A DNA stretch of 64,000 nt from Candidatus Doudnabacteria bacterium RIFCSPHIGHO2_01_FULL_46_14 (GTDB lineage Bacteria > Patescibacteriota > Doudnabacteria > UBA920 > 2-01-FULL-46-14). Below, one piece after another: positions 1-64,000 of this stretch. The translations under genes were made by a program, and so were the position numbers. The notes under the pieces are model-generated. The model was not told where the DNA came from, made no database searches, and saw nothing but the letters and a program-made list of their open reading frames with translations. How positions within the stretch are numbered: position 1 is the first letter of the stretch; the number at the start of each line of letters is the position of its first letter. Where the stretch lies: contig MFEK01000016.1 of assembly GCA_001779925.1 (NCBI GenBank), positions 78,504 through 142,503 of the forward strand. Reading direction: 5' to 3'.

Positions 1-855
1 GAAGCAGGCTCAAATCATCCGTTGGCCAAGGCTATTATTGAAGAGGCAACCAAAAGAGGCACTATGCCGCTAGAGCCTGTTGAAAAATTTCAATCTGTAG
101 CCGGCCACGGCTTGAAAGCAATTATTAAGGGTATGCCTGTCCTTGCGGGTAAAGAAAAGCTGCTCACCGATAACGGAGTATCTATCAATTCTGCCGCGCG
201 CGCACTGCTAGATCGGTTGGCCGGCGAAGGTAAAACTTTGAGTTTGATTGCCTGCAGCGGCAAGCTTGCCGGTGTGGTCGCAGCCGCTGATACCATTAAA
301 CCGACTGCTAAAAAAACTATTGCCAGTTTACAACAGCTTGGCATTGAGGTGGCCATGATTACCGGGGATCACAAAGGAGTAGCTCGCGCGGTAGGAAAAG
401 CGCTCGGAATGGATAGAATCTTTGCCGAAGTCCTGCCCGGAGATAAGGCCAAATATGTCAAAAAACTCCAAGACGAGGGCAAATTTGTGGCAATGGTAGG
501 AGACGGCATCAATGACGCTCCCGCTTTGGCGCAGGCCGATATCGGCATTGCCATCGGCGCGGGAACCGATGTGGCGATTGAGACCGGCAACATTGTGCTT
601 ATGAAATCAGACCCATATGACATTGTAGCCGCTATAAGACTTTCCAAAGCCACTGTCACAAAAATGAAGCAGAACCTGTTTTGGGCGGCGATCTACAACA
701 TGCTGGCTATTCCCGTGGCAGCCGGAGTGTTTTACAATTCGCTCGGCTGGTCATTGCGCCCCGAGATTTCTGCCCTGCTTATGTCCGCGTCATCTATTAT
801 AGTGGCAACGAACGCGGTACTATTAAAGCGGGTTGAACCAAAATTGAAAATCTAA
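1..855 (+). CDS. Heavy-metal-translocating P-type ATPase, C-terminal part; the 5' end lies outside the window
   Basis: Reading frame is open from base 1. HAD/P-type motifs MITGDH and GDGINDAPAL are present, followed by C-terminal TM helices. Confidence 0.85.
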   Translation, partial: EAGSNHPLAKAIIEEATKRGTMPLEPVEKFQSVAGHGLKAIIKGMPVLAGKEKLLTDNGVSINSAARALLDRLAGEGKTLSLIACSGKLAGVVAAADTIKPTAKKTIASLQQLGIEVAMITGDHKGVARAVGKALGMDRIFAEVLPGDKAKYVKKLQDEGKFVAMVGDGINDAPALAQADIGIAIGAGTDVAIETGNIVLMKSDPYDIVAAIRLSKATVTKMKQNLFWAAIYNMLAIPVAAGVFYNSLGWSLRPEISALLMSASSIIVATNAVLLKRVEPKLKI

Positions 856-910
856 TATATCGCACTTTCGCAGGCAACTAAAAAAATAATTAACGGCTTT
901 TAATTCAGAT

Positions 911-1519
911 ATGGCAAAGATGAATCAGTTGGAAAAATTTTTTGTGAACAGCCGGCTCCAATACTATTTGCACAGATGGTTTGGTTTTGGCAGATTTCTT
1001 GAAAAATTACCCTCGACATCTTATGGAGATATTTTAGAAATTGGGGCAGGGGTAGGCTTCACATCGCAGTTATTGTCAGAAAAATATCCTAATGCCAGAA
1101 TCCTAGCTACGGATTTTGACGAAGGTTCAATTGAAATCGCAAAACAGAAAAAACATTCGTCTAACATCTCATTCCATCAGGCGGATGCAACCAAACTGAC
1201 GCTTTCCGATAGTCAATTTGATGCTGCCTTTTCTATCTTGACGCTCCACCATATTCATGATTTTGAAAATGCAATTGCCGAACTTGCCCGTATCGTCAAA
1301 CGAGATGGTGATGTTTATATCATGGATATGCCATCGGCTTCGTTTAATTTTACTCATTTTAGAAGGAACGTTGTTCCGGGAGTCTTTACAAAGAGTGACT
1401 TGATAAAAATAGGAGAAAGGCACGGCCTCAAAATGCAAGATTGTGGAGGCAAGTATTTATTTAAGCTTTGTGGAAAAAAATATGATAAACCGGCCCAAAA
1501 AATATGCACTTTCAGCTAG
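911..1519 (+). CDS. Class I SAM-dependent methyltransferase
   Basis: Motif I ILEIGAGVGFTS and Rossmann-fold layout. The stop overlaps the start of the downstream TrmB-like gene. Confidence 0.7.
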   Translation: MAKMNQLEKFFVNSRLQYYLHRWFGFGRFLEKLPSTSYGDILEIGAGVGFTSQLLSEKYPNARILATDFDEGSIEIAKQKKHSSNISFHQADATKLTLSDSQFDAAFSILTLHHIHDFENAIAELARIVKRDGDVYIMDMPSASFNFTHFRRNVVPGVFTKSDLIKIGERHGLKMQDCGGKYLFKLCGKKYDKPAQKICTFS

Positions 1520-2244
1520 TCTTGCAACAACTTGGATTATCCGAACATGAGGCAAAACTTTATCTTGCTTCTTTGAAAATGGGCGAGGCCAATATCGCAG
1601 ACTTGGCGCAGGCTTTGCAATGGCCGAGATCCACCGTAAAAGAACTGGCGGAGGCCATGCACAACAAAGGCCTGATGCATTTCTACGTCAAACACGGCCG
1701 AAGATACTGGATTGCGGAAAATCCTGACAAGCTCATGATCAATTTGGAGGAACGCCGGGCGGCCCTCAAAACCATCATGCCTAACCTCCAGGCCATGCGC
1801 TCGGAAATCGGCGGTAAACCCAATGTTCAGCTTTACGTGGGAGCACAGGATATCAAACAGATTCTCGATGACATTATCGAGACCAAACATCATATAGCCG
1901 CCCTAATGTCTCATGATGACTGGCTGGATACTTTTGGCGAGGAATATACCAACGATTTTATCGAACGGCGCAAGTCTCATTTCTTAAGAATGAGGCTCAT
2001 TGCACCGCGTACGGATTTTACCACGCGCCTCAAGCAAAAAGACTCGGAAAGCCTGCGGCAAACCCGATTTTTGTCCGAACATATTGACCTGCGGCGCACT
2101 TCCAATTTTATCTACAACGGAAAAACCGCGGTAATTTCCCTGAACCAAAAGCGGCCGACCGGCATCCTCATTGACGACCCTGACGTGGTGCACGCCCAGC
2201 TGATCTATTTTGAAGCTCTGTGGCACCAGAGCAGCGAGCAATAA
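1504..2244 (+). CDS. TrmB-family HTH transcriptional regulator (paralogue 1 of 6)
   Basis: N-terminal LGLSEHEAKLYLASLKMGEANIADLA winged-HTH typical of TrmB, followed by a roughly 170 aa C-terminal domain. Confidence 0.7.
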   Translation: MHFQLVLQQLGLSEHEAKLYLASLKMGEANIADLAQALQWPRSTVKELAEAMHNKGLMHFYVKHGRRYWIAENPDKLMINLEERRAALKTIMPNLQAMRSEIGGKPNVQLYVGAQDIKQILDDIIETKHHIAALMSHDDWLDTFGEEYTNDFIERRKSHFLRMRLIAPRTDFTTRLKQKDSESLRQTRFLSEHIDLRRTSNFIYNGKTAVISLNQKRPTGILIDDPDVVHAQLIYFEALWHQSSEQ

Positions 2245-2256
2245 AAATCGAACTAC

Positions 2257-2292
2257 TGCAAAAACTAACGGCAAATTTGCCGTTAGTTTTTT
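2257..2292 (+). terminator. Rho-independent terminator hairpin plus T-run after the TrmB-like gene
   Basis: aactaacggcaaatttgccgttagtttttt. Confidence 0.5.
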
Positions 2293-2653
2293 ATGCAAAC
2301 GCAGAAAATTTCAGCAAATTTTTTCCATAAATAAGCAAAAAACAAAGATAAAAAAATTTCTCCCGAAATCTTTTTTCCTCGAGGCTTGTTTCTATTGCCA
2401 TCGGTGTTGGAAATGGGATACTGGATCTAAGAGGATTCCTGCTCTCCACAAACGCAGAAAAGAAACAACAATTCAAGACCGGTGGAGGCGGCCAAAGCGA
2501 GCGGTCTTAAACCGCAAGGCAGAGCAGGAATCCCGCCAGAAAAAAAATATACACGAGCAAAATGAAAAATCGCAGGCGTTAGAATAGTTAGTCAACCATC
2601 AGAACAAAGCCGAGGAAATTAATAAAACTTTTTTCGAGGGAGGTGAAAACCAT

Positions 2654-3100
2654 ATGTATCAAACTATTCTCACCATTAAAACCGAATGTCGGCAGGAAGC
2701 TGTTGATATTACCGGGCAGGTAAATGACATAATCGGCAATCACCAGATTGAACAGGGTCTGATTCTGCTGTTTGTTCTGCATTCCACGGCCGCGCTTTCT
2801 ACGGTAACTTTTGCGCCAGGTAAAGACCTGGACATTCTGGAATCACTTGAGCCTGACGTGCCTGCCGGTTTTGAACACTTGCATGGGCATTTTCACCTGC
2901 CTCACCATCTGGTTTCAGCCCTGCTCCACCAAAGTTTAGTTCTACCGATCAGAGATAACCGACTTCTGTTGGGGCAGACTCAAAAGGTTAATCTTGTCGA
3001 ACTAAATGGTCCGAAAGACAGGCAAATCGCGGTGATGCTCTTTGACCATAATGGCCTGAAAATTCCGGCTTTGGCCCACTCGCAAATTAACTACGAATGA
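2654..3100 (+). CDS. YjbQ/UPF0047 family protein
   Basis: HSTAALSTVTF, EHLHGH and NGxL...GxxQ motifs match the YjbQ pattern. An SD ggaggtg sits upstream. Confidence 0.6.
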   Translation: MYQTILTIKTECRQEAVDITGQVNDIIGNHQIEQGLILLFVLHSTAALSTVTFAPGKDLDILESLEPDVPAGFEHLHGHFHLPHHLVSALLHQSLVLPIRDNRLLLGQTQKVNLVELNGPKDRQIAVMLFDHNGLKIPALAHSQINYE

Positions 3101-3195
3101 TAATACCAAAAAATATCCATCCGCTGCGCCCTTACGGGCAAAAAAAATAATCATTAACGGTCGAAAACTTAATTTGCACAAAGGAGAATAAACAT

Positions 3196-3579
3196 ATGAA
3201 CAACTTCAATTGGACAAAAGCTTTCGGATTCGGAGCTCTCATCTGGGTTATTATGTTCGCGGCAGCCGCAATCCTGGTCAGTTTGAATGTGGTTCTCTCT
3301 GTCTGGACCATGTTGGCTCTGGCCGTGATCGCCGGAGTACTCTCATACAGCTTTGCGATCAGTGCCAATCCGCAGACAGCCGGAGAAGCTCTGGGTTATG
3401 GGGTACTGTGGGCAGCACTTGGTATTGTGCTGGACCTGCTCATCAGTCGGCAGTTCAATGTGGGCAGTGGAATCTTCGGGGTCTGGACCTACTGGCTCGG
3501 CTACGCGCTGATGCTATTTGTGCCGTCCCTGCGGGTCCCGTCCGAGGTGGGCACCGGCGCCCAGCACCATCCAATCTAA
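3196..3579 (+). CDS. Small polytopic membrane protein, hypothetical
   Basis: Strong SD aaaggagaa. Four hydrophobic helices. The overlapping alternative frame is R/S-rich and looks like junk. Confidence 0.55.
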   Translation: MNNFNWTKAFGFGALIWVIMFAAAAILVSLNVVLSVWTMLALAVIAGVLSYSFAISANPQTAGEALGYGVLWAALGIVLDLLISRQFNVGSGIFGVWTYWLGYALMLFVPSLRVPSEVGTGAQHHPI

Positions 3580-3639
3580 ACTTCGCGAGGGCGCAGCAGT
3601 TCAATTCAACATTAAGCAATTAGCAAGGGAAACACGTAT

Positions 3640-3861
3640 ATGATGGGTTTTGGATATTATCAACCATTCGGCGCGCTGGGGATGATCCTGTCATGGGTCG
3701 TTATCATAGCAGTCATTGCGCTCATTGTTCGCTGGGTTGCGCGGGCTAACGGCAAACTGCCCGGGACAAACACTGCCTTGGATATCCTCAAAGAGCGTTA
3801 TGCCAAAGGCGAAATAGGCAAACACGAATTCGAGGAAAAGAAAAAAGACCTGGAGAAATGA
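3640..3861 (+). CDS. SHOCT-domain small membrane protein
   Basis: N-terminal TM helix, then a C-terminal LKERYAKGEIGKHEFEEKKKDL SHOCT-like motif. Confidence 0.55.
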   Translation: MMGFGYYQPFGALGMILSWVVIIAVIALIVRWVARANGKLPGTNTALDILKERYAKGEIGKHEFEEKKKDLEK

Positions 3862-3961
3862 GACGGTGACTCATGAACGAAACCATTGAGATTCCCAAAA
3901 TTCCTCACTATATATTTATGGCAATGCTGAGTGAAAAAAATAATCCTAACCCATAACCATT

Positions 3962-4591
3962 ATGCATTTTAAAGACCGACAACACGCGGCCAAGCAACTA
4001 TTCCCGGCTTTGGAAAAATATAAAGGCCGAGACGTTGTAGTATATGCGCTGCCGCGCGGCGGTGTTATGTTGGGTGTAGAGATAGCCAGACACTTGGGCG
4101 CTGCGTTTGATTTACTAATTCCTCGGAAGATTGGGCATCCATACGATCCCGAGTATGCTATAGCCGCAGTTTCCGAATCAGGCGAAGTGATAAAAAATGA
4201 AGAGGAACATAAGCATATTGATCAGCAGTGGTTTGCGAAAGAAATGGAAAAGGAGCTTGTGGAAATCAAACGCCGCCGCCAGCTTTATCTGGACGGCCGA
4301 AAATCTGTTGATCCAAAAGGCAAAATCGCGATCATTGTGGATGATGGGTTGGCCACCGGACTGACCATGAAGGTAGCGATCAAGCAGCTGCGCAATCAAA
4401 AAATCAAAAGCATCATCGTAGCCGTACCGGTCGCTCCAGCAGACACGGCCAGGGAAATCGGAGATTTGGCGGACGAACTGATAGCCCTGCATGTCCCGTC
4501 AGGCTTTGCCGCCATCAGCGCCTATTACCGGGATTTTCCGCAAGTATCGGACGAGGAAGTTATTTCGCTTATTAAATCTCTGGAACCGTAA
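3962..4591 (+). CDS. Phosphoribosyltransferase family protein
   Basis: PRPP-binding motif IAIIVDDGLATGLTM. Confidence 0.75.
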   Translation: MHFKDRQHAAKQLFPALEKYKGRDVVVYALPRGGVMLGVEIARHLGAAFDLLIPRKIGHPYDPEYAIAAVSESGEVIKNEEEHKHIDQQWFAKEMEKELVEIKRRRQLYLDGRKSVDPKGKIAIIVDDGLATGLTMKVAIKQLRNQKIKSIIVAVPVAPADTAREIGDLADELIALHVPSGFAAISAYYRDFPQVSDEEVISLIKSLEP

Positions 4592-4677
4592 AAAATGTTT
4601 GATTGAAAGAGCTGGCATCGGCATTGTATGATCACGGATTTTTCTGATCTCCACGAACATTTTTATCAAATACCGGA

Positions 4678-5058
4678 TTGGGGAAATATTTGAAAAAGGG
4701 GTATAATATATATCTATGTTTTGGCTGTACCAGGGGCAAAGACAGGCACTGTCAAAACAAGTACATCCAAGAAAAGGACATGATCGAGGAACTCCTGAAA
4801 ATCCTTAATCAGATAGACTTAAGTGAACTTGGAACGCGGCAAAAGCTTGAGGAAGAAATCAACCGGTTCCATAAATTCCAAAATACGGTACTCAAATCCA
4901 AGGATTCGGCTGGACAGAAAACAAGCCACATTGATATCCGGACCTATGCCAAATATCTGCTCAAGGAAGGCAGTATCACTGAGAAGCGAGAACTGTTGGC
5001 GAACCTGAAAAGCAAACTGGTGTACAAAGATAAAACAATCACACTACTCCAACAATAA
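4678..5058 (+). pseudogene. Remnant of a large serine recombinase: only the C-terminal zinc beta-ribbon and coiled-coil segment remains
   Basis: YNIYLCFGCTRGKDRHCQNKY followed by a coiled coil matches the recombinase zinc-ribbon domain. There is no catalytic domain. The frame opens just after a stop at 4645 and starts with TTG, not ATG. Confidence 0.5.
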
Positions 5059-5069
5059 CCGCTAAACAA

Positions 5070-5097
5070 CAACACCGCTTTTTAAAGCGGTGTTGTT
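5070..5097 (+). terminator. Terminator hairpin
   Basis: aacaacaccgctttttaaagcggtgttgtttt. Confidence 0.55.
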
Positions 5098-5167
5098 TTG
5101 GTTGCCACTCGATCTTGCTACCAGCGCCACCCGAGGTACTCGGGTCTCGCTCGATAACAAAATGTCG

Positions 5168-5257
5168 TGGCGGAGAGGGTGGGATTCGAACCCACGAGAC
5201 CCGATGAAAGGTCACAGTTTTCGAGACTGTCGCCTTGAACCACTTGGCTACCTCTCC
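5168..5257 (-). tRNA. tRNA-Ser(CGA)
   Basis: Hand-folded. Acceptor GGAGAGG/CCTCTCC, anticodon loop CTCGAAA, long variable arm, CCA encoded. Length 90 nt. Confidence 0.8.
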
Positions 5258-5496
5258 ATCTAAACTTAGTCCTATCAGTTTTTTAAATGCTCCACCACCT
5301 TTATAGCCCTTATTTGAAATTCTCGTCGGTAAGCATCCTGCTCAGTGAAAAATGTTTCATAATGCACTCGAACCGCCGTATTTCCGAAAAAATTGTTTCT
5401 TGGGATTTCAAAAAACCTTTTGATTTGCTTGCAAATCTTCCCGCCGACGAGCTTCGCTCGGAGGCGGCGTCATCAAAAAATTTGCAAAATTTCACT

Positions 5497-5570
5497 TGGT
5501 CGGGGTGCTGGGAATTGAACCCAGTCTACACGCACCCGAAGCGTGCGTACTACCGGCATACTCCACCCCG
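5497..5570 (-). tRNA. tRNA-Pro(CGG)
   Basis: Acceptor CGGGGTG/CACCCCG, anticodon stem CACGC/GCGTG, loop TTCGGGT, T-loop TTCAATT, CCA encoded. Confidence 0.75.
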
Positions 5571-5599
5571 AATGTGCTTTTGAATTTACTATTTAGTTT

Positions 5600-5650
5600 T
5601 GCCCCCAGAGGGAATCGAACCCCTATCTTGTCCTTAGGACGGATCTGCTC
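5600..5650 (-). pseudogene. Partial tRNA-Arg copy: the 3' half only, with no matching 5' acceptor strand
   Basis: About 50 nt nearly identical to the 3' half of the adjacent tRNA-Arg, including the anticodon arm and T-arm. The 5' portion is unrelated sequence. Confidence 0.55.
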
Positions 5651-5671
5651 CCCGCCCGCCTGACTCGTCTA

Positions 5672-5743
5672 TGTCCCTGGAGGGAATCGAACCCCCATCT
5701 TATCCTTAGGACGGATCTGCTCTATCCATTGAGCTACAGAGAC
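5672..5743 (-). tRNA. tRNA-Arg(CCU)
   Basis: Acceptor GTCTCTG/CAGGGAC, anticodon loop GTCCTAA, T-loop TTCGATT. CCA is not encoded. Confidence 0.75.
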
Positions 5744-5821
5744 GTCAGGCGAGTCGGGCGGGTATCCGCTTGTCCGACCTGGATCGGACTCCGACATTGG
5801 TCGGAGAGCTACGGGGACATG

Positions 5822-5895
5822 TGGTGGACCCGAGGGGAATCGGACCCCTGACTGCTCCATGCCATGGAGCCGTGTTACCATTATACTACGGGCCC
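5822..5895 (-). tRNA. tRNA-Ala(GGC)
   Basis: Acceptor GGGCCCG with the G3:U70 alanine identity pair, anticodon loop ATGGCAT, CCA encoded. Confidence 0.8.
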
Positions 5896-5977
5896 TAATT
5901 AACTTTTCAGTTTATATATTGTAATGAAAATCGTGATTTATTTCAATGTTTCACATTGAGGCGTATATAATGAAACA

Positions 5978-6640
5978 GTGATCACCCCAACCTACACTAA
6001 AGAATTAGAATTACTCCCGAATTACCGCCTTATTGCCGGCGTTGATGAGGTGGGCCGCGGGCCGCTCGCTGGGCCCGTAGTGTCAGCGGTTGTAATTCTC
6101 AATCCTGCAGCGGTTGGAAAATACCGTAGCAAGACCAAATGGTGGAGCGCGGTTCGCGACAGTAAAACCGTGCCAGGGCACAGACGGCAATCTTTGGCGG
6201 AATTCATAAAAGAGAACGCTATTGATTATGCCGTCGGTCTTGCTACGCATCGGGAGATTGATGAACTCAATATTCATTTTGCCTCACTGCTCTCCATGAA
6301 GCGTGCAGTAGAGAATCTGAAAATCTCACCCGATATCGTGCTCATAGATGGACTTTACAAAATTCCACATTCCATATTCCAGATTCAAACTATCGTAAAT
6401 GGCGACGCAAAAATTTTATCTATCGCGGCTGCTTCCATTCTCGCCAAAGTTTATCGCGATGATCTCATGAAAAAATATTCCGGAGAATTCCCAAATTTTG
6501 GTTTTGAAAAACATAAAGGCTACAATACTCTATTTCATAGAAAGGCGATTATTGCGCACGGCGCTTGTCCCATCCACCGCATGAGTTTTCCTGCTCTGCA
6601 AACAGTGATTAGCAAAAGATTTGCAAATCTGCTAAAATAG
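5978..6640 (+). CDS. rnhB: Ribonuclease HII
   Basis: LIAGVDEVGRGPLAGPVV active-site motif. GTG start. Confidence 0.85.
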   Translation: MITPTYTKELELLPNYRLIAGVDEVGRGPLAGPVVSAVVILNPAAVGKYRSKTKWWSAVRDSKTVPGHRRQSLAEFIKENAIDYAVGLATHREIDELNIHFASLLSMKRAVENLKISPDIVLIDGLYKIPHSIFQIQTIVNGDAKILSIAAASILAKVYRDDLMKKYSGEFPNFGFEKHKGYNTLFHRKAIIAHGACPIHRMSFPALQTVISKRFANLLK

Positions 6641-6666
6641 TACCGCAAGGAAATCAAGAACAGCCG

Positions 6667-6693
6667 CGTAAGAGTTGCTGTTTTTTTACGTCA
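6667..6693 (+). terminator. Terminator hairpin after rnhB
   Basis: aacagccgcgtaagagttgctgttttttt. Confidence 0.5.
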
Positions 6694-6699
6694 AATCAT

Positions 6700-7206
6700 A
6701 TGGATCAAGATCAAATGCAAAAAGAAAAGTTCCTGGAAAGCTATGACAGCTACGCAGATGCGATTTTCCGCTATTGTTTGATTCGGGTCTATGACCGCGA
6801 AAAAGCGCGCGACCTCACCCAGGACGTATTTATCCGCGCCTGGGATTATATTGTTTCCGGCAAAGAGGTTGAGCACTGGAAAGCGTTTCTGTACCGCATT
6901 GCCACGAACCTTATAATCGACAATGCCCGCAGAAAACACGAGCTCATCTCCCTGGAAACATTAATGGAAACCGGATTTGATCCGGGCAAGGATGATCGCT
7001 CGCATGTTGATGATTACATAGACGGGCAAAAAGCTGTCGCCGCGATCAACGATCTCGGAGAAATCTACCGCGAACCGGTATACTTAAGATATGTGGAAGA
7101 TATGTCCCCCGCAGAGATTGCCGAAATCACCGGAGTCTCGGAAAACGTAGTCTCGGTTCGCATCCACCGCGGACTCTACCAATTAAAACGCAAGCTGAAG
7201 CAATAA
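6700..7206 (+). CDS. ECF-type RNA polymerase sigma-70 factor
   Basis: Regions 2 and 4 are present: DLTQDVFIRAW and a C-terminal HTH ending VSVRIHRGLYQLKRKL. Confidence 0.85.
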   Translation: MDQDQMQKEKFLESYDSYADAIFRYCLIRVYDREKARDLTQDVFIRAWDYIVSGKEVEHWKAFLYRIATNLIIDNARRKHELISLETLMETGFDPGKDDRSHVDDYIDGQKAVAAINDLGEIYREPVYLRYVEDMSPAEIAEITGVSENVVSVRIHRGLYQLKRKLKQ

Positions 7207-7207
7207 T

Positions 7208-8395
7208 ATGACAAATTTCTTTAAACAATTTAAAAATATAAAACTCGCGGACCAAGAGCGTACAAAAATCCGCGCTAATTTGCTTGCTTATTTGGAAAAC
7301 AATCCGGTAAGACCTTTGAAGATTGCCCGTCATAACTGGCAAAGGTCGAGTATCTTTTCTTTATTCTTAACTAGAGAAGGAACACTCACTATGCCAGCAT
7401 TAATTATAGGTTTAATCATCACGCTTTCCGGAGGAATCTCTGCGGGTGCTGCCGGCTCTCTCCCCGGGGATTTGCTTCACCCTATCAAGATCAATGTCAA
7501 TGAACGGGTCAAAGCCGCGCTAGCCGTAGGCTCCGAGGCCGAGGCCGATCTCGCGCTGAAACTAATGGATGAAAGGCTTCAGGAAACCGAACAGCTTGCT
7601 GTCAAAGCTGATCTGAAAACTGAGCTTGTCGCCAAGGTAGACGAACGGTTTACTATTCAAGCGGATAAGCTCAAAGGTTTGATTGCCCGGTTTGAAGCGG
7701 AAGGAAAATCCGAAGTCGCTGCCAAGCTAAGCGCGAACCTGAACGCTCTCCTGAAAGTTCACGAGCAAATCCTCGCGCAGCTGCGTGAAAAACTCGCAGG
7801 TATTGATCCGGCAAACCTTGATAAGATCCAAACCAGGATTAGAGCCGAGATCAAAAACGCTGAGGACATTAACGTCCGTGTAGAAACCCGAGTCAAAGCA
7901 GGCGACCAGTCTGCAACCTCTACCAAACCCGATATTGAGCACCGTGCAGAGGCCGCAGCTCGCGCCAAGCTTGCCGCTGCAGAGAATAAAATTGCCGAGG
8001 TGGAAAGATTCCTGAATGCGAAAAAAGATCAGGTGACTGCCGAATCTTGGAACCGCGCCAGTGCCAAGCTGGACGAGGCGAAAAACCTCGTTGTCCAAGG
8101 CCAAGCCAAGCTGGAAACAAAAGCTTTCGTGGAAGCTTTCCGATTATTCCAGAAAGCTCATGTGACAGCTCAGGCCGCCAAGCTCCATCTGCTCATCGAA
8201 CATCGCCTGGAAATAAACATTCCGGATCGTAACGAAAGAGATGATCGCGATGAAAGCAAGACTGAACAAAAAGAACTCGACAGAACGGATAAAGACAATC
8301 ATGATGAAGATGACGAAGACAGAAATGAAAAAAATTCCGATAATGAGCTCATCGAACTCAAGCTGAACGGCAAAACCAAACTCGAGGTTCGCTAG
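7208..8395 (+). CDS. Putative anti-sigma factor: membrane-anchored coiled-coil protein with an acidic C-terminal tail
   Basis: Start lies 1 nt after the sigma gene's stop. One TM helix near residue 60, then a long coiled coil and a D/E/R-rich tail. Confidence 0.45.
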   Translation: MTNFFKQFKNIKLADQERTKIRANLLAYLENNPVRPLKIARHNWQRSSIFSLFLTREGTLTMPALIIGLIITLSGGISAGAAGSLPGDLLHPIKINVNERVKAALAVGSEAEADLALKLMDERLQETEQLAVKADLKTELVAKVDERFTIQADKLKGLIARFEAEGKSEVAAKLSANLNALLKVHEQILAQLREKLAGIDPANLDKIQTRIRAEIKNAEDINVRVETRVKAGDQSATSTKPDIEHRAEAAARAKLAAAENKIAEVERFLNAKKDQVTAESWNRASAKLDEAKNLVVQGQAKLETKAFVEAFRLFQKAHVTAQAAKLHLLIEHRLEINIPDRNERDDRDESKTEQKELDRTDKDNHDEDDEDRNEKNSDNELIELKLNGKTKLEVR

Positions 8396-8411
8396 GATAG
8401 CGTTTCACAAA

Positions 8412-8434
8412 CCCCTCCTTCATTGAAGGAGGGG
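8412..8434 (+). terminator. GC-rich palindromic hairpin of the CCCCTCC/GGAGGGG family, acting as a terminator
   Basis: cccctccttcattgaaggagggg. Confidence 0.55.
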
Positions 8435-8475
8435 TTTGACTAATTTTATTAATCGATTATGATTATTCTTACCAT

Positions 8476-9801
8476 ATGTTTAAGGCTCAAGCGCAAACAG
8501 CCACAAAAACTGCGGAAAATCTCCATAAACGCCAGAAACAGGCCGAAAAAATAAGTCTTTCCAAGTACTTCCCCAAAGGAAGTGTTTATTTTTACGCTTT
8601 TCCGGCTGGAGAAGAGTCCAATTTTTACAATGCCGTCCCCCCATGGATCGAGGAACTTGTGGCAGCCCGGCCCATGATTTGCGCGGGAGACGACATCAAG
8701 GTTTTGAGCTTTGCCGCACCCGCAAATCCTGATCTCAGAAACGTTCTCGAGAATGAATGTGGTCTCAGTCTCAGCCATCCGGAACGGATCATAGCACTTT
8801 CCAAAAATATTTCTTCGGAGGTCCAAGGCCGCGAGCGTAACGAAATTGTCAAAAACAATCTTGCCCGTCTGTTCAGCGAGAAGCAGCTTATCATGGCTCA
8901 GCCATTCCTCGACCGCAATCTCAAATCTGCCTTTCAAATCGATCCGGAGCTGACCATTTGGCTGAACGACAAAAAAAACCTGCCATACCTTGTGCCCTCG
9001 CAATACCTGCCAGAGCGCCTGGCCGAGTTCACCAGCGGATCGGAATTCGCTGCTGGTGGCAACCTAGGAACACCCTGCGTGGTCAAGGTTTCTTCCTCGA
9101 GCGCGGGAGACGGAGTGCGCATTTGCCAAGGAGAAAAAAGTCTGGATCAAGCGCGGCAAGATCTAAAAAATCTGCGCGGTCATATCCTAATCGAACAGTA
9201 TATTCGAGCCCGTGATAATTACTGCGTGCAATTTGCCATACCTTACGACCCAGACCAAGACATAGAAATCATCGGCCAAAATCGCCAGCTCATTTCCCCG
9301 GCCGGAGAGTTCCTTGGCGCGGCCGTGGATCAGCACGATCCCAATCCAACCCTCGCAGATATCTACCGCGTCCTGGAAAAATACATCTTGCCGCGAGTAC
9401 GCGCCCGCGGCTGGTATGGCATCGGCGGCATTGACGTGCTCGTCGCTGAAAATGGAGAATTCTATTTCATTGATGCCAATTTCCGCATGACCGCCACCTT
9501 TGCTTATGTTTGCCAGGTAAAAAACGGTGCTATAAAAAAACCACTGATCAGTTTCACTGGCTCGTTCCAAGGTTCCCTTGATGAGCTGAAAAATATTTTT
9601 GCACCGCATGCGGTGCGCGGACACGCAAACCAGATTCTGCAAATGCTGTCCATAACGAAAAAACAAAACAGCTACTGGTTTAATGCCGGCATGCTATTTG
9701 ACCACCCGGAAACAGTCTGGGAAAACGCACAGGATTTGCTGAAGCTCGGGATTAATTCCCAGGTCCTGGCTAACCTCGCGCAAAAAAATAACCTAGTCTA
9801 G
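8476..9801 (+). CDS. ATP-grasp domain protein (carboxylate-amine ligase-like)
   Basis: ATP-grasp core GTPCVVKVSSSSAGDGVRI and GIGGIDVLVAENGEFYFIDANFR. Confidence 0.55.
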   Translation: MFKAQAQTATKTAENLHKRQKQAEKISLSKYFPKGSVYFYAFPAGEESNFYNAVPPWIEELVAARPMICAGDDIKVLSFAAPANPDLRNVLENECGLSLSHPERIIALSKNISSEVQGRERNEIVKNNLARLFSEKQLIMAQPFLDRNLKSAFQIDPELTIWLNDKKNLPYLVPSQYLPERLAEFTSGSEFAAGGNLGTPCVVKVSSSSAGDGVRICQGEKSLDQARQDLKNLRGHILIEQYIRARDNYCVQFAIPYDPDQDIEIIGQNRQLISPAGEFLGAAVDQHDPNPTLADIYRVLEKYILPRVRARGWYGIGGIDVLVAENGEFYFIDANFRMTATFAYVCQVKNGAIKKPLISFTGSFQGSLDELKNIFAPHAVRGHANQILQMLSITKKQNSYWFNAGMLFDHPETVWENAQDLLKLGINSQVLANLAQKNNLV

Positions 9802-11043
9802 CAATCGCGTTCCCGGAATCGGCTTTATAAATTCCTGCGCCAGAGTGAAACGATAAGCCCCTTGGTTTGGTATCACGATCACGTCCCCGGACGTGATTTT
9901 TTTGGCAAAAATATAATAGCCCCAGATGTCCCGCGGCGTGCAGAGCGAGCCATAAATGGGAAACCGAAGCTCGCGCTTGGAAAAATTACTTAGATTGATA
10001 ATAGGCAAATAAAATTCTTTGCCAAACTCCCAGCCCATCATGTTAATGCCACCGTCAGTGATAGCGAGCCCCTCTTTGACATCCACGATCCTCAGCACAA
10101 GATGCATGGCTTTCGTGGAAATGATTCGGCCCGGCTCTAAATAATATTCCGGTTTCAGAATTGACTCGAGATGTTTCTTGATTGCGATTTTTAAACTTTT
10201 TGCAAATTGCTCGGGACTAACTGCTCGGGTTGCCGAATAGCCTTTGCCGTTTTTCAAATACACCCCTTCTACCTTATTAGGAAAATATCCCCCGCCAAGA
10301 TCAATATATTTGATTTGAGAGAGCATCTCCGGAGAAAAATTCTTTCGCAAATACTGCCCCAATTCTGCAATGATCTTTACATTTCTATCCGCGGTCAAAT
10401 TGTGACTGGAATGAAACTGGATGCCCCGCAGATGAAGATTGGGAATTTCATTTGCGGCTTTCCAAAATCTTGCCAAGTCTTTCAGAGGAATGCCAAATTT
10501 TGTCCAATGCCCATGATGTTTACTGAAAAATCGTACACCTGCGTGAAGCTGAACCCGTTTATTTTTTAGAAGTTTACCCACGCGCGACAGCTCGCTGAAA
10601 TTATCAATATTGAGAATCACTTTACCTGTGTGTTTCAAGGCCAGTTTTAACTCTGCATCGGTTTTGCCTGGGCCAGTAAACAGAATCTCCTTTGCACCAG
10701 CCTTTAAAGCTAGGTTTAGTTCCCTGCCGCTCGACGCATCAAGTCCCCAGCCGTGCCGAACGACTTTTTGAAGTATGTGCGCATGATAGTTTGATTTGAT
10801 CGCGTAAAAAAACCTGCTCTGCGGCAAATGCTTGCGAAAGGCTTTCTGGAATTCATTAATACTTTGGTTCAGACCCAAATCATCAATCAAATAAAACGGC
10901 GTAGGGAATTTCTTGGCAATCGCCAAAATTTTTGCTTGTTTTTTCTTTATGTCCAAAACTACTTCTATAAATTTGTTCATAGCTTCGCCAGTATAACAAA
11001 AAACCAGCTTCAATTCATACCTCGAATAGCTTAAACCCAGCAA
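9793..11043 (-). CDS. PLP-dependent decarboxylase, Orn/DAP/Arg decarboxylase family 2 (fold type III)
   Basis: FYAIKSN PLP-lysine signature and the IDLGGGY second signature. Confidence 0.75.
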   Translation of the reverse strand: MLGLSYSRYELKLVFCYTGEAMNKFIEVVLDIKKKQAKILAIAKKFPTPFYLIDDLGLNQSINEFQKAFRKHLPQSRFFYAIKSNYHAHILQKVVRHGWGLDASSGRELNLALKAGAKEILFTGPGKTDAELKLALKHTGKVILNIDNFSELSRVGKLLKNKRVQLHAGVRFFSKHHGHWTKFGIPLKDLARFWKAANEIPNLHLRGIQFHSSHNLTADRNVKIIAELGQYLRKNFSPEMLSQIKYIDLGGGYFPNKVEGVYLKNGKGYSATRAVSPEQFAKSLKIAIKKHLESILKPEYYLEPGRIISTKAMHLVLRIVDVKEGLAITDGGINMMGWEFGKEFYLPIINLSNFSKRELRFPIYGSLCTPRDIWGYYIFAKKITSGDVIVIPNQGAYRFTLAQEFIKPIPGTRLLD

Positions 11044-11524
11044 CCAAGAAGGCGTGAAGCAGGGTAGGAATGAATAGGCTGTTTGTTAGTGCAAATATCA
11101 AACCAAGGAGCAGGCCTGCCAAGAATGTAATTCCAGAAAGTTTCCAATTCCAGCTCAGAGGGTAGAAACCTCTAGCGCCATTGAATAGATGAGCGATTCC
11201 GAATATGAGCGCGGAAAGCAAAACAGCAGTGGCGATATTGGTATAATATTCTTGAAAAAATCCCTGAATAATACCCCGAAAAAATATTTCTTCCGGAAAG
11301 GCAAACATGACGCCATACAGTACTGCTAAAATAACCCTCAATCTATGGAAAAAATAAACCCCTAGTAAAGAGGGGGCGATAATAATCACTATCGCTCCCC
11401 AAAGATGGTGGGGCAGATCATAACGTAATTTACCGGGGAGGAAAATAAAAAACAAAGGAGTTATTACTGAATAAAGAGCCAGAACTCCTAAATGATAGTT
11501 GGAAAGTCCGAAATATTTTTTCAC
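11015..11524 (-). CDS. CPBP family intramembrane metalloprotease (CAAX protease/Abi-like)
   Basis: EEIFFRG motif and FGIAHLFNG motif, multi-pass TM. Overlaps the downstream decarboxylase gene by 29 nt. Confidence 0.75.
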   Translation of the reverse strand: MKKYFGLSNYHLGVLALYSVITPLFFIFLPGKLRYDLPHHLWGAIVIIIAPSLLGVYFFHRLRVILAVLYGVMFAFPEEIFFRGIIQGFFQEYYTNIATAVLLSALIFGIAHLFNGARGFYPLSWNWKLSGITFLAGLLLGLIFALTNSLFIPTLLHAFLVAGFKLFEV

Positions 11525-11585
11525 GTTTATGCAATCTTCGACAAATCTGCTTCTGGCGTAAGCCAGCCGTAGCTTTAGCGAAGGC

Positions 11586-11659
11586 TGGAGCGGCTAACGG
11601 GAATCGAACCCGTGTCCTCTCCTTGGCAAGGAGAAATTCTACCATTGAACCATAGCCGC
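11586..11659 (-). tRNA. tRNA-Gly(GCC)
   Basis: Acceptor GCGGCTA/TAGCCGC, anticodon stem TCTCC/GGAGA, loop TTGCCAA, CCA encoded. Confidence 0.75.
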
Positions 11660-11666
11660 TTATTTT

Positions 11667-11741
11667 TGGTGCCGGGCCCCAGAGTCGAACTGGGCACGCC
11701 TGCCTCTTCAGGGCAGCGCTCTACCGATGAGCTAGCCCGGC
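11667..11741 (-). tRNA. tRNA-Phe(GAA)
   Basis: Acceptor GCCGGGC/GCCCGGC, anticodon loop CTGAAGA, T-loop TTCGACT, CCA encoded. Confidence 0.8.
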
Positions 11742-11794
11742 AAATTATTAAACAGCTTTTGTATTTTACCCTAACTTTTATTTTTTTTCAACCC

Positions 11795-12574
11795 TCACCT
11801 CAAACTGCTCCAGAGCTGGCGGAACCACATTACAAATGTGTCAACGATGGCTTGGTTTTCGATAATGATCCCCGAGGGATGACCGGTCATATCCAGAATA
11901 GCAATTTTATTCATCCAACATAATGTATCCGTGGGGAATTCTTTTTTCTCCTGCGGCCAGACTTTATGGAAAAAATTCTTTTGCTCATGCTTTTTTACCT
12001 GCTCGAGAAAATCCTTCAGCATAGGCGTTTCGCTGATGATTGCGTATTTGCGCATCTGCTCGTAGTAAATATGCTGATTATGTTCGATCCATCCGGGAAT
12101 CACAGTCTCCATCCGATCCGCGGAAAACACTACGTAAAAATTATACGGGCGTACCAACTTTGAAAGATCCTTGCGAATCTCCGCGTTGATGCTCTTAATC
12201 CCTTCGACCCCTTCAAAAAATCGCACCTTGGTTTTCTGCGGCATACTGCTTTGCAAAGCCTGGAACATTGGCGCAGCTTTTACCAAGTCCTTTTCTAGCC
12301 GCTGCATGTCCCTCTGTTTTCTTTCCACATAAGCTACGAGCCCGCCGTAATCTAAAGCCTGCACTTTTTTTATGCCATGCTTTTCTTCGAACTCTGCAAA
12401 AAGCCCTTTTTCTTTGAGTTGCTCGGCAATCTCATAAACATAAGTGCGGGCAACCCCCGCCTCTCTTGCGACCCGGCTAATCGGAGCGGCGCCGATTTTG
12501 AGCGCGCCTAAAAACACTTTGGTCTCATTCGTGCTCAAACCGATATCTTTCAATATCTTTTCAATTCTATCCAT
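11795..12574 (-). CDS. TrmB-family HTH transcriptional regulator (paralogue 2)
   Basis: IGLSTNETKVFLGALKIGAAPISRVAREAGVARTYVYEI winged HTH. Confidence 0.7.
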   Translation of the reverse strand: MDRIEKILKDIGLSTNETKVFLGALKIGAAPISRVAREAGVARTYVYEIAEQLKEKGLFAEFEEKHGIKKVQALDYGGLVAYVERKQRDMQRLEKDLVKAAPMFQALQSSMPQKTKVRFFEGVEGIKSINAEIRKDLSKLVRPYNFYVVFSADRMETVIPGWIEHNQHIYYEQMRKYAIISETPMLKDFLEQVKKHEQKNFFHKVWPQEKKEFPTDTLCWMNKIAILDMTGHPSGIIIENQAIVDTFVMWFRQLWSSLR

Positions 12575-12693
12575 AAATTCGTAAGTAATTTTCTTACACT
12601 ATTATATTATATCTTAGCCATAATCTCGTCAATTACTATTGAAATTGTTAAATTAATGTTTACAATTATTTTTAAATTCCTTATGATTCTTCG

Positions 12694-13683
12694 TTGAACA
12701 TTAATTTCCGCGGAATGAACACGAGTATTGATATCACAGACCTGTTCATCATGGCAGGTATTGAACACAAAGGTCGGGTACAAATAACTCACGAAGATAT
12801 GAGCGGGCTTGAACCGCACCCCAAAAACGATTGGCTTTACTTGGGACTCTTGTCTTTAAAAGAAATCGCGAAACGCGAAGGGGTTTTTATCCGCTCATCT
12901 GCGTTTATTGGGAGCGGTAATGGCATTGAAACCATAGCCGCACTGAAGCTTTTTCCAAATCTAGAAACCATTTTTATCACTGACCTGGTAAAAAATATTC
13001 AACCCGCGATCATCAAAAACATTACCGCCAATGCGAATGAAGAACTAAAAGGCATCAGAACCTACTGCTTGGAAGGACGCGACTGCTCCCCTCTTTCAGA
13101 ACCTGTTGACCTCATCTATGGGAATCTCCCCTTGATCATGATTGACCAAAGGGAAATCGAAAAACACCGCCTTTCACTCACGACTCTTACGGACGAGCAA
13201 ATGTATATGCATCTCTCGCAAGGACCGTATGATATGCTGACACGCTGGTCTCTGCTTTCTCAACTGGGATTTTTACTCAGCGCGAAAGAAAAGCTCGCAC
13301 CGGGCGGCTCTATTCTGACCTTTATTGGCGGACGAATTCCTTATTACGCAATCGAGCAGTGTTTTCGTAGAGCAGGGGTTGGCTATCGAAAGCTCTTTAC
13401 TTCGTTTAAACGACAAAGTGATGGGCAGTTTTTCAAACAGTACGCAGAATACGAAACCAAAGAAGGGGTAGATTTTGCCTTTTATGATTATAAGGAAGCA
13501 GTAGAAATCCTCCGGCAGAAGCTCGGCATAATCGCTCCAGAAATCATTGTCGATATTGAGGATGCTGATTTAAAAATCCTTCTTGCCCCAACGCTGATCT
13601 CAGCAAACAAGGCCTACGAAAATTATCAAAAAGGAATGTCGGTGGGACATATTGCGCATGCATTCGAGGCTTGGAATGACTAA
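12694..13683 (+). CDS. Hypothetical protein, possibly a Rossmann-fold methyltransferase
   Basis: FIGSGNGIE resembles motif I, ITDL a post-I acidic residue, and DLIYGNLPL a degenerate (D/N)PP(Y/F)-like motif IV. This is a weak call. Confidence 0.35.
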   Translation: MNINFRGMNTSIDITDLFIMAGIEHKGRVQITHEDMSGLEPHPKNDWLYLGLLSLKEIAKREGVFIRSSAFIGSGNGIETIAALKLFPNLETIFITDLVKNIQPAIIKNITANANEELKGIRTYCLEGRDCSPLSEPVDLIYGNLPLIMIDQREIEKHRLSLTTLTDEQMYMHLSQGPYDMLTRWSLLSQLGFLLSAKEKLAPGGSILTFIGGRIPYYAIEQCFRRAGVGYRKLFTSFKRQSDGQFFKQYAEYETKEGVDFAFYDYKEAVEILRQKLGIIAPEIIVDIEDADLKILLAPTLISANKAYENYQKGMSVGHIAHAFEAWND

Positions 13684-14578
13684 TTTATTGGGAGCGATCG
13701 GCAACACGCCGCTTGTTCAGGTGAATTTCAAAACTAACGCAAGGGTTTTTGCCAAGCTTGAATATCTAAATCCCGGCGGCAGTATTAAAGATCGCTCTGC
13801 TTTATACATGGTAGAGGAAGCGGAAAAACAAGGCTTGTTGAAACCTGGCGGCACGATTGTGGAGGCATCCTCTGGAAACCAGGGAATCGCCCTGGCGATG
13901 ATCGGCGCGGTTAAAAGATACAAAGTTATAATTACAGTCTCGGAAAAGATCAGCGAAGAAAAACTAAAAACTCTTAAAGCCTATGGTGCAAAGGTTGTGA
14001 TTTGTCCCGCCACAAATTTTATTGATGATCCAAAGAGTTATCATAGTCAGGCCAGAATCATACTGGGAAAAACGCCTAGGGGGTTCATGCCAAATCAGTA
14101 TTTCAATTTAAAAAATCCTGAGGCACATTATAACTCTCTTGGTCCAGAAATCTGGCAACAAACCCAAGGCAAGATTACTCATCTTTTCGCGGCCGCGGGA
14201 ACTGGTGGCACTGTAAGCGGAGCTGGCAAGTTCCTTAAAGAACAAAATCCTAAAATACGAGTGATCGCTGTGGACGCCGCTAGCTCTTTTGATGCGACAC
14301 GAGGACATCCGAAGCCCTACAAAATGGAAGGAATAGGTATAGATTTTAACACTCCGTGTCTTGACCGAGAAATTTTGGATGAAATTATCCCAGTCGCTGA
14401 TGATGAGGCTTTTGTCATGATGAAAATCATGGCTCGCAATCGCGGCTTGCTCGTTGGCACTAGCAGCGGCGCCGTTGCTCATGCGGTAAATCAATATGCG
14501 GAAAAATTCGAGGACGGCGATGTAGCGGTGATGATCTTTGGGGATTCCGGCAGAGCTTATTTGTCAAAAGATTATTAG
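13652..14578 (+). CDS. Cysteine synthase / cystathionine beta-synthase family PLP enzyme
   Basis: LNPGGSIKDRSALYM PLP-lysine motif and SSGNQGIALA. The real start may be ATG 13676 (MTNLLGAIGNTPL). Confidence 0.8.
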   Translation: MRMHSRLGMTNLLGAIGNTPLVQVNFKTNARVFAKLEYLNPGGSIKDRSALYMVEEAEKQGLLKPGGTIVEASSGNQGIALAMIGAVKRYKVIITVSEKISEEKLKTLKAYGAKVVICPATNFIDDPKSYHSQARIILGKTPRGFMPNQYFNLKNPEAHYNSLGPEIWQQTQGKITHLFAAAGTGGTVSGAGKFLKEQNPKIRVIAVDAASSFDATRGHPKPYKMEGIGIDFNTPCLDREILDEIIPVADDEAFVMMKIMARNRGLLVGTSSGAVAHAVNQYAEKFEDGDVAVMIFGDSGRAYLSKDY

Positions 14579-14647
14579 AATTAAAAAGCCCCAACGCGGA
14601 GTCGGAGCTTGAGCGGGGGAATTAAGTAACGGGGAATTTTACGCGAA

Positions 14648-14878
14648 CTATCTTCGCAGATTTCTTTGCGATCTTGGTTTGAAGTTCTCCATAAAGAGAA
14701 CTAAGGCCAGAATACTGAGCGCTACCACGAGTCCGGTTCTGACAATCGAGTCAAGCGCCGAACGACTGTCGTTCAAGCTGACTGCCGCGATTACTGCCAA
14801 AACCGCAAGAACAACTGCGAAGAAACAACCGGCGATGCGGTCGATTCTTCCGGGCAACCACACTACTTTTTTCATGTG
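14648..14878 (-). CDS. Small membrane protein, hypothetical
   Basis: Start refined to ATG 14876-78, which has an SD aaggagga. Two TM helices. Confidence 0.45.
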   Translation of the reverse strand, partial: HMKKVVWLPGRIDRIAGCFFAVVLAVLAVIAAVSLNDSRSALDSIVRTGLVVALSILALVLFMENFKPRSQRNLRR

Positions 14879-14967
14879 GGCTTCCTCCTTTGACTGCGCA
14901 GATGATAGCACAAAAACAGCCCTCTGTCTAGGGCTTGTTTACTTACAACTTATAACTCTACAACTTA

Positions 14968-15468
14968 CTACTTCTTCACGAGTCCCCACTCTTGCTTGGC
15001 GATTTCTTTATCGCCGGCAAGGAGTTTCACTATATCGGCTCGCGACACAATGCCGACGAGCTTGCCGTTATCAAGCACGGGCACCGGGTTGGCTTTTTTG
15101 TGCAAAAATGTTTCAGCGAGAGTCTCGAGCGTGTCGTCCGGTTTTGCAGTCATAACCTCTTCAGTCATAACCTCTTCAACCTTGGTCGCAGTGAGAACCT
15201 CAAGCTGTTTTTCAATCTCATCGCCGTTGGCGGGGTTGTCCAGATAAACGAAGCTCCCCAGTATGCCTAAAATTTTTGGGATATGGACAGGTTCTTCCAT
15301 TTTGACCAGGTCCTGCTCAGTCACAATTCCTATGAGTTGTTCGGCCTCATCCAAAACCGGCAAACCGGAAAGACCGTTAAGATACATAAGCCTTGCTGCT
15401 TCCTTGATCGAATCATAAGGCGTACAGAAGATTACGTTTTTGGTCATTATGTCTTTGACTGTTGTCAT
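14968..15468 (-). CDS. CBS-domain pair protein
   Basis: Two tandem CBS motifs. Confidence 0.8.
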   Translation of the reverse strand: MTTVKDIMTKNVIFCTPYDSIKEAARLMYLNGLSGLPVLDEAEQLIGIVTEQDLVKMEEPVHIPKILGILGSFVYLDNPANGDEIEKQLEVLTATKVEEVMTEEVMTAKPDDTLETLAETFLHKKANPVPVLDNGKLVGIVSRADIVKLLAGDKEIAKQEWGLVKK

Positions 15469-15539
15469 AGTTTTACGAATTACGAATTTTTACGAACTTA
15501 CGAATTCGTACATTCGTATCCATTCGTTATTCGTAAAGC
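15469..15539. repeat. TACGAAT-heptamer intercistronic repeat element, palindromic copy 1
   Basis: gttttacgaattacgaatttttacgaacttacgaattcgtacattcgtatccattcgttattcgtaaagc. Fills the entire gap between the nrnA stop and the CBS gene's start. Confidence 0.6.
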
Positions 15540-16514
15540 TTAAGTTATCTTCCACCCATTCTCTGTTTTCTCTATTGTCCCTTTAAATTTAAATCCTGCC
15601 GCCAGTTTGTGTCCTCCCCCGCCGAAGCTGCGTGCAATCTCGGAAACATCCACGCCTTTGTGAGGTTCGCTGCGTAGACTTCCCTTAATCTCAGAACCGC
15701 GCTGCTTTAAAAGCATGGAAAATTTCGCTTCGGGAATGGTGTTGAGGAGCTCTACTACCCCCTCGAGATCCTCCTCGGAAGCCTGAGCTTTTTCCAAATC
15801 CTCAGCTGTAACTACAGTATATACGACTCTGGCTTTCTCATCAAAACGGGCTTGGTCGAGTGCCATGGCCCAGACCTTCAGTTTCGGCAAATCCTTTTGC
15901 GAAGAGGTAAAACGCGAAACAAGATCGAGCCTTGCGCCTTTGCGCAAAAGCTCGGCAGCGATTTCCAGAGTCGCGGCCGTGACATTAGCGTGCCGGAAAC
16001 CGCCAGTATCCGTAAAGATCCCGGTAAGCAGACAAAGCGCCATGGCCTTGTCTATTTCCACCCCCCATTCTCCGAGCATCACGTACACGAGCTCGCAGTT
16101 GGCAGCCCGGGTTTCATCCCAGACATTTACTGTTCCAAACATTTGCGTATCGTGATGATGATCAATGTTCAAAATGGATTTTTGCCAATTGTTCAGCTCG
16201 GCAAATCCGGTGCGATCGAGCTTGCCGCAGCCCATGGTAAGGATCGCGTCGTAATTAGCAAAATCTACCGGCAGTTTGTCATACACATCGCTGTGACCCG
16301 GCAGAAAAAGTAAATTTTCCGGTACCCCGCCGTACGCCATACTCCAAACCTCTTTGCCCATCCCCTCCAAAGCTCGCGCAAGCGCAAGCACGCTTCCGAG
16401 GTCGTCCCCGTCAGTGTATTCATGGGAAATCAAAATAAAACGCTTGTTAGCGTTTACCAAATCATAGGCTTTCGTAAACTCGGTTTTTAATTCACTCTTA
16501 ATCTCAATCGCCAT
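15540..16514 (-). CDS. nrnA: DHH/DHHA1 phosphoesterase (NrnA-like oligoribonuclease / pAp phosphatase)
   Basis: DHH motifs SHEYTDGDD and NIDHHHD. DHHA1 motif GGGH. Confidence 0.8.
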   Translation of the reverse strand: MAIEIKSELKTEFTKAYDLVNANKRFILISHEYTDGDDLGSVLALARALEGMGKEVWSMAYGGVPENLLFLPGHSDVYDKLPVDFANYDAILTMGCGKLDRTGFAELNNWQKSILNIDHHHDTQMFGTVNVWDETRAANCELVYVMLGEWGVEIDKAMALCLLTGIFTDTGGFRHANVTAATLEIAAELLRKGARLDLVSRFTSSQKDLPKLKVWAMALDQARFDEKARVVYTVVTAEDLEKAQASEEDLEGVVELLNTIPEAKFSMLLKQRGSEIKGSLRSEPHKGVDVSEIARSFGGGGHKLAAGFKFKGTIEKTENGWKIT

Positions 16515-16839
16515 GCAATTTTTTTAAGACTTTGGAAATGTACTCGGCGTACTCGCCGGAAGAATCAGAGATAAAGGCAATGCGCGGCACTTTTTTCATT
16601 TCCAGCTTGTTATAGAGCACACCCTGGATTTCATAAATGTTTTTCTTCAAAATCTCCAGCACATCCTGCGGGTCCTGTCCGAGAGAAGAAAAAAAAATTT
16701 TCGCATGCTCCAAATCGCCGGAAACATCAACTGCGGTTACTGTAACAAGACCAGTGATGCCTTCCGGCTTATCTTCAACCAAGTGCTGGCTTATCAGCTG
16801 CTGGATTAATGAATTTACTTTCTCTTGCCGTGTAGACAT
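16504..16839 (-). CDS. rbfA: Ribosome-binding factor A
   Basis: RbfA pattern (KVNSLIQQLISQHL...GLVTVTAVDVSGDLEHAKIFFS) and position downstream of infB. Confidence 0.85.
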   Translation of the reverse strand: MSTRQEKVNSLIQQLISQHLVEDKPEGITGLVTVTAVDVSGDLEHAKIFFSSLGQDPQDVLEILKKNIYEIQGVLYNKLEMKKVPRIAFISDSSGEYAEYISKVLKKLHGD

Positions 16840-16913
16840 TCCCTACTAAATTACGAATAGTTACCAATTACGAATCCGGATTCGTAATTGGTATTGATTA
16901 GTAATTTGTAGGG
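16840..16913. repeat. TACGAAT-element copy 2, a long imperfect palindrome between infB and rbfA
   Basis: Contains ccaattacgaatccggattcgtaattgg and outer arms ccctac/gtaggg. Confidence 0.55.
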
Positions 16914-18842
16914 TTATGTGCCTTTTTTCCTCACCGTCTCGTCAAAAATTTCCAGCACATCTCCTTCTTTTACCGGTGTTTTAACCTTGATTTTCAGGCC
17001 GAACTCTTTACCCAGAGACACCTCACCGACTTCGATTTTATTTTGCTGAAGCTCTTCGATCTTGCCTTCGCCGGCCAATACCTTGTCCCTAAAAATTCTA
17101 AATTTTTTCTTATCCACGATTTTTCCATCGGCCACCTCGCCGCCAACAATCATGACATCTTTTTCCGTGCGGAACACCGCCTTAATTTTGGCTTTCCCAA
17201 GAATAGTCTCCACTACAACCATGGGCATCATGACCAGAAGCGCCTGAGTGACATCCTCGATCAGCTCATAAATAATGTCATACATATCAACCGTAACATT
17301 TTTCTGCTTGGCCAACTTGGCCGCCCCGGCTGTCTGGCGCGTATGAAATCCGATGATGATGCTTTGCGTATTTTCCGCAAGCGCGATATCCGATTCGTTG
17401 ATCTCCGCAACTTTTTGATCAACTATATTCAGCTTTACATCCTCAGTATCGAGTTTCCCCAGCGCGTCCGTAATCGCGCCTAAACTGCCGGCCACATCCG
17501 CCCGTAAAATTAATTTCAATTCTTTCGTGTTTGAATCAGCTTTCAGCTGGGGCCGGCTCATCAGCCTTTTTACGCGCTCCAATTTCTGCAAATTCAGCGC
17601 CTCATGCTTAGCCTCATCAAGCGAACCCGTGACTTTCAAAATATCGCCGACCTCCGGCACGCCAGAAATTCCGGAAATGAGCACCGGGTAGGATGGTCCG
17701 GCTTCTTTAACTTTTTTAACAAGAGCGTCTTCCATAGCGCGGATTTTCCCATACGCAGTTCCCACGATCACAGTATCGCCGATCTTCAACGTCCCGTTCT
17801 GCACCAGTACAGTCGCAACTGCGCCGTGCGAGCGCGAAAGATGTGATTCGATGACAGTACCAAGAGTCTGCCCTTCCGGATTGGCTTTCAGCTCCTCCAC
17901 GTCAGCCACAATCAAAACTGTTTCCAGCAATTTATCAATCCCCATGCCGGTTTTGGCAGACAAAGGAACAGCCGGGGTATTGCCGCCCCATTCCTCAATA
18001 GTTACGCCAAGCTGGGACAAATCCGCTTTGACGCGGTCTATATTGGCCTCGGGTTTATCAACTTTGTTGATGGCCACAATCATCGGAGTCTTGGTAAGCT
18101 TGGCGCGGTTGATGACCTCAAGGGTTTGCGGCTTCACACTGTCGTCAGCCGCCACCACCAAAACAATAATGTCCGTAACGTTTGCGCCGCGGGCGCGCAT
18201 GGCCGCAAACGCCTCATGACCCGGGGTGTCGAGAAAAGTAATTTTGCGGCCATTAGATTCAACCTGATAAGCACCGATGTGCTGAGTGATCGCGCCCGAT
18301 TCCGTGGCCACAACATTAGTTTTGCGAATCGTATCAAGAAGCGTGGTTTTGCCGTGGTCAACATGGCCCATGACCGCCACAATCGGGGGCCGCTCTTTCA
18401 GGTTGGCAGGATCTTCTTTGGCCACCAAATCGAAAACATACCCGAGCGCCATTTTTGCAGGATCAGAGTTCGCTTTTTCCAGTTCTACCTCTACTCCAAA
18501 CTCGGAAGCTATGATGCCCGCAGTATCAGCATCTATCTCTTCATTAATAGTTGCCATAACCCCGTTCATAATTAATTTCTTTATAACTGCCGTAACCGGC
18601 TGTTTGAGCTTGGCAGAAAAATCCTTGACCGAAATAAGCTGGGGAATAATGATGCTGGTAATTTTCTCATCCATGACCACAGGCGCCGTGCTCTGTCCCG
18701 TCAGTTTTCTCATAATCTCGCGCGCCAGACTATTGTCAACTTTGCGCGCCTTCAGAGACACGCGAAAACCCGCCTCGCGCATTTTATTGCGCAGGTCCTG
18801 GACTGACATATTTAATTGCTGGGAAAGTGTAGAAAGATCCAT
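16914..18842 (-). CDS. infB: Translation initiation factor IF-2
   Basis: GTPase motifs VAVMGHVDHGKTTLLD and DTPGH. 642 aa. Confidence 0.95.
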   Translation of the reverse strand: MDLSTLSQQLNMSVQDLRNKMREAGFRVSLKARKVDNSLAREIMRKLTGQSTAPVVMDEKITSIIIPQLISVKDFSAKLKQPVTAVIKKLIMNGVMATINEEIDADTAGIIASEFGVEVELEKANSDPAKMALGYVFDLVAKEDPANLKERPPIVAVMGHVDHGKTTLLDTIRKTNVVATESGAITQHIGAYQVESNGRKITFLDTPGHEAFAAMRARGANVTDIIVLVVAADDSVKPQTLEVINRAKLTKTPMIVAINKVDKPEANIDRVKADLSQLGVTIEEWGGNTPAVPLSAKTGMGIDKLLETVLIVADVEELKANPEGQTLGTVIESHLSRSHGAVATVLVQNGTLKIGDTVIVGTAYGKIRAMEDALVKKVKEAGPSYPVLISGISGVPEVGDILKVTGSLDEAKHEALNLQKLERVKRLMSRPQLKADSNTKELKLILRADVAGSLGAITDALGKLDTEDVKLNIVDQKVAEINESDIALAENTQSIIIGFHTRQTAGAAKLAKQKNVTVDMYDIIYELIEDVTQALLVMMPMVVVETILGKAKIKAVFRTEKDVMIVGGEVADGKIVDKKKFRIFRDKVLAGEGKIEELQQNKIEVGEVSLGKEFGLKIKVKTPVKEGDVLEIFDETVRKKGT

Positions 18843-18974
18843 CGCTGTTGATCCCTCTCCTTTGCAAGGAGAGGTAAAACTTTATGAATTAGAAATCATT
18901 ATGGCACTTTATTGGCATTTTTGCAATCATTCGAAAAGCGAAACGGGCGGTCCTAATGAACGCGCCCGTGAAAC

Positions 18975-19691
18975 TTACCGCTTTTTAATTTTGGCTTTTC
19001 TGCGCCGATAACGCTCTGACTCAAGACGTTGTTGTGCTCGAATTGTAATATCTTTCATTTCTTCTACACAACGACGTTCCCGCTGTCTCAATATCAGCCT
19101 TGATTCCAAAGAAAGGCCTGCGCAATCAATCGGCACCTCTATAAGGCGTTCCGCAATTGCGTCAGCGTCGGCCGCACTCAATCCGCCGCCGTAGAATCTT
19201 CGAGCCTCCCTGTATCGCTCAACAAACTCGGAGGCCGTGATGATTCTAACCAATTCGATGCCGAGTAGACAAGCAAACATACCCGCCAATGCATACTCCG
19301 CCGATTCGATAATACTGCCTGGTATCGCTGAATTAATTTTGGAGAACCAATACAGCCACTGAGCCAACCATAATTGTATTCCCGACCAGTACGGAGCGAT
19401 TAGCCACATTGGCCAAAATACGCTCCCCGCAACAATGGCTGTAATCCAAAATTGATCTTTCCGAAGCAATAAGCATGTCATGCCCGCACCGAATGCCAAT
19501 ACAATTATCAACTGCCCCCATCCTACCTGTGGGGGGATGATCTTGAAAAAAGACAGTACAAGCATCGTGAAACTCGTGCCCAATGACCAAAATGCCCGCG
19601 TTCGCACTTTATGTTTGTCTTGCAAAGCCGCCAGCGATTTTTCTTTAACCGATACCCAGACGTTGCCCCACGCCAAAACTTTACTCATCAA
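18975..19691 (-). CDS. Hypothetical polytopic membrane protein
   Basis: Multiple TM helices. Co-directional with, and immediately downstream of, TrmB paralogue 3. Confidence 0.5.
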   Translation of the reverse strand: MMSKVLAWGNVWVSVKEKSLAALQDKHKVRTRAFWSLGTSFTMLVLSFFKIIPPQVGWGQLIIVLAFGAGMTCLLLRKDQFWITAIVAGSVFWPMWLIAPYWSGIQLWLAQWLYWFSKINSAIPGSIIESAEYALAGMFACLLGIELVRIITASEFVERYREARRFYGGGLSAADADAIAERLIEVPIDCAGLSLESRLILRQRERRCVEEMKDITIRAQQRLESERYRRRKAKIKKR

Positions 19692-19754
19692 CTCCTCCGC
19701 CGTATTGTGAAACCCTGATTCCCTATTCTACATCTACTTGGATTTTTCGCAAAA

Positions 19755-20507
19755 TCAACTCTTGATAACTTTTTCGTAAGGCACGCCTGCCATCCACGCC
19801 ATATCAAACAAAATCCGCAGGGACTGGCTCACCTCCCGGCTTTCGATCTGCACTGCAAATACTGCCGGCTTGAAAGAGAAAAAAGCCACATGATTTCCGT
19901 AAATCGCGCTGTCAGTTAAAAATTCCGGAAAACTCTTTGGTGCAAAACGGCTTTGATAATATTCATGCTGTTTTATCCAGCTGACGTACTCGATGTCGGC
20001 TGGCGTCTGGGTAAGAATTTCTCTGACTTTTGTTTGTTTGGTAATCACCCGCTCCCGCAAAAGCTTGGGCATGTCCGGGAACATGGCGAACACATCTCGG
20101 ATCGTGGAAAAAAAATCAATCGCGGGCGAGGAAAATATTTTATCATAGACCTGCCTCAAACCTTGCTTGCCTTCATAAAGCTGCACTTGGGGTTTTTCTT
20201 TTTTCGCATTGTAAACCGCGAGCAGATTGGGCATGAATCTTTTGAGGAGCTCTTCCTTGCGATTAATCTCTGTCAAAATCAGCTCCGGTGATTCGGCAGT
20301 GTATAGAGTTTTCCTGGCACGAGGCACCAGACTCACTAATCCTCGCGTTTGCAAATCATCTAAGACCAAATAAGTTGTGGGTCGTTTGGTTCCGGCTTTT
20401 TTGGCAATGGATTCTACCGAAGCCACGCCCAGCTCCAAAGCGGCCAGGTAAACGCTGGCTTCTTTGGCATGTAGCCCCAGTTTTTCTAAAGTGTCTGTCA
20501 GTTCCAT
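19755..20507 (-). CDS. TrmB-family HTH transcriptional regulator (paralogue 3)
   Basis: LGLHAKEASVYLAALELGVASVESIAKKAGTKRPTTYLVLDDL. Confidence 0.7.
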   Translation of the reverse strand: MELTDTLEKLGLHAKEASVYLAALELGVASVESIAKKAGTKRPTTYLVLDDLQTRGLVSLVPRARKTLYTAESPELILTEINRKEELLKRFMPNLLAVYNAKKEKPQVQLYEGKQGLRQVYDKIFSSPAIDFFSTIRDVFAMFPDMPKLLRERVITKQTKVREILTQTPADIEYVSWIKQHEYYQSRFAPKSFPEFLTDSAIYGNHVAFFSFKPAVFAVQIESREVSQSLRILFDMAWMAGVPYEKVIKS

Positions 20508-20520
20508 ATAATCGCATTGT

Positions 20521-20541
20521 TCCCCTCCTCGTGAGGAGGGG
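20521..20541. repeat. GC-rich palindrome cccctcctcgtgaggagggg of the CCCCTCC/GGAGGGG family
   Basis: Perfect hairpin. It is followed by a second hairpin, gaagcaatctcgggtgggattgcttc. Confidence 0.6.
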
Positions 20542-20816
20542 TTAGGGGAGGTTATTTGTCATTGCGAGGGTATTCCCGAAGCAATCTCGGGTGGGATTGC
20601 TTCGCCGACTACGGCTCGCAAAGACAGCGTAGCGAAGAATTTATATTCTGTCAATTTTTCTGACAAATTGCAAATGAACAACAAATTTTGCCTTAAATAA
20701 GGCATTATTTTCACTAATTTCTATCTAAAACTCTAGACAAATGTGTCAAAATTTGCTAATATACATCGTTACGCTGGAAATGTCTCTAGCCTAACATCAA
20801 AGCCAAAAGGAGGGTT

Positions 20817-20976
20817 TATGCCAAAGGTCTTAAAAATTGAAGGAAATGTAGCTGACAACGGAACGCTTCTAACCGGGGTAATAATGGTTCACTATGACCC
20901 GGAAGACTTGCAAAAATTCATGGATGATTGGCGCAAGGAAATGGAGGAGCGGAAGAAAAAAAGGAAAGAGCCTTAG
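20817..20976 (+). CDS. Small hypothetical protein (53 aa)
   Basis: Strong SD aaaggaggg 5 nt upstream of ATG 20817. The ORF-track start at 20743 has no RBS. Confidence 0.4.
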
Positions 20977-21130
20977 CACTCCCTCCCCGTCTGGCCAAAA
21001 TAGACGGGAATTTTTTCCAGACAATATTCAACGCAATGAATGTTGTTTGAAAGGAATTATAACAATATCAAGGGGGGTCTTATCTTCCAGTAAGTCCTGA
21101 CCGAAAGGCAGGCATGGATTGGAGGAAATC

Positions 21131-21472
21131 ATGAAAACCATTAACGAGAAAGTGGAATATCTTCGCACCGTCCTGATCGCTGTCTTCGGCCAAGAGGGGG
21201 ATAAAAGTATGTGCTTGTCTTGTCCCCCGGGTTGCTTGCAATCTTACCGGCCATGCCCCGATGTGTCAGACCTTCGAGCGATTCTTGCTCGAATGGAAGC
21301 TGACCGCGTGGCGGGAGAAGCGTTTAAGCGGAGATACCGAACTCCGATCTATGAGGCGCTCCTCAAGATCGGATTCAATCCGCAGGCTGCAGAGAGACTC
21401 ACCGACAGGACTAGCCGCGACTGTATACGCGGTGATGAGTTCCTGGAATTGGTGAGGAGCAATCTCTCGTAG
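21131..21472 (+). CDS. Hypothetical protein (113 aa), Cys-containing
   Basis: SD ggagg 5 nt upstream of ATG 21131. Confidence 0.5.
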   Translation: MKTINEKVEYLRTVLIAVFGQEGDKSMCLSCPPGCLQSYRPCPDVSDLRAILARMEADRVAGEAFKRRYRTPIYEALLKIGFNPQAAERLTDRTSRDCIRGDEFLELVRSNLS

Positions 21473-21591
21473 CCCAAACCCTTTCTCCGCCCGTGATTTG
21501 GCTTGCGACAATTCACGGGAATTTTTTCCAGATAAGTATCGCATGGGGCGATGGTTGTCTGAAAAGAATTTGAAAACCTTTTGGAGGAATT

Positions 21592-22194
21592 ATGCAACGG
21601 ACTTGGAAGAATTTCTTTGGGTTAGCAACTGCAATGATAGTGGTGATGATTATCGCCAGCAAATGCGATGCGCACGGACAAGGACTAGCAGAGATTCGCG
21701 GGACGAATACGAAATACCGTTACATTGATGCCGCCTACAGTTTCAAGAACAATATCATGCTTGATGGATTCTATCTTGGCGTGCCTGGCGAAAATCAAAT
21801 CCATGCCGGTGCCGGATACAATATCAAGCCCAGCGAACATTTTACAATCACCCCGGCTGTCTACATGACACGTTCAAAGGAAGGTGAAACTGGAATCAAA
21901 GCCGCTTTGCTCGTGAATGGAAGCCTGGGCCGCTGGAAAACTAATGCTTTTCTTGGGAAACACAAATCCCTAAAAAGTTTACCATCTTACACTTTTTTGG
22001 ACGCTCTCGAACTGGCACGCAGCGTGAAACAATTCGAGATCGGTGTCTCAACAGGATTCGTTCACATGGAGCGCAACTGGAACCCACTCGTCGGCCCGGT
22101 AGTAAAATTCAACGACAAATCAGGCGCATGGAGCTTATCCGTACGCAGCGGCAGTGAAACGGAAATCCGGCTCACGCGAACTTTCAACTTCTGA
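21592..22194 (+). CDS. Secreted protein, hypothetical
   Basis: N-terminal signal peptide. SD ttggagg. Ends ...RLTRTFNF with a C-terminal Phe, which is beta-barrel-like. Confidence 0.5.
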   Translation: MQRTWKNFFGLATAMIVVMIIASKCDAHGQGLAEIRGTNTKYRYIDAAYSFKNNIMLDGFYLGVPGENQIHAGAGYNIKPSEHFTITPAVYMTRSKEGETGIKAALLVNGSLGRWKTNAFLGKHKSLKSLPSYTFLDALELARSVKQFEIGVSTGFVHMERNWNPLVGPVVKFNDKSGAWSLSVRSGSETEIRLTRTFNF

Positions 22195-22206
22195 CAAGGA
22201 GAGTTT

Positions 22207-22926
22207 ATGGACAAATGGACACGACTTGACGACCGAATGCTGGAACGGCGATTCTTGACTGAAAAAAATCCCGCCCTCGTCAACATCGAACGGCAAAGTT
22301 TATCCGCGGCCGAGGAGCAAGGAACATGGATAGTCCGACAATATTGTTCCCTGGTCCGGATGATCATCGAATACCTGGGACTAGGGATGAGCCTCATCCC
22401 GATACATAGGGTGCAAACAGAACTTGCTCGAAATATCGGCGAAGAGCAAGGCTCGCGCACGGGTGGCGTGCCGCACCGGGAACTGCTAGCCAAGATCCTG
22501 CGCGATGAGCTGAACATGGAATGCTTTTCGCCCTGGTCACAGGCCACCCTGCGTTTTCACCTGGCTCTGCTGGGACAGTTTCAAACACAAGCTAAAAACC
22601 CGGTACATATCGCGGGAATGATCTACGCCCTCGAGGCCAGCGCGTGTCCGGAGCTTCTCGTGGTAGCCAGAATCATCAACAGTTTTGCCGGCTATCAGGT
22701 GGTCAATCTCGACACGGTTCAAGATTTCAATCGAAGTCGTGAGATCAAAACTCTGGAGGACTTCATCGCCGTCCATGTCATTGATTTCGAGCTCGGCCAC
22801 AAGCTCGGGCTCTGCCAAACCCTCGACAGATTTGCCTCCACTGACTGGGAGGCGTTCGAGCTGGGATTTGAATTCGTGCTGGACACCATGGCCGAGTGGT
22901 GGGAGGCGCTGAGCAATGGGGGATGA
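22207..22926 (+). CDS. Hypothetical cytoplasmic protein
   Basis: SD acaaggagag. No motif confidently recognised. Confidence 0.5.
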   Translation: MDKWTRLDDRMLERRFLTEKNPALVNIERQSLSAAEEQGTWIVRQYCSLVRMIIEYLGLGMSLIPIHRVQTELARNIGEEQGSRTGGVPHRELLAKILRDELNMECFSPWSQATLRFHLALLGQFQTQAKNPVHIAGMIYALEASACPELLVVARIINSFAGYQVVNLDTVQDFNRSREIKTLEDFIAVHVIDFELGHKLGLCQTLDRFASTDWEAFELGFEFVLDTMAEWWEALSNGG

Positions 22927-22942
22927 ATTTCGTACCAATTCA

Positions 22943-22987
22943 AAACCCGGGCGAGAGCAATCTCATCGCCCGGTTTTTTATTTTGCT
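22943..22987 (+). terminator. Terminator module D, copy 1
   Basis: cccgggcgagagcaatctcatcgcccggttttttatttt. Nearly identical to 24676-24717. Confidence 0.65.
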
Positions 22988-23002
22988 AATTATCCACAGA
23001 GA

Positions 23003-23095
23003 CTCACTTACTTCACAGCCGTGAATGAAGTGAGTACTTGTTAAATTATGCTGAAGTACCCCACAGACTTCACGATCGTGAAGTCTGTGGGGTAC
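23003..23095. repeat. Two tandem palindromes of the TTCACGATCGTGAA-core family. The second is a perfect 40 bp palindrome.
   Basis: 23003-23034 is ctcacttacttcacagccgtgaatgaagtgag. 23056-23095 is gtaccccacagacttcacgatcgtgaagtctgtggggtac. Confidence 0.65.
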
Positions 23096-23096
23096 T

Positions 23097-23885
23097 TTAT
23101 TTTTCTTCTCCGGTGGACTCCCAAATAAAATAAAAAAGCGAGCGCATGGTCGCGGCGATCTCTTTTGAACGGATGATGAGTCCGATTGGCTCGCTATCTT
23201 TGCGCCATAAAGCAAAAGATGCATTGTCGCCATAAATGTAGCAGTCGAGTGGCAACGGAAATTTCTTTGAATCCAAAGTTTTTACTCGGCGCAAAAAGGC
23301 AGGATCAGTTTTTAAATTCATCTCCGCTGATCTTGCGACGCCGCTCAGCAAAATATCAATTGCAATTCCGTATTTAATTCTTCTGGGAATATAATAATTA
23401 CTCGCATACTCATCAATCGCAGGATGGATGTTTTCTAAACCTACAAAATTGAGCGTCGGCTTGCGCTGATGGAGATTGTCCAAATAGATTTTCTTTACGC
23501 CTTCTACGCCTTCATAAAAAACAATTTTCGGTTTCACAGAAGCAGTTGCTAGTAACATCCGCAGCTCTGGCAGACGTTTCTGTATTAGCTCCAGTTCAGC
23601 TGCTTTTTTCTCTACATAGCTTTCCGGATCTTCTGCCACTAGAAAGCGTCTTTTGCCAATCATGGTTTCTGAGAGAAGGCCTTTGCTGAATAAATTTGGT
23701 AGGAGTTTATAGAGTGTTGGCCTTTTTACCCCTGATTTATCTGCCAAGTGTTTAGGCAATGACCTGCCCAATTCCAAGGCTGATAAATAAATGGCTGATT
23801 CGGCCTTGGAAAGTCCTAGATTTTCTAATGTTTCTTCAATATGCATATTAAAGTGTTGCAGTTTATGACACTTTATATCATGCAT
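23097..23885 (-). CDS. TrmB-family HTH transcriptional regulator (paralogue 4)
   Basis: LGLSKAESAIYLSALELGRSLPKHLADKSGVKRPTLYKLL. Confidence 0.7.
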   Translation of the reverse strand: MHDIKCHKLQHFNMHIEETLENLGLSKAESAIYLSALELGRSLPKHLADKSGVKRPTLYKLLPNLFSKGLLSETMIGKRRFLVAEDPESYVEKKAAELELIQKRLPELRMLLATASVKPKIVFYEGVEGVKKIYLDNLHQRKPTLNFVGLENIHPAIDEYASNYYIPRRIKYGIAIDILLSGVARSAEMNLKTDPAFLRRVKTLDSKKFPLPLDCYIYGDNASFALWRKDSEPIGLIIRSKEIAATMRSLFYFIWESTGEEK

Positions 23886-23961
23886 TATTTACTTTATCTC
23901 GTCAACAATATATGATCCAAAGTCACAATAGACACAAATTGTGACAGAAATTGGAGGAACG

Positions 23962-24120
23962 ATGACAGTTGAAGAAGGAATGTCCCGTGCCATTGAGATT
24001 GCAAAACAGCTTGCTGTGCAAATTGGTTGGAAACGACAAGGTGAAACCAGTGCATATTACGCACTAACTGTTGCAATTCTCGCCGCAGCAATCTTCAGCC
24101 GCATGGGAGGAGAAGAATGA
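23962..24120 (+). CDS. Small hypothetical protein (52 aa), translationally coupled (ATGA overlap) to the next gene
   Basis: SD ttggagg before ATG 23962. Hydrophobic C-terminus. Confidence 0.4.
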   Translation: MTVEEGMSRAIEIAKQLAVQIGWKRQGETSAYYALTVAILAAAIFSRMGGEE

Positions 24121-24668
24121 TCGAACAATTTCGAGTTACAAAACATAACGGGGAGGACCCTTACTATCCCGTCCGCTTCACAGCAGTGCTTCCCGAAAAA
24201 AAGCCTCTCAAGGCCCTGGTTAAGGAAGTCGTGAAAGCCATCTGTAATTGGAAAGCTCCCTGGGGTAAGGTCTTCGAGATTTACTGCGACAATCCCGCGT
24301 ACATTCCTTACAACTATGTTAAAACTGATGAAAAACGCGGAGTGGCGGCGTTTGTCCTTCTTCAAGAAAGACCTCTCATTGCAATCCTTCAAGGACCTGC
24401 AAGAGCATGGGATGAAGCTATCTACGCAATACGTCTGGAAGGTGACGTTGTCCGAGGCTGGCGCATTGAACACGGCTCTGGTTACCACGGACCTGATGGC
24501 GATGCATTCGGCAACCACTACCGATTCGTTCTGACAGAACTCAAAGCCGGAGTGCTGCGCTACACTGCAATGACCAAAACAGATCGGAGGAAAAACGATC
24601 AAGGTGTATGGACTTCGAAAATTCAGGATACTCCAAAAGAAATAGACCTACTCGCGGAGATACCCTAA
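24117..24668 (+). CDS. Hypothetical protein (183 aa)
   Basis: SD gggaggag. No recognised motif. Confidence 0.5.
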   Translation: MIEQFRVTKHNGEDPYYPVRFTAVLPEKKPLKALVKEVVKAICNWKAPWGKVFEIYCDNPAYIPYNYVKTDEKRGVAAFVLLQERPLIAILQGPARAWDEAIYAIRLEGDVVRGWRIEHGSGYHGPDGDAFGNHYRFVLTELKAGVLRYTAMTKTDRRKNDQGVWTSKIQDTPKEIDLLAEIP

Positions 24669-24675
24669 AAATTAA

Positions 24676-24717
24676 ACCGAGGCGAGAGCAATCTCATCGC
24701 CCGGTTTTTTATTTGCC
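24676..24717 (+). terminator. Terminator module D, copy 2
   Basis: aaccgaggcgagagcaatctcatcgcccggttttttatttgcc. Confidence 0.65.
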
Positions 24718-24767
24718 TAAATGAACCACCCCCGCAGCAAGCTGACGGGGTATCATAAGCCTACGAT

Positions 24768-24806
24768 TCACCCCTCCCTAACCCTCCCCATCAAGGGGAG
24801 GGAAAA
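24768..24806. repeat. Family-A GC-rich hairpin element, copy A1
   Basis: tcacccctccctaaccctccccatcaaggggagggaaa. It is 38/39 nt identical to 58651-58690 and close to 47147-47186. Confidence 0.7.
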
Positions 24807-24858
24807 AGCAGGGAACCGCGGCAAGCCGCGGGGAATTAGACCCGGGGAGATTAAATAG

Positions 24859-24897
24859 TGACCCATAGGATTCACGATCGTGAAGTCTGTGAGTCAT
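24859..24897. repeat. TTCACGATCGTGAA-core palindrome with chimeric arms
   Basis: tgacccataggattcacgatcgtgaagtctgtgagtca. The left arm resembles the 29235 copy and the right arm the 23056 copy. Confidence 0.6.
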
Positions 24898-24945
24898 TTT
24901 ACGCTATGACCTCCCCCTAGCCCCTCCTCAATGAGGAGGGGAATT

Positions 24946-25809
24946 TCAAAACTGCCGGGATTTGCCGACGATCATTTTGATTTTTTGTTTCGCGACCTTT
25001 ATTATTGCGGGGGCTTTGGTGTAGACTTGCCCCTCAATAGAGAGCGGTAGTTTCCGCGGGCCAAGGACTTCGATCTGTTTGGCGTGCATGATGGTAGCGC
25101 CGGGCACATTGTCGAGACAGCCGGTAGCCAGCTCACGGCGGTAGCGGATAATTTGCCCGCTTGCAAGTTTGTTCAGTAATAAAATATCGAGAAGTTTGTC
25201 AGTGGGATCCCCGAGTTTGACCTTGCACCCGGCGTTATTGCGGCAATTGATAATCTGCGCGCCCAACACCTCTGAGGAAACCCGAAACGAATCATCAAGC
25301 TCAAGCTGTACCTCGAAAGGTGCTAGCCTCATGAATGTGCGCACGCTTGATAGGCCCATAAACCCGGGCTCGATCTGGGAAAACTGATTTTCTCCAAGCT
25401 CCACCTTGGATAAAAAATAATGCTCATTAATCTCACCCAAATCCAGGCTCGCTACCAAGCGACCTGCCAAAGTCTTTACTGAAAGCTCGATGTCAGGCGT
25501 GATCCCGAAAATCTGCCCTAACCTGGAATCTGAATCAAGCGAAATAAAGCCCACAGTAATGTCAGCGTGATGGCGCACCAAGGCATTGATAGCGCGGTTG
25601 AGCGTACTATCCGAGCCTACCACAATGATAGTTTTGGCCTCAAGGCCAATGGCTTGATCCACCAAAAGCTCCACGGTTCGGATCGAGGTCACCCGATAAG
25701 TCTCCCCTTCTATATGGTGTTCCGCGATCAGGTTCAGGAGGCGTCCTTGGATGCGCTCAAAATATTTGACTTCTTTGTCCTTTCCCGGATCAAAGATATA
25801 AAAATACAT
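24946..25809 (-). CDS. Diacylglycerol/lipid kinase catalytic-domain protein (YegS/BmrU-like)
   Basis: IIVVGSDSTLNRAINAL...GFISLDSD matches the DAGK_cat pattern. Confidence 0.65.
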   Translation of the reverse strand: MYFYIFDPGKDKEVKYFERIQGRLLNLIAEHHIEGETYRVTSIRTVELLVDQAIGLEAKTIIVVGSDSTLNRAINALVRHHADITVGFISLDSDSRLGQIFGITPDIELSVKTLAGRLVASLDLGEINEHYFLSKVELGENQFSQIEPGFMGLSSVRTFMRLAPFEVQLELDDSFRVSSEVLGAQIINCRNNAGCKVKLGDPTDKLLDILLLNKLASGQIIRYRRELATGCLDNVPGATIMHAKQIEVLGPRKLPLSIEGQVYTKAPAIIKVAKQKIKMIVGKSRQF

Positions 25810-25895
25810 GGCTTTACGAATTACTAATCTTTACGAATATACGAATCCGAATTCACATTCGTAAATTCGTACCAATTCGTTATTCGTAAAACTTT
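25810..25895. repeat. TACGAAT-element copy 3, palindromic
   Basis: gttttacgaataacgaattggtacgaatttacgaatg... read in the minus orientation. Fills the gap between the bactofilin stop and the kinase start. Confidence 0.6.
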
Positions 25896-26300
25896 TTATT
25901 CTTCTTCCTCTGGCAGAACGTCACTAAGACTTTCGCCGCCTTCCGGCATGCTCATCGTGCAGGAGCCGGTAAACCGCGCTCCCTCAGCAATAGACAGACG
26001 CCCGCAGGAAATATTTCCCGAGACTTTCCCTGTTTCCTGGATGAGCAGACTGTCCTTGATTTTAATCTCGCCTTTAACCTGGCCTGCGATAACCGCGTTG
26101 CCAGAATCAATGTCGGCCTCAATGTTGGCGGCCGCTCCGACATAAAGATTTTTTGTAGTTTTTATTTTTCCGCTGACCGCTCCCTCAACGCGGATATCCC
26201 CTTCGCTGACCAAATCGCCTTCGATTTTTACTGAAGCGCCGACCACTGTTTCCGGGGCGCCGCCGTCATTGTAGTCTTCTCTTTTCGACATAATACCCAT
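25896..26300 (-). CDS. Bactofilin
   Basis: Repetitive beta-helix pattern GDLVSEGDIRVEGAVSGKIKT...GEIKIKDSLLI. Confidence 0.8.
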   Translation of the reverse strand: MGIMSKREDYNDGGAPETVVGASVKIEGDLVSEGDIRVEGAVSGKIKTTKNLYVGAAANIEADIDSGNAVIAGQVKGEIKIKDSLLIQETGKVSGNISCGRLSIAEGARFTGSCTMSMPEGGESLSDVLPEEEE

Positions 26301-26360
26301 TATTAATAATTTAAAATTAAAAAGTCAAAATGGAAAATTACGGTGTAAAATTGTTAATTG

Positions 26361-26858
26361 TCATTCTACGCTTTGATCTTTCAATTTTGCATTATTAATA
26401 GCTAGTTTTTCCTCCTCAGTCAGATGATACTCGGATTTGCCGTTTGCAATGGATTTGCCATATATCCTCGTTCCTTCCCTGGCATGGAGTGAGCTTATTA
26501 CTATACCATTGTCATTCCCATCCAGTAAAGCGAGGGTAAAACTCATGTTGCCGCCTGCTTCCGCAAACGGATTGAATCGCACGAGCCCGGTTTTTTGAAC
26601 ATTAAATCGATTACTCTCCACCAACTCCTCGAGAATCTTGCCCAGCTCTTTGAGATTTTTGTTGTGAGTGGCCAGGGTTTTTTTATGCTTAAGCACGATC
26701 TCCTCGATTGACGGCACTTCTTCACCGGCTACCAGCTGGCTGTGCTGCATGCCGAAATCACGCAAACGCAAAAATAGCCAAATCAATAACAACACATTGA
26801 TTATTGATACTATTCCGACAGCCAAAATGAAGTATGGATTATTTAAAAAATCTATCAT
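26361..26858 (-). CDS. Membrane-anchored protein, possibly DUF4446-like
   Basis: N-terminal TM helix. C-terminal VRFNPFAEAGGNMSFTLALLDGNDNGIV is reminiscent of DUF4446. Confidence 0.4.
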   Translation of the reverse strand: MIDFLNNPYFILAVGIVSIINVLLLIWLFLRLRDFGMQHSQLVAGEEVPSIEEIVLKHKKTLATHNKNLKELGKILEELVESNRFNVQKTGLVRFNPFAEAGGNMSFTLALLDGNDNGIVISSLHAREGTRIYGKSIANGKSEYHLTEEEKLAINNAKLKDQSVE

Positions 26859-26893
26859 ATAATAACCGAGTCCTTAACCTTAATTTCCCTAAT

Positions 26894-27073
26894 TATACTC
26901 ACATGTCAGATAATACCCAAATAGATCCGGATTTTCAGAAAGATTACGACCACATCAGAGCTGATGTCAAAAAGGTCGTGATAAATAACATCCTGTTCGT
27001 GGGCTTGCTCGTGGCCATATATTTCGCCAATCAGCGATTCGGGTTTCTCAGCAGACTGGAGAATTTTTTTTAA
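26894..27073 (+). CDS. Small membrane protein, hypothetical
   Basis: ATG 26894. One TM helix. No clear SD. Confidence 0.3.
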   Translation, partial: YTHMSDNTQIDPDFQKDYDHIRADVKKVVINNILFVGLLVAIYFANQRFGFLSRLENFF

Positions 27074-27120
27074 TATGAAGCGCGGCATTTTTACCCCATA
27101 CTAAATTTTTGTGAATGCTT

Positions 27121-27194
27121 GGGGGTATAGTAAAGTGGTATTACGCAGCATTCGCATTGCTGAGGCTCGGGTTCGATTCCCGATACCTCCACCA
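27121..27194 (+). tRNA. tRNA-Ala(CGC)
   Basis: Acceptor GGGGGTA with G3:U70. D-stem GTAA/TTAC, anticodon stem CAGCA/TGCTG, loop TTCGCAT, CCA encoded. Confidence 0.8.
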
Positions 27195-27264
27195 CAAAAA
27201 TTTTAGTACCGGATCGCATTATAGAAATATCTACTATAAATCACTACCAAAAAAACGGCTGATA

Positions 27265-28128
27265 TTATCGCCGCTTTTTTCGTTTCTCCCAAGAAGTTTT
27301 TATCTCATTATGCCAACTGCGGTAGAGACTGGGATGAATAGGAAAACCGCCCGAGGCTGTGGCATTAAACTCGGCCACCAGACGGAGGACCTGCGTCCTG
27401 GTTACCACGCGGTCAGCAAGCGTCATCTCCATATCCGATTCAATCTCTACGATACCGTCAATGACTCTGTTGAGTTTGAATATCCAGTCCAAAAAATCAA
27501 AGATCAGAAGAGCGGGTAAAAGCAAAAAAACCAGCGACACAATCGCTGACGCTTCAATCTCATCATGACGTATAAATGACATGACGCTGACGACGATTCC
27601 GGCACTGATAATGGTGACCAAACCTAACCACATCAGACCGCGCAGTTTCATATACAATCTCTGCGCCCAAAAAGCAGATTCTGCTGTCAGCTCCAAAAGC
27701 CGCCTGGGCCCAGGAGAGGCTTTGGTATCCCAGTAATCTACCGGACGATTGCTATGCTTGAATTCATTTATCACTTTGGTTCCCGCTCGGGCTTTCCAAA
27801 TTGCAAACTGACGGCGATTCACATCCCAACCAAGGCCTTCGCTGAGTACAGATTGCCTCCTCATGGTTTCGGCCATATCAAAAGTGTCCTCGGAAACGAA
27901 ACGCAAATAGTACCCTAAAGTAAAACCGCTAAGCGCAAAAATTACCAAACCAAGCTTGATGGATGGATTCAGATGACCTTCGCTGAGCAGTACCATCATT
28001 GCCCCCATCACCATCTGAATCCCCACGCCCCACTGCCATTCACGTGCCGCTCGATTAAAAAGCAGCCCAGCCAAGTGGTTGAGCTCTTCGCCATGCTTGA
28101 TATTCTCAATAATATCCGGCTTCAACAT
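27265..28128 (-). CDS. Four-TM membrane protein, hypothetical
   Basis: Two TM hairpins, at residues ~30-75 and ~176-227, separated by a ~100 aa soluble loop and followed by a charged tail. Confidence 0.5.
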   Translation of the reverse strand: MLKPDIIENIKHGEELNHLAGLLFNRAAREWQWGVGIQMVMGAMMVLLSEGHLNPSIKLGLVIFALSGFTLGYYLRFVSEDTFDMAETMRRQSVLSEGLGWDVNRRQFAIWKARAGTKVINEFKHSNRPVDYWDTKASPGPRRLLELTAESAFWAQRLYMKLRGLMWLGLVTIISAGIVVSVMSFIRHDEIEASAIVSLVFLLLPALLIFDFLDWIFKLNRVIDGIVEIESDMEMTLADRVVTRTQVLRLVAEFNATASGGFPIHPSLYRSWHNEIKTSWEKRKKRR

Positions 28129-28306
28129 AGTGATTTCATCATAACATAAATTGAAAATGCCTTCGAAAGCGCCTGTTCCCTACTCGACGAAGGAATCTTC
28201 GGGGTGATTCCTCTCGGGTCCGCTTAAATAATTTTGTACAATTAGAAATGCTCCGGTCCATACTTGGGATCGGAGCATTTTCTTTTCACGTCAGCTCGAT
28301 AGCAAG

Positions 28307-29116
28307 CTATTGAGAGAACGCGAAATTCACAGTAATGGTGGTCACAACCGGCACCGGCTCGCCATTGAGCAGAGTTGGTTCGTAACACCACTGTTTGACT
28401 GCGTCGAGCGCAGCTTGGACGAGCAGTGGATGTCCTGTCAGCACTTTCAGTTTTTCAATCTTGCCGGCAGTGCTGATCTCAGCCTCCAAAACTACCACTC
28501 CTTGAACGCGCGCTTGTCTGGCGAGAGCTGGATATACAGGCGTAACTTTACATTTCAAATTAGCAGCCTGGACATTGCCCCCAACACGGACGCGCTCAGG
28601 AGTTTTTGGCGCTGGTGGGGGTGGAGGAGGCGGTAGAGGCGCGGCTTCTGGCGTGTCGCCGCTCGGGAATGGAAATCTTGCCCGATCAGAACCACCACCT
28701 GGAATCCCTCCCGGAACTCCGCCTGTCACACCCGTATTATCCTTGGGAGGTTCCGGAACAAAAAGATCAGGTCCTGGAATGTCCCTTGGAATAGACGGCG
28801 GTGCGGTAAATCTATCGTCTACTTTCGTCTCTGTTTCTCTGGGTTTCTCCTTTTCTTTCGTAAACACTTCAACATCAGGTGTTTTCTTTTTTTCCGGCGG
28901 CGGAGCAAACAGCTTATCAGCGAGCACGACTGCCGGAGTGTTGGTGATGAAAAGCGGCACTAGGATTAGCAATGCTACGACCAGCACTTGCGCTGCTGTC
29001 GAAAGAATCATGGCCAAACCAAACCGCTTGCGGTTTTTACCGTTGAGTTGTGAATTTTCGAACATTTTCCCTCCTACGAGGTGGGAAAGTTGCAGGTGCC
29101 CGTTTGCACAGTACAC
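28307..29116 (-). CDS. TonB C-terminal-domain protein (TM anchor, Pro-rich spacer, then a TonB_C-like domain)
   Basis: N-terminal TM helix, PPPPPPAP linker, then a C-terminal VTPVYPALARQARVQGVVVLEAEISTAGKIEKLKVLTGHPLLVQAALDAVKQWCYEP. Confidence 0.6.
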   Translation of the reverse strand: MYCANGHLQLSHLVGGKMFENSQLNGKNRKRFGLAMILSTAAQVLVVALLILVPLFITNTPAVVLADKLFAPPPEKKKTPDVEVFTKEKEKPRETETKVDDRFTAPPSIPRDIPGPDLFVPEPPKDNTGVTGGVPGGIPGGGSDRARFPFPSGDTPEAAPLPPPPPPPAPKTPERVRVGGNVQAANLKCKVTPVYPALARQARVQGVVVLEAEISTAGKIEKLKVLTGHPLLVQAALDAVKQWCYEPTLLNGEPVPVVTTITVNFAFSQ

Positions 29117-29234
29117 GTCTCGAGAGCTCTCGGCTCCCCGGCAATTTCAGCCAAAGTAGGACCGACTATGCACGTCTCCTGCAGTTACACTTAATATCAT
29201 TGTAGACCTGTCATTTAAAACGTCAAGAAAAAAT

Positions 29235-29270
29235 AACCCATAGGCTTCACGATCGTGAAGCCTATGGGTT
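29235..29270. repeat. TTCACGATCGTGAA-core perfect 36 bp palindrome
   Basis: aacccataggcttcacgatcgtgaagcctatgggtt. Confidence 0.65.
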
Positions 29271-29349
29271 ATCGGATTTGAATACAAAAAACACAAGCCG
29301 CTGGACATCCATTTCTGGACGCCAGCGGCTAAGTTATCCATGCGAGCCC

Positions 29350-29577
29350 CTACCTCTTATTCTCGGTTCTCGCGAGAAGTAAACTGCGCAGTCGCCTCTC
29401 TTCCTTGGCCGGCTTTCGCAAAAAGAAAGCCTCAGCCTCGCGAATGGCTTGCACTTCTCGCGCACAACTCACGCACTGTCGCACATGTTGAGCCATGCGT
29501 GTGTGCTGATGGCCAAATGTCACCGCCTTCGCAAAAAAAACCTGCAGCCTTCTGAAGTCCCTGCAATTTTCAATCAT
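29350..29577 (-). CDS. Small protein with a zf-HC2-like (anti-sigma zinc-finger) motif
   Basis: C-x...H-x3-C-x2-C pattern (MIENCRDF...QHVRQCVSC). SD ggagga. Confidence 0.4.
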   Translation of the reverse strand: MIENCRDFRRLQVFFAKAVTFGHQHTRMAQHVRQCVSCAREVQAIREAEAFFLRKPAKEERRLRSLLLARTENKR

Positions 29578-29589
29578 TGGCTTCCTCCT

Positions 29590-30141
29590 TCAACGCACTG
29601 CGGCAAGTTGCTGACCGACGACCGGTGCAGGCTTTGATTTTTGCCACCGCGGAGGTGGCGTATCCGGACTCCAGAAACCCATGATTCCTCCAGATCGAGG
29701 CTGGTATTGTTGGTCAACTACACGCACTCCTTTTATAGTTTCCAATGGACGGCGAAAGTGCGAGCCAGAGATCACAACCGGTTTGGATGAAAGGGGGATT
29801 TCGAAAATGATCGTAACATTTCCTGAGCTTTGACTGTACCAATTTACAAAGCCCAGTTTCTTGAACTGTGAATCCTGACCGATCATCTTCCATTCTTCAG
29901 CGGTAAAAGTGATTTGTAAGCGCGGCGGATTGGTGTAGTTTTGCTCTCCGAATTCATAGAAGTATCGGTAACCGTCAGTAGTCCGTTCGGCTCTGGTGCT
30001 CATCACGATACGTTCGCCCTTCGGATCACAATCTCCAAACAAAGCGCCAAGCTGTATTCCCAGGATTGATTTTGGGATTGGTGCAAAAGCCAGCCCAACC
30101 GCCACGCAAATCAAAACTGCCAAGACAAGTTTTTGTATCAT
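29590..30141 (-). CDS. Secreted/lipoprotein-like hypothetical protein
   Basis: Signal peptide MIQKLVLAVLICVAVGLAFA. Confidence 0.5.
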   Translation of the reverse strand: MIQKLVLAVLICVAVGLAFAPIPKSILGIQLGALFGDCDPKGERIVMSTRAERTTDGYRYFYEFGEQNYTNPPRLQITFTAEEWKMIGQDSQFKKLGFVNWYSQSSGNVTIIFEIPLSSKPVVISGSHFRRPLETIKGVRVVDQQYQPRSGGIMGFWSPDTPPPRWQKSKPAPVVGQQLAAVR

Positions 30142-30180
30142 ATTCTCCTCCGAGAAGTTCGAAATTTGCCTAGACTAATT

Positions 30181-31968
30181 TTACTCTGAAACCAGCATCC
30201 CTGCCACTATCCAAAACAGCAGACTCCCCTGCTGAAGCGACAAAAAATAGTGGTCGAAAAAGCCGAGGAACAGGAAACCTGCGAATGCAGTGAGCAGAAT
30301 TAACTTCTCCTGTCCCCCGCCTGCCATCCGGCTTGAGCCGTCAGGCGATTGGCGGGCAGGCCTATCCCCCCAGCCTCTTTTAAGAATTCCGTAAAGCACC
30401 CATAGAAATGCTCCGAGCCCGAGAATCCCAGTTTCGGCAAGAAGCAGTAAATAAATATTATGGGCAGGCTGGTGTAGATGCGGCAGGAGTTTGCCATCCA
30501 TAAAAGCGCGCGGATATTTTTCAGCCATCCCGTTATCCGACGGGATCTGCGCTAATGCTACGACAAAATTGCGCAAACCCACCCCGAAAACCGGATTGTC
30601 TTTGATCTCCCTCCAAGCGGCAGAATCAAAAAGCTGGCGATCGCGAATGCTTTCGTCCAAGACCTCCCCCATCCTCGCTCCTTCCCGAGGAGGGGGGTAA
30701 ATACGGTCTTTAATTTGTTTACCAAATAGAAACCAATTGGTACTGAAAGCAATCAATAGTAATAAAATGATAACTAATAACCGGCCGGGGAGATAAAACT
30801 GATTTCCTGTTTCACGCTGAGCTGTTTCCATCCGCGCAAACACTCTGTTTCGGTGAAACCGGCTTAGAATAAACAAAATAACTAGCGCCAAAACAGTTAC
30901 CAGCCAAACTGTTCGAGAAAAGGTCAGGGTCAGGCCAGTGGAGATGAGGATGAGGGAAAGGGCAAGAAATATTTCACGCGAAATACTTTTCACCCTCTCC
31001 CGACCCCTACCCTCCCAGCCTCCGCCCGAGGCTTCGGCGGACACAGCAAGGGAGGGGAATTCCTCCCCCTTGAGGGGGGAGGATACAGGTGGGGGTGTAG
31101 TTTGCCGAGATTTAGCATAGATAAGCGAAATACTGGCAAGCAATCCAACAAAAAGGAAGGCTCCGAGCAAATTTGGATGAGGAAACGTGCCATATGGCCG
31201 AATTATAGGAATAAAATCCTTACCACCCGCCATTATTTCATCGAAACGAAGATATTTCACAGAAATAAGGCTGTGAGTATAAAATTCCGCGATTCCCTTC
31301 ATACCTGATGTAAAAAACGTTTCACCGAAATGTTGAAATCCGAGAGAATGTTGATCAAAGTACTGAAGAATGCCGATTACCGACTGAATAACCGCTCCCG
31401 TCACAATTAGCCAAAGTGTGGTCCGTATTTCTGTGAAACGTATATTTTGTTTCATGTAGAGAAAAACCAACAAAAATTCCGATATTTTCACAAAACCGTA
31501 GAAACTAAGCAACGGTTTCTGTGAAATGGTAATAGAAATGCCTAAGATAAGCCAAAAAACCATTGTGGATTTAATGAGGACATCTTGTGAAATACTGGTG
31601 TATATCTTGTGGAATAACCCCTCACAACCTCCCCTTACCTTAAGGGGAGGAGTCATCGTTGGTTTTTCCTCCCCCTTGAAATAAGGGGGATTGCCCGCCT
31701 CGCCGAGACGAGTCGAGGTCGGGAGGGGGTCATGTTTCTGTGAAACACAAATTTCATACAACCAGCTCAATATCAGAACACAAATCAATATATCTGTCAA
31801 GTATATAAAAATTGTGTGGTAAAAAATATGATAACCAAAGAAAAAACTCGTTTCTGTGAAATACGCACGGTTGATGTTAAAGGGCAAAAGTAGAACCAAA
31901 GCATAAAAAAACAGCTTGGAAAGAGGAACACTTCTTATTATTTGGTATACGCTCTTACCTTGAGGCAT
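30181..31968 (-). CDS. O-antigen ligase (Wzy_C) family membrane protein carrying three in-frame GC-rich palindromic insertions
   Basis: Wzy_C motif HLHQPAHNIYLLLLAETGILG. Polytopic. Intact 595 aa ORF despite inserts at about 30666-30699, 31001-31097 and 31620-31725. Confidence 0.65.
   Translation of the reverse strand: MPQGKSVYQIIRSVPLSKLFFYALVLLLPFNINRAYFTETSFFFGYHIFYHTIFIYLTDILICVLILSWLYEICVSQKHDPLPTSTRLGEAGNPPYFKGEEKPTMTPPLKVRGGCEGLFHKIYTSISQDVLIKSTMVFWLILGISITISQKPLLSFYGFVKISEFLLVFLYMKQNIRFTEIRTTLWLIVTGAVIQSVIGILQYFDQHSLGFQHFGETFFTSGMKGIAEFYTHSLISVKYLRFDEIMAGGKDFIPIIRPYGTFPHPNLLGAFLFVGLLASISLIYAKSRQTTPPPVSSPLKGEEFPSLAVSAEASGGGWEGRGRERVKSISREIFLALSLILISTGLTLTFSRTVWLVTVLALVILFILSRFHRNRVFARMETAQRETGNQFYLPGRLLVIILLLLIAFSTNWFLFGKQIKDRIYPPPREGARMGEVLDESIRDRQLFDSAAWREIKDNPVFGVGLRNFVVALAQIPSDNGMAEKYPRAFMDGKLLPHLHQPAHNIYLLLLAETGILGLGAFLWVLYGILKRGWGDRPARQSPDGSSRMAGGGQEKLILLTAFAGFLFLGFFDHYFLSLQQGSLLFWIVAGMLVSE
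30666..30699. repeat. GC-rich palindrome inside a CDS
   Basis: cccccatcctcgctccttcccgaggagggggg. Confidence 0.5.
31001..31097. repeat. Composite GC-rich element (family B1) inside a CDS
   Basis: ccgcccgaggcttcggcgg ... gaattcctcccccttgaggggggaggatacaggtgggggtg. Shares its ends with 58697-58795. Confidence 0.65.
31620..31725. repeat. Cluster of GC-rich hairpins inside a CDS
   Basis: cctccccttaccttaaggggagg; cccccttgaaataaggggg; cgggaggggg. Confidence 0.55.
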
Positions 31969-31982
31969 GATATAATATTTCT

Positions 31983-32657
31983 ATGGGGCTTCCAAAAAAC
32001 AAAGTTAAAATCGGGTGGTCGCCAGAATTTGCATATGCTATTGGGCTCCTAGTAACAGACGGTAGTTTATCAAAAGATGGCCGGCACATTAACTTTACCT
32101 CGAAAGACTTAGATCTCATAGAGACTTTCAAAAAATGCCTGCATTTGGAGAACAAGGTCGGAACAAAAACTGGTTATAGAAGAATAAAAAATATTTTTCA
32201 AATACAATTTGGTGATGTAAATTTCTATCGGTTTTTACTCTCAATAGGATTGATGCCGAATAAAACCAAAATCCTTAAGAAAATAGCCATCCCCGAGGAA
32301 TACTTCTTTGATTTTTTGAGAGGACATTTTGATGGGGATGGATCATTTAATTCCTACTGGGACCCACGATGGAAATCCAGTTTTATGTTTTATATGAACT
32401 TTGTTTCCGCCAGTGAAAATCATATAAAGTGGCTTAGAAATCGCATTTTTGAAACACTGCAAATACGCGGCCATGTCAGCAAAGCTCGACTCAGCAGTTG
32501 CTATCAGTTAAGGTACGCAAAAAAAGAATCATTAAAATTGCTGGATAAGCTCTACTATAGAAAAGTTGTCTGTTTGCATCGAAAATACTTGAAAATTCGT
32601 GATGCTTTATTTATAATTAGCAAGCTTCTAAAAAAGAGCAATGCCCGGGTGGTGTAA
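31983..32657 (+). CDS. Single-chain (double-motif) LAGLIDADG homing endonuclease
   Basis: Two LAGLIDADG-like motifs, LLVTDGSLSKDG and LRGHFDGDGSF. TATAAT sits 6 nt before the ATG. The 3' end overlaps the first ~15 nt of tRNA-Leu. Confidence 0.7.
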   Translation: MGLPKNKVKIGWSPEFAYAIGLLVTDGSLSKDGRHINFTSKDLDLIETFKKCLHLENKVGTKTGYRRIKNIFQIQFGDVNFYRFLLSIGLMPNKTKILKKIAIPEEYFFDFLRGHFDGDGSFNSYWDPRWKSSFMFYMNFVSASENHIKWLRNRIFETLQIRGHVSKARLSSCYQLRYAKKESLKLLDKLYYRKVVCLHRKYLKIRDALFIISKLLKKSNARVV

Positions 32658-32728
32658 TGGTAAACACGCTGGCTTGAGGTGCCAGTGGGGGAAACCCTGT
32701 GGAGGTTCAAGTCCTCTCCCGGGCACCA
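32643..32728 (+). tRNA. tRNA-Leu(GAG)
   Basis: Acceptor GCCCGGG/CCCGGGC, anticodon loop TTGAGGT, long variable arm, CCA encoded. Length 86 nt. Confidence 0.8.
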
Positions 32729-32730
32729 AA

Positions 32731-32805
32731 GCGCACTTAACTCAGTGGTAGAGTACTTCCTTTACACGGAAGGAGTCGGGGGTTCGAATCCCTCAGTGCG
32801 CACCA
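32731..32805 (+). tRNA. tRNA-Val(UAC)
   Basis: Acceptor GCGCACT/AGTGCGC, anticodon stem CTTCC/GGAAG, loop TTTACAC, CCA encoded. Confidence 0.8.
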
Positions 32806-33066
32806 AATACTGCCAAAAAATGGCGGTTTTTTGTTGCTCGCAAAAAAATGCTGTTTTTGGCTAACTTTAGCCTAATTTATAAATAAAAATGGCTTAAATA
32901 AGCCATTTTTTCGCACAAAGCCCTTGATCAGATTGCTATTTTGTGCTAACATATACGGTTGCGTGCCCTATCCCTAACAGGGTAGGGTAGGCAACACCTA
33001 AATCGCACCTATGCCACCCCGCCTTCAAGCGGGATTAACTTTAAGAAAGGAGTTCTTTAATAAAGC

Positions 33067-33639
33067 ATGAATGCTACTAAATTTACCCTGATCGGCGTGC
33101 TCGTGTTGAGCTTTGCTCCACATGCGGCTTTCGCCCAATCTGTACCGGCTTATGAGCCATTCGTGTTTGAAATAAAAAATTCCCAAAATGTAAAAATCGC
33201 TCTTTCTGACCTGGATAATATAATTTTCGGCGATGAGCTTGCCAGAGAGAACATGGAGCATGAGCCGAAGGTTGATCCTCGCGCAGCGCCCTTAAGAGAA
33301 TATTTGAAAAGTAAAAATTCTCCGATGGCTGAACATGCTGAGGAGCTTCTCAAACACTATCACTACCGCTTGATTATTGGTATCTCTTTTGCGGAAAGTA
33401 ATTTCTGCAAACGAAACATCCGCCCCCACAACTGCTGGGGCATTGGCGGCGGGAAACCCGAGGTCTACACAGACTATGCGGCCGCTTTTGAAAGAGCGAA
33501 CGCGCTCATTCAAAAGTATCACGACGGCGGCCTGACCACTCCGAAACTCATGCGCAATCGCTGGGTCGGCTGGCAGAACAACAGCTGGATCGTGGCTGTA
33601 AACCAGGTTACCAAAGATTTGGAAACCAGAGGAATATGA
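33067..33639 (+). CDS. Secreted hypothetical protein
   Basis: Signal peptide. SD aaaggag. Confidence 0.5.
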   Translation: MNATKFTLIGVLVLSFAPHAAFAQSVPAYEPFVFEIKNSQNVKIALSDLDNIIFGDELARENMEHEPKVDPRAAPLREYLKSKNSPMAEHAEELLKHYHYRLIIGISFAESNFCKRNIRPHNCWGIGGGKPEVYTDYAAAFERANALIQKYHDGGLTTPKLMRNRWVGWQNNSWIVAVNQVTKDLETRGI

Positions 33640-33705
33640 CAAAAAGCTCTTCGAGAAATCGAAGAGCTTTTTGAACTTATAACAGATAACTGATAACGTA
33701 TAACC

Positions 33706-34842
33706 ATGCAGATTGAATACGACATTGAAAAAGACAAATGGAATCAGTTCGTCGCGGACAACTCCAGCCCGGCTTCTTTCCTTCAATCCTGGCAGTGGGG
33801 CGAGTTTCAAAAATCTTTGGGATTGAAAATTCACCGGCTTGGAGTTGCAGGGGAGTCAGGTGAGTTGATTGCGGTTGCGCAAGCAATTGTCCGGCCCCTA
33901 CATCTAGGGAAAACATATTTGGAAATAACAAAAGGACCGGTCGCAAAGCGACTGGCGACTGGCTATTTGCAATTAGACTTGATAATTGAGGAGCTAAAGA
34001 GGATTGGTGAAAAAGAAAAATCCATAATGATTAGAATTAATCCCCCCTATGAAGATTTAAAACTATTCGCTAATCGCTATTCGCTAATCGCCCCCGCAAT
34101 TCTCTTGCGGCAAACCGAACCCAACGACACTGTCCTTGTTGACCTCACTAAATCCGAAGACGAATTGCTCTCGAGCATGCATGAAAAATCCCGATACAAT
34201 ATCCGACTGGCTATAAAAAAAGGCGTAAGGGTTGCGGAAAAAACGACGGACCGGTCGGCTTTTGATAAATTTTTAGAATTGATTGAAGAAACTGCCAAAC
34301 GCGATGGCATCACAGTCTGGCCGCGGGAAAGATTTGAAAAATTTCGGCAGCAGTTCATGATTCATAACTCACCCCAACCCTCCCTTACCTTAAGGGAGGG
34401 AGTTCCCCCTCTTAATTTAAGAGAGGGCGGGGGTGAGTTATTGAATTCCGATCAACCTCGCGCCATCCTCCTCACAGGCTCGTTTGAAGGCAAAATTTTG
34501 GCGGCTGCCATTGTCATGCTGTTCGGCGACAGCGGGACTTATCTGTATGCCGCGTCATCTGCAGAACAAAGAAATGCTAATGTTCCCAGCCTTGTACTAT
34601 GGGAAGCGATTCGCGCCGCAAAAATGGCTGGCAAAAAAAATTATGATATGTGGGGTATTGCGCCAGCCGGCAGTGATGAATCCCATTCCTGGGCTGGCAT
34701 CACGAGATTTAAAACCCGCTACATCAAGGCGGGGGAGACAGGGATGGAGAAACACTACACCGGTACATGGGATTTGATTTTAGATAAAACTTATCACAAT
34801 GTCTTCAAACTCGGAAAAATTTTAAAAAAAATTATAAAATAA
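33706..34842 (+). CDS. FemAB-family peptidyl/aminoacyl transferase (peptidoglycan bridge formation-like) with an in-frame repeat insertion
   Basis: FemAB N-terminal pattern KWNQFV...SFLQSWQWGEFQ. A GC-rich element at 34371-34440 encodes NSPQPSLTLREGVPPLNLREGGGEL. Confidence 0.55.
   Translation: MQIEYDIEKDKWNQFVADNSSPASFLQSWQWGEFQKSLGLKIHRLGVAGESGELIAVAQAIVRPLHLGKTYLEITKGPVAKRLATGYLQLDLIIEELKRIGEKEKSIMIRINPPYEDLKLFANRYSLIAPAILLRQTEPNDTVLVDLTKSEDELLSSMHEKSRYNIRLAIKKGVRVAEKTTDRSAFDKFLELIEETAKRDGITVWPRERFEKFRQQFMIHNSPQPSLTLREGVPPLNLREGGGELLNSDQPRAILLTGSFEGKILAAAIVMLFGDSGTYLYAASSAEQRNANVPSLVLWEAIRAAKMAGKKNYDMWGIAPAGSDESHSWAGITRFKTRYIKAGETGMEKHYTGTWDLILDKTYHNVFKLGKILKKIIK
34371..34440. repeat. GC-rich hairpin element inside a CDS
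   Basis: accccaaccctcccttaccttaagggagggag ... ccccctcttaatttaagagagggcggggg. Confidence 0.6.
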
Positions 34843-34899
34843 AAATACGGTCTGACGCACGCCATTGTGCGCCAAACCGTAAAATCCTACAGAGGGGAG

Positions 34900-35232
34900 T
34901 CATTCTGCTGCCACCTCCTCAAAAATCACTGCCTCAACCATAGCCCCAAGCGGCGGTATGATCATCTTACCGTTTTTGATTAAATCCCCGAAAGGACCGC
35001 CTGAAACAGGAAAGGCTGCCGCAAATTTTCCCCAGAGTATCACCGCCGCATAGCCTGACTCGCCTGGAAATTGAATTCGCCCTTTTGCAAGGTTGTAGAA
35101 TTCGATCTGTTTGGTGACAATCCGCAGGCATCTGCCTTCCTTATTCAAAATTACATCCCCGACATTTAGGTCGGATTGCCGCACGGTTTCTTGTTTCCCA
35201 TTAACAATCCGGACCACAGTATTCTCGCTCAT
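34900..35232 (-). CDS. Hypothetical protein (110 aa)
   Basis: ORF with coding-like composition. Sits downstream of the anti-sigma-like gene. Confidence 0.4.
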   Translation of the reverse strand: MSENTVVRIVNGKQETVRQSDLNVGDVILNKEGRCLRIVTKQIEFYNLAKGRIQFPGESGYAAVILWGKFAAAFPVSGGPFGDLIKNGKMIIPPLGAMVEAVIFEEVAAE

Positions 35233-35293
35233 AGTGCCTCCTTATGAACGTCATATTAGCATTAAACAACCTCGCTGTTAACCCCGCGCTATC

Positions 35294-36457
35294 TCAAGGA
35301 ATCAGAAGATGGGATCTATGACGGTGCCAGAGATAAGCGGTTAATGCCAACGCGCCGAGAATCCAGGTGAGGAGCGGGCCGGGCAGGTAGAGATCCATGA
35401 TTTCCCAAAGGCTGATCCAGTTCAGGGTGATGTAGCCCTGGACCGTGGCCACATTGTCCAGTAAATTCTGATCTTGTTTTTCGACGGCTTCCAGATTAGA
35501 CTCTGCGCTGGCGATTTGAGAGTCAAACGAAACCAAGTTTGCTTCGTAATTTTTATTCTCATTGTAGACCCGACTTTCCAGAGTGATTTTTTGCGGTTGA
35601 AGCTGGGCGATCCTGGCGTCAATCTGGGCGCGGCGCTCTGGGTCGTCTGTGACCTCGGCGCGCAGAGCTGCCAGCTCTTTATTTGCCGCATTCAATTGGC
35701 TTTGCAGGGAAGACAAGGTTTTTTTGTGATCAATCATGAGCTTATCGCGGTCAGCACGAAGCTGTCCCAATGTTTTTTCAATCTGGGATTGCTCCTGCTC
35801 TATGGACTGTTTTTGCGGCAACAGATTTTGCGAGGAAACGTATTCCGTATAAAATTTCGCACGGATGATAGATTTAATTTCCGCTCTAAAAGCTTCGAGT
35901 TTGCTGGCCGGAATCGCAAAACTGACATAGCCATATTTTTCCGAAGCAGAATAGCCGTCAATGCGGCCGTCATAACCGCGGACCATGGTCTGAATGCGGC
36001 CCGCCAGCTCATCGATTTTTCTCGTGCGAACCTGGGCATTGTAATCTTTTTTCAAAAATTCCCGCGTGTCTGTAATCGATCCGCCAGGCGAAGGGCTCGG
36101 CCACGGCCGGATCAAACTGTTCCTTGAATCCTGCACGATCGAATTGGGCATGGCAAATGATCCCGAACCCTCCTCGCGCACTCCGGCCGTTGGAGCAGAA
36201 ACCATCATGGTTCGCGAACTGTAATTGACGCTTACCGCGTTCACAACAAGAATGATGGCTGCCAAACTAGTAAATGCAAAAGACAACCAAGGTAATCGGC
36301 GCAGGGAGTGATTCACAGTCGGAATGTTGCCAGCAGGAACCCTCGTAAGGATTTCAGCCTTCAGAATCTCGTTGCGAGCAGGGGAGCGGCGCTTGCCTCT
36401 GCCCCAGTCAGTTAAAATATTATGAATGTTTCGCGGCATATGATTTGGCTTGGACAA
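35294..36457 (-). CDS. Putative anti-sigma factor / membrane-anchored coiled-coil protein, possibly DUF4349-like
   Basis: Overlaps the ECF sigma gene. N-terminal and C-terminal TM helices flank a long coiled coil. Confidence 0.45.
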   Translation of the reverse strand: MSKPNHMPRNIHNILTDWGRGKRRSPARNEILKAEILTRVPAGNIPTVNHSLRRLPWLSFAFTSLAAIILVVNAVSVNYSSRTMMVSAPTAGVREEGSGSFAMPNSIVQDSRNSLIRPWPSPSPGGSITDTREFLKKDYNAQVRTRKIDELAGRIQTMVRGYDGRIDGYSASEKYGYVSFAIPASKLEAFRAEIKSIIRAKFYTEYVSSQNLLPQKQSIEQEQSQIEKTLGQLRADRDKLMIDHKKTLSSLQSQLNAANKELAALRAEVTDDPERRAQIDARIAQLQPQKITLESRVYNENKNYEANLVSFDSQIASAESNLEAVEKQDQNLLDNVATVQGYITLNWISLWEIMDLYLPGPLLTWILGALALTAYLWHRHRSHLLIP

Positions 36458-36905
36458 GAGCGCGGTGGAGTCTCACGCGCACTGTCACAAAATTAAGATT
36501 CAAAATTCGGGCGATGTCATTTATAGGCAGGTCAGCAATGTACCGCAGGCGGATGAGTTCCCTGTCGTCTTCGGAAAGATTGGAGAGTAGTTGGTCAACT
36601 AGGATCTGATTTTCTGAATTATTATCTGGGGCTGCCTTGTCGTGCTGTTCCAGGTCAAACGCTGCCTCGCGATTGCTTTTTCGCCAAGCTTGCCGGCACT
36701 CATTGCGGGCAATCGCAAACAACCAGGCTGGGAAACCCGCGCCTCGGCTTTTAAATTTCGGCATAGCCTCAATGGCTTTGAGCCAGGTGCTTTGCAGAAG
36801 ATCTTCAGCGAGCGACTTGTCGCGCGTGACGTTGACCAAGTAGCCGAAAAGTTTCGGGGTAGTTTCATCCCAGAGCTTTGAGAGAGCGTCTCTATCTAGG
36901 TTCAT
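36420..36905 (-). CDS. ECF-type RNA polymerase sigma factor
   Basis: Region 2 LLQSTWLKAIEAM and a region 4 HTH. Confidence 0.8.
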   Translation of the reverse strand: MNLDRDALSKLWDETTPKLFGYLVNVTRDKSLAEDLLQSTWLKAIEAMPKFKSRGAGFPAWLFAIARNECRQAWRKSNREAAFDLEQHDKAAPDNNSENQILVDQLLSNLSEDDRELIRLRYIADLPINDIARILNLNFVTVRVRLHRALVQAKSYAAKHS

Positions 36906-37021
36906 GTTTTAAATTAAAAATGTGATCACATTAGTATAATGCGGCAGTATACCGAAATGTTACACACAAATCAAAACTCCGCGAATCCCGCGGAACTTAA
37001 GTGTCGAAGACTTCGAGCGAA

Positions 37022-37105
37022 GTCGAGAAATGCCTGGGGAGGGACTCGAACCCTCAATCCCTCGCGGGCCCAGGATTTTAAGTCCTGTGCGTATACCAGT
37101 TCCGC
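37022..37105 (-). tRNA. tRNA-Leu(UAA)
   Basis: Acceptor GCCTGGG/CCCAGGC, anticodon stem CAGGA/TCCTG, loop CTTAAAA, long variable arm. CCA is not encoded. Confidence 0.75.
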
Positions 37106-37122
37106 CACCCAGGCATGGGTTT

Positions 37123-37146
37123 TATCCCTCCCCTTAGGCTAAGGGG
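37123..37146. repeat. GC-rich hairpin cctccccttaggctaaggggagg overlapping the 3' end of the DUF559 gene
   Basis: Same family as 31627 and 34374. It encodes the C-terminal residues TPPSLPLA. Confidence 0.55.
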
Positions 37147-37508
37147 AGGCTAGGAGGAGTTGTTTCCATTCTGAGCTTATCCGTAACTCCTTCTATGTTT
37201 TCAATGACGTCGTTATTCCAAAATCTTAAGACTTTAATTCTTCTATTTTTCAGAAATTCGGATCTTTTCTCATCATAAACCATATTTGTAGTTTCGGCAT
37301 GTTGTCCGCCATCCAGCTCAATTGCCAATTTCATGATCGGGCAATAGAAATCAAGTATGTAAGAACCCACACTATACTGCCTGAAAAATTTCAACCCCTC
37401 AAACTGCTTGTTTCTCAAAAGTTTCCATAATCTTTTTTCTACTTCAGTTTGGTTTCTGCGCAGGCCACGGCGGTGGTTTATTGTTTCAGAATTGTTATAT
37501 AAATACAA
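37134..37508 (-). CDS. DUF559 / Vsr-like endonuclease-fold protein
   Basis: EKRLWKLLRNKQFEGLKFFRQY...ILDFYCP...ELDGGQHAE...DEKRSEFLKNRRIKVLRFWNNDV. Confidence 0.7.
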   Translation of the reverse strand: MYLYNNSETINHRRGLRRNQTEVEKRLWKLLRNKQFEGLKFFRQYSVGSYILDFYCPIMKLAIELDGGQHAETTNMVYDEKRSEFLKNRRIKVLRFWNNDVIENIEGVTDKLRMETTPPSLPLA

Positions 37509-37554
37509 TTCTTAACTCCCCTAACCCCTCTTAGCTTAAGAGGGGAATAATACT

Positions 37555-37629
37555 TGGAGGCCAGGACGGGAATCGAACCCGTGCATCGCGGTTTTGCAGA
37601 CCGCAGCGTTACCACTTCGCCACCTGGCC
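37555..37629 (-). tRNA. tRNA-Cys(GCA)
   Basis: Acceptor GGCCAGG, discriminator U73, anticodon stem GCGGT/ACCGC, loop CTGCAAA, CCA encoded. Confidence 0.8.
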
Positions 37630-37642
37630 ATAGAGACATTAT

Positions 37643-37733
37643 AACCCCTCCTAGCGAGGAGGGGTAAGGGGAGGTCTGGGGTTCTGTTCCACGACCCCCT
37701 CTATCTCCCCCTCATGAGGGGGAGAATCAAACT
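37643..37733. repeat. Three consecutive GC-rich palindromes downstream of rpsA
   Basis: cccctcctagcgaggagggg; ggggaggtctgggg...ccccctctatctcccc; tccccctcatgagggggaga. Confidence 0.6.
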
Positions 37734-38946
37734 ATTTTGTTTCGCTTACTGTCTCTACTTGGGGCTCTTCTTGTTTAGTTTCTTCAGCTTTGGACTCTTC
37801 TTTCTTTTCTTCCCCGGCGCTTTCGGTCGGGGCTCCGACTCCGCCATCGGCGTACGTCAGAGCTTTCGTCTCCGCCTTCGGTGGTTTAAGCGATAAGCCG
37901 AGCCTGTGATCTGCAGGTTCAATGGAAATGATGCGAAACTCTTTTTCCTCGCCTTCTTTTAGAACCGCGGAAGCGTCAGCGATTTTTTCAGCAGAGAGTT
38001 CGCCTAGGTGCGCAAGACCGTGAATTTCCGGATCAAGCTCCACGAAAGCACCGAACGGCGCGAGCTTCAACACCTTGCCTGTCACCATCTGACCGATCTT
38101 GTATTTCTTAACTGCGTCTTCCCACGGGTCTTTTTGCAGTCTCTTCAAAGATAAGCTAATCCGGTCATTATCAATGGCAATGACTTGAGCCTTGACCTTG
38201 TCACCAACCTTTACGATGTCCTTGGGATTTTCAATCCTCTGCCAGGCCAGTTCCGAGATGTGCACCAGCCCCTCAAGTCCCTCGCCGAATTTCATAAAAG
38301 CCCCAAAATCCACCACACCGGTAATCTCGCCGTCTACAATATCGCCGATCGCGAGCTTGCTGATTTTCTGCAGGATCTCGCCTTCGATAACCGCGCGCTC
38401 GGAGACAATGAGTTTTTCGCCATTCTGCTCAGCTGTAATAATACGCACATCAAAATCCTGATTAACAAAGCCGCGCAGGACTGACAAAATCTTATTCTTG
38501 TCGCCATCCTCCACGCGCGGATAGTGGGCTGGCGCAAGCTGGGATACAGGCAGGAAACCAACCACACTGTTGATGCGCACCATGAGTCCGCCTTTGTTGG
38601 CTTCCAAAATCTTGGTTTTGATAATCTCCCGGCTTTCCATTTTTTCGCGGAGAGTCTGCCACACGCGCTCCAGTCCTGCCTTGCGGAACGACAGCTCAAT
38701 GTTGCCTTCTTTGTTCTCCATCTCCACGACAGAGGCAAACACTTCGTCGTCTACCTTGAGTGAGGACAAAATGGTTTCATCATCATAAAGCTCGCGGCCG
38801 CGGACCACGCCAATGCCAATGCCATCCACGTCCACGTAGACTTCATTTTTACCCACGCTCATAATGCGGCCCTTGATAACATCGCCATCCGTGAGAACTT
38901 TGATTTTTGATTGGAGGAGAAGCTCCTCCATGGTTAGTTCAGCCAT
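37732..38946 (-). CDS. rpsA: 30S ribosomal protein S1, four-S1-domain form with a charged C-terminal tail
   Basis: Repeated S1-domain patterns. Confidence 0.85.
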   Translation of the reverse strand: MAELTMEELLLQSKIKVLTDGDVIKGRIMSVGKNEVYVDVDGIGIGVVRGRELYDDETILSSLKVDDEVFASVVEMENKEGNIELSFRKAGLERVWQTLREKMESREIIKTKILEANKGGLMVRINSVVGFLPVSQLAPAHYPRVEDGDKNKILSVLRGFVNQDFDVRIITAEQNGEKLIVSERAVIEGEILQKISKLAIGDIVDGEITGVVDFGAFMKFGEGLEGLVHISELAWQRIENPKDIVKVGDKVKAQVIAIDNDRISLSLKRLQKDPWEDAVKKYKIGQMVTGKVLKLAPFGAFVELDPEIHGLAHLGELSAEKIADASAVLKEGEEKEFRIISIEPADHRLGLSLKPPKAETKALTYADGGVGAPTESAGEEKKEESKAEETKQEEPQVETVSETK

Positions 38947-39190
38947 AAAAAAATAGGTACTCTCTAATACCTAATTATTAACCCTGTCGGGATTTTCGCA
39001 AGTGATTAATAATTAGTAGTTTACCCCCACACCACAACATTGTTTGGTGTCGGGGGTTAATTAATGGTTAAAGTGTCTTGCAATAGACTTATTCAATTGT
39101 TTTCGTATATTAACAAATACCCGATGAAAAGACAAGTGGGCGCAGGATTATTGATAAATCCATCGCCCACCCCATAATTTCTTCCCGCAA

Positions 39191-39565
39191 TCATGAAGAG
39201 ATAAACTCTTGTATCATCTTTCCCAGGGACACATGAATCGGCGGAGTTTTGGTGATGACATTTGGCGCCCAACTCATAGTTTGGCAAACCGTCGACATGA
39301 AAATCACCTTGATTACCAATTTCATTTCATCTGTGGGTGGAGGATCATCGACATGAGTTTGCAAAAAAACTTCCTCACCGGACCATAGCGTGATTCCGCA
39401 GTGTTTAGAATGGAATTCTTCTAACAAAAAACGTAACTCTTTCACGGCGCTGCTCGTCTCGTCCTTAATCTGAAAAACTCCTGTCCAACCATCATCCGGA
39501 ATCGGTTTAGTGTCGAACAGCGTTGTCACAAGATCAAGAGCTTTTGGCATAGGCCCTCCTTTCAT
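39191..39565 (-). CDS. Hypothetical protein (124 aa)
   Basis: Co-directional with, and downstream of, TrmB paralogue 5. Confidence 0.45.
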   Translation of the reverse strand: MKGGPMPKALDLVTTLFDTKPIPDDGWTGVFQIKDETSSAVKELRFLLEEFHSKHCGITLWSGEEVFLQTHVDDPPPTDEMKLVIKVIFMSTVCQTMSWAPNVITKTPPIHVSLGKMIQEFISS

Positions 39566-39679
39566 AAATCCGTATTTTTATAACTATATATTAAAACCTT
39601 ATCGACAACAATAATACCTATAAAAATCTAGATCTGATATTAGCGTACTAGTATGCTAATACCGTATAAGATAAAAAAC

Positions 39680-40420
39680 TTAAGTCGCCTGCAGGGCGCC
39701 GAGCCAGGCCAGCTCAAAAATCGCTCTTTGCGTCTCAGCAATCTTTTGGCTTTCGATAATCACGCCGATTTTTTCCGGAAAAGAGAAGATTGCGACTTTG
39801 TCATTGTAAATATTGATCTCATTTTGAAAAACGAATTTAGCGGCAGAGACTAAAAGCAGATGCCGCATTTCTTGTTTGTCGCGGCGTGCATATTCTTGGC
39901 TGTCGTGAGTAGCAGGCACAATGCCGCGCATAAAAATCTTGCGCTTCACCCGCTCTCGCACATAGTCCTTTATGAATTCCTGTGAGACTGCTTCCCACAT
40001 CTCCGTGATCGCGCCGTAAGCCAGCACCACGCCTTTGCTTTCGAGCGTATCCCAGTACATAGCTTTCAACCCCTCAACGCCTTCGTAAAATCTGACGCGT
40101 GGTTTTTTGCCGCCAGTTTGAAATAGGAGCTTAAGTTCTGGTAAAGCTTCGAGAAACGCATGCTGCCGCGCTTTCAAAAGCGCCAAAACATTCTCTGGAT
40201 CCTCCGCCAGAAAATAACGCTTCTTTTTTTTAGTGACCATAGAAAACACACCCTTCTTTTCGAGGGAAGCGACAATGTCATAAACTGTCGGCCGCTTGAG
40301 ATCCGCCTGCTCTGCCAGCCTTTGAATGGAAGCCTCACCAAGCTCAATACCTGCCAGATAAACCTGGGCTTCTTTTTCCGAAAGCCCAGAGCTAGTTAAT
40401 AGAGAATGTAAATTGGACAT
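39680..40420 (-). CDS. TrmB-family HTH transcriptional regulator (paralogue 5)
   Basis: SGLSEKEAQVYLAGIELGEASIQRLAEQADLKRPTVYDIVASLEKKG. Confidence 0.7.
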   Translation of the reverse strand: MSNLHSLLTSSGLSEKEAQVYLAGIELGEASIQRLAEQADLKRPTVYDIVASLEKKGVFSMVTKKKKRYFLAEDPENVLALLKARQHAFLEALPELKLLFQTGGKKPRVRFYEGVEGLKAMYWDTLESKGVVLAYGAITEMWEAVSQEFIKDYVRERVKRKIFMRGIVPATHDSQEYARRDKQEMRHLLLVSAAKFVFQNEINIYNDKVAIFSFPEKIGVIIESQKIAETQRAIFELAWLGALQAT

Positions 40421-40577
40421 ATTCTGTCGGTAATTCTGACAACAAATATATTATAAATAAACCAATAGAATAAAGCAAATTTAATAAATAATTATAATCT
40501 AAGCCGCTAGAATTGACATTTGTGCCAAATTTGCATACTATGGCAAGTCCACAAATGGACAGAAAAGGGAGGAAGAA

Positions 40578-40844
40578 ATGGATAAACTCTTTGCGTTCTA
40601 TATAGTGCTTTTGACCGTGAACCTGCTTGTTGCTGTCATGTTTACTCAGAGCGTCAATACTTACGAGCTGCGCTTGCTAATGACAGGCATGATGTCTGTT
40701 GTCATGCTACTCCTGGGCAGACGTATTCTGCATCTTGACCTGAACAGCGACCCTCACAGGGTATTCATAGTGGTCGCGAGTGTCGCTTCAGTCGGTTTCC
40801 CAATTCTACTGAGCTACAAAATTTCTGCAAAAAAAGGGAAGTGA
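40578..40844 (+). CDS. Small membrane protein, hypothetical (first gene of a three-gene operon)
   Basis: SD aagggagga. Three TM helices. Confidence 0.5.
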   Translation: MDKLFAFYIVLLTVNLLVAVMFTQSVNTYELRLLMTGMMSVVMLLLGRRILHLDLNSDPHRVFIVVASVASVGFPILLSYKISAKKGK

Positions 40845-40851
40845 GGAGCCA

Positions 40852-41142
40852 ATGAAACAAATATGGAGCCCGATGGGGCATTTGCAAACAGATGTGGATT
40901 CAATCACAAAGCAACTCAAACAGATTTTCGGCGCGCAGGCGAAAATAAAGAAAATCGAGGTTGGTGATACGCCGCATCACCTGTATATCACAGTGAGCCG
41001 CCGAAAAACGCCAGTCATCGTGATCTTGCCTCGACCAATCAGACAAAGCACCGAAAAACCGGATCATGGGACTTGGTCTTATGATTATGGTGATCATGAT
41101 GAGGTTGTGGTAGTTCTTAAAAGATCACACGACTTGAGATAG
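40852..41142 (+). CDS. Hypothetical protein (96 aa)
   Basis: SD gaggag. 7 nt gap after the previous gene. Confidence 0.5.
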   Translation: MKQIWSPMGHLQTDVDSITKQLKQIFGAQAKIKKIEVGDTPHHLYITVSRRKTPVIVILPRPIRQSTEKPDHGTWSYDYGDHDEVVVVLKRSHDLR

Positions 41143-41169
41143 AGGACTGGGAGCCAGAAAAGGAGAAAT

Positions 41170-41679
41170 ATGAGAATCGTGTTTTTGACTTACAATGAAC
41201 TTGGCGGGAACCAGACAGTGACAGACAGGTACGAGCATAGATTCGAATGTTCGTGGATTCCGAATGGATGGACGCGAGTAGGAAAGGCTGGCCAGGCGCT
41301 CGTTTTGCAATATAAACGCAGTCCGACGGACAGCAAAGAAACCACCGCAATGTGGCAAGAGCTCGTGACAAAAATAATTACCGAAGATGATTACGTTGAT
41401 CATGTAATCGCCTACGTGTGTAGGGACGAAAGATCAAGGGATACCCTCGCTCTTGTCAGACACCTTGAGCCATCGCGCGTCACCTTGGTCTACTGCCCCT
41501 GCAACAGAGAGTATTTCGCAGAGCAAGTGGATTTGGCTGAAGCGAGGCACATCATCAGCGAATGCGGCGGCTGTGTGACCATGCTTAGCCTCTTTGCCAA
41601 TTACTTGGTGGCAGGCGAGGTAGTCAATGTCCGCAAACAGGAACCGGAGGCAACTTTGCCAGCAGAGCAACCGCACTAG
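41170..41679 (+). CDS. Hypothetical Cys-rich protein (169 aa)
   Basis: SD aaaggag. Cys motifs FECSW, VYCPCN and ECGGCV suggest metal binding. Confidence 0.5.
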   Translation: MRIVFLTYNELGGNQTVTDRYEHRFECSWIPNGWTRVGKAGQALVLQYKRSPTDSKETTAMWQELVTKIITEDDYVDHVIAYVCRDERSRDTLALVRHLEPSRVTLVYCPCNREYFAEQVDLAEARHIISECGGCVTMLSLFANYLVAGEVVNVRKQEPEATLPAEQPH

Positions 41680-41767
41680 TCATGGTCTGCTTTGGACAGG
41701 ACACGAAACAAGGAAAGGAGGTGAGGGAAAACCGGAGCAAGAACTCATGTTCTTGCTCCTTTTATTT

Positions 41768-42040
41768 TTATTTTTGCCGCTCTTTCTCAACGCCCCTGGC
41801 AATATATTGTTTCATGAGGGCTTGATATGGGATATCGAGTTTATTAGCTTCGACTTTGACCTCGTTGATGATGTATTCCGGAAGTCTAATAGAGATCGAG
41901 CGTGAGGTGGGTTTTAGATTTGGAAAGATGACCCCCTGGGCCTTTGACCAGTCTAAATATTCAGTAGAATCATGGGTGTTCCAAAACTCGGCTTCTTCAT
42001 CCTCAGATTTGAATTTGGGAATCTTTTTAAGTTTTTTCAT
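41768..42040 (-). CDS. brnA: BrnA-like antitoxin (DUF4415/COG3514)
   Basis: EEAEFWNTHDSTEYLDW...IRLPEYIINEVKVEANKLDIPYQALMKQYI. Overlaps the upstream toxin gene. Confidence 0.6.
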   Translation of the reverse strand: MKKLKKIPKFKSEDEEAEFWNTHDSTEYLDWSKAQGVIFPNLKPTSRSISIRLPEYIINEVKVEANKLDIPYQALMKQYIARGVEKERQK

Positions 42041-42323
42041 AATTACTCCTTTCCTTTTTACCGGCGCTGCGCGCCGAAATTATTCTAATTTTATTCTTCC
42101 TAATAGTGAAAACTATAAAAAGTATTCGTCCGCTATTGGAGGACCCTAATAACTGATATCTCCTCTCGGCAATGCTGTGCTTAACATCAAAAAATACTGA
42201 ATGATCATTGATAAATAGCTGCTCTGCTTCTTCCGAAGAGATATTATGGCGTAATCTGAGCTTGGCACGGTTGTGCTCATCCCACTCAAACTCTATTGGC
42301 TCAGAAAATTCTATATTTGCCAT
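42027..42323 (-). CDS. brnT: BrnT-like toxin (DUF497 ribonuclease toxin)
   Basis: FEWDEHNRAKLRLRHNISSEEAEQLF...ILFIVFTIRKNKIRIISARSAGKKER. Confidence 0.65.
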   Translation of the reverse strand: MANIEFSEPIEFEWDEHNRAKLRLRHNISSEEAEQLFINDHSVFFDVKHSIAERRYQLLGSSNSGRILFIVFTIRKNKIRIISARSAGKKERSNYEKT

Positions 42324-42403
42324 ATTTCATATTGTATATGAGAAATGATACATCGTCAAGTCTTTCTCTTTATTTTTTGCCCTTTTCAGGGTATAATTAC
42401 CTC

Positions 42404-43027
42404 ATGGTAATATCCTGGTTTGGACTGTCGAGTTTCAAGATTTCCTCAGGCCCGCTAACGCTCATCACTGACCCTTTTTCCAAAAGCGCCGGGCCAACGC
42501 CCCCGCGGGGGCAGACTGACATAGTCATTATTTCTAACCCTTCTTCTGATCTCTACAATAACCGCGAGGCAGTAGGGGATGAGAAGACTTTTGTGGTGGA
42601 CAGCCCCGGCGAATACGACATAAAGGGACTGTTTATCAGGGGTGTAGCGGCAGCCGGGGCTGCGATTTATGCCATACGCATGGAAGACATGCGCTTGGGG
42701 TTTTTAGGTTCGCTTAAACAAAAAGAGCTTTCTGACCAGCAGCTTGAAGACCTTGGTGATATTGATGTTTTGTTTGTACCGGTTGGCGGGAAAATCGTCT
42801 GCGATGCTGAGGAGGCCGTAACCATCGTCAATCAGATTGAACCGCGATTTGTGGTGCCCATGCACTATGCTCAGCCCGGCCTAAAAATCAGCCTCGATAA
42901 GGTTGACCAGTTTCTCAAAGAAATCGGAGGCGCTAAAGCCGCACCCCAGGAAAAACTAACTATCAAGAAATCCAACATCCTGGAAGGAGAAAATACCGAA
43001 GTCGTAATCTTGGAGCCTCTGAGGTAG
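42404..43027 (+). CDS. MBL-fold metal-dependent hydrolase (UPF0173-like)
   Basis: Start moved to ATG 42404, 6 nt after a TATAAT at 42393-98. DIDVLFVPVGG...VVPMHY. Confidence 0.55.
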   Translation: MVISWFGLSSFKISSGPLTLITDPFSKSAGPTPPRGQTDIVIISNPSSDLYNNREAVGDEKTFVVDSPGEYDIKGLFIRGVAAAGAAIYAIRMEDMRLGFLGSLKQKELSDQQLEDLGDIDVLFVPVGGKIVCDAEEAVTIVNQIEPRFVVPMHYAQPGLKISLDKVDQFLKEIGGAKAAPQEKLTIKKSNILEGENTEVVILEPLR

Positions 43028-43060
43028 TTTTACGAATAACGAATTAGTACGAATATACGA
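43028..43060. repeat. TACGAAT-element copy 4. The start codon of the next gene is embedded in it.
   Basis: gttttacgaataacgaattagtacgaatatacgaATGgag. Confidence 0.6.
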
Positions 43061-43276
43061 ATGGAGTTATTAAAGAGATTACAAGCTAGGCCCGAGAAAG
43101 AAAAAATCCGCATCCTGCGAATCTCTGTAGCTGTCACTGTCATTCTTATCCTCGTCATCTGGGTGCTGACGCTGAAATATAGAACCATTGAGCAAGGGGA
43201 TACCACGAAATTTCAAAAAATTTGGAATAATGTTAGAGAACTCAAGTCAAAATTTAAAAATCAAAATGGAAAATGA
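43061..43276 (+). CDS. Small membrane protein, hypothetical
   Basis: One TM helix. Confidence 0.4.
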   Translation: MELLKRLQARPEKEKIRILRISVAVTVILILVIWVLTLKYRTIEQGDTTKFQKIWNNVRELKSKFKNQNGK

Positions 43277-43343
43277 CAATTCAAAATTTTAAAATTTTAC
43301 ACTGTCATTTTGATTTTTGAACTTTACATTTTTCATTTAACCT
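43261..43343 (+). promoter_or_regulatory. AT-rich palindromic upstream module shared with the yebC upstream region (family E)
   Basis: tcaaaatggaaaatgacaattcaaaattttaaaattttacactgtcattttgatttttgaactttacattttt runs straight into the gyrA ATG with no SD. Confidence 0.5.
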
Positions 43344-45836
43344 ATGGCTAAGCACTCAAACAACAAAATTCCCGATAAACCTGAGAAATCCTCCAACGAG
43401 ATTGGTTATCTCAAGCCGCGCAACATTGAGGACGAGATGCAGGAGTCATATCTTGACTATGCGATGTCAGTCATTGTATCGCGCGCTCTGCCGGACGTGA
43501 GAGACGGCCTCAAACCCGTGCATCGCAGAGTTCTATACGCCATGAATGAGATCGGACTGCAGCCCAGCGCGCGCTACCGCAAATCAGCGGCAGTGGTTGG
43601 TGAGGTGCTGGCCAAATACCACCCACACGGGGATGTGGCTGTCTACGATTCGCTCGTACGCATGGCTCAGGATTTTTCCATGCGCTATCCGCTCGTGGAC
43701 GGCCAAGGCAACTTTGGTTCTCTAGACGGAGATGCGCCGGCTGCCATGCGTTATTCTGAATGCCGCCTGGAAAGCATGTCCCTGGAACTGCTCGGCGATC
43801 TTGATAAAAATACTGTTAATTTCATGGACAATTATGATGCCACCAAAAAAGAACCGGTTGTTCTGCCCGCGAAACTCCCAAACCTTCTTTTAAACGGCAC
43901 GCTCGGCATTGCCGTGGGTATGGCGACCGACATTCCGCCGCACAACCTTGGCGAGGTTGTGGATGCGACGACAGCGCTCATTGACAACCCGAAACTTACA
44001 AGCGAAGACTTGGTGCAATTTATCCAAGGACCGGATTTCCCTACGGGTGGCATCATCTATGACTGGAGTGCAATCAAATCTGCGTATGCTACAGGTAAAG
44101 GCTCGGTTGTGGTGCGCGCGAAAACAGAAATCATTGAGGTGAAAGACGGCAGCTATCACATCATTGTCACGGAGATTCCGTACCGCGTAAACAAAGCCAC
44201 GCTTCTGGAAAAATTTGCCGAGCTAGTCAATGAGAAAAAAATCGAGGGCATCCGCGACCTGCGCGATGAGTCTGATAAAGACGGGGTACGCATAGTCATT
44301 GAGCTGAAGCGCGACGCAATCCCCAACAAAGTGCTTAACCAGCTTTTCAAAAATTCTCAGCTGCAGGACACGTTCCACATGAATATGCTGGCGCTCGTGG
44401 ACGGCATTGACCCGCGCGTTCTGAATCTGAAAATGATCCTGGAATATTTTGTGGCGCATCGCCGCGAGGTGGTCACGCGGCGCACGCGTTTTGAGCTGGA
44501 AAAAGCAAAAGACCGCGCCCACATTTTGGAAGGCCTCAAAATCGCGCTCGACCATATTGACCAGGTAATCAAGACTATAAAGCAGTCGGAGACAAAAGAA
44601 GAAGCGCACAGCGCTTTGATGAAGAAATTCAAACTTTCGGACAAGCAGTCAGCAGCGATCCTGGAAATGCGGCTCTCTGCTTTGGCGGGACTAGAGCGCA
44701 AAAAGATTGACGAAGAACTCAAAGAAAAGCGCAAGCTTATTGCCGAACTCGAAGATCTTTTGAAAAGTCCGAAAAAAATCGACGGAGTCATAAAAAAAGA
44801 AGTGCTTGACCTCAAATCCAAATTTGGCGACGCACGGCGCACCAAGCTTGTAAAAACCCCGATTGGCGAGTTCAAGATCGAGGACCTGATTGCCAACGAA
44901 GAGGTCCTGATCGTGGTCACCAAATCGGGCTATGTGAAACGCCTGCCTCCTGACACTTATCGCAAACAGGGGCGCGGCGGCAAGGGCGTGATCGGCATTA
45001 CCACCAAAGACGAAGATTTTGTCGTGAAAATGCTTTCCGCAGAAACCCATGATGATATTCTGTTTTTCACAAACAAAGGACGACTCTTTCAGACCAAGGT
45101 TTATGAACTGCCGGAAACATCCCGCACCTCCAAAGGCCAGGCTCTGGTAAATTTCCTAAACCTCGGACCGGGCGAATTTGCGACCGCCGTCCTGACCTAT
45201 GGCAAAACAGAATCAAGCAAATACAAATTTATGTTTATGGGTACTAAAACAGGCGTAGTTAAAAAAACCGCGATCGAAGAGTTTGTAAAGGTCCGCAAAT
45301 CAGGACTTATTGCCATGAAGATGCGGCCAGAAGATGAACTCAAATGGGTGCACCTCACGAGCGGCAATGACGAAATCATGATGACCACCGCCCAGGGACA
45401 AGCCATCCGGTTTAAAGAAAGCCAAGTACGCTCCATGGGCCGCAATGCCTCAGGAGTGCGCGGCATCCGCCTCAGAAAAGGTGACGAGGTTATGAGCGTA
45501 GACATCATTGAAAAATCCGCTGATCCGAAAAATCTCCAAGTCCTCGTGGTGTCCGAGTTCGGCATGGGCAAAAAAACCAATATTTCTGAGTACAAAGTCC
45601 AAGGCCGCGGCGGCTCTGGAATCAAAACCATGAACATCACCAAAAAAACCGGAAACATTTGCGTGATGCACATCGTGGACCGCGCCGAAGAGGCAGACCT
45701 CGTGGTCATCTCCCGCGCTGGCCAGACTCTGCGCACCGCACTCGGCACTGTTTCGACATTAGGACGCTCCACCCAAGGCGTGCGCGTCATCCGCCTCGCC
45801 GAAAAAGACACCCTTGCCTCGGCAACGATTGTTTAA
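43344..45836 (+). CDS. gyrA: DNA gyrase subunit A
   Basis: Conserved N-terminus [27 protein letters not shown]. 830 aa. C-terminal beta-pinwheel repeats. Confidence 0.95.
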
Positions 45837-45925
45837 TCTACCTTCCGTCATTGCGAGGCGTACTCGCCGCGGCAATCTCGTAAAAAAAGACGGTGGAATC
45901 GCATCAATGCTATCCACCGCTTTTT

Positions 45926-46474
45926 CTATCTCTCGCGCAAAACGTTTTCGCTTCTGATCAAACCTTTTTGAGCTTCTGACAAGTGCTTCAATGCGTTTCC
46001 GCAGGTCCGAATCATCGCCGCTTTGTCTCCTGAAATGACTGATTCAATCAGTTCGTCGGCAATTTCGGATTTCCCCTCAGCGTTCAGAATAGCAATCATC
46101 CTCGCATGGTCTGGCCAGAAATCCGCAAAGCCGAGCTGAAACTGTTCCAACCGATAACGCCGAGAATCCGAACTATTTTTCCAGCTCGCGAGGTGAATAG
46201 AACCAGAACAGAGCAGGACGGAAAGACCGTCGATTCCGGCTTCATGCCAGACCGCAGGCGTGAATATGCCAAACAAGGCCGCTGGCGCATACTGCAAGAC
46301 AAATTTCTGCCACCACTCGCCCCGGGACAGGCCAGCAAACGGATGTTTAAACGATGCCACTAACGCCGTGATGGTAAAAGCTGACAAAAGCAGCGACGAT
46401 CGGGATACTGCCTCTGCTGACAATGTCAGCCCAATCACGCACCCAAATAAATAGGCCATGAGCGTTTTCAACAT
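45926..46474 (-). CDS. Hypothetical membrane-anchored protein
   Basis: SD aaggagag. N-terminal TM helices. Confidence 0.45.
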   Translation of the reverse strand: MLKTLMAYLFGCVIGLTLSAEAVSRSSLLLSAFTITALVASFKHPFAGLSRGEWWQKFVLQYAPAALFGIFTPAVWHEAGIDGLSVLLCSGSIHLASWKNSSDSRRYRLEQFQLGFADFWPDHARMIAILNAEGKSEIADELIESVISGDKAAMIRTCGNALKHLSEAQKGLIRSENVLRER

Positions 46475-46487
46475 TTCAACTCTCCTT

Positions 46488-47045
46488 TCAGCGTTTTTCT
46501 TCTGTTGACCCTAGAATTTGTTGTGATACTTCAATGAGCTCCCGGCAAAGTTTGTGGAGCTGCTTTTCAGCCTCCACAAGTTCGCCCTCGGTATTCTGGA
46601 GTTTTCTCACCGCCTCTTTTTTCCCTTTTTCCACATCTGCCTGCCAAGCCAGAAGAACTGCCGGCAACGTGGACAAAGCTTGGACTGCTCCAAGTACTTC
46701 CGAGGGTTTAACCAACAGCGCATGTCTTTCAAACCACACGCCCTGACTAAGCCTTATTTTCCTTCCCTGCTTTTGAGCCACAAGACAGGTTGCCGTACAA
46801 CGACGCGAATCTGTTCTTGGAATTTCAGCTATGGCCAGCGACCAACCGTTATTAGTTGGTACGGAACCAAACAGATGTCCTAGCCTATCACTGTGTGGAA
46901 GCAATGCCCCTGCCAATATTTTCACTTCGCTAGGCAATGGGGTCACCGGAACTTTTTCATCACGAATCTGTTCGATACCCTTATCCTCTTTTGCTAAAAG
47001 GGCCATATTTTCCGCCAATTTCAGCCTCGCATTCTCTGTATCCAT
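46488..47045 (-). CDS. Hypothetical coiled-coil protein
   Basis: Start refined to ATG 47043-45, which has an SD gaggagga. Confidence 0.45.
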   Translation of the reverse strand: MDTENARLKLAENMALLAKEDKGIEQIRDEKVPVTPLPSEVKILAGALLPHSDRLGHLFGSVPTNNGWSLAIAEIPRTDSRRCTATCLVAQKQGRKIRLSQGVWFERHALLVKPSEVLGAVQALSTLPAVLLAWQADVEKGKKEAVRKLQNTEGELVEAEKQLHKLCRELIEVSQQILGSTEEKR

Positions 47046-47146
47046 GATTCCTCCTCTGCACCCCGCCAAAAAAGCTTGACGATGGTGACAGGGGAGTGTA
47101 TATTATTCTTATTGAGTGGCCAAGAGCACCATAGGGTGATAACTGC

Positions 47147-47186
47147 CACCCCTCCCTCAGTCCCTCCCCATCAAGGGGAGGGAAGA
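47147..47186. repeat. Family-A GC-rich hairpin element, copy A2, just upstream of TrmB paralogue 6
   Basis: ccacccctccctcagtccctccccatcaaggggagggaag. Confidence 0.65.
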
Positions 47187-47195
47187 AAGATTGGA

Positions 47196-47939
47196 ATGTA
47201 CGCAGAAACATTAGAAAATATCGGGCTGTCGCCTAACGAGGCCAAAATCTACGAAACCCTGCTCGCCAGCGGGGAAATTGGCGTATCTGAGATTTCGTTG
47301 AAATCCAACGTGCACCGTAGAAATGTCTATGACGCATTGAATCGCCTCATTGAAAAAGGCGTGGTGTTTCGTATCTTCCAAAAAAATGAGCATCAATTTC
47401 GAGCGGTGACGCCGGATAAACTGGCAGAAATTCTTGCAGAAAAACAGCAAAGTTTAGATCGCATATTACCGGGAATGCGCAAGCTTTACGAAACAAAACC
47501 GATTGAGGAAGCGGCTTTCATTTACAAAGGCAAAGAAGGCTATAAAAATTATCTGCGCGATATGGCACGCGTGGCCGAGGATACATATTTTTTGGGGGCC
47601 AAGGGACTGTGGTTTACGCCTTGGGTGGAGAAACATTATTTGCTGGATTTTCAGGACGCCATGCATCGCAAAAAAAAGAAATACTACACTCTCTACGATC
47701 CGCGGGTCAAAGAAAAACTGCCCGATGCAGTAAAAAACGTCAAAGGCGAATATAAATTTCTGCCGACCAAATATGCCACGCCAGGCGTAACTGACGTCTT
47801 TGGCGATTATGTCGTGACTTTTACCAGTGTGGACATTGGCAATTTTGGCGAAGACGGAAAAATATTTGTTATGATACATCCAGAACTGGCAGAAACCTAC
47901 CGCACATGGTTTCGACTCATTTGGGATTTACTGAAATAA
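47196..47939 (+). CDS. TrmB-family HTH transcriptional regulator (paralogue 6)
   Basis: Start set at ATG 47196 (MYAETLENIGLSPNEAKIYETLLASGEIGVSEIS). The ORF-track N-terminal extension covers the repeat element. Confidence 0.65.
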   Translation: MYAETLENIGLSPNEAKIYETLLASGEIGVSEISLKSNVHRRNVYDALNRLIEKGVVFRIFQKNEHQFRAVTPDKLAEILAEKQQSLDRILPGMRKLYETKPIEEAAFIYKGKEGYKNYLRDMARVAEDTYFLGAKGLWFTPWVEKHYLLDFQDAMHRKKKKYYTLYDPRVKEKLPDAVKNVKGEYKFLPTKYATPGVTDVFGDYVVTFTSVDIGNFGEDGKIFVMIHPELAETYRTWFRLIWDLLK

Positions 47940-47945
47940 ATATTC

Positions 47946-48251
47946 ATGGAAGTAAAATCCAACCCTAGTGTAGACAAGTTTATTTTATCCCTGGAAATAT
48001 CTGTGGCTGCCAAAGTCGTAAAGACTGTACTATTGCTCAAAGAATTTGGCCATAGATTGACCATGCCTCAGAGCAAAAGTCTTGGAAATGGATTATTCGA
48101 GCTGCGAATTCGAGGGTCAAAAGAAATCAGAATATTTTATTGCTTCCATGAAAGATTCGCCCAGCTACTGCACGGCTTCGTGAAGAAAACTCAACAAACA
48201 CCGCGGAAAGAATTAAACACTGCGGTTGCTAAACTCAGGATGTTGACATGA
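47946..48251 (+). CDS. HigB-like / Gp49-family (RelE/ParE superfamily) toxin
   Basis: LGNGLFELRIRGSKEIRIFYCFH pattern typical of Gp49/HigB. Confidence 0.55.
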   Translation: MEVKSNPSVDKFILSLEISVAAKVVKTVLLLKEFGHRLTMPQSKSLGNGLFELRIRGSKEIRIFYCFHERFAQLLHGFVKKTQQTPRKELNTAVAKLRMLT

Positions 48252-48280
48252 TATAACTTATAGGTTATATTGATTCTACT

Positions 48281-48559
48281 ATGAAAACAACCTCTTTCGA
48301 AAGCTTAAGAAAACGGCTACTAAAAAATAAAGAGTTCAAAAAGGCTTATGACGAGCTAGAGCCTGAATTTGCGTTGATAAGAATGATTATTAGGAAACGC
48401 CTTAATAATGGTCTTACGCAAAAACAGCTAGCTGCAAAGCTGGGCACTAAACAGCCGGTTATCTCGCGCCTTGAAAGCGGCACATACAATCCTTCTATTA
48501 AATTTCTGCATCGGGTTGCGGACGCCCTGGGCGCTGAAATCCATATCTCGATTTCATAA
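48281..48559 (+). CDS. XRE-family HTH antitoxin (HigA-like)
   Basis: HTH LTQKQLAAKLGTKQPVISRLESG. Confidence 0.65.
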   Translation: MKTTSFESLRKRLLKNKEFKKAYDELEPEFALIRMIIRKRLNNGLTQKQLAAKLGTKQPVISRLESGTYNPSIKFLHRVADALGAEIHISIS

Positions 48560-48584
48560 TGTAAAACAGATATAATACCAGTAC

Positions 48585-48661
48585 GGGCGTGTAGCTCAGC
48601 TGGTTAGAGCATCTGTCTTATACACAGAATGTCCCTGGTTCGAATCCAGGCACGCCCACCA
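48585..48661 (+). tRNA. tRNA-Ile(UAU)
   Basis: Acceptor GGGCGTG/CACGCCC, anticodon stem TCTGT/ACAGA, loop CTTATAC, CCA encoded. The UAU anticodon is unusual. Confidence 0.7.
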
Positions 48662-48676
48662 CTACAAAATAAAATT

Positions 48677-49690
48677 ATGGTTGATCAATCACTAGTTTCC
48701 TATATCAAACAAAACATTCGGGACGGGTTTCCGCAAAACGAAATCCAGACCGCGCTTGTTAGTGCCGGCTGGGAAACCGCGGACATTAATGAAGCATTTA
48801 TCCAGGCTGGCCTTATGCCGCAGTCCAAAGCCGCGCCTGTGAATCTACCTCCCGAACTTGCAGGAGAGGGCCTGACCTACAGTCCGACAGAGCACACCTC
48901 TTTTTTGGCGAGACACGGAAGGCTTTTGATAGTTATTGTCGTGATGATCATCCTGTTGCCAGTGCTCGCTTACGGCGGGTTTTGGGCTTACCAGCGGTAT
49001 GCTGTGAAGTCCGAGAATCTCCCGACCCAAGTCGGGATCCCGACAGAGGTCGGGACACCGCCGCCAGCAGCTCCGCAAATCGATGCCCAAGCCGTAATCC
49101 GCGACGAACAGCGGCTCAAAGACATCGAGAGTCTGCAAACTGCGCTGGAAACATATTTTACCGCGAAAAAAACTTACCCCAAGCTGCTTGACGAACTCAT
49201 GGCCGAAAAAATTCTCACGAGCGTACCCACAGATCCAAAAAGCGGGGTACAGTATTTATACAGTCCCTTTGGCCAAACAAGCACTGATTATTCTCTGTCC
49301 TTTATCTTGGAGTCTGACATCGGTACTCTCAAAAAAGGTTTGAACGAAGTCAGCCCCGGCAAACCTCTCAAACCAGAGATAATCAAAAGCCAGGAAGAAG
49401 CAGTGAGGGGCGCCACCACAAAGCCGATCTCGGCCAGTTTACAAATCACTGACCTCTCGCAATCTCCTTTTTACGCAGGCGAAGAGGTGACTGTCAGCAT
49501 AAATTCCTCTGTCGCGCTTGACCAGGTTTTTCTTCTGGTCAACCACATGAAACTTACCGACGAACATTTTCCTTTTAATATCCGCTTTTCAGCGCCGAGA
49601 AATCCCGGAGAATATCCCGTGCAAATCTTTGGCTTCACTAATGATGGGGAGACTTTTATTCAGGCCACAAAATTAACGGTTAAACCTTAG
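48677..49690 (+). CDS. Hypothetical single-pass membrane protein with a large extracytoplasmic domain
   Basis: Start moved to ATG 48677, because the track start lies inside the tRNA. TM helix LLIVIVVMIILLPVLAYGGFWAY. Confidence 0.5.
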   Translation: MVDQSLVSYIKQNIRDGFPQNEIQTALVSAGWETADINEAFIQAGLMPQSKAAPVNLPPELAGEGLTYSPTEHTSFLARHGRLLIVIVVMIILLPVLAYGGFWAYQRYAVKSENLPTQVGIPTEVGTPPPAAPQIDAQAVIRDEQRLKDIESLQTALETYFTAKKTYPKLLDELMAEKILTSVPTDPKSGVQYLYSPFGQTSTDYSLSFILESDIGTLKKGLNEVSPGKPLKPEIIKSQEEAVRGATTKPISASLQITDLSQSPFYAGEEVTVSINSSVALDQVFLLVNHMKLTDEHFPFNIRFSAPRNPGEYPVQIFGFTNDGETFIQATKLTVKP

Positions 49691-49706
49691 AAAGGGGGTG
49701 GTTATA

Positions 49707-49838
49707 ATGCCAACTTGTCCAATGTGTAGCGCTGATGTTGACGATGTAGATCAGCATAAAGGCGAAGCCCATCCTGCGGATGCGGGCGGGCCGACTGAGC
49801 CACCTTCTACTCCTGATTCTGGTCAGAGCGCCCAATAA
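49707..49838 (+). CDS. Small protein (43 aa) with a CPMC motif
   Basis: Very strong SD aaagggggtg 7 nt before the ATG. Followed by a terminator. Confidence 0.35.
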   Translation: MPTCPMCSADVDDVDQHKGEAHPADAGGPTEPPSTPDSGQSAQ

Positions 49839-49844
49839 TTTCGC

Positions 49845-49888
49845 CCTTACCCTCCTCCCCCCTTCACGACCAGTCAGACTGGTCAGGG
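49845..49888 (+). terminator. GC-rich hairpin plus T8 terminator
   Basis: ccttaccctcctccccccttcacgaccagtcagactggtcagggggaggatttttttt. Confidence 0.6.
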
Positions 49889-49918
49889 GGAGGATTTTTT
49901 TTATGTTATGATTCACAT

Positions 49919-51274
49919 ATGCCATCCATAACTTTTTACGGCGCTACTGAGGAGGTTACCGGGTCATGCTATTTAATACGCGGTAAAAAAATAACCATCC
50001 TGGTAGACTGCGGACTGTTTCAAGGCGAGCGGTTTGCGCGGGCCAAAAATTATGAATCATTGCCTTTCGGCTGCGGCGAGGTGGACCACGTGCTCCTTAC
50101 CCACGCGCATGTTGACCATGCCGGGCGGCTGCCAAAAATCTGTCTTGAAGGTTTTGTGGGGAAAATTTATGCGACTGCTCCGACCTTGGAACTGACAAAA
50201 TATCTCTGGCAAGACGCTCTGGAAATAATGGATATCGAGTACCAGGAAACCGGCCGTCTGCCTTTGTATGCGGCGAAAGATGCTAAAAACGCGGAAAAAT
50301 TTTTTAAGCCAGTCGAATACGGAAAAAAAATCTTCCTCTCTGATACTGATTACGCAATTTTTTATGACGCGGGGCATATTCTCGGCTCTTCATTTATCGA
50401 GCTCGTCATAGACGGTAAAAGGATTGTCTTTTCCGGCGATATCGGCAATGTCCATCCGCCGATCATCCGTGAAACCGAAAAGCTTCCTGAGAATATTGAC
50501 CTGTTGCTTTGCGAGAGCACTTATGGCAACCGCTTGCATGAGCCGCCGGGGGAGAGGCGGAGACTTCTCGAGAAAACTGTGGCCCAGACTATCAAACAAA
50601 AAGGAGTCCTTCTCATCCCCGCGTTTGCTGTGGAGCGGACCCAAGAAATATTATATGAATTTAATCGCATGGTAAATGCAGGACTGATCCCAACAGTACC
50701 GATTTTCCTCGACAGTCCGCTTGCTATAAAGATTACGGAAGTCTTCAAAAAAGATCTCGGGTTTTACAACCACGATGACCAGTTGATTGCCGGAGAGGGC
50801 GATCACGACCTGTTCAATTTCCCGGGACTTCGCCTGACCCAGACGAGGCTTAAATCCAAAGACATTAACAGTGTTCGCCCCCCGAAAATCATCATTGCCG
50901 GCAATGGTATGATGAATGGAGGGCGCATCGTTTACCATTTGGAGCGTTATCTGCCTAACCACAATAATACCTTACTCATCATTGGTTATCAGGCAGCAAA
51001 CACCACGGGCCGGAAAATCCTTGAAGGCCATAAATGGATTCCGCTTTTTACGCGCAGCATTCCAGTGCGGGCTCGGGTGCAGGCAATCGGCGGTTTTTCC
51101 GCGCACGCAGACCAAAAAAAACTTCTATCATGGATTGGCAGCGCAAAAAACCTGAAACGGATTTGTCTAGTGCACGGCGACGCGGAAAATATGGTAGCAT
51201 TCTCTGCAACTATTGCGAAAAGTCTCAAAATCCCCACTTTAATTCCTAAATACGGCAGCGGTGTTGAAATTTAG
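49919..51274 (+). CDS. MBL-fold beta-CASP ribonuclease (RNase J/CPSF-like RNA-metabolising enzyme)
   Basis: HAHVDHAGRLP HxHxDH motif, followed by beta-CASP and a C-terminal RNA-specificity region. Confidence 0.75.
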   Translation: MPSITFYGATEEVTGSCYLIRGKKITILVDCGLFQGERFARAKNYESLPFGCGEVDHVLLTHAHVDHAGRLPKICLEGFVGKIYATAPTLELTKYLWQDALEIMDIEYQETGRLPLYAAKDAKNAEKFFKPVEYGKKIFLSDTDYAIFYDAGHILGSSFIELVIDGKRIVFSGDIGNVHPPIIRETEKLPENIDLLLCESTYGNRLHEPPGERRRLLEKTVAQTIKQKGVLLIPAFAVERTQEILYEFNRMVNAGLIPTVPIFLDSPLAIKITEVFKKDLGFYNHDDQLIAGEGDHDLFNFPGLRLTQTRLKSKDINSVRPPKIIIAGNGMMNGGRIVYHLERYLPNHNNTLLIIGYQAANTTGRKILEGHKWIPLFTRSIPVRARVQAIGGFSAHADQKKLLSWIGSAKNLKRICLVHGDAENMVAFSATIAKSLKIPTLIPKYGSGVEI

Positions 51275-51406
51275 AATTCAAAATGCAAAAATCAAAATTC
51301 CAATCAAAATTTAAAATTACACAGAAGTGTCGTCCTGGGGTACTACGAAGGATCTCTGAATCAATACGAGATTCTTCGGCGAGTACGCCTCAGAATGACA
51401 ATTAGA

Positions 51407-51439
51407 TTTTCATTTTGATATTTAAACTTTACATTTTTT
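51407..51439 (+). promoter_or_regulatory. Family-E upstream module abutting the yebC ATG with no SD
   Basis: ttttcattttgatatttaaactttacatttttt matches gyrA upstream 43304-43343. Confidence 0.5.
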
Positions 51440-52165
51440 ATGTCTGGTCACAGTAAATGGGCGCAAATCAAACGACAAAAGGGAACAGCTGACAAAAAGA
51501 AAGGCCAAGCGTTTTCCAAATTGGCCCGCGAGCTGGCCATTGCCGCCAAGCTTGGGGGAGATCCGGCTAGCAATTTCAAACTACGCCTCGTTATGGACCG
51601 CGCCAAAGACGCTGGCATGACCAAGGACGCAATCGAGCGGGCAGTCAAACGCGGCACAGGAGAAGACAAGGACGCGGCTGTCATCGAGGACGCGATTTAT
51701 GAAGGTTATGGCCCAGGCGGGACAGCATTTTATATTCAGACAGCCACAGACAACACCAATCGGACGCATGGCAACCTCCGGACGATTTTCACCAAACACG
51801 GTGGCAATCTGGCCAGCCGCGGCAGTGTGGCATTTTTGTTCAGCTCTCGCGGCCAGATTCTGGTGCCACGCGATGGCAATCCAAATCTTGAAGAATTAGA
51901 ATTACAAGCAATCGATCTGGGTGCGGAAGACGTGCGGCCATCAGATGAGGGTTTGGAAATTTACACGGTGCCGCTTGATTTGGAAAAAATAAAACAGGGG
52001 CTGGAAAAAGCTGGAATAAAAATCGCGTCTGCCGAAGTAATAATGCAGCCGCAAAACACAGTGGAAATCACAGACGAACAGCTCAAAAAACAAATCATCA
52101 ACCTCAGTTCCGCACTCGAAGAGGATGAAGACGTCATTGGGGTACATACTAACGCAAGCTTTTAA
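51440..52165 (+). CDS. yebC: YebC/PmpR family DNA-binding regulator
   Basis: MSGHSKWAQIKRQKGTADKKKG N-terminus. Confidence 0.9.
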   Translation: MSGHSKWAQIKRQKGTADKKKGQAFSKLARELAIAAKLGGDPASNFKLRLVMDRAKDAGMTKDAIERAVKRGTGEDKDAAVIEDAIYEGYGPGGTAFYIQTATDNTNRTHGNLRTIFTKHGGNLASRGSVAFLFSSRGQILVPRDGNPNLEELELQAIDLGAEDVRPSDEGLEIYTVPLDLEKIKQGLEKAGIKIASAEVIMQPQNTVEITDEQLKKQIINLSSALEEDEDVIGVHTNASF

Positions 52166-52206
52166 CTCAAAACTCAGATCTCAAATCTGATTCTGACATA
52201 TGACAT

Positions 52207-52707
52207 ATGAGTTCTAACATAATCCTAGGCATTGATCCCGGCACAGCCACAACAGGATATGGAGTCATTGATTCCTCCCCCTCGAGGGGAGAGGGCAGGG
52301 TGGGCGTGATGAAATCAATCGAATTCGGCTGTATCCGGACTTCAAAAGACAATTCTCTGCCAGAAAGGCTTGAGGAAATTTACAATGACCTGCAAAAGCT
52401 CATCAAAAAATACCAGCCGGATAAAATCGCTGTGGAATCGGTCTATTTTTATAACAATGTCAAAACCGCGATCGCTGTCGCACAGGCGCGGGGCGTGGTT
52501 CTCCTATGCGCCAGGCAAAATAAAACTCCGGTTTTGGAATTCACGCCGCTCCAGGTAAAAAATAACCTGACAAACTACGGAAAAGCGGAAAAAAAACAGG
52601 TTCAGCAAATGGTCAAAACCCTACTGAACCTGAAATCAATCCCCAAACCCGACGACGCGGCCGACGCCCTCGCCCTCGCCATCTGCGGGGCAAATAAAAA
52701 TTTATGA
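52207..52707 (+). CDS. ruvC: Holliday junction resolvase RuvC with a short GC-rich in-frame insertion near the N-terminus
   Basis: ILGIDPGTATTGYGVI...CIRT and DAADALALAICGA. The extra DSSPSRGEGRVGV segment is encoded by the hairpin cctccccctcgaggggagagg at 52274-52297. Confidence 0.85.
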   Translation: MSSNIILGIDPGTATTGYGVIDSSPSRGEGRVGVMKSIEFGCIRTSKDNSLPERLEEIYNDLQKLIKKYQPDKIAVESVYFYNNVKTAIAVAQARGVVLLCARQNKTPVLEFTPLQVKNNLTNYGKAEKKQVQQMVKTLLNLKSIPKPDDAADALALAICGANKNL

Positions 52708-53462
52708 TCCAAAGGAAGCCCGAAGGATATAAAGATCTTCTCGCTTACCGGAAAACCGCAGATGTCCAGGAGATGACTTTGGAGCTGACCAATCTGTTTC
52801 CAAGGGCAAAGAATATGCTTAATCTCAAGGACCAAATGGACAGGTCTGGGAGGAGCGGGACGAAAAACATCATCGAGGGCTGGAAACGAAATACCACCAA
52901 CGAGTATTTCACGTTTCTCGGATTTTCGATCGGTGCGTTAGAGGAATTGAAAGACGATTACGCGGATATTGCGAAAGGATTATACCGGAAACTAATGAGA
53001 ATCAAAAGATTGTGGAATCCAAAGGGAGAAATGGGCGAAACGGGAACAATGGGTCAACAGACAACAAATCAAACCCAACAACCGATTTTGTCTCCTGCTT
53101 CGGTTCTGCCCCTTAACCCCTTTCCGCCCTTTACTCCCATTCAGCTGGAATCCCTGCGATTCTACCCGCTCGACACTTCTCTTCCACCCATTGTCCAGCT
53201 TTACCTGAAATGCAAAGAGGTTTTAATGCTCCTCAATAAACTCCAAAAATCTCTGGACCTCAAAATGGACCAGGAAATGACTAAACCGTCCGGCGAACGC
53301 TCCCGCACTCGCATCCAACAATTTAAAATAGAGAACCACGCCGTCGAAAAAGAAATCACCAACCTGGGGTTGGTGAGGCCCGCGAGCGGCCAATTTATTT
53401 CCAAAGCTGAATTCGACTCCCGCACCGCCTCCGGCGAAAAATTAGAATTGTTCAATGGCTAA
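52704..53462 (+). CDS. Four-helix-bundle protein (TIGR02436-like) with a ~140 aa low-complexity C-terminal extension
   Basis: KDQMDRSGRSGTKNIIEGWKR...FLGFSIGALEEL pattern. Confidence 0.55.
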   Translation: MIQRKPEGYKDLLAYRKTADVQEMTLELTNLFPRAKNMLNLKDQMDRSGRSGTKNIIEGWKRNTTNEYFTFLGFSIGALEELKDDYADIAKGLYRKLMRIKRLWNPKGEMGETGTMGQQTTNQTQQPILSPASVLPLNPFPPFTPIQLESLRFYPLDTSLPPIVQLYLKCKEVLMLLNKLQKSLDLKMDQEMTKPSGERSRTRIQQFKIENHAVEKEITNLGLVRPASGQFISKAEFDSRTASGEKLELFNG

Positions 53463-53502
53463 TACCTCGTTTTGGCCGTTCCCTTTATTCCCTTTTCACC
53501 CT

Positions 53503-54687
53503 TTAAACAATCCTCAAAAACCTTTTACCGAGGCGGATCAAAGTGCCTTTTGTAAGTTTTACGCTCACATCTACGTCTTTGATTTTAGAGCCGTTCAGGG
53601 TAACGGCTCCTTCTTGTATCTTCCGGCGCGCTTCGGATTTGGAAGCCGCCAATTTACCCTCAACGAGAACGTCGAGAATAGCATAGCTTCCCGGGTTCTT
53701 TTTCAATTCAAAATCAGCTTTTATTTCTCCTTTGCTCTTTCCAAATTTGTTATCAAATTCGGGTTTTGCTTTTTCTGCATCTTTAACACTATGGTACAAT
53801 TTGACGATTTCGGTACCAAGCTTCTCTTTCCAGGCTTTAGGGTTGAAATTAACATTCTCAAGTTTCTTGAGAGGGTTCAATGGTTCTAATTCTATCTCAG
53901 ACACATCAGTCAACAGTAAAAAGTATTTCTGAATCAAACTGTCGGGAATTGACATTATTTTACTGTACATCTCCTGCGGAGATTCAGATAATCCAATGTA
54001 ATTGCCGTAAGATTTGCTCATTTTCTTTACTCCGTCCATCCCCTCAATCAAGGGCACCGTAACAACATCCTGTTCTTTCATACCATATCTGCGTTGCACT
54101 TTTCTGCCGGTCAATAAATTAAATTTCTGGTCAGTTCCCCCCACCTCCACGTCAGCCTTTACTGCCACGGAATCGTAACCTTGCAAAAGAGGATATAGAG
54201 CCTCTAGCATACTCACATCGCGACCATCTTTAATGCGCTTTTGAAAATCATCCCTCTCCATAATGCGCGCAATTGTAAATTTACTAGTGAGCTCAATCAA
54301 AAAGGCCATCCCCTTGGATTTAAACCACTCAGAATTATAACGGACCTCAGTTTTTTTTATATCAATTACTTTACCAGCTTCTTTTAAATAATTTTTCATG
54401 TTGGCCTTGGCTTCTTTCTCTGTCAAAACCGGCCGCTGCTCATTCCGCCCTGAGGGATCACCGATTGTCGCTGTAAAGTCACCAATAATTAAAACAATCT
54501 GATGTCCTGCATTTTGAAAATGTTTGAGTTTTCTTAAAACCACTGTATGGCCTAAATGCAAATCCTTTGCTGTCGGATCAATACCAAGCTTAACTCGCAA
54601 TTTTTTGCCAGACCTTAAAGCTTGCTCAAGATGGCTTTTCTCAATAACTTCATCAACTCCCCGGCTGAGAATCGTTGTAATGTCCAT
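53503..54687 (-). CDS. tyrS: Tyrosine--tRNA ligase
   Basis: HLGH-type motif (DLHLGHTV) and KMSKS motif. C-terminal S4-like domain. Confidence 0.9.
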   Translation of the reverse strand: MDITTILSRGVDEVIEKSHLEQALRSGKKLRVKLGIDPTAKDLHLGHTVVLRKLKHFQNAGHQIVLIIGDFTATIGDPSGRNEQRPVLTEKEAKANMKNYLKEAGKVIDIKKTEVRYNSEWFKSKGMAFLIELTSKFTIARIMERDDFQKRIKDGRDVSMLEALYPLLQGYDSVAVKADVEVGGTDQKFNLLTGRKVQRRYGMKEQDVVTVPLIEGMDGVKKMSKSYGNYIGLSESPQEMYSKIMSIPDSLIQKYFLLLTDVSEIELEPLNPLKKLENVNFNPKAWKEKLGTEIVKLYHSVKDAEKAKPEFDNKFGKSKGEIKADFELKKNPGSYAILDVLVEGKLAASKSEARRKIQEGAVTLNGSKIKDVDVSVKLTKGTLIRLGKRFLRIV

Positions 54688-54716
54688 AAACTCAATATTA
54701 TTGTATAATCAAGGAA

Positions 54717-57533
54717 ATGTCTAACCATTTCCGAGGTTGGAAAAAATCCTCTACAGCGCCATTCTTGCACGGTCCGGAGAGAAAAGTTTCTTCCTGGCTC
54801 CGCAAGATTTTTGCATTTGTCGGAAGCTCGCTGAAAAAATTCTGGAAGGTGAAAGGGATCTTCAAAAAACTCGTCATTGCCGGAATCTTTGCCGGCATAG
54901 TCGGGTTCATTTTTTTCGGCTTAGCATTTGCCTATTACGCTTTTAATTTGCCCGATCCGAACAACCTGATTGTCCGCGAAGTCCCGGAATCAACAAAAAT
55001 TTTAGACCGCAACGGGAAGCTCCTCTATGAACTCTACGACGAAGAAAAACGGACTCTGGTAAAATTGGAGGAGATCCCTCAATACGTCAAAGATGCCACC
55101 GTCGCCATTGAGGACAAAAATTTTTACAATCACAAAGGCATCAGCCTCACCGGGATTATCCGAGCCATACTCGTCAATATTCTGCGCGGCAGTAAGAGTC
55201 AGGGTGGATCCACCATCACCCAGCAATTTGTCCGCAATTCAGTTCTCACCCTCGAAAAAAGCTGGAGCCGCAAGATCAAAGAAATTGCCCTGTCTATTCA
55301 GATTGAACGGCGCTATTCCAAAAACGAAATCCTCCAGTTGTACCTTAACGAAATCCCTTACGGCTCAAACGCTTATGGTGTGGAAGCGGCCGCCCAAACT
55401 TTTTTTGGCAAAAGCGTAAAAGATATCAGCTTGATTGAAGCGGCCTATCTCGCTGCAATGCCGCAGGCCCCTTCCCGCTACTCCCCGTTTGGTCCGAATC
55501 GCGAGGCCTTGGACGGCCGGGCACGCACCGTGCTCGCAGCCATGGCTGACCAGGGGTACATCACAAAACAACAAAAAGACTCTGCCCTCAAAGAAAAAGT
55601 GGAATTTCACAGTCTGGGCAAGGGCATTCTGGCGCCGCACTTTGTCCTCTATGTTCAGGATTTGCTTGCTAAAACCTATGGCGACATCAGTCTACGGCGC
55701 GACGGACTGAAGGTTACCACAACTCTGGATCTCGATTTGCAAACCGCCGGGGAAAAAATAGTGGCCGAACAGGTTGCTGCCTCAGAAAAAAAATATAACG
55801 CCACCAATGCCGCGCTCGTAGCAATTGATCCGAAAAACGGACAGATTTTAGCGATGGTCGGCTCCAAAGATTATTTCAACAAAGAACATGACGGCGCTGT
55901 GAACGTAGCACTGCGCGCGCGGCAGCCTGGATCTTCATTCAAGCCATATGTATACGCCACGGCTTTCAAAAAAGGCATGAACCCTGCCACCATGCTCATG
56001 GATGTTACTACTAATTTCGGAGAGTTTGGCGGCAAGTCGTACACGCCTGGAAATTACGACGGGAAAAACTACGGCCCGGTTTCTGTACGCCGCGCCTTGC
56101 AAGGCTCCCTAAACATTCCTGCGGTGAAAACTTTGATTTTAACCGGCATTGAAGATTCCATTGAGACGGCAGAGAGTTTCGGTATTACCACTCTCAAAGA
56201 CCGCTCGCGTTTTGGCCCGGCTCTGGTACTGGGAGGCGCTGAGGTCAAGCTTTTGGAACACGCGGCCGCATATGGCGTGTTTGCGGCCGGCGGGATAAAA
56301 CATGACACCGCAGCCATCCTCAAAATCGAGGACAAATCAGGAAAAATTCTCGAGGAATACAAAGATTCGCGCGGGCAGGAAGCCCTTGATCCGCAAATCG
56401 CTTACCAGATCACAAACGTTCTTTCTGATAACCCTTCGCGTGTTTATATCTTTGGACAAAACAATCATCTGCAACTGCCAGGTCGGCCGGTAGCCGCCAA
56501 AACCGGAACGACCCAGGAATACCGCGATGCCTGGACCATGGGTTATACACCCTCTCTTGTCGCCGGTGTGTGGATGGGCAATAACGACAACACGCCAATG
56601 GCGGGAGGCGCTTCGGGTTCCCTTGTTGCAGCCGCAATCTGGCAAGAATTCATGAAAAAAGCCCTAGAAGGAAAACCGGTTGAAGATTTCGCGCGTCCCG
56701 AAGGGATAACAGAAATTGCTGTGGACAGCTTGTCCGGAAAATTGCCAACTGCATTTACCACGGAAACCAAAACCGAAATTTTTGCCAGCTTCAATATTCC
56801 ACAAGAATATGACGACGCACACATCTCCGCTACAGTGAATGGTTCGACTCAAATTTATACAGTACTACATTCGGAACGTCCTGAGGATCCGGCCTGGGAG
56901 GACCCAGTGATTCTCTGGGCACTGGCCAATGGCTACAACTATCCGCCCGACGGTAGTTTTGAAGAACGACCCCAGGCTAGCCAAATCGAAATTAACCTCA
57001 AAACAGCGGACAAGATCAGCGCCATGCCCTGGACAGTGTGGGCAGAGATTAAATCAGAGGAGGCGATCCGCGAGGTGCGATTTCTTTTGAATTCGCGCTT
57101 TTTAGGAATAGATAGCGAAGCGCCGTACGAATTGACGAGCGCGGAAAACCATGTGGACGGCACGCACCAATTAACTACTGAGGTTACCACTGCGGGCGGA
57201 CGAACTGCGCAAAAATCGAAAAACCTGGTTTTCTCAACGGGAAAAAATCTAATAATGATTGAGCCGCAGAACAATCAAGAATTAAAACTGCCGGCCAATC
57301 TGGCCGTAGAAACGAGCTTGAATGTTGATCCCTCGTCTGTTGAATTTGTACGGCGATCAGCAAACGGAAAAGAAATCAGAATTCCCGGCTCAGTTTCTAA
57401 TCGCAAAATCGCTGGTATTTTTCAATATACTCTAAACTGGGCCATGTCAGACAAGCCGAACCCGGGGAGTTATATAATCTACGCAAAAATAAGCGGCAAT
57501 AAAAGCAACGAGGTAACAGTCAAAATACAGTAG
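54717..57533 (+). CDS. Class A penicillin-binding protein (bifunctional transglycosylase/transpeptidase, PBP1A-like)
   Basis: GT51 motifs EDKNFYNHKGI and RGSKSQGGSTITQQ. Transpeptidase motifs SSFKP and KTGT. Confidence 0.9.
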   Translation: MSNHFRGWKKSSTAPFLHGPERKVSSWLRKIFAFVGSSLKKFWKVKGIFKKLVIAGIFAGIVGFIFFGLAFAYYAFNLPDPNNLIVREVPESTKILDRNGKLLYELYDEEKRTLVKLEEIPQYVKDATVAIEDKNFYNHKGISLTGIIRAILVNILRGSKSQGGSTITQQFVRNSVLTLEKSWSRKIKEIALSIQIERRYSKNEILQLYLNEIPYGSNAYGVEAAAQTFFGKSVKDISLIEAAYLAAMPQAPSRYSPFGPNREALDGRARTVLAAMADQGYITKQQKDSALKEKVEFHSLGKGILAPHFVLYVQDLLAKTYGDISLRRDGLKVTTTLDLDLQTAGEKIVAEQVAASEKKYNATNAALVAIDPKNGQILAMVGSKDYFNKEHDGAVNVALRARQPGSSFKPYVYATAFKKGMNPATMLMDVTTNFGEFGGKSYTPGNYDGKNYGPVSVRRALQGSLNIPAVKTLILTGIEDSIETAESFGITTLKDRSRFGPALVLGGAEVKLLEHAAAYGVFAAGGIKHDTAAILKIEDKSGKILEEYKDSRGQEALDPQIAYQITNVLSDNPSRVYIFGQNNHLQLPGRPVAAKTGTTQEYRDAWTMGYTPSLVAGVWMGNNDNTPMAGGASGSLVAAAIWQEFMKKALEGKPVEDFARPEGITEIAVDSLSGKLPTAFTTETKTEIFASFNIPQEYDDAHISATVNGSTQIYTVLHSERPEDPAWEDPVILWALANGYNYPPDGSFEERPQASQIEINLKTADKISAMPWTVWAEIKSEEAIREVRFLLNSRFLGIDSEAPYELTSAENHVDGTHQLTTEVTTAGGRTAQKSKNLVFSTGKNLIMIEPQNNQELKLPANLAVETSLNVDPSSVEFVRRSANGKEIRIPGSVSNRKIAGIFQYTLNWAMSDKPNPGSYIIYAKISGNKSNEVTVKIQ

Positions 57534-57562
57534 TTTTACGAATAACGAATAATTACGAATGT
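57534..57562. repeat. TACGAAT-element copy 5. The start codon of the next gene lies inside it.
   Basis: gttttacgaataacgaataattacgaATGtacgaattt. Confidence 0.6.
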
Positions 57563-58920
57563 ACGAATTTACCATAGCCATCAGTCTGTTATTATTCCTT
57601 CTTGCAAGCCTATACCGGCGGGAGTGGGGCGTATATTTGATTATTCTGCTTCTACCAACATATCAGATTCGCTTTCAAGTGCTCGGTATTCCCGCAACCT
57701 TTTTAGAAGGAATGATACTGCTGCTTGCCTGTCTGTCATTGCGGGCCATTTTAATAAATGACGAACCAATCTCTCTCAAAAACAGATTGCTTCATTTCAT
57801 TCATAATGACAAATTTACTTCTGTCTTTATTTTCCTTTTCCTCCTGGCCGCCGGCGTCTCTGTTTTTTTGGCTCCGGACATGACCCGCGCTGCCGGGATT
57901 TTCAAAGCCTTTTTTTTTGAAGCCATACTTTTTTATTTTCTGGTGCGGCTCATCATTGATTCGCGAGAAAAATTGGAAAAACTTTTCCAGAGCCTGGCTG
58001 TCCTGGTTTTGTACCTTTCGATTTTCGGGCTTTACCAGTTTTTGACTCTTTCTGGATTACCCCATTCCTGGTGGGGCGTAGAAATCGCGGAGCGCCGCAT
58101 TGTCTCCCTGGTCAATCATCCCAATGCGCTGGCCCTGCTCCTAGGACCTATCCTGGCCATGCTGGCATTCTTACCAAAAAATAAACTAAAATACGCAGCT
58201 ATACTTTTTGGGTTACCGGCCTTCTATCTCACATTGTCACGCGCCGGCTGGTTGGCGCTTGTGGCTGTGATTGTCGGCATTGGGTTGTTTACACAGTACA
58301 AGAAAAAAATTATCATACTGGCTTTGTGTGCAGTCATCGCCATCCTCGCGATCCCTTACTCTCGCACAAAACTTGCAAATCTTGCTTCTGGTCATGACCC
58401 AACCCAGGAAAACCGTTACTTACTGTGGAGCGCGGGCATAGACCTTATCAAAAAACATCCCCTGGCCGGGGTGGGGTTAATGGGTTTTCGCGAGCATTTC
58501 AAAAACTACCCTATCGGCCCGGATCGTGTCATACAAAACTATCCGCATAATTTCTTTTTGAATTTCTGGGTGGAAACCGGGCTCTTAGGGTTGGTAAGTA
58601 TGATCAGTCTGCTCATGCTTTTTTACAGAAAAATTTATCAACTTTACAAATCACCCCTCCCTAACCCTCCCCCTCAAGGGGAGGGAAATATAAAAGAGAA
58701 TTCCTCCCCCTTGCCGGGGTCCTCCAAAACTGTACTCGGTTTTGGGGTGGGCTTGAGGGGGGAGGACAAAGGTGGGGGTGGAAAAAATTATGCCCTCGCC
58801 GTCGTGGCTGCCATGGCCATGATCGTGGTTCACTCCCTCGTGGACGTATCCTATTTCAAAAACGACCTAGCAGTGCTGTTCTGGCTCATCTACGCCCTGC
58901 CGTTTATTGTTTCGGTTTGA
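57559..58920 (+). CDS. O-antigen ligase (Wzy_C) family membrane protein with a ~150 bp in-frame repeat insertion
   Basis: Wzy_C motif NYPHNFFLNFWVETGLLG. The segment 58651-58795 encodes SPLPNPPPQGEGNIKENSSPLPGSSKTVLGFGVGLRGEDKGGGGKNY. Confidence 0.6.
   Translation: MYEFTIAISLLLFLLASLYRREWGVYLIILLLPTYQIRFQVLGIPATFLEGMILLLACLSLRAILINDEPISLKNRLLHFIHNDKFTSVFIFLFLLAAGVSVFLAPDMTRAAGIFKAFFFEAILFYFLVRLIIDSREKLEKLFQSLAVLVLYLSIFGLYQFLTLSGLPHSWWGVEIAERRIVSLVNHPNALALLLGPILAMLAFLPKNKLKYAAILFGLPAFYLTLSRAGWLALVAVIVGIGLFTQYKKKIIILALCAVIAILAIPYSRTKLANLASGHDPTQENRYLLWSAGIDLIKKHPLAGVGLMGFREHFKNYPIGPDRVIQNYPHNFFLNFWVETGLLGLVSMISLLMLFYRKIYQLYKSPLPNPPPQGEGNIKENSSPLPGSSKTVLGFGVGLRGEDKGGGGKNYALAVVAAMAMIVVHSLVDVSYFKNDLAVLFWLIYALPFIVSV
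58651..58795. repeat. Family-A copy A3 plus family-B copy B2, which carries a nested 43 bp hairpin insertion, all inside a CDS
   Basis: tcacccctccctaaccctccccctcaaggggagggaaata ... gaattcctcccccttg[ccggggtcctccaaaactgtactcggttttggggtgggct]tgaggggggaggacaaaggtgggggtgg. Confidence 0.7.
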
Positions 58921-59356
58921 TTTGTACTCTTCGTTCTGGCTCTTCGCCAATAGATTCACTAACAACATCGGCTAGTATGCCAATTTCCGCGTGCACGACC
59001 CGTCTCTCGTAAGATGCCATTGGTTTGAGTAGCAAACTTTCTTTAGTTTCGCGCACGCGGTCTGCAGCTTGTCTTGCTAGCTCCCGGAGAAAATCTTCAC
59101 GCGATTTTTTATAGTTCTCCACGTCCACCACAAACTGCACGCTTTCACCGAGTCTTTTAAATGCTAAGAGGCGCGCCAGATACTGGAGTGAATTGAGGTT
59201 AGCACCATACTGGCCGATAAGCATAGCGCTGTCCTGCGTACGCAGATTAAAAATCACGGTTTCTTCTAGAAACCGCTGTTCAATCTCTGCGCTTATGTCC
59301 ATCTTTGACAAAATATCGAGCAGAACCTGTTTAATTACCTCGTATTTCTCATCCAC
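58904..59356 (-). CDS. jag: Jag/KhpB-like KH plus R3H domain RNA-binding protein
   Basis: R3H motif ...MASYERRVVHAEI. Position downstream of yidC. Confidence 0.75.
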   Translation of the reverse strand: MDEKYEVIKQVLLDILSKMDISAEIEQRFLEETVIFNLRTQDSAMLIGQYGANLNSLQYLARLLAFKRLGESVQFVVDVENYKKSREDFLRELARQAADRVRETKESLLLKPMASYERRVVHAEIGILADVVSESIGEEPERRVQIKPKQ

Positions 59357-59422
59357 GCCGTTAGAAATCCTGATACTTAATTCTTGCCATGTCCCCCGTT
59401 TGCTTCTTGGTTTCTACTAGGG

Positions 59423-60109
59423 TCAATGCTTTCTCATTATATACCACTGCTGGCCGATGGCAAAGACAGTGGTAATGATCCAATAAAGCGATAGTCCGGC
59501 CGGAAGCGACATGGCCACTACCGCGGTAATAATCGGCATTACATAAGTAAACTGCATGCTCATCATAGCTGCGGTTTTGTCCTGACTCCCTGTTTTTGGC
59601 GGGGTCATGAGTTTAGACTGCACAAACTGCGATGCGCCGGCAACAATTGCAAAAACTATATTTGGCTTGGCCAGCTCCAATACCCCAAAAAGCTTAGTAG
59701 TAATTGTTCCTGGATCGGCGATAAATGGATAGAGTTCGCCTGTAATCTCCCCGGAAAGACCTGTCCGAAACACACTGTAAAGCGCAATCAAAATCGGCAA
59801 CTGCACGAGAAGCGGCAAACAGGAAGAAAACGGATTCACCTTGTTTTCCTGATAAAATTTTAGGACTGCTTTAGTTTCCGCCTCTTTATCGCCCTTGTGT
59901 TTCTCTTTGAGCTCTTCGAGTTTCGGCTGAAGCTGTTGCAACTGCCTTTGCGATCGCAATGATTTTTGGAATGATGGATAAAGCAATATCCGGGTCAGCA
60001 AAGTTACGGAAATAATCGCCAGACCAATGTCATTCCCTGGCAAAACATTGTAAAACCAAATCAAAAGGTTTAAAAGCGGCTTAACTAGAATGATATGAAA
60101 AATATTCAC
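59423..60109 (-). CDS. yidC: Membrane protein insertase YidC, short 228 aa form
   Basis: YidC core with 5 TM helices. No large periplasmic domain. Confidence 0.85.
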   Translation of the reverse strand: MNIFHIILVKPLLNLLIWFYNVLPGNDIGLAIISVTLLTRILLYPSFQKSLRSQRQLQQLQPKLEELKEKHKGDKEAETKAVLKFYQENKVNPFSSCLPLLVQLPILIALYSVFRTGLSGEITGELYPFIADPGTITTKLFGVLELAKPNIVFAIVAGASQFVQSKLMTPPKTGSQDKTAAMMSMQFTYVMPIITAVVAMSLPAGLSLYWIITTVFAIGQQWYIMRKH

Positions 60110-60190
60110 CTCGTTAGAAATCCTTGTGGTTAATTATTGTCATAATTTTATGGTTTATCCTGATCGATTTTATTAGATTTCTAAAGATGT

Positions 60191-60433
60191 TCATGTCGTT
60201 CTATTAATCGGATCGTAAGCTGGGCGGCTAAACGGATTGCAGCGGATGATGCGCTTTATTATTTTTCCAATCCCCCATAACCCCTGATTTTCCAGTGTTT
60301 GCCTGGCATACTGCGAACAGCTTGGAGAAAATCGGCAAAATCCATAAGGATAGCGTGCTTTCCCTTGCACGCTATGGTCAGGAGAAAAAACAATCTGATA
60401 AATTTTTATAATCTGAATTAAAAACTTTGTCAT
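60191..60433 (-). CDS. yidD: Membrane protein insertion efficiency factor YidD
   Basis: CRFSPSCSQYA...RIIRCNPF...YDP. Confidence 0.85.
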   Translation of the reverse strand: MTKFLIQIIKIYQIVFSPDHSVQGKARYPYGFCRFSPSCSQYARQTLENQGLWGIGKIIKRIIRCNPFSRPAYDPINRTT

Positions 60434-60489
60434 TTGCCCGCCTAAAATTTTAAATTAATTGCATATTGCCGCATATCATTGACCTTGGC

Positions 60490-60843
60490 CTAAAATTTTG
60501 GCGGGTAAATGAGTTTTGCTTTGCTGAATAAATTCTCGATTTCCTGCCGTAGGAGCGCTGGTGGCGCGAGTTTGCTTGAGGCACGTGCTTGGATTATAAC
60601 ATCATATCCGGGTTTTATATTTTTTTTCTGTCCATGCACCGCTGCCCTGAGGATCCGCTTCACTCTGTTGCGCGCAGTGGCTTTGGATAATTCTTTTTTA
60701 GAAATAACAAAACCAAAACGCGTTACGTTTTGGTTTGCGCGAAGAACCGAAATGCGCAGATGGTTTCCTTGAATACGCTGGCCTTTTTTGTAAATACGCA
60801 AAAAGTCTTTTTCTTGCGTTAGTCTGAATACTCTGGAAAGCAT
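60490..60843 (-). CDS. rnpA: RNase P protein component
   Basis: Basic protein with FGFVISKK...RNRVKR. Lies between rpmH and yidD. Confidence 0.85.
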   Translation of the reverse strand: MLSRVFRLTQEKDFLRIYKKGQRIQGNHLRISVLRANQNVTRFGFVISKKELSKATARNRVKRILRAAVHGQKKNIKPGYDVIIQARASSKLAPPALLRQEIENLFSKAKLIYPPKF

Positions 60844-60978
60844 TCAGATTGTTAAGCGTTTGCGTTTTTTTTGGCGTCTCGCACTCAAAACAGCCCGTCC
60901 TGTTCGACTTTTCATGCGTTTTCGAAACCCATGCCTACGCTGGCGGTGTTTTTTCTTTGGCTGATATGTCCTTTTCAC
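60844..60978 (-). CDS. rpmH: 50S ribosomal protein L34, GTG start. Not in the ORF track because it is under 60 aa.
   Basis: Translation reads [44 protein letters not shown]. The stop abuts the rnpA ATG. Confidence 0.85.
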
Positions 60979-61119
60979 CTATTAGAAACCTTATTTTTAA
61001 TAATTATTATCGGTACCACTATCCAGCCTGTCGAATCTACAAATTTCTAACAGGGTAAATAATATAAATTATTATATATGAGTTGCGCGCTTTTAGAAAG
61101 AGCATAATGACCATTCCCA

Positions 61120-61276
61120 AGTTTTCCACATGTTATCCTCATGTGTCAAAATTTTTCTCTTATTTAAGCCAAATATCAGAATTTTACATGTTGATAACCT
61201 ATCTGGTAGAATGGCTTATAAATCTCCCTTGAAAATACTCAATAAACTCCATTTGAAATTTTTTTCTTGTGGATCA
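61120..61276. promoter_or_regulatory. Candidate oriC segment with four near-consensus DnaA boxes
   Basis: TTTTCCACA (61122), TTATCCTCA (61133), TGTTGATAA (61189), TGTGGATCA (61267). Each is one mismatch from TTATCCACA or its reverse complement. Confidence 0.5.
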
Positions 61277-62690
61277 ACAGGGTAAAATCGTCAATTGCAC
61301 TATTAATTTAAGGATTTCTAACAGGGTGAACTCTCCGAAACAAATTTGGCAGGCGGTCTTGGGCAATCTCGAACTTTCTTTGTCCAAGGCCAATTTTACA
61401 ACATGGTTTAAAAATACCGCTGTACTTGAACAAACTGGAGATAAAATCATTGTCGGCGTACCCAATACCTTCACCAAAGAATGGCTACACAATAAATATC
61501 ACCACGACATTCTTAAAGCCGTGCGAACCATCAATCCGGAAATAAAAACCATCGAATACCAAATCACCAGCAGTTTTGCACCGAAAATTTTCCCAAAGAC
61601 AGCACCGGAAGAATCTCGTACCTCTGCACCAAATCCGACCCCCTACCAAAAATCCTATGTCATCAACTCTGGCCTCAATCCGAAATATGGATTTGAGAGC
61701 TTTATTGTTGGTTCTAATAATGAGCTTGCCGCAGCCGCTGCCCAAGCGATTACCAAAAATCCAGGAAAGGCCTACAACCCCCTGTTTATCTACGGCGGGG
61801 TGGGTCTTGGAAAAACTCACTTAATGCAAGCAATCGGCAATGCCCTGCTCAAGAATGGAGAAGCCAAGCGGGTGCTGTATGTGACCACGGAAAAATTCAC
61901 GAATGAATTTATCCAGGCTGTCCGAGACAATAAAAGTGAGAATTTCAAAAATCTATACCGTAGTATGGACGTGCTTTTGATCGATGATATCCAATTTTTG
62001 GCAGGTAAAGAACAAACTCAGGAAGAATTTTTCCACACCTTTAATGCCCTGCACCAAAGCAACAAACAAATAGTGCTTTCTTCTGATCGGCTGCCTAAAG
62101 AAATTCCAGCGATTGAAGAACGACTTGTTTCCCGTTTTGAATGGGGTATGATTGCCGATGTCCAGCCGCCTGATTTTGAAACCAGGTTTGCTATTCTCAA
62201 ATCTAAAGCGCAGGAACGAGGCTATGTTGTTGATCCGAATGTTCTCGAATACATTGCGCAGACTATTGAAACAAATATCCGCGAGCTTGAAGGGTCGCTG
62301 AACCGACTCATGGTATTTTGCCAGCTCAATAACACTCAACCAACCCTGGAACGGGTCAAAGATGTTTTGGCTAATATTATTTTTTCCCCAAAAAAGCGCT
62401 TAGTTTCCCCAAAAAACATCATGGCGGTTGTGGCGGATTTTTATAATGTTTCAATTGATGACCTGATTAAACAGTCGCGCAAAAAAGAATATGTTACCCC
62501 GAGGCAAATCTCCATGTATATCATTCGAAAAGAGTTGGAAACGAGTTTACCGATGATTGGGGAAATTTTTGGCGGTAGAGATCACACCACAGTCATTCAC
62601 GCTATTGATAAAATCCAAAAACTTGCCAAAGAAAAGGAAAGCCTTAGGCAGGAACTCAGTTTGATAACTAATAAAATTTATATGGAATAA
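61269..62690 (+). CDS. dnaA: Chromosomal replication initiator DnaA
   Basis: AAA+ Walker A GGVGLGKTHL and a C-terminal DnaA box-binding HTH. The GTG start is uncertain; GTG 61326 is an alternative. Confidence 0.9.
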   Translation: MDQQGKIVNCTINLRISNRVNSPKQIWQAVLGNLELSLSKANFTTWFKNTAVLEQTGDKIIVGVPNTFTKEWLHNKYHHDILKAVRTINPEIKTIEYQITSSFAPKIFPKTAPEESRTSAPNPTPYQKSYVINSGLNPKYGFESFIVGSNNELAAAAAQAITKNPGKAYNPLFIYGGVGLGKTHLMQAIGNALLKNGEAKRVLYVTTEKFTNEFIQAVRDNKSENFKNLYRSMDVLLIDDIQFLAGKEQTQEEFFHTFNALHQSNKQIVLSSDRLPKEIPAIEERLVSRFEWGMIADVQPPDFETRFAILKSKAQERGYVVDPNVLEYIAQTIETNIRELEGSLNRLMVFCQLNNTQPTLERVKDVLANIIFSPKKRLVSPKNIMAVVADFYNVSIDDLIKQSRKKEYVTPRQISMYIIRKELETSLPMIGEIFGGRDHTTVIHAIDKIQKLAKEKESLRQELSLITNKIYME

Positions 62691-62699
62691 CTGAGGGTA

Positions 62700-62905
62700 G
62701 TGTGTGGACAACCACAGGACAAGTTTTGGATAGAATTTTTAAATAAAATCTAAAACAAATTTTATCAACAATCATTCAACACACAACCTACAGCTTATCA
62801 AAACCTTTTCCTCTAAAACTTCCTACAAACAAACAATAATAACCAACAGTTAACATTTACACAGCCTCTATTACTACTACTGTATTTAATAAATCTAACA
62901 AATTA
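62700..62905. promoter_or_regulatory. AT-rich dnaA-dnaN spacer with additional DnaA-box-like sites
   Basis: TGTGGACAA (62711) and TTATCAACA (62771). Strongly AT-rich. Confidence 0.4.
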
Positions 62906-62910
62906 CTCTT

Positions 62911-64000
62911 ATGAAAATGGTTTGTACAAAAAAAAATCTAAATTCAGGACTCGCTATCACTTCACGGGTAATTGGCTCAGGGAATACCCTCCCTATTTTA
63001 AATAATATTTTATTTAAAACCGAGGAGGGGAGATTAAGATTATCAAGCACCAACCTGGAAATGGCGATTAATACCTGGGTGGGGGGTAAAATCGAGGAAG
63101 AGGGTGAGATTACAGTTCCTGCACGATTGATAAATGATTATGTAAACAACATAGTTTCAGAAAAAATAACCATAACCAGCAAAAACCAAACCCTGCTTTT
63201 AGAAGCACAAAACACCCAGACGCATATCAAAGGACTTTCTCCGGAAGAATTTCCACTCATTCCTGAAATAAAAGAGGATGGTTTTGTTAAAATTGACGGA
63301 AAGGAATTGTCCGCGGCAATAAAAGAGGTGACCTTTTCCGCGGCTTTTTCCGAAACCCAGCCGGAAATTTCCGGGGTATTGTTTGTTTTTGAGGAGAACA
63401 CCCTAACCTTGGCCGCTACTGACCGTTATCGTCTTGCGGAAGCAAAGGTTAAACTGCAGTCACCAATTACATCTGCCAAACAGGTTATAGTGCCGGCAAG
63501 AGCCGTAAACGAGATCGGCCGGGTCATGGGATCAGGGGTGGTAGAAATCTTTCTTGGGGAAGGGCAGATCTGTTTCCGCGCGCCGGATATTGAGCTTATT
63601 TCAAGGCTTATTGAAGGGCAATATCCGGATTATAAACAGATTATCCCCAAAAATTACGCTACTGAGGCAGAGGTTTCTCGTGAGGAGTTTATTCAGTCTT
63701 TGAAGGCGGCAAGTCTGTTTGCCTCGGAAAATAATAATATTGAGCTTGATCTTAATCCACAAAACAAGCTCATTACCATCAAATCACAATCATCACAGGT
63801 CGGTGATAGTGAGATAGGTTTGGAAGCAAAATTCTCTGGACAGAAAAATAACATCATATTTAATTATCGCTATCTTTTGGAATGCTTGGGAAACCTTTCG
63901 GATGAAAAGGTTATGCTCAAGATCATTGGCGCTTCTTCTCCGGCCGCGATTGTGCCTATGGGGCGCGAAAATTATCTCTACATCGTAATGCCGATCAAAA
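62911..64000 (+). CDS. dnaN: DNA polymerase III beta sliding clamp; the 3' end lies outside the window
   Basis: Open frame from ATG 62911 to the window end. TLPILNNILFKTEEGRLRLSSTNLE and RAPDIELISRLIEGQYPDY patterns. Confidence 0.85.
   Translation, partial: MKMVCTKKNLNSGLAITSRVIGSGNTLPILNNILFKTEEGRLRLSSTNLEMAINTWVGGKIEEEGEITVPARLINDYVNNIVSEKITITSKNQTLLLEAQNTQTHIKGLSPEEFPLIPEIKEDGFVKIDGKELSAAIKEVTFSAAFSETQPEISGVLFVFEENTLTLAATDRYRLAEAKVKLQSPITSAKQVIVPARAVNEIGRVMGSGVVEIFLGEGQICFRAPDIELISRLIEGQYPDYKQIIPKNYATEAEVSREEFIQSLKAASLFASENNNIELDLNPQNKLITIKSQSSQVGDSEIGLEAKFSGQKNNIIFNYRYLLECLGNLSDEKVMLKIIGASSPAAIVPMGRENYLYIVMPIK

Follow-up and report, generated by a model that had tools for sequence, protein, structure and literature searches.

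The interval 20508-24945 is a long-lived variable cargo slot within a conserved backbone, located in a window (the whole stretch of DNA analysed, 64,000 nucleotides) from a groundwater genome of Candidatus Doudnabacteria (CPR/Patescibacteria); the sequence of the window is identical to Rifle scaffold_308 of a Doudnabacteria MAG. The slot is old, nested and variable, and a single acquired, repeat-bounded element is not supported. The explanation we favour, with moderate confidence, combines this variable slot with gene additions bracketed by duplicated modules, and with palindromes that would serve as binding sites of a PaaX-like protein. Features are listed in Table 1.

Table 1. Features of the slot, its flanks and the palindrome family in the window.
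Feature	Position	Strand	Remarks
TrmB3	19755-20507	-	Conserved left flank; TrmB domain present
CCCTC hairpin	20522-20551		Between TrmB3 start and operator-like TGTCA-N7-TGACA
GTCATTGCGAG...CTCGCAAAGAC element	20558-20625		Between TrmB3 start and operator-like TGTCA-N7-TGACA
Divergent TrmB3/cargo promoter and 5' leader	20640-20817		TGTCAATTTTTCTGACA at 20649-20665
g1, 52 aa	20818-20976	+	No family match
Module E1	20986-21054	+	Terminator hairpin and T-run, then second hairpin
g2, 113 aa	21131-21472	+	No family match; 53.5% GC; between E1 and E2
Module E2	21490-21566	+	Second, diverged copy of E; g3 follows directly
g3, 200 aa	21592-22194	+	Apparent N-terminal signal peptide, read from sequence by eye
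g4	22207-22926	+	DUF3865/CADD-like heme-oxygenase-fold protein; 54% GC
Module D1	22943-22989	+	Intrinsic terminator: stem CCGGGCGAGAG/CUC-A-UCGCCCGG, then U6
H0, decayed palindrome	23001-23037		16/22 paired; core TTCACAGCCGTGAA; not called in the preliminary description
v1, perfect 44-bp palindrome	23054-23097		Abuts TrmB4 stop codon
TrmB4	23097-23885	-	TrmB-family regulator, TrmB domain; 41% GC; 28% identical to TrmB3
g6, 52-aa ORF	23962-24120	+	Overlaps g7 start
g7, 183 aa	24117-24668	+	Rare family
Module D2	24674-24720	+	Hairpin and T-run
R1	24727-24755		Small hairpin segment between D2 and v2
R2	24769-24802		Small hairpin segment between D2 and v2; copies at 47162, 58651
R3	24811-24837		Small hairpin segment between D2 and v2
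v2, imperfect palindrome	24858-24897		16/22 arm positions paired
R5, CCCTC hairpin	24908-24941		Abuts kinase stop codon; inverted copy of 20522-20551
Lipid kinase, YegS/DAGK-type	24946-25809	-	Conserved right flank
v3, perfect 40-bp palindrome	29233-29272		After canonical terminator 29295-29330 (minus strand)

Slot content varies within a syntenic backbone

The backbone order is DUF4446-bactofilin-lipid kinase, slot, TrmB3-(x)-IF2-RbfA-DHH-CBS. In each related Doudnabacteria lineage examined, the flanks were syntenic and the gene content of the slot was different. A single membrane-protein gene occupies it in L023 (kinase 89% identical) and in L018/L017 (87%); L019 (81%) carries a 104-aa gene, a 211-aa secreted protein, a TrmB3 ortholog and a 149-aa gene, and L020/L021 (70%) a methyltransferase, small ORFs and a TrmB3 ortholog. 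The TrmB3 orthologs, at the same place upstream of IF2, are 75% identical in L019 and 55% in L020. Since relatives with the same backbone have other genes in the slot, its content is accessory, as a preliminary description of the window had proposed; the ORFs, the two TrmB domains and the lipid kinase also lie where that description placed them. Of the cargo it had listed as of unknown function, g4 could be assigned to a family, while g1 and g2 matched none and g7 matched no solved structure.

The stable parts of the slot are non-coding, comprising the divergent TrmB3 promoter and leader, modules E and D, one palindrome and the kinase-side CCCTC hairpin. Modules D and E are better conserved across lineages than the neighbouring coding sequence; relative to L019, the D hairpin matches at 36 of 37 positions and the E core is near-identical, compared with DNA-level identities of 75% for the kinase and 71% for TrmB3. 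Because all these elements are placed alike in relatives, they belong to the backbone and are not borne by the cargo, and the single repeat-bounded acquisition of the preliminary description did not hold up. What is exchanged or added are the ORFs between the stable modules.

In its conserved flanks, lineage-specific small ORFan, secreted and regulator genes, nested gains and losses, and presence or absence between near-identical strains, the slot resembles the flexible genomic islets and hypervariable hotspots of streamlined genomes. Unlike those islets, it is without an integrase or transposase (none called between 12.2 and 34.7 kb of the window) and without a tRNA at either border, its conserved elements are internal intergenic regulatory modules, and its gains are bracketed by module duplicates of ~50-120 nt. 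No defence signature was found for the region.

Modules E and D bracket gene additions

On the TrmB3 side, the leader shares conserved blocks with L019 that reach the first cargo start codon; the CCCTC hairpin at 20522-20551 and the adjoining element at 20558-20625 are both missing at the corresponding place in L019, where another first cargo gene stands in the place of g1. The resemblance of 20986-21054 to 21490-21566 reveals a second shared 3' module, E, that had been missed earlier. E1 is the ortholog of the only module E in L019 (80% identical overall, core near-identical), which lies there between the first cargo gene and a g3-like gene, and g2 has no counterpart in L019. Over its first 32 aa, g3 shares 66% identity with the 211-aa protein of L019, and the mature parts are not alignable.

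Module D folds into a GC-rich stem with a U6 tract behind it, and for the cargo operon it is an intrinsic terminator of the ordinary kind. As had been noted, it follows two cargo genes in near-identical form: D1 and D2, the two copies, agree at 43 of 47 positions (91%), with an exact core of 34 nt. The 37-nt hairpin and T-run of D2 are identical to module D of L029 and differ by one mismatch from that of L019. With its A-rich left flank and right T-run, D2 is predicted to terminate in both directions, like bidirectional terminators between convergent genes, and these flanks suggest that the module could also stop read-through from the kinase. D, E1 and E2 are like Rho-independent terminators, with GC-rich stems and T-runs right after stop codons; unlike plain terminators, the D and E cores outlast the neighbouring coding sequence in conservation and recur as duplication junctions.

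The order D, ~20 nt, palindrome, CCCTC hairpin, kinase recurs in L019, L028/L036 and L029, and L023 retains the palindrome and half of D. In other genomes D comes after a gene for a secreted protein of 211 aa, for a 104-aa family protein or for a DUF3865 homolog; the last is the case in L028/L036, where a g4 homolog (49% identical) precedes D, palindrome and kinase, and the segment bracketed by D1 and D2 is absent. Contig L004, from another sample and 97.8% identical to the window, is without 22990-24673, and in it the left part of D1 runs straight into the right part of D2. This contig is short, however, and the assembler may have jumped over the 34-nt identical core at that join. The arrangement in L028/L036 makes the L004 junction plausible without proving it. 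D1 and D2 bracket a derived 1.73-kb insertion that carries v1, TrmB4, g6 and g7. Within it, TrmB4 is divergently paired with g7, as also in L022; g6 is of uncertain reality because it is absent in L022 and has a GC3 of 32%. The g7 family has 13 representatives in 1.8 billion, and its structure model is confident. An analogous event is seen in L029, where the CCCTC hairpin and kinase 3' end are present twice, with a HepT/MNT pair in between. The shared 3' modules do mark the sites of additions, the D1/D2 segment being absent from the 98%-identical strain and from L028/L036, and g2 from L019.

Judging by junction structure, each gene addition would leave a duplicate of the neighbouring module on both sides, so that D1 (with decayed H0) and D2 (with v2) would flank the v1-TrmB4-g6-g7 addition, and E1 and E2 the addition of g2. 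The probable mechanism is recombination inside the shared modules, by Campbell-type integration of a circular fragment or by unequal crossover, rather than the action of a dedicated recombinase.

The region had instead been described as modular cassettes, and one horizontally acquired, repeat-bounded island of integron-like cassettes, each a gene with a mobile 3' module, would fit the accessory gene content, the endings of two genes in D and two in E, the inverted CCCTC hairpins at both borders and the uneven composition (g4 54% and TrmB4 41% GC, against 46% for the window). The fixed positions of the modules largely refute this reading, and we give it hardly any credence: D, the palindrome and the CCCTC hairpin occupy the same sites in L019, L028/L036 and L029, as does E in L019, beside different genes; relatives have homologs of g3 and g4 at corresponding positions; the g7 homolog of L022 ends in a different terminator; and the integrase, transposase and border tRNA are missing, as stated above. 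Modules do mark gene additions, then, but they do not travel with the cargo. The two border hairpins are members of a family scattered across the whole window (20522, 24783, 24921, 31062, 37645, 47163 and 58666, among others). Like integron cassettes, the slot has palindromic or stem-loop elements 3' of genes and gene-sized units present or absent there; unlike integrons, it is without IntI, R/L-box architecture and extrahelical bases, its genes have mixed orientations and their own promoters, and its 3' modules stay fixed while genes change. The earlier statement that integron features are lacking was upheld, with neither integrase nor attC found.

At least five repeat types had been reported in the 24669-24945 gap. 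It holds six elements (D2, R1, R2, R3, v2 and R5); D2, R2, v2 and R5 have other copies within the window, and R1 and R3 have none. R1, R2 and R3 are not at the corresponding place in L019, L028 or L029, and R5 is conserved in place in all three.

A low-copy palindrome family specific to Doudnabacteria

TTCACGATCGTGAA occurs 3 times in 64 kb, compared with 0.03 expected, and none of 100 shuffles reached 3. The palindromes built on it are real, and the two perfect ones, v1 and v3, are longer than first noted; v2 is imperfect, as had been seen. With H0, the window has 4 copies, all within 6.3 kb. When ~186,000 species genomes were scanned, the strict pattern was found in one Doudnabacteria MAG only, in 4 copies, and a metagenome scan yielded 9 loci, 8 of them with paired-arm members. 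One match, in L031, was rejected as a family member; it is unpaired and looks like chance. From these scans, TTCAC-N4-GTGAA palindromes are a low-copy, Doudnabacteria-specific family.

As a rule an arm has a pair of GA(C/T)TC-like motifs ~10 bp apart, a pattern from which v1 and v3 depart, and about a quarter of copies have hybrid arms. The centres are genome-specific, GATC here and GGCC elsewhere. Over 23 copies, 87% of cells were paired, compared with only 26-43% in slid controls, and both sides had changed in 11 of 19 pairs. For most palindromes a stop codon is 0-20 nt away on the upstream side, and several are placed between genes that converge (v1/H0, v2 with its orthologs, and L030). H0 has the place relative to D1 that the intact palindrome has relative to D in L019, and v2 is the positional ortholog of the kinase-side palindrome in L019, L023, L028/L036 and L029; H0 and v2 would be two decaying duplicates of an ancestral kinase-side site. 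v3 lies 6 nt upstream of the best sigma70-like promoter in 9.4 kb of the region (TTGACG-16-TACAAT, 29226-29199, minus strand).

Placement at 3' ends or between convergent genes offers no promoter and is commoner among 3' hairpins or REP elements than among operators, and perfect symmetry over 36-44 bp exceeds the need of a simple HTH dimer; both features speak against a binding-site function.

Palindromes flank a PaaX-like gene in relatives

The palindromes lie on both sides of a PaaX-like gene in L026, L034, L035, L037/L038 and L039 (where the contig ends within the downstream copy); L040 has the downstream copy only, because its contig begins inside the gene. The encoded protein, ~186-189 aa, has a wHTH with a weak PaaX/PadR-type match and a Cas2-like domain, and matches PF20803 (PaaX_M) with E values of 1e-21 to 1e-24. 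The upstream copy directly follows a -10-like box (TATAAT, TATCAT or TACAAT), and the other is at the stop codon of the gene, upstream of polA. In L034 the upstream copy lies between divergent genes, away from any gene 3' end. Since two copies flank this gene in relatives, the palindromes are most likely binding sites of a dimeric wHTH PaaX-like protein, and this factor would have additional sites in the copies of the window. A tblastn search of the window found no PaaX-like gene, and none of 9 clusters in a set of 5.8 billion proteins contained a close homolog from the window's MAG; the factor is therefore unproven in this genome, where its gene may be missing or unassembled.

That missing gene would be no difficulty if the palindromes were purely structural hairpins without a dedicated protein, such as 3'-end stabilisers, accessory or bidirectional terminators or RNase III sites, the copies around the PaaX-like gene being merely its own leader and terminator. 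The usual position just past stop codons or between convergent genes fits such hairpins, strong compensatory covariation is what they predict, and v1 and v3, each with a T-run on one of its strands, have terminator-like scores. However, most copies have no flanking U-tract and usually come after a canonical terminator already (module D or 29295-29330), pairing is almost all Watson-Crick on both strands, and the centre tetranucleotide changes jointly across the copies of one genome. Furthermore, both flanks of each readable PaaX-like locus have a copy, even in the L034 divergent promoter region, and the upstream one always directly follows the -10-like box. We regard purely structural hairpins as possible but rather unlikely.

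The Cas2-like domain, which keeps an FDIPE motif (read by eye) resembling the catalytic Asp region of Cas2, raises the idea of a REP/RAYT-like system, in which a Cas2-fold nuclease from the resident gene copies or maintains the palindromes and these, perhaps with D and E, are the breakpoints at which cassettes enter. As in REP/RAYT systems, the palindromes are short, extragenic and at gene 3' ends or between convergent genes, the resident gene lies between two copies, and variants are genome-specific; the hybrid arms look as if swapped at the centre, and palindromes edge two variable slots, kinase-TrmB3 and Wzy_C-DUF4446 (v3 and the second L029 copy). We consider this improbable. There is a handful of copies rather than the tens to hundreds of REPs, no GTAG-type head is present, and the kinase-side position is kept across lineages with 81-89% kinase identity, so that mobility is hardly indicated. 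The PaaX-like gene keeps its synteny with polA, its protein family is unrelated to the RAYT tyrosine transposases, an HUH/Y1 signature is lacking, and PaaX_M is taken to be a dimerisation domain (PMC9493321). Insertion junctions are in D, E and the kinase 3' end, and none is in a palindrome.

Binding by a PaaX-like protein, the reading that we prefer, has its closest parallel in the PaaX repressor and operator of the E. coli/Pseudomonas paa regulon. Unlike PaaX, the flanked protein is short, without the C-terminal ligand domain, and no paa genes are nearby; the Doudnabacteria sites, unlike PaaX operators, are palindromes that are perfect over their full length, and most of them lie at the 3' ends of genes. 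The likeness lies in the central Cas2-like domain and weak wHTH match, in a site beside the gene's own promoter, as expected for autoregulation, and in inverted GA(C/T)TC half-sites spanning ~38-40 bp. A review reports the E. coli PaaX box as TGATTC(N27)GAATCA (PMC9493321), and the arrangement TGACTC-N26-GAGTCA with inner GGATTC-N8-GAATCC is similar in span and half-site, a resemblance of 5-6 nt that the window's perfect copies v1 and v3 fit only loosely.

A variable slot between conserved flanking genes

The same locus was fetched from other Doudnabacteria by way of homologs of the window's lipid kinase (67-92% identity). The backbone DUF4446-bactofilin-kinase ... IF2-RbfA-DHH-CBS was kept in every Doudnabacteria locus compared, and the slot, the interval between kinase and IF2, held nine genes in the window, one membrane-protein gene in each of L023 (kinase 89% identical) and L018/L017 (87%), genes for a 211-aa secreted protein, a 104-aa protein, a TrmB3 ortholog (75%) and a 149-aa protein in L019 (81%), and a methyltransferase, small ORFs and a TrmB3 ortholog (55%) in L020/L021 (70%). 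Because the gene sets differ in this way among related Doudnabacteria, the slot content is accessory. It is not a single acquired block, and cargo genes g3 and g4 have counterparts in relatives' slots. The preliminary description had seen a repeat-bounded accessory island here; its ORFs, TrmB paralogues and lipid kinase were all found where it placed them (see table), and the comparison with related genomes that it proposed, in which content varies and flanks stay constant, bears out accessory genes at a conserved site, and not one acquired block bounded by repeats.

Like a classical genomic island, the locus shows presence and absence at a conserved site among related genomes. A border integrase with a tRNA or tmRNA target was not seen, there being no integrase among the genes called, and the nearest tRNA lies away from both borders. 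The borders carry inverted CCCTC hairpins, and since hairpins of this type are scattered across the whole window, these two are not specific boundaries. The direct repeats D1/D2 and E1/E2 (duplicated modules considered below) lie inside the slot rather than flanking it, and GC content is mixed, 41-54% compared with 46% for the window. No integrase, transposase, attC, phage or defence signatures were found among the genes called at 12.2-34.7 kb and the island proteins; Rfam gave no match in 20400-25000 even at E <= 1, and at gathering thresholds it matched only tRNAs in the whole window. As variable hotspots go the slot is of an ordinary kind, apart from two unusual traits: conserved intergenic modules that are duplicated at each gene gain, and a PaaX-linked family of palindromes.

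Coordinates of features in the window
Feature	Position	Strand	Description
TrmB3	19755-20507	-	TrmB-family gene, left flank
TrmB3 leader elements	20522-20625		CCCTC hairpin and GTCATTGCGAG element
g1	starts 20818	+	cargo ORF
E1	20986-21054		module E, after g1
g2	starts 21131	+	cargo ORF
E2	21490-21566		module E, after g2
g3	starts 21592	+	cargo ORF
g4	starts 22207	+	cargo ORF
D1	22943-22989		module D
H0	23001-23037		palindrome, decayed
v1	23054-23097		palindrome
TrmB4	23097-23885	-	TrmB-family gene within slot
g6	starts 23962	+	cargo ORF
g7	24117-24668	+	cargo ORF
D2	24674-24720		module D
v2	24858-24897		palindrome
Lipid kinase	24946-25809	-	YegS/DAGK
Second variable slot	26859-30180		Wzy_C gene to DUF4446
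Nearest tRNA to slot	27121-27194		
v3	29233-29272		palindrome
CCCTC-type elements	24769-24802, 47162-47184, 58651-58688		CCCCTCCCTAACCCTCCCC...GGGGAGGG
TACGAAT/ATTCGTA family	15467-15541, 16848-16907, 25808-25894, 43024-43063, 57530-57568		long imperfect palindromes
A/T-rich family	26308-26392, 43244-43336, 51268-51441		AAAAT/CAAAAT units, inverted partners
tRNA-Arg(CCT)-like pair	5600-5650, 5672-5722		51-nt stretch
LAGLIDADG_3-like ORF	31983-32657	+	224 aa
tRNA-Leu/tRNA-Val pair	32643-32805		

Comparison with L029, L017 and L019 also brought out a second variable slot, between a Wzy_C gene and DUF4446. It contains a 183-aa gene, TonB_C, a 287-aa gene and tRNA-Ala in the window, a TPM phosphatase in L017, and a Cu-oxidase with an ArsR-type HTH gene in L019, and is empty in L029. 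A family palindrome (v3; the second copy in L029) stands at its Wzy_C-side edge.

Terminator modules remain with the site

The duplicated terminator module previously described is present as two copies of module D, which agree at 43 of 47 positions and share an exact core of 34 nt. Its fold is a GC-rich bulged stem with U6 behind it, read from the sequence as an 11-bp bulged stem and T6. A second shared 3' module, E, follows g1 and g2, and E1 is among the terminators listed by a terminator scan. Both modules place a GC-rich stem-loop and U-tract just 3' of a stop codon, and are predicted to be intrinsic terminators.

In L019, L028/L036 and L029 the order is cargo gene, module D, ∼20 nt, palindrome, CCCTC hairpin and kinase, which matches the window's arrangement of D2, v2, the CCCTC hairpin R5 and kinase; in L023 the cargo is gone, yet the palindrome and half of D remain. 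The 37-nt hairpin-plus-T-run of D is identical in L029 and the window and has one mismatch in L019, where the core of E is nearly identical to E1, and the operator-like TGTCA-N7-TGACA of TrmB3, with the leader to the first cargo ATG, is likewise common to window and L019. At the DNA level the kinase genes of these two are only 75% identical and the TrmB3 genes 71%. The non-coding modules are the conserved parts of the slot. Module D is preceded by g7 and g4 in the window, by a g4 homolog in L028, by the gene of the 211-aa protein in L019 and by a 104-aa family in L029, and because a different gene precedes it in each genome, D belongs to the site rather than to a cassette. The earlier picture of cassettes made of a gene and a shared 3' module fails here, with D fixed behind different genes in relatives.

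Cassettes of an integron each carry their own attC; here D follows different genes in relatives, and the g7 homolog of L022 has another terminator. Integron cassettes are also mostly promoterless and in one orientation, whereas TrmB4 lies on the opposite strand with a promoter region. An attC site is an imperfect palindrome with R''-L''/L'-R' boxes and extrahelical bases, in contrast to v1 and v3, which are perfect and unbulged and in which no GTTRRRY core was seen on reading the sequence, and to D and E, which are simple terminator stems. Nor was any recombinase family, as expected of an adjacent IntI tyrosine recombinase (with Pc and attI), found among the genes called at 12.2-34.7 kb or the island proteins. 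The lack of attC features noted at the outset is confirmed, with neither attC architecture nor IntI.

In many independent short public assemblies of the strain (L005, L006, L008, L009, L013, L014, L016) the contig breaks off within module D, either at 22979-22983 or at 24710-24714, as k-mer assemblers would be expected to do at an exact repeat of 34 nt. These breaks warn that repeats such as D and the palindromes fragment CPR MAGs.

Gene gains accompanied by duplicated modules

In L004, a contig from another Rifle sample that is 97.8% identical over 3.2 kb, g4 is followed by the left part of D1 and then directly by the right part of D2, on to 24851, so that 22990-24673, comprising H0, v1, TrmB4, g6 and g7, is missing. 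Because this arrangement equals that of L028/L036, the 1.73-kb segment between D1 (with H0) and D2 (with v2) would be a derived insertion; the join in L004 could instead have arisen when the assembler jumped across the 34-nt core. Similarly, g2 is bracketed by E1 and E2, and L019 has a single E directly 5' of a g3-like gene. Finally, L029 has a HepT/MNT pair between two copies of the CCCTC hairpin plus kinase 3' end. This makes three independent gains. None is accompanied by a recombinase, and on the flanks of each lies a duplicate, 50-120 nt long, of the adjoining module. Judging from the junctions, genes may have entered by recombination inside the shared modules, through Campbell-type integration or unequal crossover. 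The duplicated module left by each gain would make such events traceable, and public data contain a strain-level presence/absence variant.

The toxin-antitoxin pair of L029, HepT (DUF86-like)/MNT, is inserted at 351-1162, where it separates the palindrome region from the lipid kinase. Its flanks are duplicated at 300-398 and 1268-1430, and the HepT ORF closes with a second copy of the last kinase codons (...KLIVSKTRQF). In L024, whose kinase is 92% identical, an antitoxin-like gene begins right after the kinase.

Cargo proteins

HMM and structure searches, which the preliminary description had proposed, assigned g4, left the g7 model without a structural match and g1-g3 and g6 unmatched. The g4 product matches PF12981 (DUF3865) with 73.9 bits (cutoff 31.6) and PDB 3b5o, a solved CADD-like protein, with E 5.8e-14; it is a CADD-like heme-oxygenase-fold protein, and a homolog with 49% identity is found at the same place in L028/L036. 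The apparent signal peptide of g3 is 66% identical over 32 aa to that of the 211-aa protein of L019, and the mature parts are unalignable, as would suit an episymbiont whose surface functions diversify.

TrmB4, encoded on the opposite strand with a divergent promoter region, makes a conserved divergent pair with g7. The g7 homolog of L022 keeps both a TrmB4-like partner and the promoter region, with a terminator unrelated to module D, so that g7 is paired with its own TrmB-family regulator in both genomes. The g7 family is rare (13 representatives in 1.8 billion) and has invariant residues D71, E84, E100 and Y103; its alpha+beta fold is confidently predicted (pLDDT 88), and comparison of the model with solved structures returned no match. 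No family match was obtained for g1, g2, g3 or g6 in family, PADLOC and PHROGs searches, and g6 is doubtful as a gene because it is absent from L022 and has low GC3. Apart from weak matches of HTH type for TrmB4, PADLOC and PHROGs gave nothing for the island proteins, and the idea of a defence system or prophage was therefore abandoned.

A palindrome family in Doudnabacteria

The sequence TTCACGATCGTGAA occurs 3 times in the window, against 0.03 expected. The palindromes first reported as perfect over 40 and 36 bp are real, and their perfect symmetry extends to 44 bp in v1 and 40 bp in v3. An imperfect member, v2, pairs at 16 of 22 positions, and H0 is a fourth, decayed one, which gives 4 copies per 64 kb, all within 6.3 kb. 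When ∼186,000 species genomes were scanned with a degenerate pattern, matches came from one Doudnabacteria MAG only, with 4 strict copies, a count from which more diverged copies would be missed. A metagenome scan yielded 9 loci. In 8 of them the members have paired arms; the flanks are unpaired in the remaining one, L031, which seems to match by chance.

Altogether 23 copies align without gaps, and 87% of cells pair, compared with 26-43% in slid controls, with changes on both sides in 11 of the 19 pairs. The centre, CGRYCG, does not vary within a genome: it is GATC in both the window and L029, and the reference MAG has GGCC. The arms carry GGA, GAC or GGC 5' of TTCAC, in both perfect and hybrid combinations, hybrid arms being found in about a quarter of copies. 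The idea that v2 has chimeric arms, as a recombinant of v1 and v3, was demoted, for the GGA/GTC hybrid recurs at the orthologous site in L028/L036. The family is specific to Doudnabacteria and is associated with a minimal PaaX-like gene, and the literature on Doudnabacteria and on PaaX with Cas2-like domains yielded nothing on these elements.

The PaaX-like gene and putative binding sites

Three loci found by DNA pattern alone (L026, L034, L035) contain a gene of ∼188-189 codons with a palindrome on each side. The protein matches PF20803 (PaaX_M, the central Cas2-like domain) with E 1e-21 to 1e-24 and 76-85 bits (cutoff 24), its N-terminal PaaX/PadR wHTH matches are weak (E 0.04-0.07), as is a match to Cas2, and at ∼186-189 aa it is too short for the C-terminal ligand domain of PaaX (PaaX_C). 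Homologs form only 9 clusters in 5.8 billion proteins, and all further ones with readable DNA are palindrome-flanked too, on both sides in L037/L038 and L039 (where the end of the contig truncates the downstream copy) and downstream in L040, where the contig begins inside the gene.

The upstream palindrome starts right after TATAAT, TATCAT or TACAAT, 11-37 nt 5' of the ATG (L026, L034, L035, L037, L039), placing an inverted-repeat site over the gene's own predicted promoter in these relatives; in L034 the intergenic region that contains it is a divergent one. At the other end of the gene, the downstream palindrome abuts or overlaps the stop codon. Because polA follows in L026 and L040, and the downstream sequences of L035 and L037 match, the gene appears to be syntenic and not mobile, and on these grounds a palindrome-gene-palindrome mini-transposon was rejected. 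Neither the PaaX-like gene nor polA was found in the window, and none of the 9 clusters holds a homolog that is close and attributable to the window's MAG.

The E. coli PaaX box is TGATTC(N27)GAATCA (review, PMC9493321). Many family palindromes resemble it, with TGACTC-N26-GAGTCA and an inner GGATTC-N8-GAATCC, so that each arm carries two GA(C/T)TC motifs spaced by roughly one helical turn; v1 and v3 fit only loosely. This resemblance may serve as a lead. We favor the palindromes as putative binding sites of a dimeric PaaX-like protein, which would have further sites in v1, v2, v3 and H0; v3 stands 6 nt upstream of the promoter-like site that ranks best over 9.4 kb.

Most palindromes, however, stand 0-20 nt after stop codons, several of them between convergent genes, which fits better with a hairpin or REP-like role. 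Most also follow a canonical terminator and have no U-tract, so that they are not needed as terminators. One alternative, less likely than the binding sites, is a pure hairpin. The other is a REP/RAYT-like system on a Cas2 fold, in which a resident gene bracketed by its own sites would encode the PaaX/Cas2-fold protein; this protein would maintain the 36-44-bp perfect palindromes, and perhaps also cut them, and the palindromes would mark the edges of variable slots and promote gain and loss of cassettes there. REP elements share the placement at gene 3' ends and in convergent intergenic regions, but are dispersed through a genome in tens to hundreds of copies, against 4 in the window and 4 strict copies in the sole reference-genome match. 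RAYTs are HUH/Y1 (IS200/IS605-type) transposases flanked by repeats, whereas the palindrome-flanked gene matches PaaX_M and gave no Y1_Tnp match. We consider such a system of different fold very improbable.

CPR/Patescibacteria genomes are tiny, uncultivated and rich in ORFans, and to our knowledge gene gain and regulation in them are almost wholly obscure. The minimal PaaX-like protein and the long perfect palindrome make a candidate regulator-site pair, which could be among the first inferable regulons in the phylum; the slot and palindrome findings overturn no current view.

Other repeats and minor observations

The CCCTC hairpin and GTCATTGCGAG element of the TrmB3 leader, and three small hairpin segments between D2 and v2 (R1-R3), have no counterparts at the corresponding places in L019, L028 and L029; because of these absences, they look like recent insertions in the window's lineage. 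In relatives, the CCCTC-type element also lies within ORFs, at L027:963-1000 and L040:1288-1347, with the frame unbroken; one of the two ORFs is for a glycosyltransferase (reading ...PLPRGEGQEEGE...) and the other is polA. Because these ORFs are left intact, this intergenic family also inserts in frame into coding genes.

Two further families were noted in the window: TACGAAT/ATTCGTA-unit intergenic repeats, one copy of which fills the gap from the bactofilin stop to the kinase start, and A/T-rich repeats in three intergenic regions. A 51-nt stretch, 72 nt from the tRNA-Arg(CCT) gene and 90% identical to part of it, was not called as a tRNA by ARAGORN or Rfam, and could be either an overlooked gene or the remnant of a tRNA. 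Lastly, a free-standing ORF with a faint LAGLIDADG_3 match adjoins the tRNA-Leu/tRNA-Val pair.

Follow-up and report, generated by a model that had tools for sequence, protein, structure and literature searches.

How do GC-rich palindromic hairpins come to lie inside protein-coding genes whose reading frames remain open, and what might have put them there? The question is raised by a 64-kb stretch of DNA (64,000 nucleotides, hereafter the window) from Candidatus Doudnabacteria of the Rifle aquifer, in which a first-pass annotation had noted hairpins of the same kind both between genes and within uninterrupted ones, above all a gene of the O-antigen-ligase family.

A family of modular hairpins in the window

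We scored perfectly paired hairpins in which a C-rich pyrimidine 5' arm of 7 nt or more and a purine 3' arm enclose a loop no longer than 12 nt. The window contains 15 such hairpins compared with a mean of 0.08 and a maximum of 2 in Markov-1 shuffles, confirming that the elements are real and non-random in occurrence. Tolerating mismatches raises the census to about 20. Copies at 18854, 24782, 24921 and 47161 had been overlooked in the earlier reading. Terminator-like sites overall were not in excess over shuffles, and a search of Rfam returned no family matching the hairpins.

The elements are modular. Each carries one or two 23-nt hairpins with pyrimidine/purine stems of 7-10 bp, closed by TTA...TAA around a free 3-nt loop and flanked by two arms complementary to each other, TAAC(Y)CC(Y)CC ... 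GG(R)GG(R)GTTA. Extra hairpins are often nested in loops or between arms and hairpins, and the dispersed short palindromes frequently form inverted doublets that fold into larger hairpins, a feature of REP-type sequences. Compound elements measure 45-145 nt, are bounded by the inverted-repeat arms and contain no transposase gene; no transposase domain (Y1_Tnp or other) was found anywhere in the 64-kb window. About half of the hairpins in the window lie inside intact genes, namely ligase-1 (four clusters), ligase-2 (one compound element) and FemAB (one).

Independent assemblies from other samples are 99.98-100% identical to the window over 11699-28842 and 42207-62707, which include ligase-2 and several intergenic copies, and within these regions strains of the population show no differences at element sites. 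For 27732-48946, which holds ligase-1, FemAB and the DUF559 gene described below, the source scaffold of the window (L011) is the sole comparison; ligase-1 and S1 proteins of exactly the same sequence are also recorded on other contigs. Contigs of relatives break beside elements.

In-frame insertions in two ligases and a FemAB protein

The host genes and their inserts are as follows.

30181-31968, minus strand: ligase-1, a Wzy_C (O-antigen-ligase family) membrane protein of 595 aa without a stop
31618-31728, unstranded: insert cluster 1, aa ~77-116, ..DPLPTSTRLGEAGNPPYFKGEEKPTMTPPLKVRGGCEGL; three hairpins including the canonical CCTCCCCTTAcctTAAGGGGAGG at 31628-31650
30994-31098, unstranded: insert cluster 2, aa ~290-325, TTPPPVSSPLKGEEFPSLAVSAEASGGGWEGRGRE
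30660-30702, unstranded: insert cluster 3, IYPPPREGARMGEV; decayed copy of the element CCCCTCCTCGTGAGGAGGGGTT(A/T)GGGGAGGTTAT
30301-30356 (about), unstranded: insert cluster 4, ARQSPDGSSRMAGGG; GC hairpin of CCCGCC..GGCGGG type
33706-34842, plus strand: FemAB gene, Pfam FemAB, intact
34364-34441, unstranded: canonical compound element in FemAB, in frame, cATAACTCACCCC-aa-CCCTCCCTTAcctTAAGGGAGGG-agtt-CCCCCTCTTAattTAAGAGAGGG-c-GGGGGTGAGTTATtg
57559-58920, plus strand: ligase-2, second Wzy_C gene, Pfam domain present, intact
58651-58785, unstranded: compound element in ligase-2, in frame, encoding SPLPNPPPQGEGNIKENSSPLPGSSKTVLGFGVGLRGEDKGGGGK

In ligase-1, 185 residues align to the Pfam Wzy_C profile (1.9e-18), which has 149 positions; the syntenic orthologues are 478-553 aa long. 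The three clusters originally placed in this gene were recovered with the refined borders given above and a fourth was added; the four supply ~100 aa, and ~17% of ligase-1 is element-derived. Cluster 1 (RNA fold z -4.1; pLDDT <50 at residues 79-106) is missing from the orthologues L133, L132 and L009 and is partly common to L007. Cluster 2 (fold z -3.3; pLDDT <50 at residues 286-316), missing from L133, is a compound of an arm, a hairpin with a GC hairpin nested in its loop, a second hairpin and another arm. Cluster 3 has a fold z of only -1.4 and pLDDT <50 at residues 430-436; its element lies between genes at 20519-20555 in the window, and in L007 within the ligase at the same site. Cluster 4 (pLDDT <50 at residues 536-550) is shared with L007 and missing from L132, L133 and L009. 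The ligases of L133 (493 aa) and L132 (478 aa) thus lack almost all of the four clusters. In the loop that follows IKDRI the occupant varies by orthologue, being YPPPREGARMGEV in the window, LRLTSPLKGEE in P0003 and SSPLPSPPHQGEGK... in P0012. A LAGLIDADG gene adjoins the ligase.

The ligase-2 block noted earlier is present at 58651-58785 (fold z -4.06), with a 41-nt hairpin nested in the loop of its second hairpin, and local alignments of ligase-2 to distant Wzy_C proteins end just before it. Cluster 2 of ligase-1 has the same architecture and plus-strand orientation. In both genes the plus-strand order is armL TCACCCC, hairpin CCCTCCC..GGGAGGG, hairpin TTCCTCCCCCTTG..AGGGGGGAGGA and armR GGTGGGGGTG. 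The insert peptides of the two ligases differ because the genes lie on opposite strands while the element keeps one DNA orientation, which bears out the earlier view that these are independent insertions.

The FemAB element, which had also been noticed at first pass, encodes HNSPQPSLTLREGVPPLNLREGGGELL and folds at -48.7 kcal/mol (z -6.95). In the protein model, whose mean pLDDT is 89, no segment other than this one (residues 223-246) falls below 50. Alignment by codon of filled and empty orthologues showed a sporadic distribution: P0099, P0100 and P0102 (65-72% identity) have no insert and other orthologues do. The orthologous stem reads CCCTCCC/GGGAGGG in the window and CCTCCCC/GGGGAGG in L007.

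Overall, the host ORFs are open and all retain their expected Pfam domains, which excludes interrupted pseudogenes. Syntenic ligase and FemAB orthologues either lack the segments or carry other elements at the same loops, at odds with ancestral protein sequence. As the first reading had anticipated, the inserts map to loops: they coincide with the low-pLDDT segments and are the only long low-pLDDT coils in the AlphaFold models (pTM 0.81 and 0.86). These observations support independent, sporadic, in-frame insertion of palindromic elements, and the inserts are very probably mobile elements. We found no filled/empty pair at nucleotide-level identity for any small element, and the empty sites known are too diverged for a target-site duplication to be read. 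The exact ends of the small elements, a target-site duplication and recent mobility are therefore putative.

The element in other phyla and its stop-free frame

The extra segments had been expected to be lineage-specific, but the element occurs across many phyla. CPR, Desulfobacterota, Nitrospirota, Clostridia and other groups all have the unit TAACCCCTCCC-nn-CCTCCCCTTA-nnn-TAAGGGGAGG-nn-GGGAGGGGTTA, and the exact hairpin, with 20 specified bases, is found at no fewer than 119 loci (>=119) in species-representative genomes from many phyla, where the flanking arms are conserved; taxa of some metagenome-assembled genomes are named as labelled (e.g. 'Gammaproteobacteria'). The unit also lies in frame in RuvB, RecG, TsaD and RecJ, and the Pfam-confirmed hosts of in-ORF hairpins are RuvB, PrmC, TsaD, RecJ, PfkB and RecG.

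Long ORFs contain 34 of 272 perfect hairpins (~12%). The hairpin has an always-open frame, CCT CCC CTT Ann nTA AGG GGA GG, read as PPLxxRGG, and a second frame closed by TAA. Among the 34 in-ORF copies, 29 use the always-open frame, 5 the half-open frame and none the TAA frame. The element being palindromic, its stop-free frame yields the identical peptide whichever way it is oriented, (N)P(S/T)xPPLxLRGGxEGL. The stems also covary: 126 of 150 non-ascertained [CT]7-TTA-nnn-TAA-[GA]7 sites are fully complementary, against 34 with shuffled partners, and 12 stem variants occur. Frame bias, stem covariation and the loop location of the inserts are direct observations, and the frame statistics suggest that the inserts are translated.

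Intergenic copies and the segment in RuvC

Outside genes, and in a loop of RuvC, the following copies or candidate copies were scored.

8408-8438, unstranded: hairpin CAAACCCCTCCTTCAtTGAAGGAGGGGTTTG, 13 nt past a gene stop, with a T-rich tail, terminator-like
18854-18874, unstranded: hairpin CCTCTCCTTtgcAAGGAGAGG, 12 nt upstream of the IF2 start codon
20519-20555, unstranded: hairpin plus arm CCCCTCCTCgtGAGGAGGGG-TTA-GGGGAGGTTAT, 15 nt upstream of a TrmB start, divergent region
24768-24806, unstranded: copy of the CACCCCTCCCTAACCCTCCCC(A/C)TCAAGGGGAGGGAA module, also at 47146-47186 and 58651-58687
24913-24943, unstranded: hairpin CCCCTCCTCAaTGAGGAGGGG, 5 nt past the stop of a DAGK-like gene
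37640-37727, unstranded: three adjacent hairpins between the S1 gene stop (37732) and tRNA-Cys; fold z -3.8
47146-47186, unstranded: copy upstream of a TrmB start, purine arm GGGGAGGGAAG at the expected ribosome-binding site position
49853-49894, unstranded: hairpin TCCTCCCCC..GGGGGAGGA, nested palindrome in the loop, then T8; fold z -4.4
52272-52297, unstranded: RuvC loop segment SSPSRGEG (CCCCTCGAGGGG core), 6-bp stem only

The intergenic hairpins had been taken for terminators. This holds for 8408-8438 and 49853-49894, which have T tails, the latter being the one clear intrinsic terminator; the remaining intergenic copies either lack T tails or lie upstream of starts. For example, the supposed terminator at 20521 sits in a divergent promoter region, 15 nt upstream of the TrmB start, and a near-identical element is intragenic in the L007 ligase. 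Similarly, the one assigned to 37523 is the upstream hairpin of the DUF559 cassette, at 37525. Several intergenic copies are located just upstream of start codons, where the purine arm offers a Shine-Dalgarno sequence. At 47146-47186 the true TrmB start is probably M41 (MYAETLEN), which would place that copy in the 5' UTR. At the 37640-37727 site relatives have a different short hairpin.

The insertion proposed in ruvC at 52274-52297 did not hold up. Its stem has only 6 bp, its fold z is +0.34 against shuffles and the loop varies naturally in length among RuvC homologues. For this segment only, an ordinary linker is the best reading, and a degenerate element remnant is possible.

A DUF559 gene bracketed by the same hairpins

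One ORF in the window is enclosed by the hairpins rather than interrupted by them.

37116-37554, minus strand: DUF559 cassette, between tRNA-Cys and tRNA-Leu
37525-37545, minus strand: hp1, the upstream hairpin of the cassette
37512-37521, minus strand: armR of the cassette, GGGGAGTTAA
37134-37508, minus strand: DUF559 ORF, Vsr-fold endonuclease (Pfam DUF559 4.5e-34; PDB 3hrl 1.6e-20)
37153-37161, minus strand: armL of the cassette, AACTCCTCC
37127-37149, minus strand: hp2 of the cassette, CCTCCCCTTAgccTAAGGGGAGG; its TAA is the stop codon of the gene

The hairpin at the DUF559 C-terminus had been counted as a further insertion; it is instead the conserved end of the cassette. E64, D66, H70 and D79 are invariant in the DUF559 alignment (A3). 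DUF559 has been placed in the Vsr-like/EDxHD clade (PMC3424549), whose Vsr-like EDxHD proteins are homing endonucleases, some of them free-standing (PMC3384342, PMC3424549). In the relatives L214 and L215, whose S1 is 85% identical to that of the window, tRNA-Cys and tRNA-Leu are separated by 2 nt without any hairpin, compared with 439 nt, the cassette, in the window. The cassette is hence present or absent at an otherwise conserved tRNA junction, as is characteristic of homing genes. At this tRNA locus relatives carry free-standing nuclease genes of another kind (GIY-YIG).

DUF559 is the only non-trivial recurrent ORF family in hairpin-selected loci, and an identical bracket surrounds it in 9/9 cases (the window and 8 other loci spanning phyla). 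We then considered 80 metagenomic DUF559 homologues picked by protein similarity (internal peptide patterns). A perfect hairpin lies upstream (within 110 nt) in 56/80, downstream in 62/80 and on both sides in 45/80, against a background of 0.19 per kb elsewhere in those loci. The DUF559 stop codon falls within a hairpin in 18/70. The hairpin type follows the DUF559 protein clade, distant clades having 22-38-nt terminal inverted repeats. DUF559 genes are thus associated with hairpins, and the cassette is inserted at an otherwise empty tRNA-tRNA junction.

The sequences split by the ORF, GGGGGAGTTA|TAACTCCCCC, make up a 20-bp palindrome, and this armR|armL palindrome may be the recognition site of DUF559. 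Versions without an ORF, with the order hp1-armR-short spacer-armL-hp2, were found in L096, L091, L054, L087 and L049. The small elements have arms outside and hairpins inside and the DUF559 cassette hairpins outside and arms inside; because of this inverted phase the small elements are not simple ORF deletions of the cassette.

Origin and spread of the elements

We consider it probable that the hairpins form a selfish, non-autonomous palindromic family, REPIN-, MITE- or RPE-like, of which DUF559 is the likeliest autonomous partner. Copies would land anywhere, and within genes only those that keep the frame, leave it open and fall in a tolerant loop would outlast selection; a stop-free, orientation-independent frame would pre-adapt the element to such sites. 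Surviving genic copies would be translated as disordered loops of 8-45 aa rich in Pro, Gly, Glu and Arg. Intergenic copies may be tolerated or co-opted, the purine arm contributing GGAGG (plus GTTATG) near starts and a few copies acting as terminators. The partner would be the ~125-aa DUF559 endonuclease, which has a Vsr-like fold and E-x-D...H...D residues and belongs to the same clade as the EDxHD homing endonuclease I-Bth0305I. The DUF559 gene draws a ribosome-binding site and start from the arm and its stop codon from the downstream hairpin, and its position at the centre of its own symmetric target would follow the logic of homing endonuclease genes. DUF559 would then cleave the arms or hairpins, and this cleavage, rather than another enzyme, may spread the small elements.

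That DUF559 is the mobilising enzyme is a tentative proposal, somewhat short of an even bet. Against about 20 hairpins there is a single DUF559 gene in the window, and some of the hairpin types do not adjoin it, for example CCCTCCCC-ATCAA-GGGGAGGG. As a PD-(D/E)xK nuclease it has no strand-joining activity, so that spread to non-homologous sites would depend on host repair or some further factor. It is also conceivable that DUF559 does no more than home into hairpins already present. The small elements would then spread otherwise, through an unidentified transposase acting in trans or palindrome-driven template switching, and DUF559 would be a separate homing gene using palindromes as landing sites, as some insertion sequences target REP. 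The split 20-bp palindrome is the trace expected of a gene homing into a palindromic site, hairpins nested in loops show that palindromes are generally preferred targets, and other nuclease genes share these loci, GIY-YIG at the relatives' tRNA locus and LAGLIDADG beside the ligase. We nevertheless judge this account unlikely: the empty tRNA-Cys/tRNA-Leu relatives are hairpin-free with a 2-nt spacer, meaning that the hairpins came with the gene or earlier without trace, hairpin type co-varies with the DUF559 clade and transposase domains are absent from the whole 64-kb window.

Two further explanations do without mobility. The hairpins might be functional RNA or DNA structures (terminators, mRNA stabilisers, Shine-Dalgarno sequestration, pause sites for membrane-protein insertion) selected in situ and convergent across phyla. 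Stems that co-vary around free loops would fit, as would intergenic copies 5-17 nt from stops or starts with GGAGG in the purine arm, the textbook terminator of the 49853 hairpin and its T8, and the location of the intragenic ligase copies in loops between transmembrane helices. We regard this account as quite improbable, however, given identical 45-50-nt units, arms included, in very different phyla and contexts, one DNA element used in both coding senses, sporadic presence in close orthologues, elements nested in one another, no match in Rfam, the lack of T tails in most copies, and terminator-like sites that overall do not exceed shuffles. Least credible of all is that the segments are ordinary lineage-specific, low-complexity Pro/Gly-rich linkers evolving at the protein level, or assembly artefacts. 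The inserts are indeed rich in Pro, Gly, Glu and Arg and disordered, and the RuvC loop is truly variable in nature. Yet protein-level selection does not explain perfect 8-11-bp DNA palindromes in coding sequence, the same sequences are found intergenically and one element is read in opposite senses. Independent assemblies, built from several samples and with different assemblers, show identical sequence over 11699-28842 and 42207-62707. This DNA-level evidence refutes the linker or artefact reading of the ligase and FemAB inserts.

Comparison with known repeat families

The selfish palindromic family favoured here resembles several known systems, and the likeness to Rickettsia palindromic elements (RPEs) suggested at first pass stands. 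RPEs (Ogata et al. 2000), in the account that PMC10969869 gives of them, are in-frame palindromes in unrelated housekeeping genes, each adding a short peptide to a protein that is kept, and the added segment is thought there to lie on the protein surface. The elements described here are likewise in-frame palindromes adding peptides to intact genes (ligase-1, ligase-2, FemAB), with intergenic copies too. In contrast, RPE hosts are one genus of intracellular alphaproteobacteria whereas these elements occur in CPR and many free-living phyla; their units are shorter and modular (23-nt hairpins, 45-145-nt compounds, compared with ~100-150 bp); their peptide is the same in either orientation; and they have a candidate partner nuclease, DUF559. 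We know of no partner nuclease for RPEs. Judged by host range alone (Candidatus Doudnabacteria and many other phyla, not Rickettsia), the elements behave as RPEs do without being members.

With REP/REPIN-RAYT systems (PMC3116915, PMC3733652) the family shares dispersed, many-copy, short GC-rich palindromes, doublets that fold as larger hairpins or 'clover' structures, new copies in or beside old ones, an enzyme gene flanked by repeats and a repeat type that tracks the enzyme clade. The linked protein, however, is a Vsr-fold PD-(D/E)xK-type DUF559 and not a Y1/HUH transposase. REPs end in a GTAG or CGTC tetranucleotide tag (PMC3733652), which is absent from the TAAC...GTTA ends seen here. REPs are extragenic by definition, whereas ~12% of the present hairpins (half in the window) lie in ORFs, and REPINs are largely species-specific, whereas near-identical units here cross phyla. 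Assignment to REP/REPIN-RAYT was accordingly rejected on tag, RAYT transposase and extragenic location.

Bacterial MITEs (ERIC, Correia/NEMIS, BOX, Anabaena MITEs; PMC10969869) are similarly non-autonomous, with inverted repeats and hairpin folds, and may become fused in frame with host ORFs or act as sources of promoters, terminators or ribosome-binding sites, but the present elements are shorter and made of nested perfect hairpins. We found no insertion sequence with a DDE transposase that could be the parent, and the only gene sharing the ends is DUF559, not a transposase. EDxHD homing genes occur in introns, in inteins or free-standing (PMC3239194, PMC3384342). DUF559 resembles the Vsr-like EDxHD enzyme I-Bth0305I of the same two papers in its Vsr-related fold, selfish gene and central position in a symmetric sequence. 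It differs in being a single-domain protein of ~125 aa, free-standing between hairpins with no intron or intein, with putative homing activity, and in its tie to a dispersed repeat family; no such tie is known for EDxHD enzymes. SDR and the mobile GC clusters of yeast mitochondria are very short, nesting hairpin repeats that can sit in coding regions, with sequences and hosts different from those of the present elements. To our knowledge, a DUF559 link has been reported for neither. SDR, the very small dispersed repeats of cyanobacteria, enter PMC3116915 as a cited example. Our literature search returned no prior description of the hairpin elements or of their DUF559 link.

Implications

Selfish palindromic DNA that colonises proteins in frame has so far passed for an oddity of Rickettsia. 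The small modular family described here does the same in streamlined CPR genomes and in several unrelated phyla, its hosts including core enzymes of DNA repair and tRNA modification, and in-frame elements could contribute widely to variation in protein length and to new loops. Annotation is affected as well, since gene callers run ORFs through elements (the TrmB N-terminus, the DUF559 C-terminus).

Somewhat less likely than not is the further proposal that DUF559 (PF04480), a widespread small Vsr-fold endonuclease, is the partner of pan-bacterial nested hairpin repeats, a REPIN/RAYT-like arrangement built on a PD-(D/E)xK-type nuclease and not an HUH transposase, whose derivatives with an orientation-independent stop-free frame (NPSxPPLxLRGGxEGL) may colonise loops of essential proteins (RuvB, RecG, TsaD, RecJ, FemAB, Wzy ligases) across CPR and several phyla. 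The predicted 20-bp palindromic site is open to bench testing. If the DUF559 link is true, it would provide a function for a large family of unknown function, a second and mechanistically different enzyme class in REP-type repeat/enzyme partnerships, and a tractable case of a joining-deficient nuclease disseminating short palindromes.

Hairpins in the window

Perfect hairpins with an all-pyrimidine 5' arm of at least 7 nt (at least 5 of them C), a complementary purine 3' arm and a loop of up to 12 nt occur 15 times in the window, versus a mean of 0.08 and a maximum of 2 in Markov-1 shuffles, while the mirror arrangement with the G-first arm occurs once. A mismatch-tolerant census, together with copies having long or nested loops, gives about 20. 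The principal sites are the following.

Genes and elements carrying hairpins (window coordinates)
30181-31968, minus strand: O-antigen-ligase-like Wzy_C gene (ligase-1), uninterrupted, 595 aa
57559-58920, plus strand: second Wzy_C gene (ligase-2)
33706-34842, plus strand: FemAB gene
37116-37554, minus strand: DUF559 cassette (hairpin hp1, armR, DUF559 ORF at 37134-37508, armL, hairpin hp2)
8408-8438: intergenic, terminator-like
49853-49894: intergenic, terminator-like, followed by T8
18854: intergenic, 12 nt upstream of the IF2 start
20522: intergenic in a divergent gap, 15 nt upstream of a TrmB start
24921 and 37704: intergenic, 5-7 nt past stop codons, without a T tract
47146-47186: probably in the 5' UTR of a TrmB gene, since the TrmB domain does not begin until residue 46 and there is an in-frame Met past the element

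The first-pass annotation had placed hairpins inside an intact ligase-1 frame as well as in ligase-2, FemAB and DUF559, and these positions hold; the Wzy_C domain of ligase-1 is stretched to 185 residues versus 149. It had also listed a copy in ruvC, which we dropped from the count after a fold test and homologue alignment: the stem is 6 bp, folding is no better than in shuffles (z +0.34), and the segment corresponds to a beta-hairpin loop of variable length among RuvC proteins. In the 272-aa homologue P0336, about 100 aa of the protein's N-terminal half are duplicated at this same loop. Intergenic copies had been read as terminators, which fits 8408-8438 and 49853-49894 only; at most others the T tract is absent or the site lies upstream of a start. 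An Rfam E-value scan of the whole window returned tRNAs and chance matches, with no family on the elements. Integron attC sites were rejected on sequence features, the likeness to R''/R' (RYYYAAC/GTTRRRY) being loose and in-frame copies unsuited, and CRISPR repeats, DGR hairpins and G-quadruplex motifs were set aside on the same kind of evidence.

Other repeats are also present. A second, unrelated palindrome family, CCCAYAGRCTTCACGATCGTGAAGYCTRTGGG, occupies three intergenic sites (23054-23097, 24859-24896 and 29233-29272); its core CTTCACGATCGTGAAG has 3 matches versus 0.01 expected, and the copy at 23054 has a 20-bp stem and a terminator-like score. The motif TTACGAATW occurs 11 times versus 1.4 expected (at 12576, 15473-15536, 16851, 25814-25889, 43030 and 57536), each copy in a short AT-rich, partly palindromic gap by a gene start or end, and may be an operator or promoter element.

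The window comes from a 130-kb Rifle aquifer metagenome scaffold (ENA ERZ28563803, ANAN16-1 scaffold_308) and is 99.98-100% identical to independent assemblies from other samples over 11699-28842 and 42207-62707; locus L011 (27732-48946), being from the same scaffold, cannot corroborate the ligase-1, FemAB and DUF559 region independently. The S1 protein encoded in the window is the same as one annotated in Candidatus Doudnabacteria bacterium RIFCSPHIGHO2_01_FULL. The window's G+C content is 46%, and it encodes dnaA, an rnpA-yidC cluster, 12 tRNAs and ordinary CPR housekeeping genes, with no transposase domain of any kind within the window. The replication origin probably lies near dnaA (61326-62690), at about 62-63 kb, given the location of dnaA and the minimum of cumulative GC skew there; rnpA, yidD, yidC and jag are upstream (regions 60843-61326 and 62690-64000). 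A 23S_rRNA_IVP-family gene (52704-53462) shares 4 nt with the end of ruvC and is distant from all rRNA genes. Six TrmB-family regulator paralogues are found in these 64 kb of a small CPR genome (1504-2244, 11795-12574, 19755-20507, 23097-23885, 39680-40420 and 47082-47939), several of them adjoining hairpin elements.

Intragenic copies are insertions in loops

Four lines of evidence from sequence comparison indicate that the intragenic segments are insertions and not old protein sequence. The copies at 30994-31098 in ligase-1 and 58651-58785 in ligase-2 share one plus-strand order, TCACCCC, CCCTCCC..GGGAGGG, TTCCTCCCCCTTG..AGGGGGGAGGA and ..GGTGGGGGTG, bearing out the earlier reading that the element has the same orientation in both genes. 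Because the two ligases lie on opposite strands, the same DNA yields different peptides, SSPLKGEEFPSL... in one and ...SSPLPG..LRGEDKGGGG in the other, and each copy has a different extra hairpin in a different nesting loop. Among 17 Wzy_C orthologues, Pro/Gly-rich segments occupy differing loops: SPLKGEEFPSL sits at another loop in P0003, and after the conserved IKDRI differing elements follow in the window, P0002, P0003, P0006 and P0012, with none in the remaining orthologues. At the DNA level, nearly all of the four clusters are missing from the syntenic ligases of loci L133 (493 aa) and L132 (478 aa). Similarly, a 78-nt FemAB element is present in the window and in P0096, P0097, P0098, P0101 and P0103 and is missing from P0099, P0100 and P0102 despite equal closeness (65-72% identity), and further FemAB orthologues carry other inserts at other positions. 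Finally, the element CCCCTCCTCGTGAGGAGGGGTT(A/T)GGGGAGGTTAT is intergenic in the window (20519) and intragenic in the ligase of locus L007.

In conceptual translation, junctions between host and insert read, for example, ...TMTPPLKVRGGCEGLFHK and ...FMIHNSPQPSLTLR. For ligase-2, alignments to distant paralogues, the only homologues compared, end before the insert. An all-against-all comparison of the collected loci revealed no element-sized indel between near-identical loci, and neither this comparison nor the population assemblies, which are identical wherever they overlap the window, yielded a target-site duplication or a nucleotide-resolution empty site for the small elements.

A location in loops had been anticipated and agrees with AlphaFold models. 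In ligase-1 (pLDDT 77, pTM 0.81) the sole long segments below pLDDT 50 are residues 79-106, 286-316, 430-436 and 536-550, which are the four insert clusters, all predicted as coil between helices. The FemAB model (pLDDT 89) has a single low segment, residues 223-246, equal to the insert.

Breadth of the family and its reading frame

An exact scan for CCTCCCCTTANNNTAAGGGGAGG, with one genome per species, recovered at least 119 loci. Among the matches listed, CPR hosts were Uhr-, Gottesman-, Doudna-, Nomura-, Portnoy-, Dojka- and Saccharibacteria and other hosts were Geobacterales, Desulfobacterota, Nitrospirota, Myxococcota and Clostridia, with further MAGs labelled Gammaproteobacteria (labels as recorded). 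As judged from these matches, the palindrome family is not specific to one lineage. Within the same list, TAACCCCTCC(C) lies 2-3 nt upstream of 65 of the 135 copies and GGGAGGGGTTA downstream of 57, both flanking 14, and the 3-nt hairpin loop takes 38 distinct values. Copies with a single adjacent arm continue into a second hairpin, typically CCCCCTCTTAnnnTAAGAGGGGG, followed by the other arm, a compound arrangement that the FemAB insert matches exactly. Long ORFs contain 13 of the 135 listed copies, and Pfam-confirmed hosts comprise RuvB, PrmC, TsaD, RecJ, PfkB, RecG, an AMP-binding enzyme and a PMT_2 protein.

Read as CCT CCC CTT Ann nTA AGG GGA GG, the hairpin encodes PPLxxRGG, or (N)P(S/T)xPPLxLRGGxEGL with its arms. 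Apart from its loop the element is its own reverse complement, so the peptide comes out the same from either strand. The next frame holds TAA, and the third is open only where the first base of the loop is a pyrimidine. Out of 272 perfect TTA-nnn-TAA hairpins in all sequence collected, 34 fall within long ORFs, where 29 use the open frame, 5 the half-open and 0 the closed one, the distribution expected of a translational filter. This bias argues that the segments are translated, not removed.

At [CT]7-TTA-nnn-TAA-[GA]7 sites, leaving out the scan pattern, 126 of 150 stems are perfectly complementary versus 34 with shuffled partners, and 12 stem variants occur. The orthologous FemAB hairpin itself reads CCCTCCC/GGGAGGG in the window and L133 and CCTCCCC/GGGGAGG in L007. 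Structural selection, arm-to-arm correction in DNA palindromes and replacement by another copy are all possible causes of this stem upkeep. The exact hairpin with arms is also found in nine IMG/VR contigs (L217-L225), none of which carries DUF559; these could be a vector of cross-phylum spread or cellular DNA misclassified as viral.

A DUF559 nuclease gene is associated with the hairpins

When ORFs of the at least 119 hairpin-selected loci were clustered, the largest cluster, ABC-transporter ATPases, was dismissed as ubiquitous, and DUF559 (about 125 aa) was the sole other recurrent family among the loci listed. All nine cases, including the window's gene, share one layout. Upstream are CCCCCTCTTAnnnTAAGAGGGGG and (TTA)GGGGGAGTTA, with the start codon 0-15 nt on, often as GTTATG; downstream the ORF reads through (C)TAAC(Y)CC(Y)CC-nn-CCTCCCCTTAnnn and ends at the TAA of the hairpin 3' arm, giving a C-terminus ..LTPPxLPL. 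As this sample was biased by its selection on hairpins, we fetched 80 metagenomic homologues by two internal peptide patterns. A perfect hairpin (7 bp or longer) was present within 110 nt upstream in 56/80, downstream in 62/80 and on both sides in 45/80, compared with a background of 0.19 per kb (about 0.03 per flank) elsewhere in the same loci. Hairpin type tracks the DUF559 protein clade: distant homologues have CCCTCTCCCnnnnGGGAGAGGG flanks and arms GGGGTGAGGG/CCCTCACCCC, with inverted repeats of 22-38 nt. In 18 of 70 DUF559 genes the stop codon falls within a hairpin. ORF-less versions, hp1-armR-9 to 23 nt-armL-hp2, occur in several phyla. A control comparing inverted with direct repeats on the flanks was uninformative, since palindromes match in both directions.

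Across phyla, these nine proteins share 49-58% identity, a high value for hosts so far apart. In the PDB, the protein of the window matches entry 3hrl ('endonuclease-like protein'). It falls within the Vsr/DUF559 clade, a group that contains I-Bth0305I, a homing endonuclease of the EDxHD family (PMC3424549), known in introns, inteins and free-standing genes (PMC3384342, PMC3424549); our search of the literature on DUF559 found nothing on repeats. Among other arrangements, a Desulfuromonadaceae MAG (L028, 2714-4117) has 8 hairpin copies in 1.4 kb as an array next to a DUF559 gene, including four tandem units of about 220 bp with an arm and two hairpins each. In one DUF559 clade (L147, L153, L154, L160, L171, L172 and L193), the whole cassette lies within an outer inverted repeat, about 24 nt long, GGTTCTTCCGGCTTTTGTGTGGGT ... 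ACCCACAAAAGCCGGAAGAACC.

The tRNA locus shows that the DUF559 cassette is itself an insertion. Between tRNA-Cys (37555-37629) and tRNA-Leu (37030-37115), the window has a 439-nt gap filled exactly by hp1-armR-DUF559-armL-hp2, and the same tRNAs are 2 nt apart in Doudnabacteria L214 and L215, whose S1 protein is 85% identical. Hairpins are absent from these empty sites and are therefore part of the cassette. In L216 (S1 84% identical) the same hp1 follows tRNA-Cys, and the contig then ends.

Several other features were seen at these loci. GIY-YIG ORFs with their own flanking hairpins lie at the S1/tRNA-Cys/tRNA-Leu locus of L214 (6213-6503) and L215 (about 6478-6760), and the locus appears to be a hotspot of selfish nuclease genes; a LAGLIDADG-like ORF adjoins the ligase in the window (31983-32657) and in L133 (6196-6858). 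The tRNA-Cys region of L216 (6270-6470) contains a GC palindrome, CTGCCCGCC...GGCAGGCGGGC, inside which part of tRNA-Cys looks duplicated, and its 'CTGCCCGC' hairpin type is also nested in the L007 FemAB insert and occurs twice in P0098 (GPPAxQAGALRAG). The three independent assemblies L214, L215 and L216 end 280-940 nt past the S1 gene, just after the S1-tRNA region. As this is the region that holds hairpins and the DUF559 cassette in the window, the breaks suggest that the repeats fragment metagenome assemblies.

A putative family of selfish palindromes

We consider it very probable that these sequences form a modular family of selfish palindromic elements working like REPINs or Rickettsia palindromic elements (RPEs), whose in-frame survivors would add disordered loops to host proteins. 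The family behaves as RPEs, REP/RAYT and MITEs all do, yet it belongs to neither of the first two. It is set apart from RPEs by its different host range, sequences not having been compared, and from REP/RAYT by having no GTAG or CGTC tag and no Y1 transposase and by not being extragenic. MITE membership is not demonstrable, as no target-site duplication or parent insertion sequence was found.

The most probable partner would be the DUF559 nuclease. Its gene occupies the middle of the 20-bp palindrome GGGGGAGTTA|TAACTCCCCC, as a gene for a homing endonuclease would. We regard its link to element spread as tentative, a little short of an even chance. Four points weigh on this estimate. A DUF559-type nuclease lacks joining activity. 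The small elements, with their arms outermost and their hairpins within, invert the order seen in the cassette. Neither polymorphism nor an empty site at nucleotide resolution was found for these elements, and DUF559 might only home into palindromes spread by other means.

Our literature search found no paper with these sequences or peptides, nor one joining CPR with MITE or REP elements. In-frame colonisation of genes by palindromic elements is already known; the family described here, its breadth, its orientation-independent frame and its association with DUF559 appear to be undescribed in the searched literature.

Follow-up and report, generated by a model that had tools for sequence, protein, structure and literature searches.

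A triplex-motif repeat pair in a Wzy_C gene of a Doudnabacteria genome, with a hairpin nested in the loop of one repeat

The gene for an O-antigen ligase family membrane protein in Candidatus Doudnabacteria bacterium RIFCSPHIGHO2_01_FULL_46_14, a tiny groundwater bacterium, probably carries a pair of repeats of the intrastrand triplex type, tolerated in frame, one of which has secondarily acquired a hairpin in its loop. The gene lies in the window, the 64,000-nucleotide stretch of contig MFEK01000016.1 that was analyzed, and all positions are given in its coordinates. The two repeats, termed Family A and Family B, stand side by side as an inverted doublet, and a second doublet, near 31 kb, lies in a paralogous gene on the other strand. 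The features on which the argument turns are as follows (Y, pyrimidine; R, purine).

57559-58920, + strand: host gene, Wzy_C (O-antigen ligase family) membrane protein, 453 aa
58652-58780: 129-nt inverted doublet A+B, encoding Wzy_C residues 365-408 (SPLPNPPPQGEGNIKENSSPLPGSSKTVLGFGVGLRGEDKGGGG)
58652-58685: repeat A, comprising third segment CACCCCTCCC (58652-58661), TAA, C-rich stem CCCTCCCC (58665-58672), loop CTCAA and G-rich stem GGGGAGGG (58678-58685)
58701-58710, + strand: Y stem of repeat B, TTCCTCCCCC
58714-58755, + strand: nested insert in loop 1 of repeat B, 42 nt, 14 codons, encoding PGSSKTVLGFGVGL
58724-58745, + strand: core of the nested hairpin, CCAAAAC, loop TGTACTCG, GTTTTGG
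58757-58766, + strand: R stem of repeat B, GGGGGGAGGA, complementary to 58701-58710
58771-58780, + strand: third segment of repeat B, GGTGGGGGTG, after the 4-nt loop CAAA; mirror of the R stem, T opposite A
30181-31968, - strand: second Wzy_C paralog (595 aa), which hosts the 31 kb doublet
30991-31057: partner of B in the 31 kb doublet, in inverted orientation; a different nested hairpin (31017-31049, CCGCC..GGCGG type) lies in its loop
31060-31097, + strand: uninterrupted repeat B, TTCCTCCCCC, TTGA, GGGGGGAGGA, TACA, GGTGGGGGTG; mirror 9/9
52272-52308, + strand: third B-type copy, TTCCTCCCCC, TCGA, GGGGAGAGGG, CA, GGGTGGGCGTG; uninterrupted, in frame in RuvC
49853-49894, + strand: B-type stem pair TCCTCCCCC / GGGGGAGGA, intergenic, then T8

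The stretches 31060-31097 and 58701-58780 both represent a single G/C-rich repeat, Family B. Exact matches to GAATTCCTCCCCCTTG lie at 31057-31072 and 58698-58713 (0.04 expected at up to 2 mismatches), and GGGGGGAGGA-N-A-N-A-GGTGGGGGTG is found at 31074-31097 and 58757-58780 (0.00 expected, 100 shuffles). Alignment of the two copies with MAFFT leaves a single clean gap of 42 columns between the shared ends. An earlier note on this DNA had proposed that the two loci are copies sharing both ends and that both lie in coding sequence, with a pairwise alignment as the check; the alignment, the matches far above chance and the two ORFs (57559-58920 and 30181-31968) agree with it. The limits that it gave, 31049-31097 and 58697-58795, contract to the elements proper, with 58697-58700 and 58781-58795 falling to the flank. 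The extra hairpin that it described in the 58.7 kb copy is a discrete piece, but of 42 nt rather than 43. The inversion of B relative to A, the triplex-motif class, the insertion of the doublet itself and the third copy, in RuvC, are points that it did not contain.

In repeat B the Y and R stems are complementary, and the third block, GGTGGGGG, is the mirror of GGGGGAGG in the purine stem, with T facing A. This third segment, a candidate reverse-Hoogsteen strand, is left unpaired in Watson-Crick folds, the only pairing type computed. Both loops are short (1-6 nt) in the 31 kb copy (TTGA, TACA) and in the 52 kb copy. At 58.7 kb this holds for loop 2 (CAAA), while loop 1, with its nested hairpin, measures 46 nt. 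Repeat B thus has the Y/R stem pair (6-15 nt) and the mirror third block of a triplex motif, and departs from the definition of such motifs in the length of loop 1. Family A (58652-58685) has the same architecture inverted: on the minus strand it reads as Y stem, R stem and G-rich mirror segment, the mirror being perfect (8/8), and it has sister copies at 24762-24802 and 47142-47185. Inverted doublets of this short hairpin repeat occur in the window at 58652-58780 (A then B), 30991-31097 and 34364-34441, and their ends, CACCCC...GGGGTG, are inverted relative to each other.

About 18 triplex-motif units lie in these 64 kb of the genome, and about half are genic, in the two Wzy_C genes, RuvC, FemAB and possibly TrmB. 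We collected 44 Y-loop-R hairpins with a following G-rich segment from the window plus related Doudnabacteria loci. The third segment is a perfect mirror in 28 of the 44 and perfectly direct in 7; when stems were permuted against the third segments of other elements (1000 times), the mirror count averaged 10.3 and reached at most 19. The three segments covary between subfamilies, for example CCCCCTCT/TCTCCCCC/GGGGGAGA against CCTCCCC/CCCCTCC/GGAGGGG. Judged from their sequences, Families A and B are intrastrand triplex motifs of the PIT/BoxC/TM_ECO class, and we infer that the repeats form triplexes. In single-stranded DNA the third segment could fold back antiparallel onto the hairpin, in G.GC, A.AT and T.AT triads. 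A G-quadruplex was rejected as the explanation of the third segment: it suits only subfamilies with four G3+ tracts, fails for the GGGGGAGA..AGAGGGGG types and gives no reason for A and T to stand in mirror positions. In some subfamilies the G-rich strand could still adopt it as an alternative structure. A DUF559 endonuclease gene at 37127-37545 is exactly bracketed by two triplex-motif repeats.

The genic copies are translated. In RuvC the copy encodes DSSPSRGEGRVGV, located in the turn of the beta1-beta2 hairpin, and the protein is on balance 7 residues longer there than the RuvC of related locus L001 and that of E. coli (1hjr). The 31 kb copy is translated from the minus strand as TPPPVSSPLKGEEF, and orthologs P0122, P0123 and P0125 have no copy at the corresponding site. 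More repeat insertions are found in the same paralog, at 31614-31692 and at about 30290-30350, and both Wzy_C genes encode conserved C-terminal helices downstream of the repeats. For the 58.7 kb gene, AlphaFold2 models residues 369-406, which connect helices 332-364 and 407-428, with a pLDDT under 50 and without secondary structure. By this model the in-frame doublet lies in a predicted disordered loop of Wzy_C.

The doublet at 58652-58780 is missing from orthologs P0003, P0005, P0007, P0008, P0016, P0019 and others. Its distribution on a neighbor-joining (NJ) gene tree, a rough one with no support values, is patchy, with the window and P0002 in one clade. The empty site in many orthologs and this patchy distribution argue that, compared with these orthologs, all 129 nt of the doublet are an insertion too. 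One homolog, P0013, ends at the doublet site. The orthologous site of L001 holds the same doublet without the hairpin (TTCCTCCCCC-TTAA-GGGGGGAGGA-TAAA-GGTGGGGGTG), and L002 has a different 30-nt insert, with another hairpin, at the same loop position after the same CCCCCTTG. The 31 kb doublet is found nearly base for base in L071, in another loop of the orthologous gene and without its nested piece; because it recurs there, the doublets appear to be mobile. At L072 the nested CCGCC piece is present at the site orthologous to the 31 kb doublet. No transposase, Y1/RAYT protein or integrase was detected with Pfam among the approximately 68 ORFs of the 64-kb window.

The 42-nt insert is placed exactly in the 4-nt hairpin loop (TTGA) of repeat B, with CTTG on either side, and its inner hairpin is predicted to fold as a coaxial extension of the outer stem. 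Within the window the insert has no second copy, even with 3 mismatches allowed, and the hairpin is identical across 5 independent assemblies. The window organism occurs in Rifle-aquifer samples (JGI 3300002502 and 3300025323), and the organism of L063 and L072 comes from ERZ27256875 / JGI 3300031965. Its core also occurs in L063 at 2822-2858, with 35 of 37 nt identical (both variants: GGGGTCC[TC]CCAAAAC[TA]GTACTCGGTTTTGGGGTGG). There it lies in a different repeat subfamily (TCTCCCCCTC/GAGGGGGAGA/GAGGGGG) and adds 42 nt relative to the sister locus L066, where the loop is GT. The reading frame differs between the two genomes, giving PGSSKTVLGFGVGL in the window and RTGVPQNSTRFWGG in L063, and at four-fold degenerate positions the host genes share only 33% identity, which is saturation. 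Since the hairpin is read in different frames and has kept 35 of 37 positions despite this saturation, its conservation appears to reflect constraint on the DNA and not on the protein. Loops of this type hold other hairpins at 31017-31049, at 49862-49885 (where GACCAGTC-A-GACTGGTC lies in the 24-nt loop of the intergenic stem pair), in L002 and in L065. Short direct repeats surround the hairpin in both genomes, CTTG/CTTG in the window and TCG/TCG in L063, and imply element ends that differ by 2 nt between the two. A consistent 3-nt target-site duplication was rejected as unproven, the inferred element ends differing between the window and L063.

Insertion rather than deletion is supported as the polarity of the 42-nt difference, since copies normally lack any interruption (31060-31097, 52272-52308, L001, L066 and L071) and since each hairpin-bearing copy has a nested-free counterpart (L001 for the window, L066 for L063). 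To this extent the element-within-element reading of the earlier note stands, but the hairpin has not emerged as an element in its own right. The search for an independent insert that the note had suggested found none outside a triplex-motif loop in about 78 kb of this genome, nor in about 25 kb of the L063 genome. With blastn-short, both variants gave no further copy in 71 sequences (0.5 Mb), and a pattern for both variants had no match among viral contigs. The exact-stem pattern CCTCCAAAAC-N8-GTTTTGGGG matched genome contigs 11 times, never in Doudnabacteria; 6 of the 11 come from a single Anaerolineaceae MAG, in which a triplex-motif family of its own has AAAAC/GTTTT as the inner stem. In metagenome contigs a strict pattern had no match and a relaxed one had 44, all chance-like (terminators, ciliate telomeres). 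The genome scan and the strict metagenome pattern are weak negatives, as they fit the window's sequence and yet the source contig is absent from their matches; both also require CCTCC, which the CCCCC variant of L063 would escape. Six-frame peptides of the hairpin, too short to score, drew 260 word-sharing candidates from a protein database and none at E <= 10, and a regular expression for them found P0001 and P0002 only among 120 Wzy_C homologs. An independent mobile hairpin is thus not supported by the sequence searched, where no free copy was seen and none beyond this one gene position.

In the explanation that we prefer, the repeats would be DNA-level elements, non-coding by origin, that spread, or undergo replacement, inside single genomes and among related ones. 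They would persist in a gene only where the insertion is in frame, stop-free and in a tolerant loop. The three stems would be constrained and the hairpin loop free, and 58714-58755 would be a secondary hairpin gained in that loop, extending the stem coaxially while the third segment stays free. Presumably the repeats are selfish or neutral. The hairpin was presumably acquired when a small multi-copy hairpin inserted into the single-stranded loop during replication or repair, the main alternative being one old event followed by retention under DNA-level constraint.

A rival reading makes the hairpin a minimal mobile element, a mini-MITE some 37-39 nt long with little more than a loop between inverted arms, which entered the window and L063 lineages independently and whose preferred target is the single-stranded loop of triplex-motif repeats; we regard this as plausible, though short of probable. 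It is consistent with one core in two subfamilies and two frames, each copy exceeding its nested-free counterpart by 42 nt, with the direct repeats around both copies and with the other hairpins in like loops. The saturated neutral sites also suggest a conserved multi-copy source or a recent arrival. However, neither the roughly 100 kb of two genomes nor the collection scans gave a non-orthologous copy, both copies occupy one gene position, their termini disagree by 2 nt, and no candidate enzyme was identified. A single ancient insertion before the window/L063 split, kept by DNA-level constraint or by the cost of a gene-disrupting deletion, is possible but more doubtful. It would entail precise loss in L066 and P0009 and a later swapping of the repeat arms by gene conversion. 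The orthologous position, the length of exactly 42 nt in both genomes and the single NJ clade of the window and P0002 all fit such an event. The B arms of the window are identical to those of its own 31 kb copy, as expected of within-genome homogenization, and the CCGCC hairpin common to the 31 kb site and L072, an L063-type genome, indicates that nested pieces can be old. On the other hand, both arms and the third segment would have to be converted without the loop, in addition to several precise losses; 95% identity would have to be retained amid saturated neutral sites, and the frame difference needs compensating changes.

A further reading, which we consider unlikely, sees the 37-39-nt hairpin as an autonomous-looking minimal parasite of a parasite, recognizing and entering the single-stranded loops of triplex motifs that are themselves selected as real three-stranded DNA. 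The three-stranded form would perhaps be recognized by a trans-acting nuclease, for which the DUF559 protein (37127-37545) is one candidate. If so, the three-way covariation would be the first evolutionary evidence of intrastrand triplexes that form and matter in vivo.

Selection on the protein, with the segment serving as a Pro/Gly-rich flexible linker of Wzy_C and the DNA repeats arising as a by-product of low-complexity coding, is very improbable. The peptides are indeed rich in P, S, G and E and lie in a predicted disordered loop, but the DNA units occur in both orientations, in various frames and between genes. What is conserved is the base-pairing and mirror rules, not the amino acids, and the segment is missing in many orthologs. 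We give equally little credence to a functional RNA structure, whether in the mRNA itself or as an embedded small RNA, acting as terminator, attenuator or ribozyme. The fold is strong (-48.2 kcal/mol, z = -3.1), but the best Rfam match at permissive E-values scores 21 bits against a gathering score of 52, and no terminator-like tail is present. The copies are transcribed in either orientation relative to genes, and purine-motif triplexes reportedly do not form in RNA (PMC4666352). Least probable is the reverse polarity, an original long form from which deletion produced the short copies at 31 kb, at 52 kb and in L001. Repeats of the hairpin and triplex type are prone to deletion (PMC4666352), but loops of 2-5 nt are found in nearly all family members in five genomes, the class is described with 3-6 nt, and the long loops hold unrelated inserts.

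Intrastrand triplex repeats have been known since 2000 and were described as intergenic, without a shown in vivo role. In this CPR lineage repeats of this kind are translated in housekeeping genes, their doublets lie at different sites and their subfamilies covary, and the covariation lends comparative, evolutionary support to a constraint on the third strand, beyond biophysics alone. The nested hairpins mark the first loop as the sole part that is unconstrained and prone to insertion. The series with and without the hairpin (31 kb against 58.7 kb; L001, L002, L063 and L066) is suited to tests of folding, polymerase stalling and repair. The repeats also add disordered P/G-rich loops to the proteins of CPR bacteria and are a probable cause of breaks in assemblies, as at P0013, and so are relevant to the annotation and assembly of CPR genomes.

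Insertion of one element into the loop of another has parallels. IS1397 and ISKpn1, which are full IS elements, insert into REP/BIME loops, and very small nested repeats of cyanobacteria (SDR), 21-27 nt long and with many free copies, were reportedly described by Elhai and colleagues in 2008. The likeness is that of a second element inside a resident palindromic repeat; unlike these systems, the insert here is a hairpin of 37-42 nt of which no free copy was found. Like REP and REPIN-RAYT elements (Bertels and Rainey 2011, PMC3116915), the repeats occur as singlets and inverted doublets, and as in REPINs the doublet is the unit that recurs at new sites (L071 against the 31 kb site). They differ in that no RAYT is present in the window, REPs are extragenic, the units here have no GTAG head, and REPs have no counterpart of the mirror segment. 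The Rickettsia palindromic elements (RPE) are palindromes of about 100-150 bp found in frame in unrelated housekeeping genes (Ogata et al. 2000, summarized in PMC10969869), at positions that, in the account given there, are compatible with protein folding. The in-frame palindromic insertion into permissive sites of unrelated genes is shared, a resemblance in function only, no relationship in sequence being expected. RPE are not described as triplex motifs, and the present units (35-40 nt, with doublets of about 80-130 nt) are found in a CPR host.

The closest agreement is with PIT/BoxC/TM_ECO (Hoyne and Maher 2000, as cited in Holder et al., NAR 2015, PMC4666352). Holder et al. 2015 describe a purine-motif pattern of class II, tandem pairs in inverted order, local instability and the formation of triplexes in vitro; they found no stable triplex of TM_ECO in vivo, and TM_ECO is reported as always intergenic in E. 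coli K-12 (PMC4666352). The Doudnabacteria repeats have the same order of C-rich stem, 3-6-nt loop, G-rich stem, loop of about 3 nt and second G-rich block, the same G.GC and A/T.AT geometry, stems of 8-10 nt and many dispersed copies. They likewise have no strand bias, some inverted tandem pairs, no transposase and local instability. The strict TM_ECO/BoxC consensus, CCCTCNCCC-N3-6-GGGNGAGGG-N3-GGGNGAGGG, has no match in the window; the TM_ECO wording GGGAGAGG...GGTGAGGG appears in some relatives (L063 at 9280, L065 at 935 and L002 at 3702). Unlike TM_ECO, about half of the copies here are translated in frame, one of them in RuvC, the host is a CPR bacterium, and loop 1 repeatedly holds nested hairpins, at 24-46 nt well beyond the 1-6 nt of the search definition. 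Structured repeats of this kind are already known, and what is unusual here is their site inside genes, together with the nested form.

The two copies of repeat B at 31 kb and 58.7 kb, each made of a C-rich stem, loop 1, a G-rich stem, loop 2 and a third G-rich block, both lie in coding sequence as the earlier note had it, each inside a long ORF with a Wzy_C domain.

Host genes, a further B copy, and doublets (inverted pairs of triplex-motif repeats) in the window
57559-58920, plus strand: long ORF, Wzy_C domain (O-antigen ligase family), 58.7 kb copy
30181-31968, minus strand: long ORF, Wzy_C domain (O-antigen ligase family), 31 kb copy
52207-52707: RuvC, third copy
52272-52308: third B copy, more diverged, in RuvC (MAFFT, alignment A1)
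34364-34441: doublet like 58652-58780, in FemAB
30991-31097: doublet like 58652-58780

The shared ends first described for these loci were recovered as given: GAATTCCTCCCCCTTG is exact at 31057-31072 and 58698-58713, and GGGGGGAGGA-N-A-N-A-GGTGGGGGTG at 31074-31097 and 58757-58780, with 0.04 and 0.00 matches, respectively, expected from dinucleotide shuffles of the window. MAFFT aligns the copies end to end with one 42-column gap (A1). The extra internal hairpin of the 58.7 kb copy is thus present, but is 42 nt (14 codons, 58714-58755) rather than 43. No second window copy of it was found even at 3 mismatches. It interrupts repeat B's 4-nt hairpin loop, which reads TTGA in the 31 kb copy, between TTG and A; its last four bases, CTTG, duplicate the CTTG preceding it. 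In folds predicted for ssDNA or RNA, the inner hairpin, with core CCAAAAC/GTTTTGG at 58724-58745, stacks on the outer stem TTCCTCCCCC/GGGGGGAGGA and the third block GGTGGGGGTG stays unpaired.

Repeat B is a triplex-motif unit. A scan for G/C-rich hairpins identified about 18 units of C-rich stem, short loop and G-rich stem in the window, all with the pyrimidine stem first and most with a third block on one side. Read on the G-rich strand, this block mirrors the purine stem (GGGGAGGG-TTA-GGGAGGGG; AGGAGGGG-TAA-GGGGAGG; GGGGGAGA-T-AGAGGGGG); in the B type, GGGGGAGGA-TACA-GGTGGGGG, T stands opposite A. The rule for a purine-motif triple helix is an antiparallel register, with G facing G and either A or T facing A. 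Among 44 units from the window and related loci the third block is a perfect mirror in 28 and a perfect direct repeat in 7; a permuted control pairing stems with other elements' third blocks gave a mean of 10.3 and a maximum of 19 (1000 permutations). The strict TM_ECO consensus has no match in the window. "Family A" (58652-58685) has the architecture of "Family B" turned round, which makes 58652-58780 an inverted doublet bounded by CACCCC...GGGGTG. Intrastrand triplex motifs, described as PIT elements, BoxC or TM_ECO, follow the pattern CCCTCNCCC-N3-6-GGGNGAGGG-N3-GGGNGAGGG, and count as class II when read on the G strand, as class IV when read on the C strand; they are plentiful in enterobacteria and cyanobacteria, without exception intergenic in E. 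coli K-12, at times in inverted tandem pairs, not linked to transposons, and associated with local sequence instability, and they form a stable triplex in vitro, none having been detected in vivo (Holder et al., NAR 2015, PMC4666352).

The doublet and then the hairpin were successive insertions, and ribosomes read through both in a loop that tolerates them. In many orthologs without the doublet, including P0003, P0005, P0007, P0008, P0016 and P0019, a helix end ...KKI..L.. runs directly into ..YALA (A2, 27 orthologs). The window protein has 44 extra residues (365-408); in an AlphaFold2 model, 369-406 of these are disordered (pLDDT under 50) and link helices 332-364 and 407-428. On an NJ tree of the conserved columns the doublet has a patchy distribution. 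Compared with the RuvC of a relative and that of E. coli (1hjr), the RuvC copy lengthens the beta1-beta2 turn by a net 7 residues. The B copy at the 31 kb site is absent from the nearest orthologs (A5), and the 31 kb doublet recurs nearly base-for-base in another loop of the gene's ortholog at a related locus, L071, which shows the doublet to be a unit appearing at new sites. One Wzy_C-2 homolog, P0013, stops exactly at the insertion site (...FTKKIYKII), which suggests that assemblies break at these repeats.

Related loci give the polarity of the hairpin. At the orthologous site, L001 (protein P0006) carries repeat A and TTCCTCCCCC-TTAA-GGGGGGAGGA-TAAA-GGTGGGGGTG, the B arms of the window around an uninterrupted loop of 4 nt. 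In the doublet of L002 (P0011), the same CCCCCTTG is followed by a 30-nt insert of different sequence, TCTCCCTTCGAGAGATCCCCCGTAGGGGGA. L063 (P0002) has CCGGGGTCCCCCAAAACAGTACTCGGTTTTGGGGTGG at the orthologous site, identical to the window hairpin at 35 of 37 positions, set in a repeat at the B position that belongs to another subfamily (TCTCCCCCTC / GAGGGGGAGA / GAGGGGG), and read in a different frame (RTGVPQNSTRFWGG versus PGSSKTVLGFGVGL). Its sister L066 (P0004) has a repeat of that same subfamily whose loop is GT, which makes L063 likewise longer by exactly 42 nt. Unrelated hairpins occupy comparable loops at 31017-31049, at 49862-49885 and several times in L065. Uninterrupted loops are usual, and for every copy with a hairpin there is a counterpart that lacks it, so the long form is the derived one. 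A further nested hairpin near the Wzy_C-1 C-terminus (30290-30350; CCTGCCCGCC...CGGCTCAAGCCG...GGCGGGGG, encoding ARQSPDGSSRMAGGG) is common to ortholog P0122 and absent from the others (A5 columns 700-720).

What is conserved is the DNA sequence. At four-fold degenerate positions, the host genes of the window and of the other genomes share 33-37% identity, which is saturation, so the 95% identity of the hairpin and the 30/30 identity of the B arms with L001 are not neutral retention. Either the structure is under DNA-level constraint, or the sequences arrived recently from conserved multi-copy sources.

Of the proposal of an element within an element, the insertion holds, given the hairpin-free counterparts; the independence of the inserted piece is not supported, as a search for it elsewhere found no copy outside this gene position. 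That search covered the window, a further 14 kb or so flanking it in its genome (L004, L067), some 25 kb from the genome of L063 (L063, L072, L073), every other fetched locus, 120 homologous proteins and public collections. The genome and strict metagenome scans are weak negatives, because they missed the source contig although their patterns match the window sequence, and because they required CCTCC, which excludes the L063 variant. A six-frame peptide query yielded no match that could be scored. A multi-copy family of an unrelated Chloroflexi genome (Anaerolineaceae MAG CALDSL01; L009, L011, L013, L016, L017, L018), itself of triplex-motif type, reads GGGGGGAGGA...CTCCCTCCAAAAC-loop-GTTTTGGGGGGAG-C-GGGAGGGGGG; in its inner stem and loop it is similar to the nested hairpin (24/27).

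A small multi-copy hairpin inserting independently is a tentative but reasonable account: direct repeats resembling target-site duplications flank the hairpin (CTTG, TCG), set against the absence of copies from the other places searched; these repeats imply ends offset by 2 nt between the window and L063 genomes. A single old insertion whose arms later turned over seems rather unlikely. Deletion polarity is highly improbable, loops being mostly uninterrupted and every hairpin-bearing copy having a hairpin-free counterpart; protein-level selection and a functional RNA deserve hardly more credence.

A folded single strand, made up of the hairpin and a third strand and arising transiently at replication or repair, would constrain the three blocks. 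The loop would be its sole free, exposed part, and secondary hairpins may for that reason accumulate there.

The source names attached to homologs are Candidatus Doudnabacteria and Patescibacteria, and the exact 58.7 kb host protein is found on 9 contigs from several groundwater metagenomes. Next to its gene are rnpA-yidD-yidC-khpB and dnaA-dnaN, which places the window at the replication origin. Among about 68 window ORFs we found no transposase, Y1/RAYT or integrase. A LAGLIDADG-domain ORF (PF14528, 31983-32657) lies directly between Wzy_C-1 and tRNA-Leu/tRNA-Val, its 3' end overlapping tRNA-Leu (32643-32728). Four triplex-motif repeats fall within 600 nt (37127-37725). A gene for a DUF559/Vsr-like endonuclease (37134-37508, minus strand; PF04480) sits exactly between two of them in inverted orientation, one forming its last 8 codons and stop and the other abutting its start codon, and the next pair flanks tRNA-Cys (37555-37629); the cluster may hint at a trans-acting nuclease or simply be a hotspot.

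Other repeats were also seen. A different palindrome, TTTCACGTGAAA (read FSRE/VSRE or FHVK), occupies several loops of Wzy_C-1 orthologs (A5) and directly follows the doublet in L071 (about 650-665) and at the window 31 kb site (30972-30983), its one, imperfect, window copy. The 'tgtcattgcgagg...' type at 20.55 kb (20552-20582) is another family embedded in frame; a decayed translated copy, SLRAILINDEPISLKNRLLHFIHNDK, lies in an N-terminal loop of the Wzy_C gene (57730-57810, residues about 60-85), where orthologs read SLRG..RSNP...RLLHFVRNDK. AT-rich TACGAAT/ATTCGTA palindromes (D3, D12, I2-I11), intergenic and just upstream of genes, are possible operator or promoter-associated sites. Long palindromes centred on CACGATCGTG (D6, I1, I4, I20) are another dispersed hairpin family, two of them near terminator-like repeats (22943-22989, 24674-24720). 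TrmB-family regulators number six in 64 kb; that at 47076-47939 has a triplex-motif repeat within codons 1-37 and may therefore really start further downstream.

Other repeats and paralogs in the window
15467-15541, 16848-16907, 25808-25894, 43024-43062, 57530-57568: TACGAAT/ATTCGTA palindromes
23051-23103, 24853-24900, 29225-29272: CACGATCGTG-centred palindromes
1504-2244, 11795-12574, 19755-20507, 23097-23885, 39680-40420, 47076-47939: TrmB-family paralogs

In the literature searched we did not find triplex-motif repeats that lie inside coding sequences or abound in a CPR lineage, subfamilies or orthologous sites that covary three ways, or recurrent nested hairpins in loop 1. The class itself, PIT / BoxC / TM_ECO, is already known. 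The window repeats recall REPINs in their doublet behaviour but differ in that no RAYT was found among the window ORFs, and their in-frame residence resembles that of Rickettsia palindromic elements.
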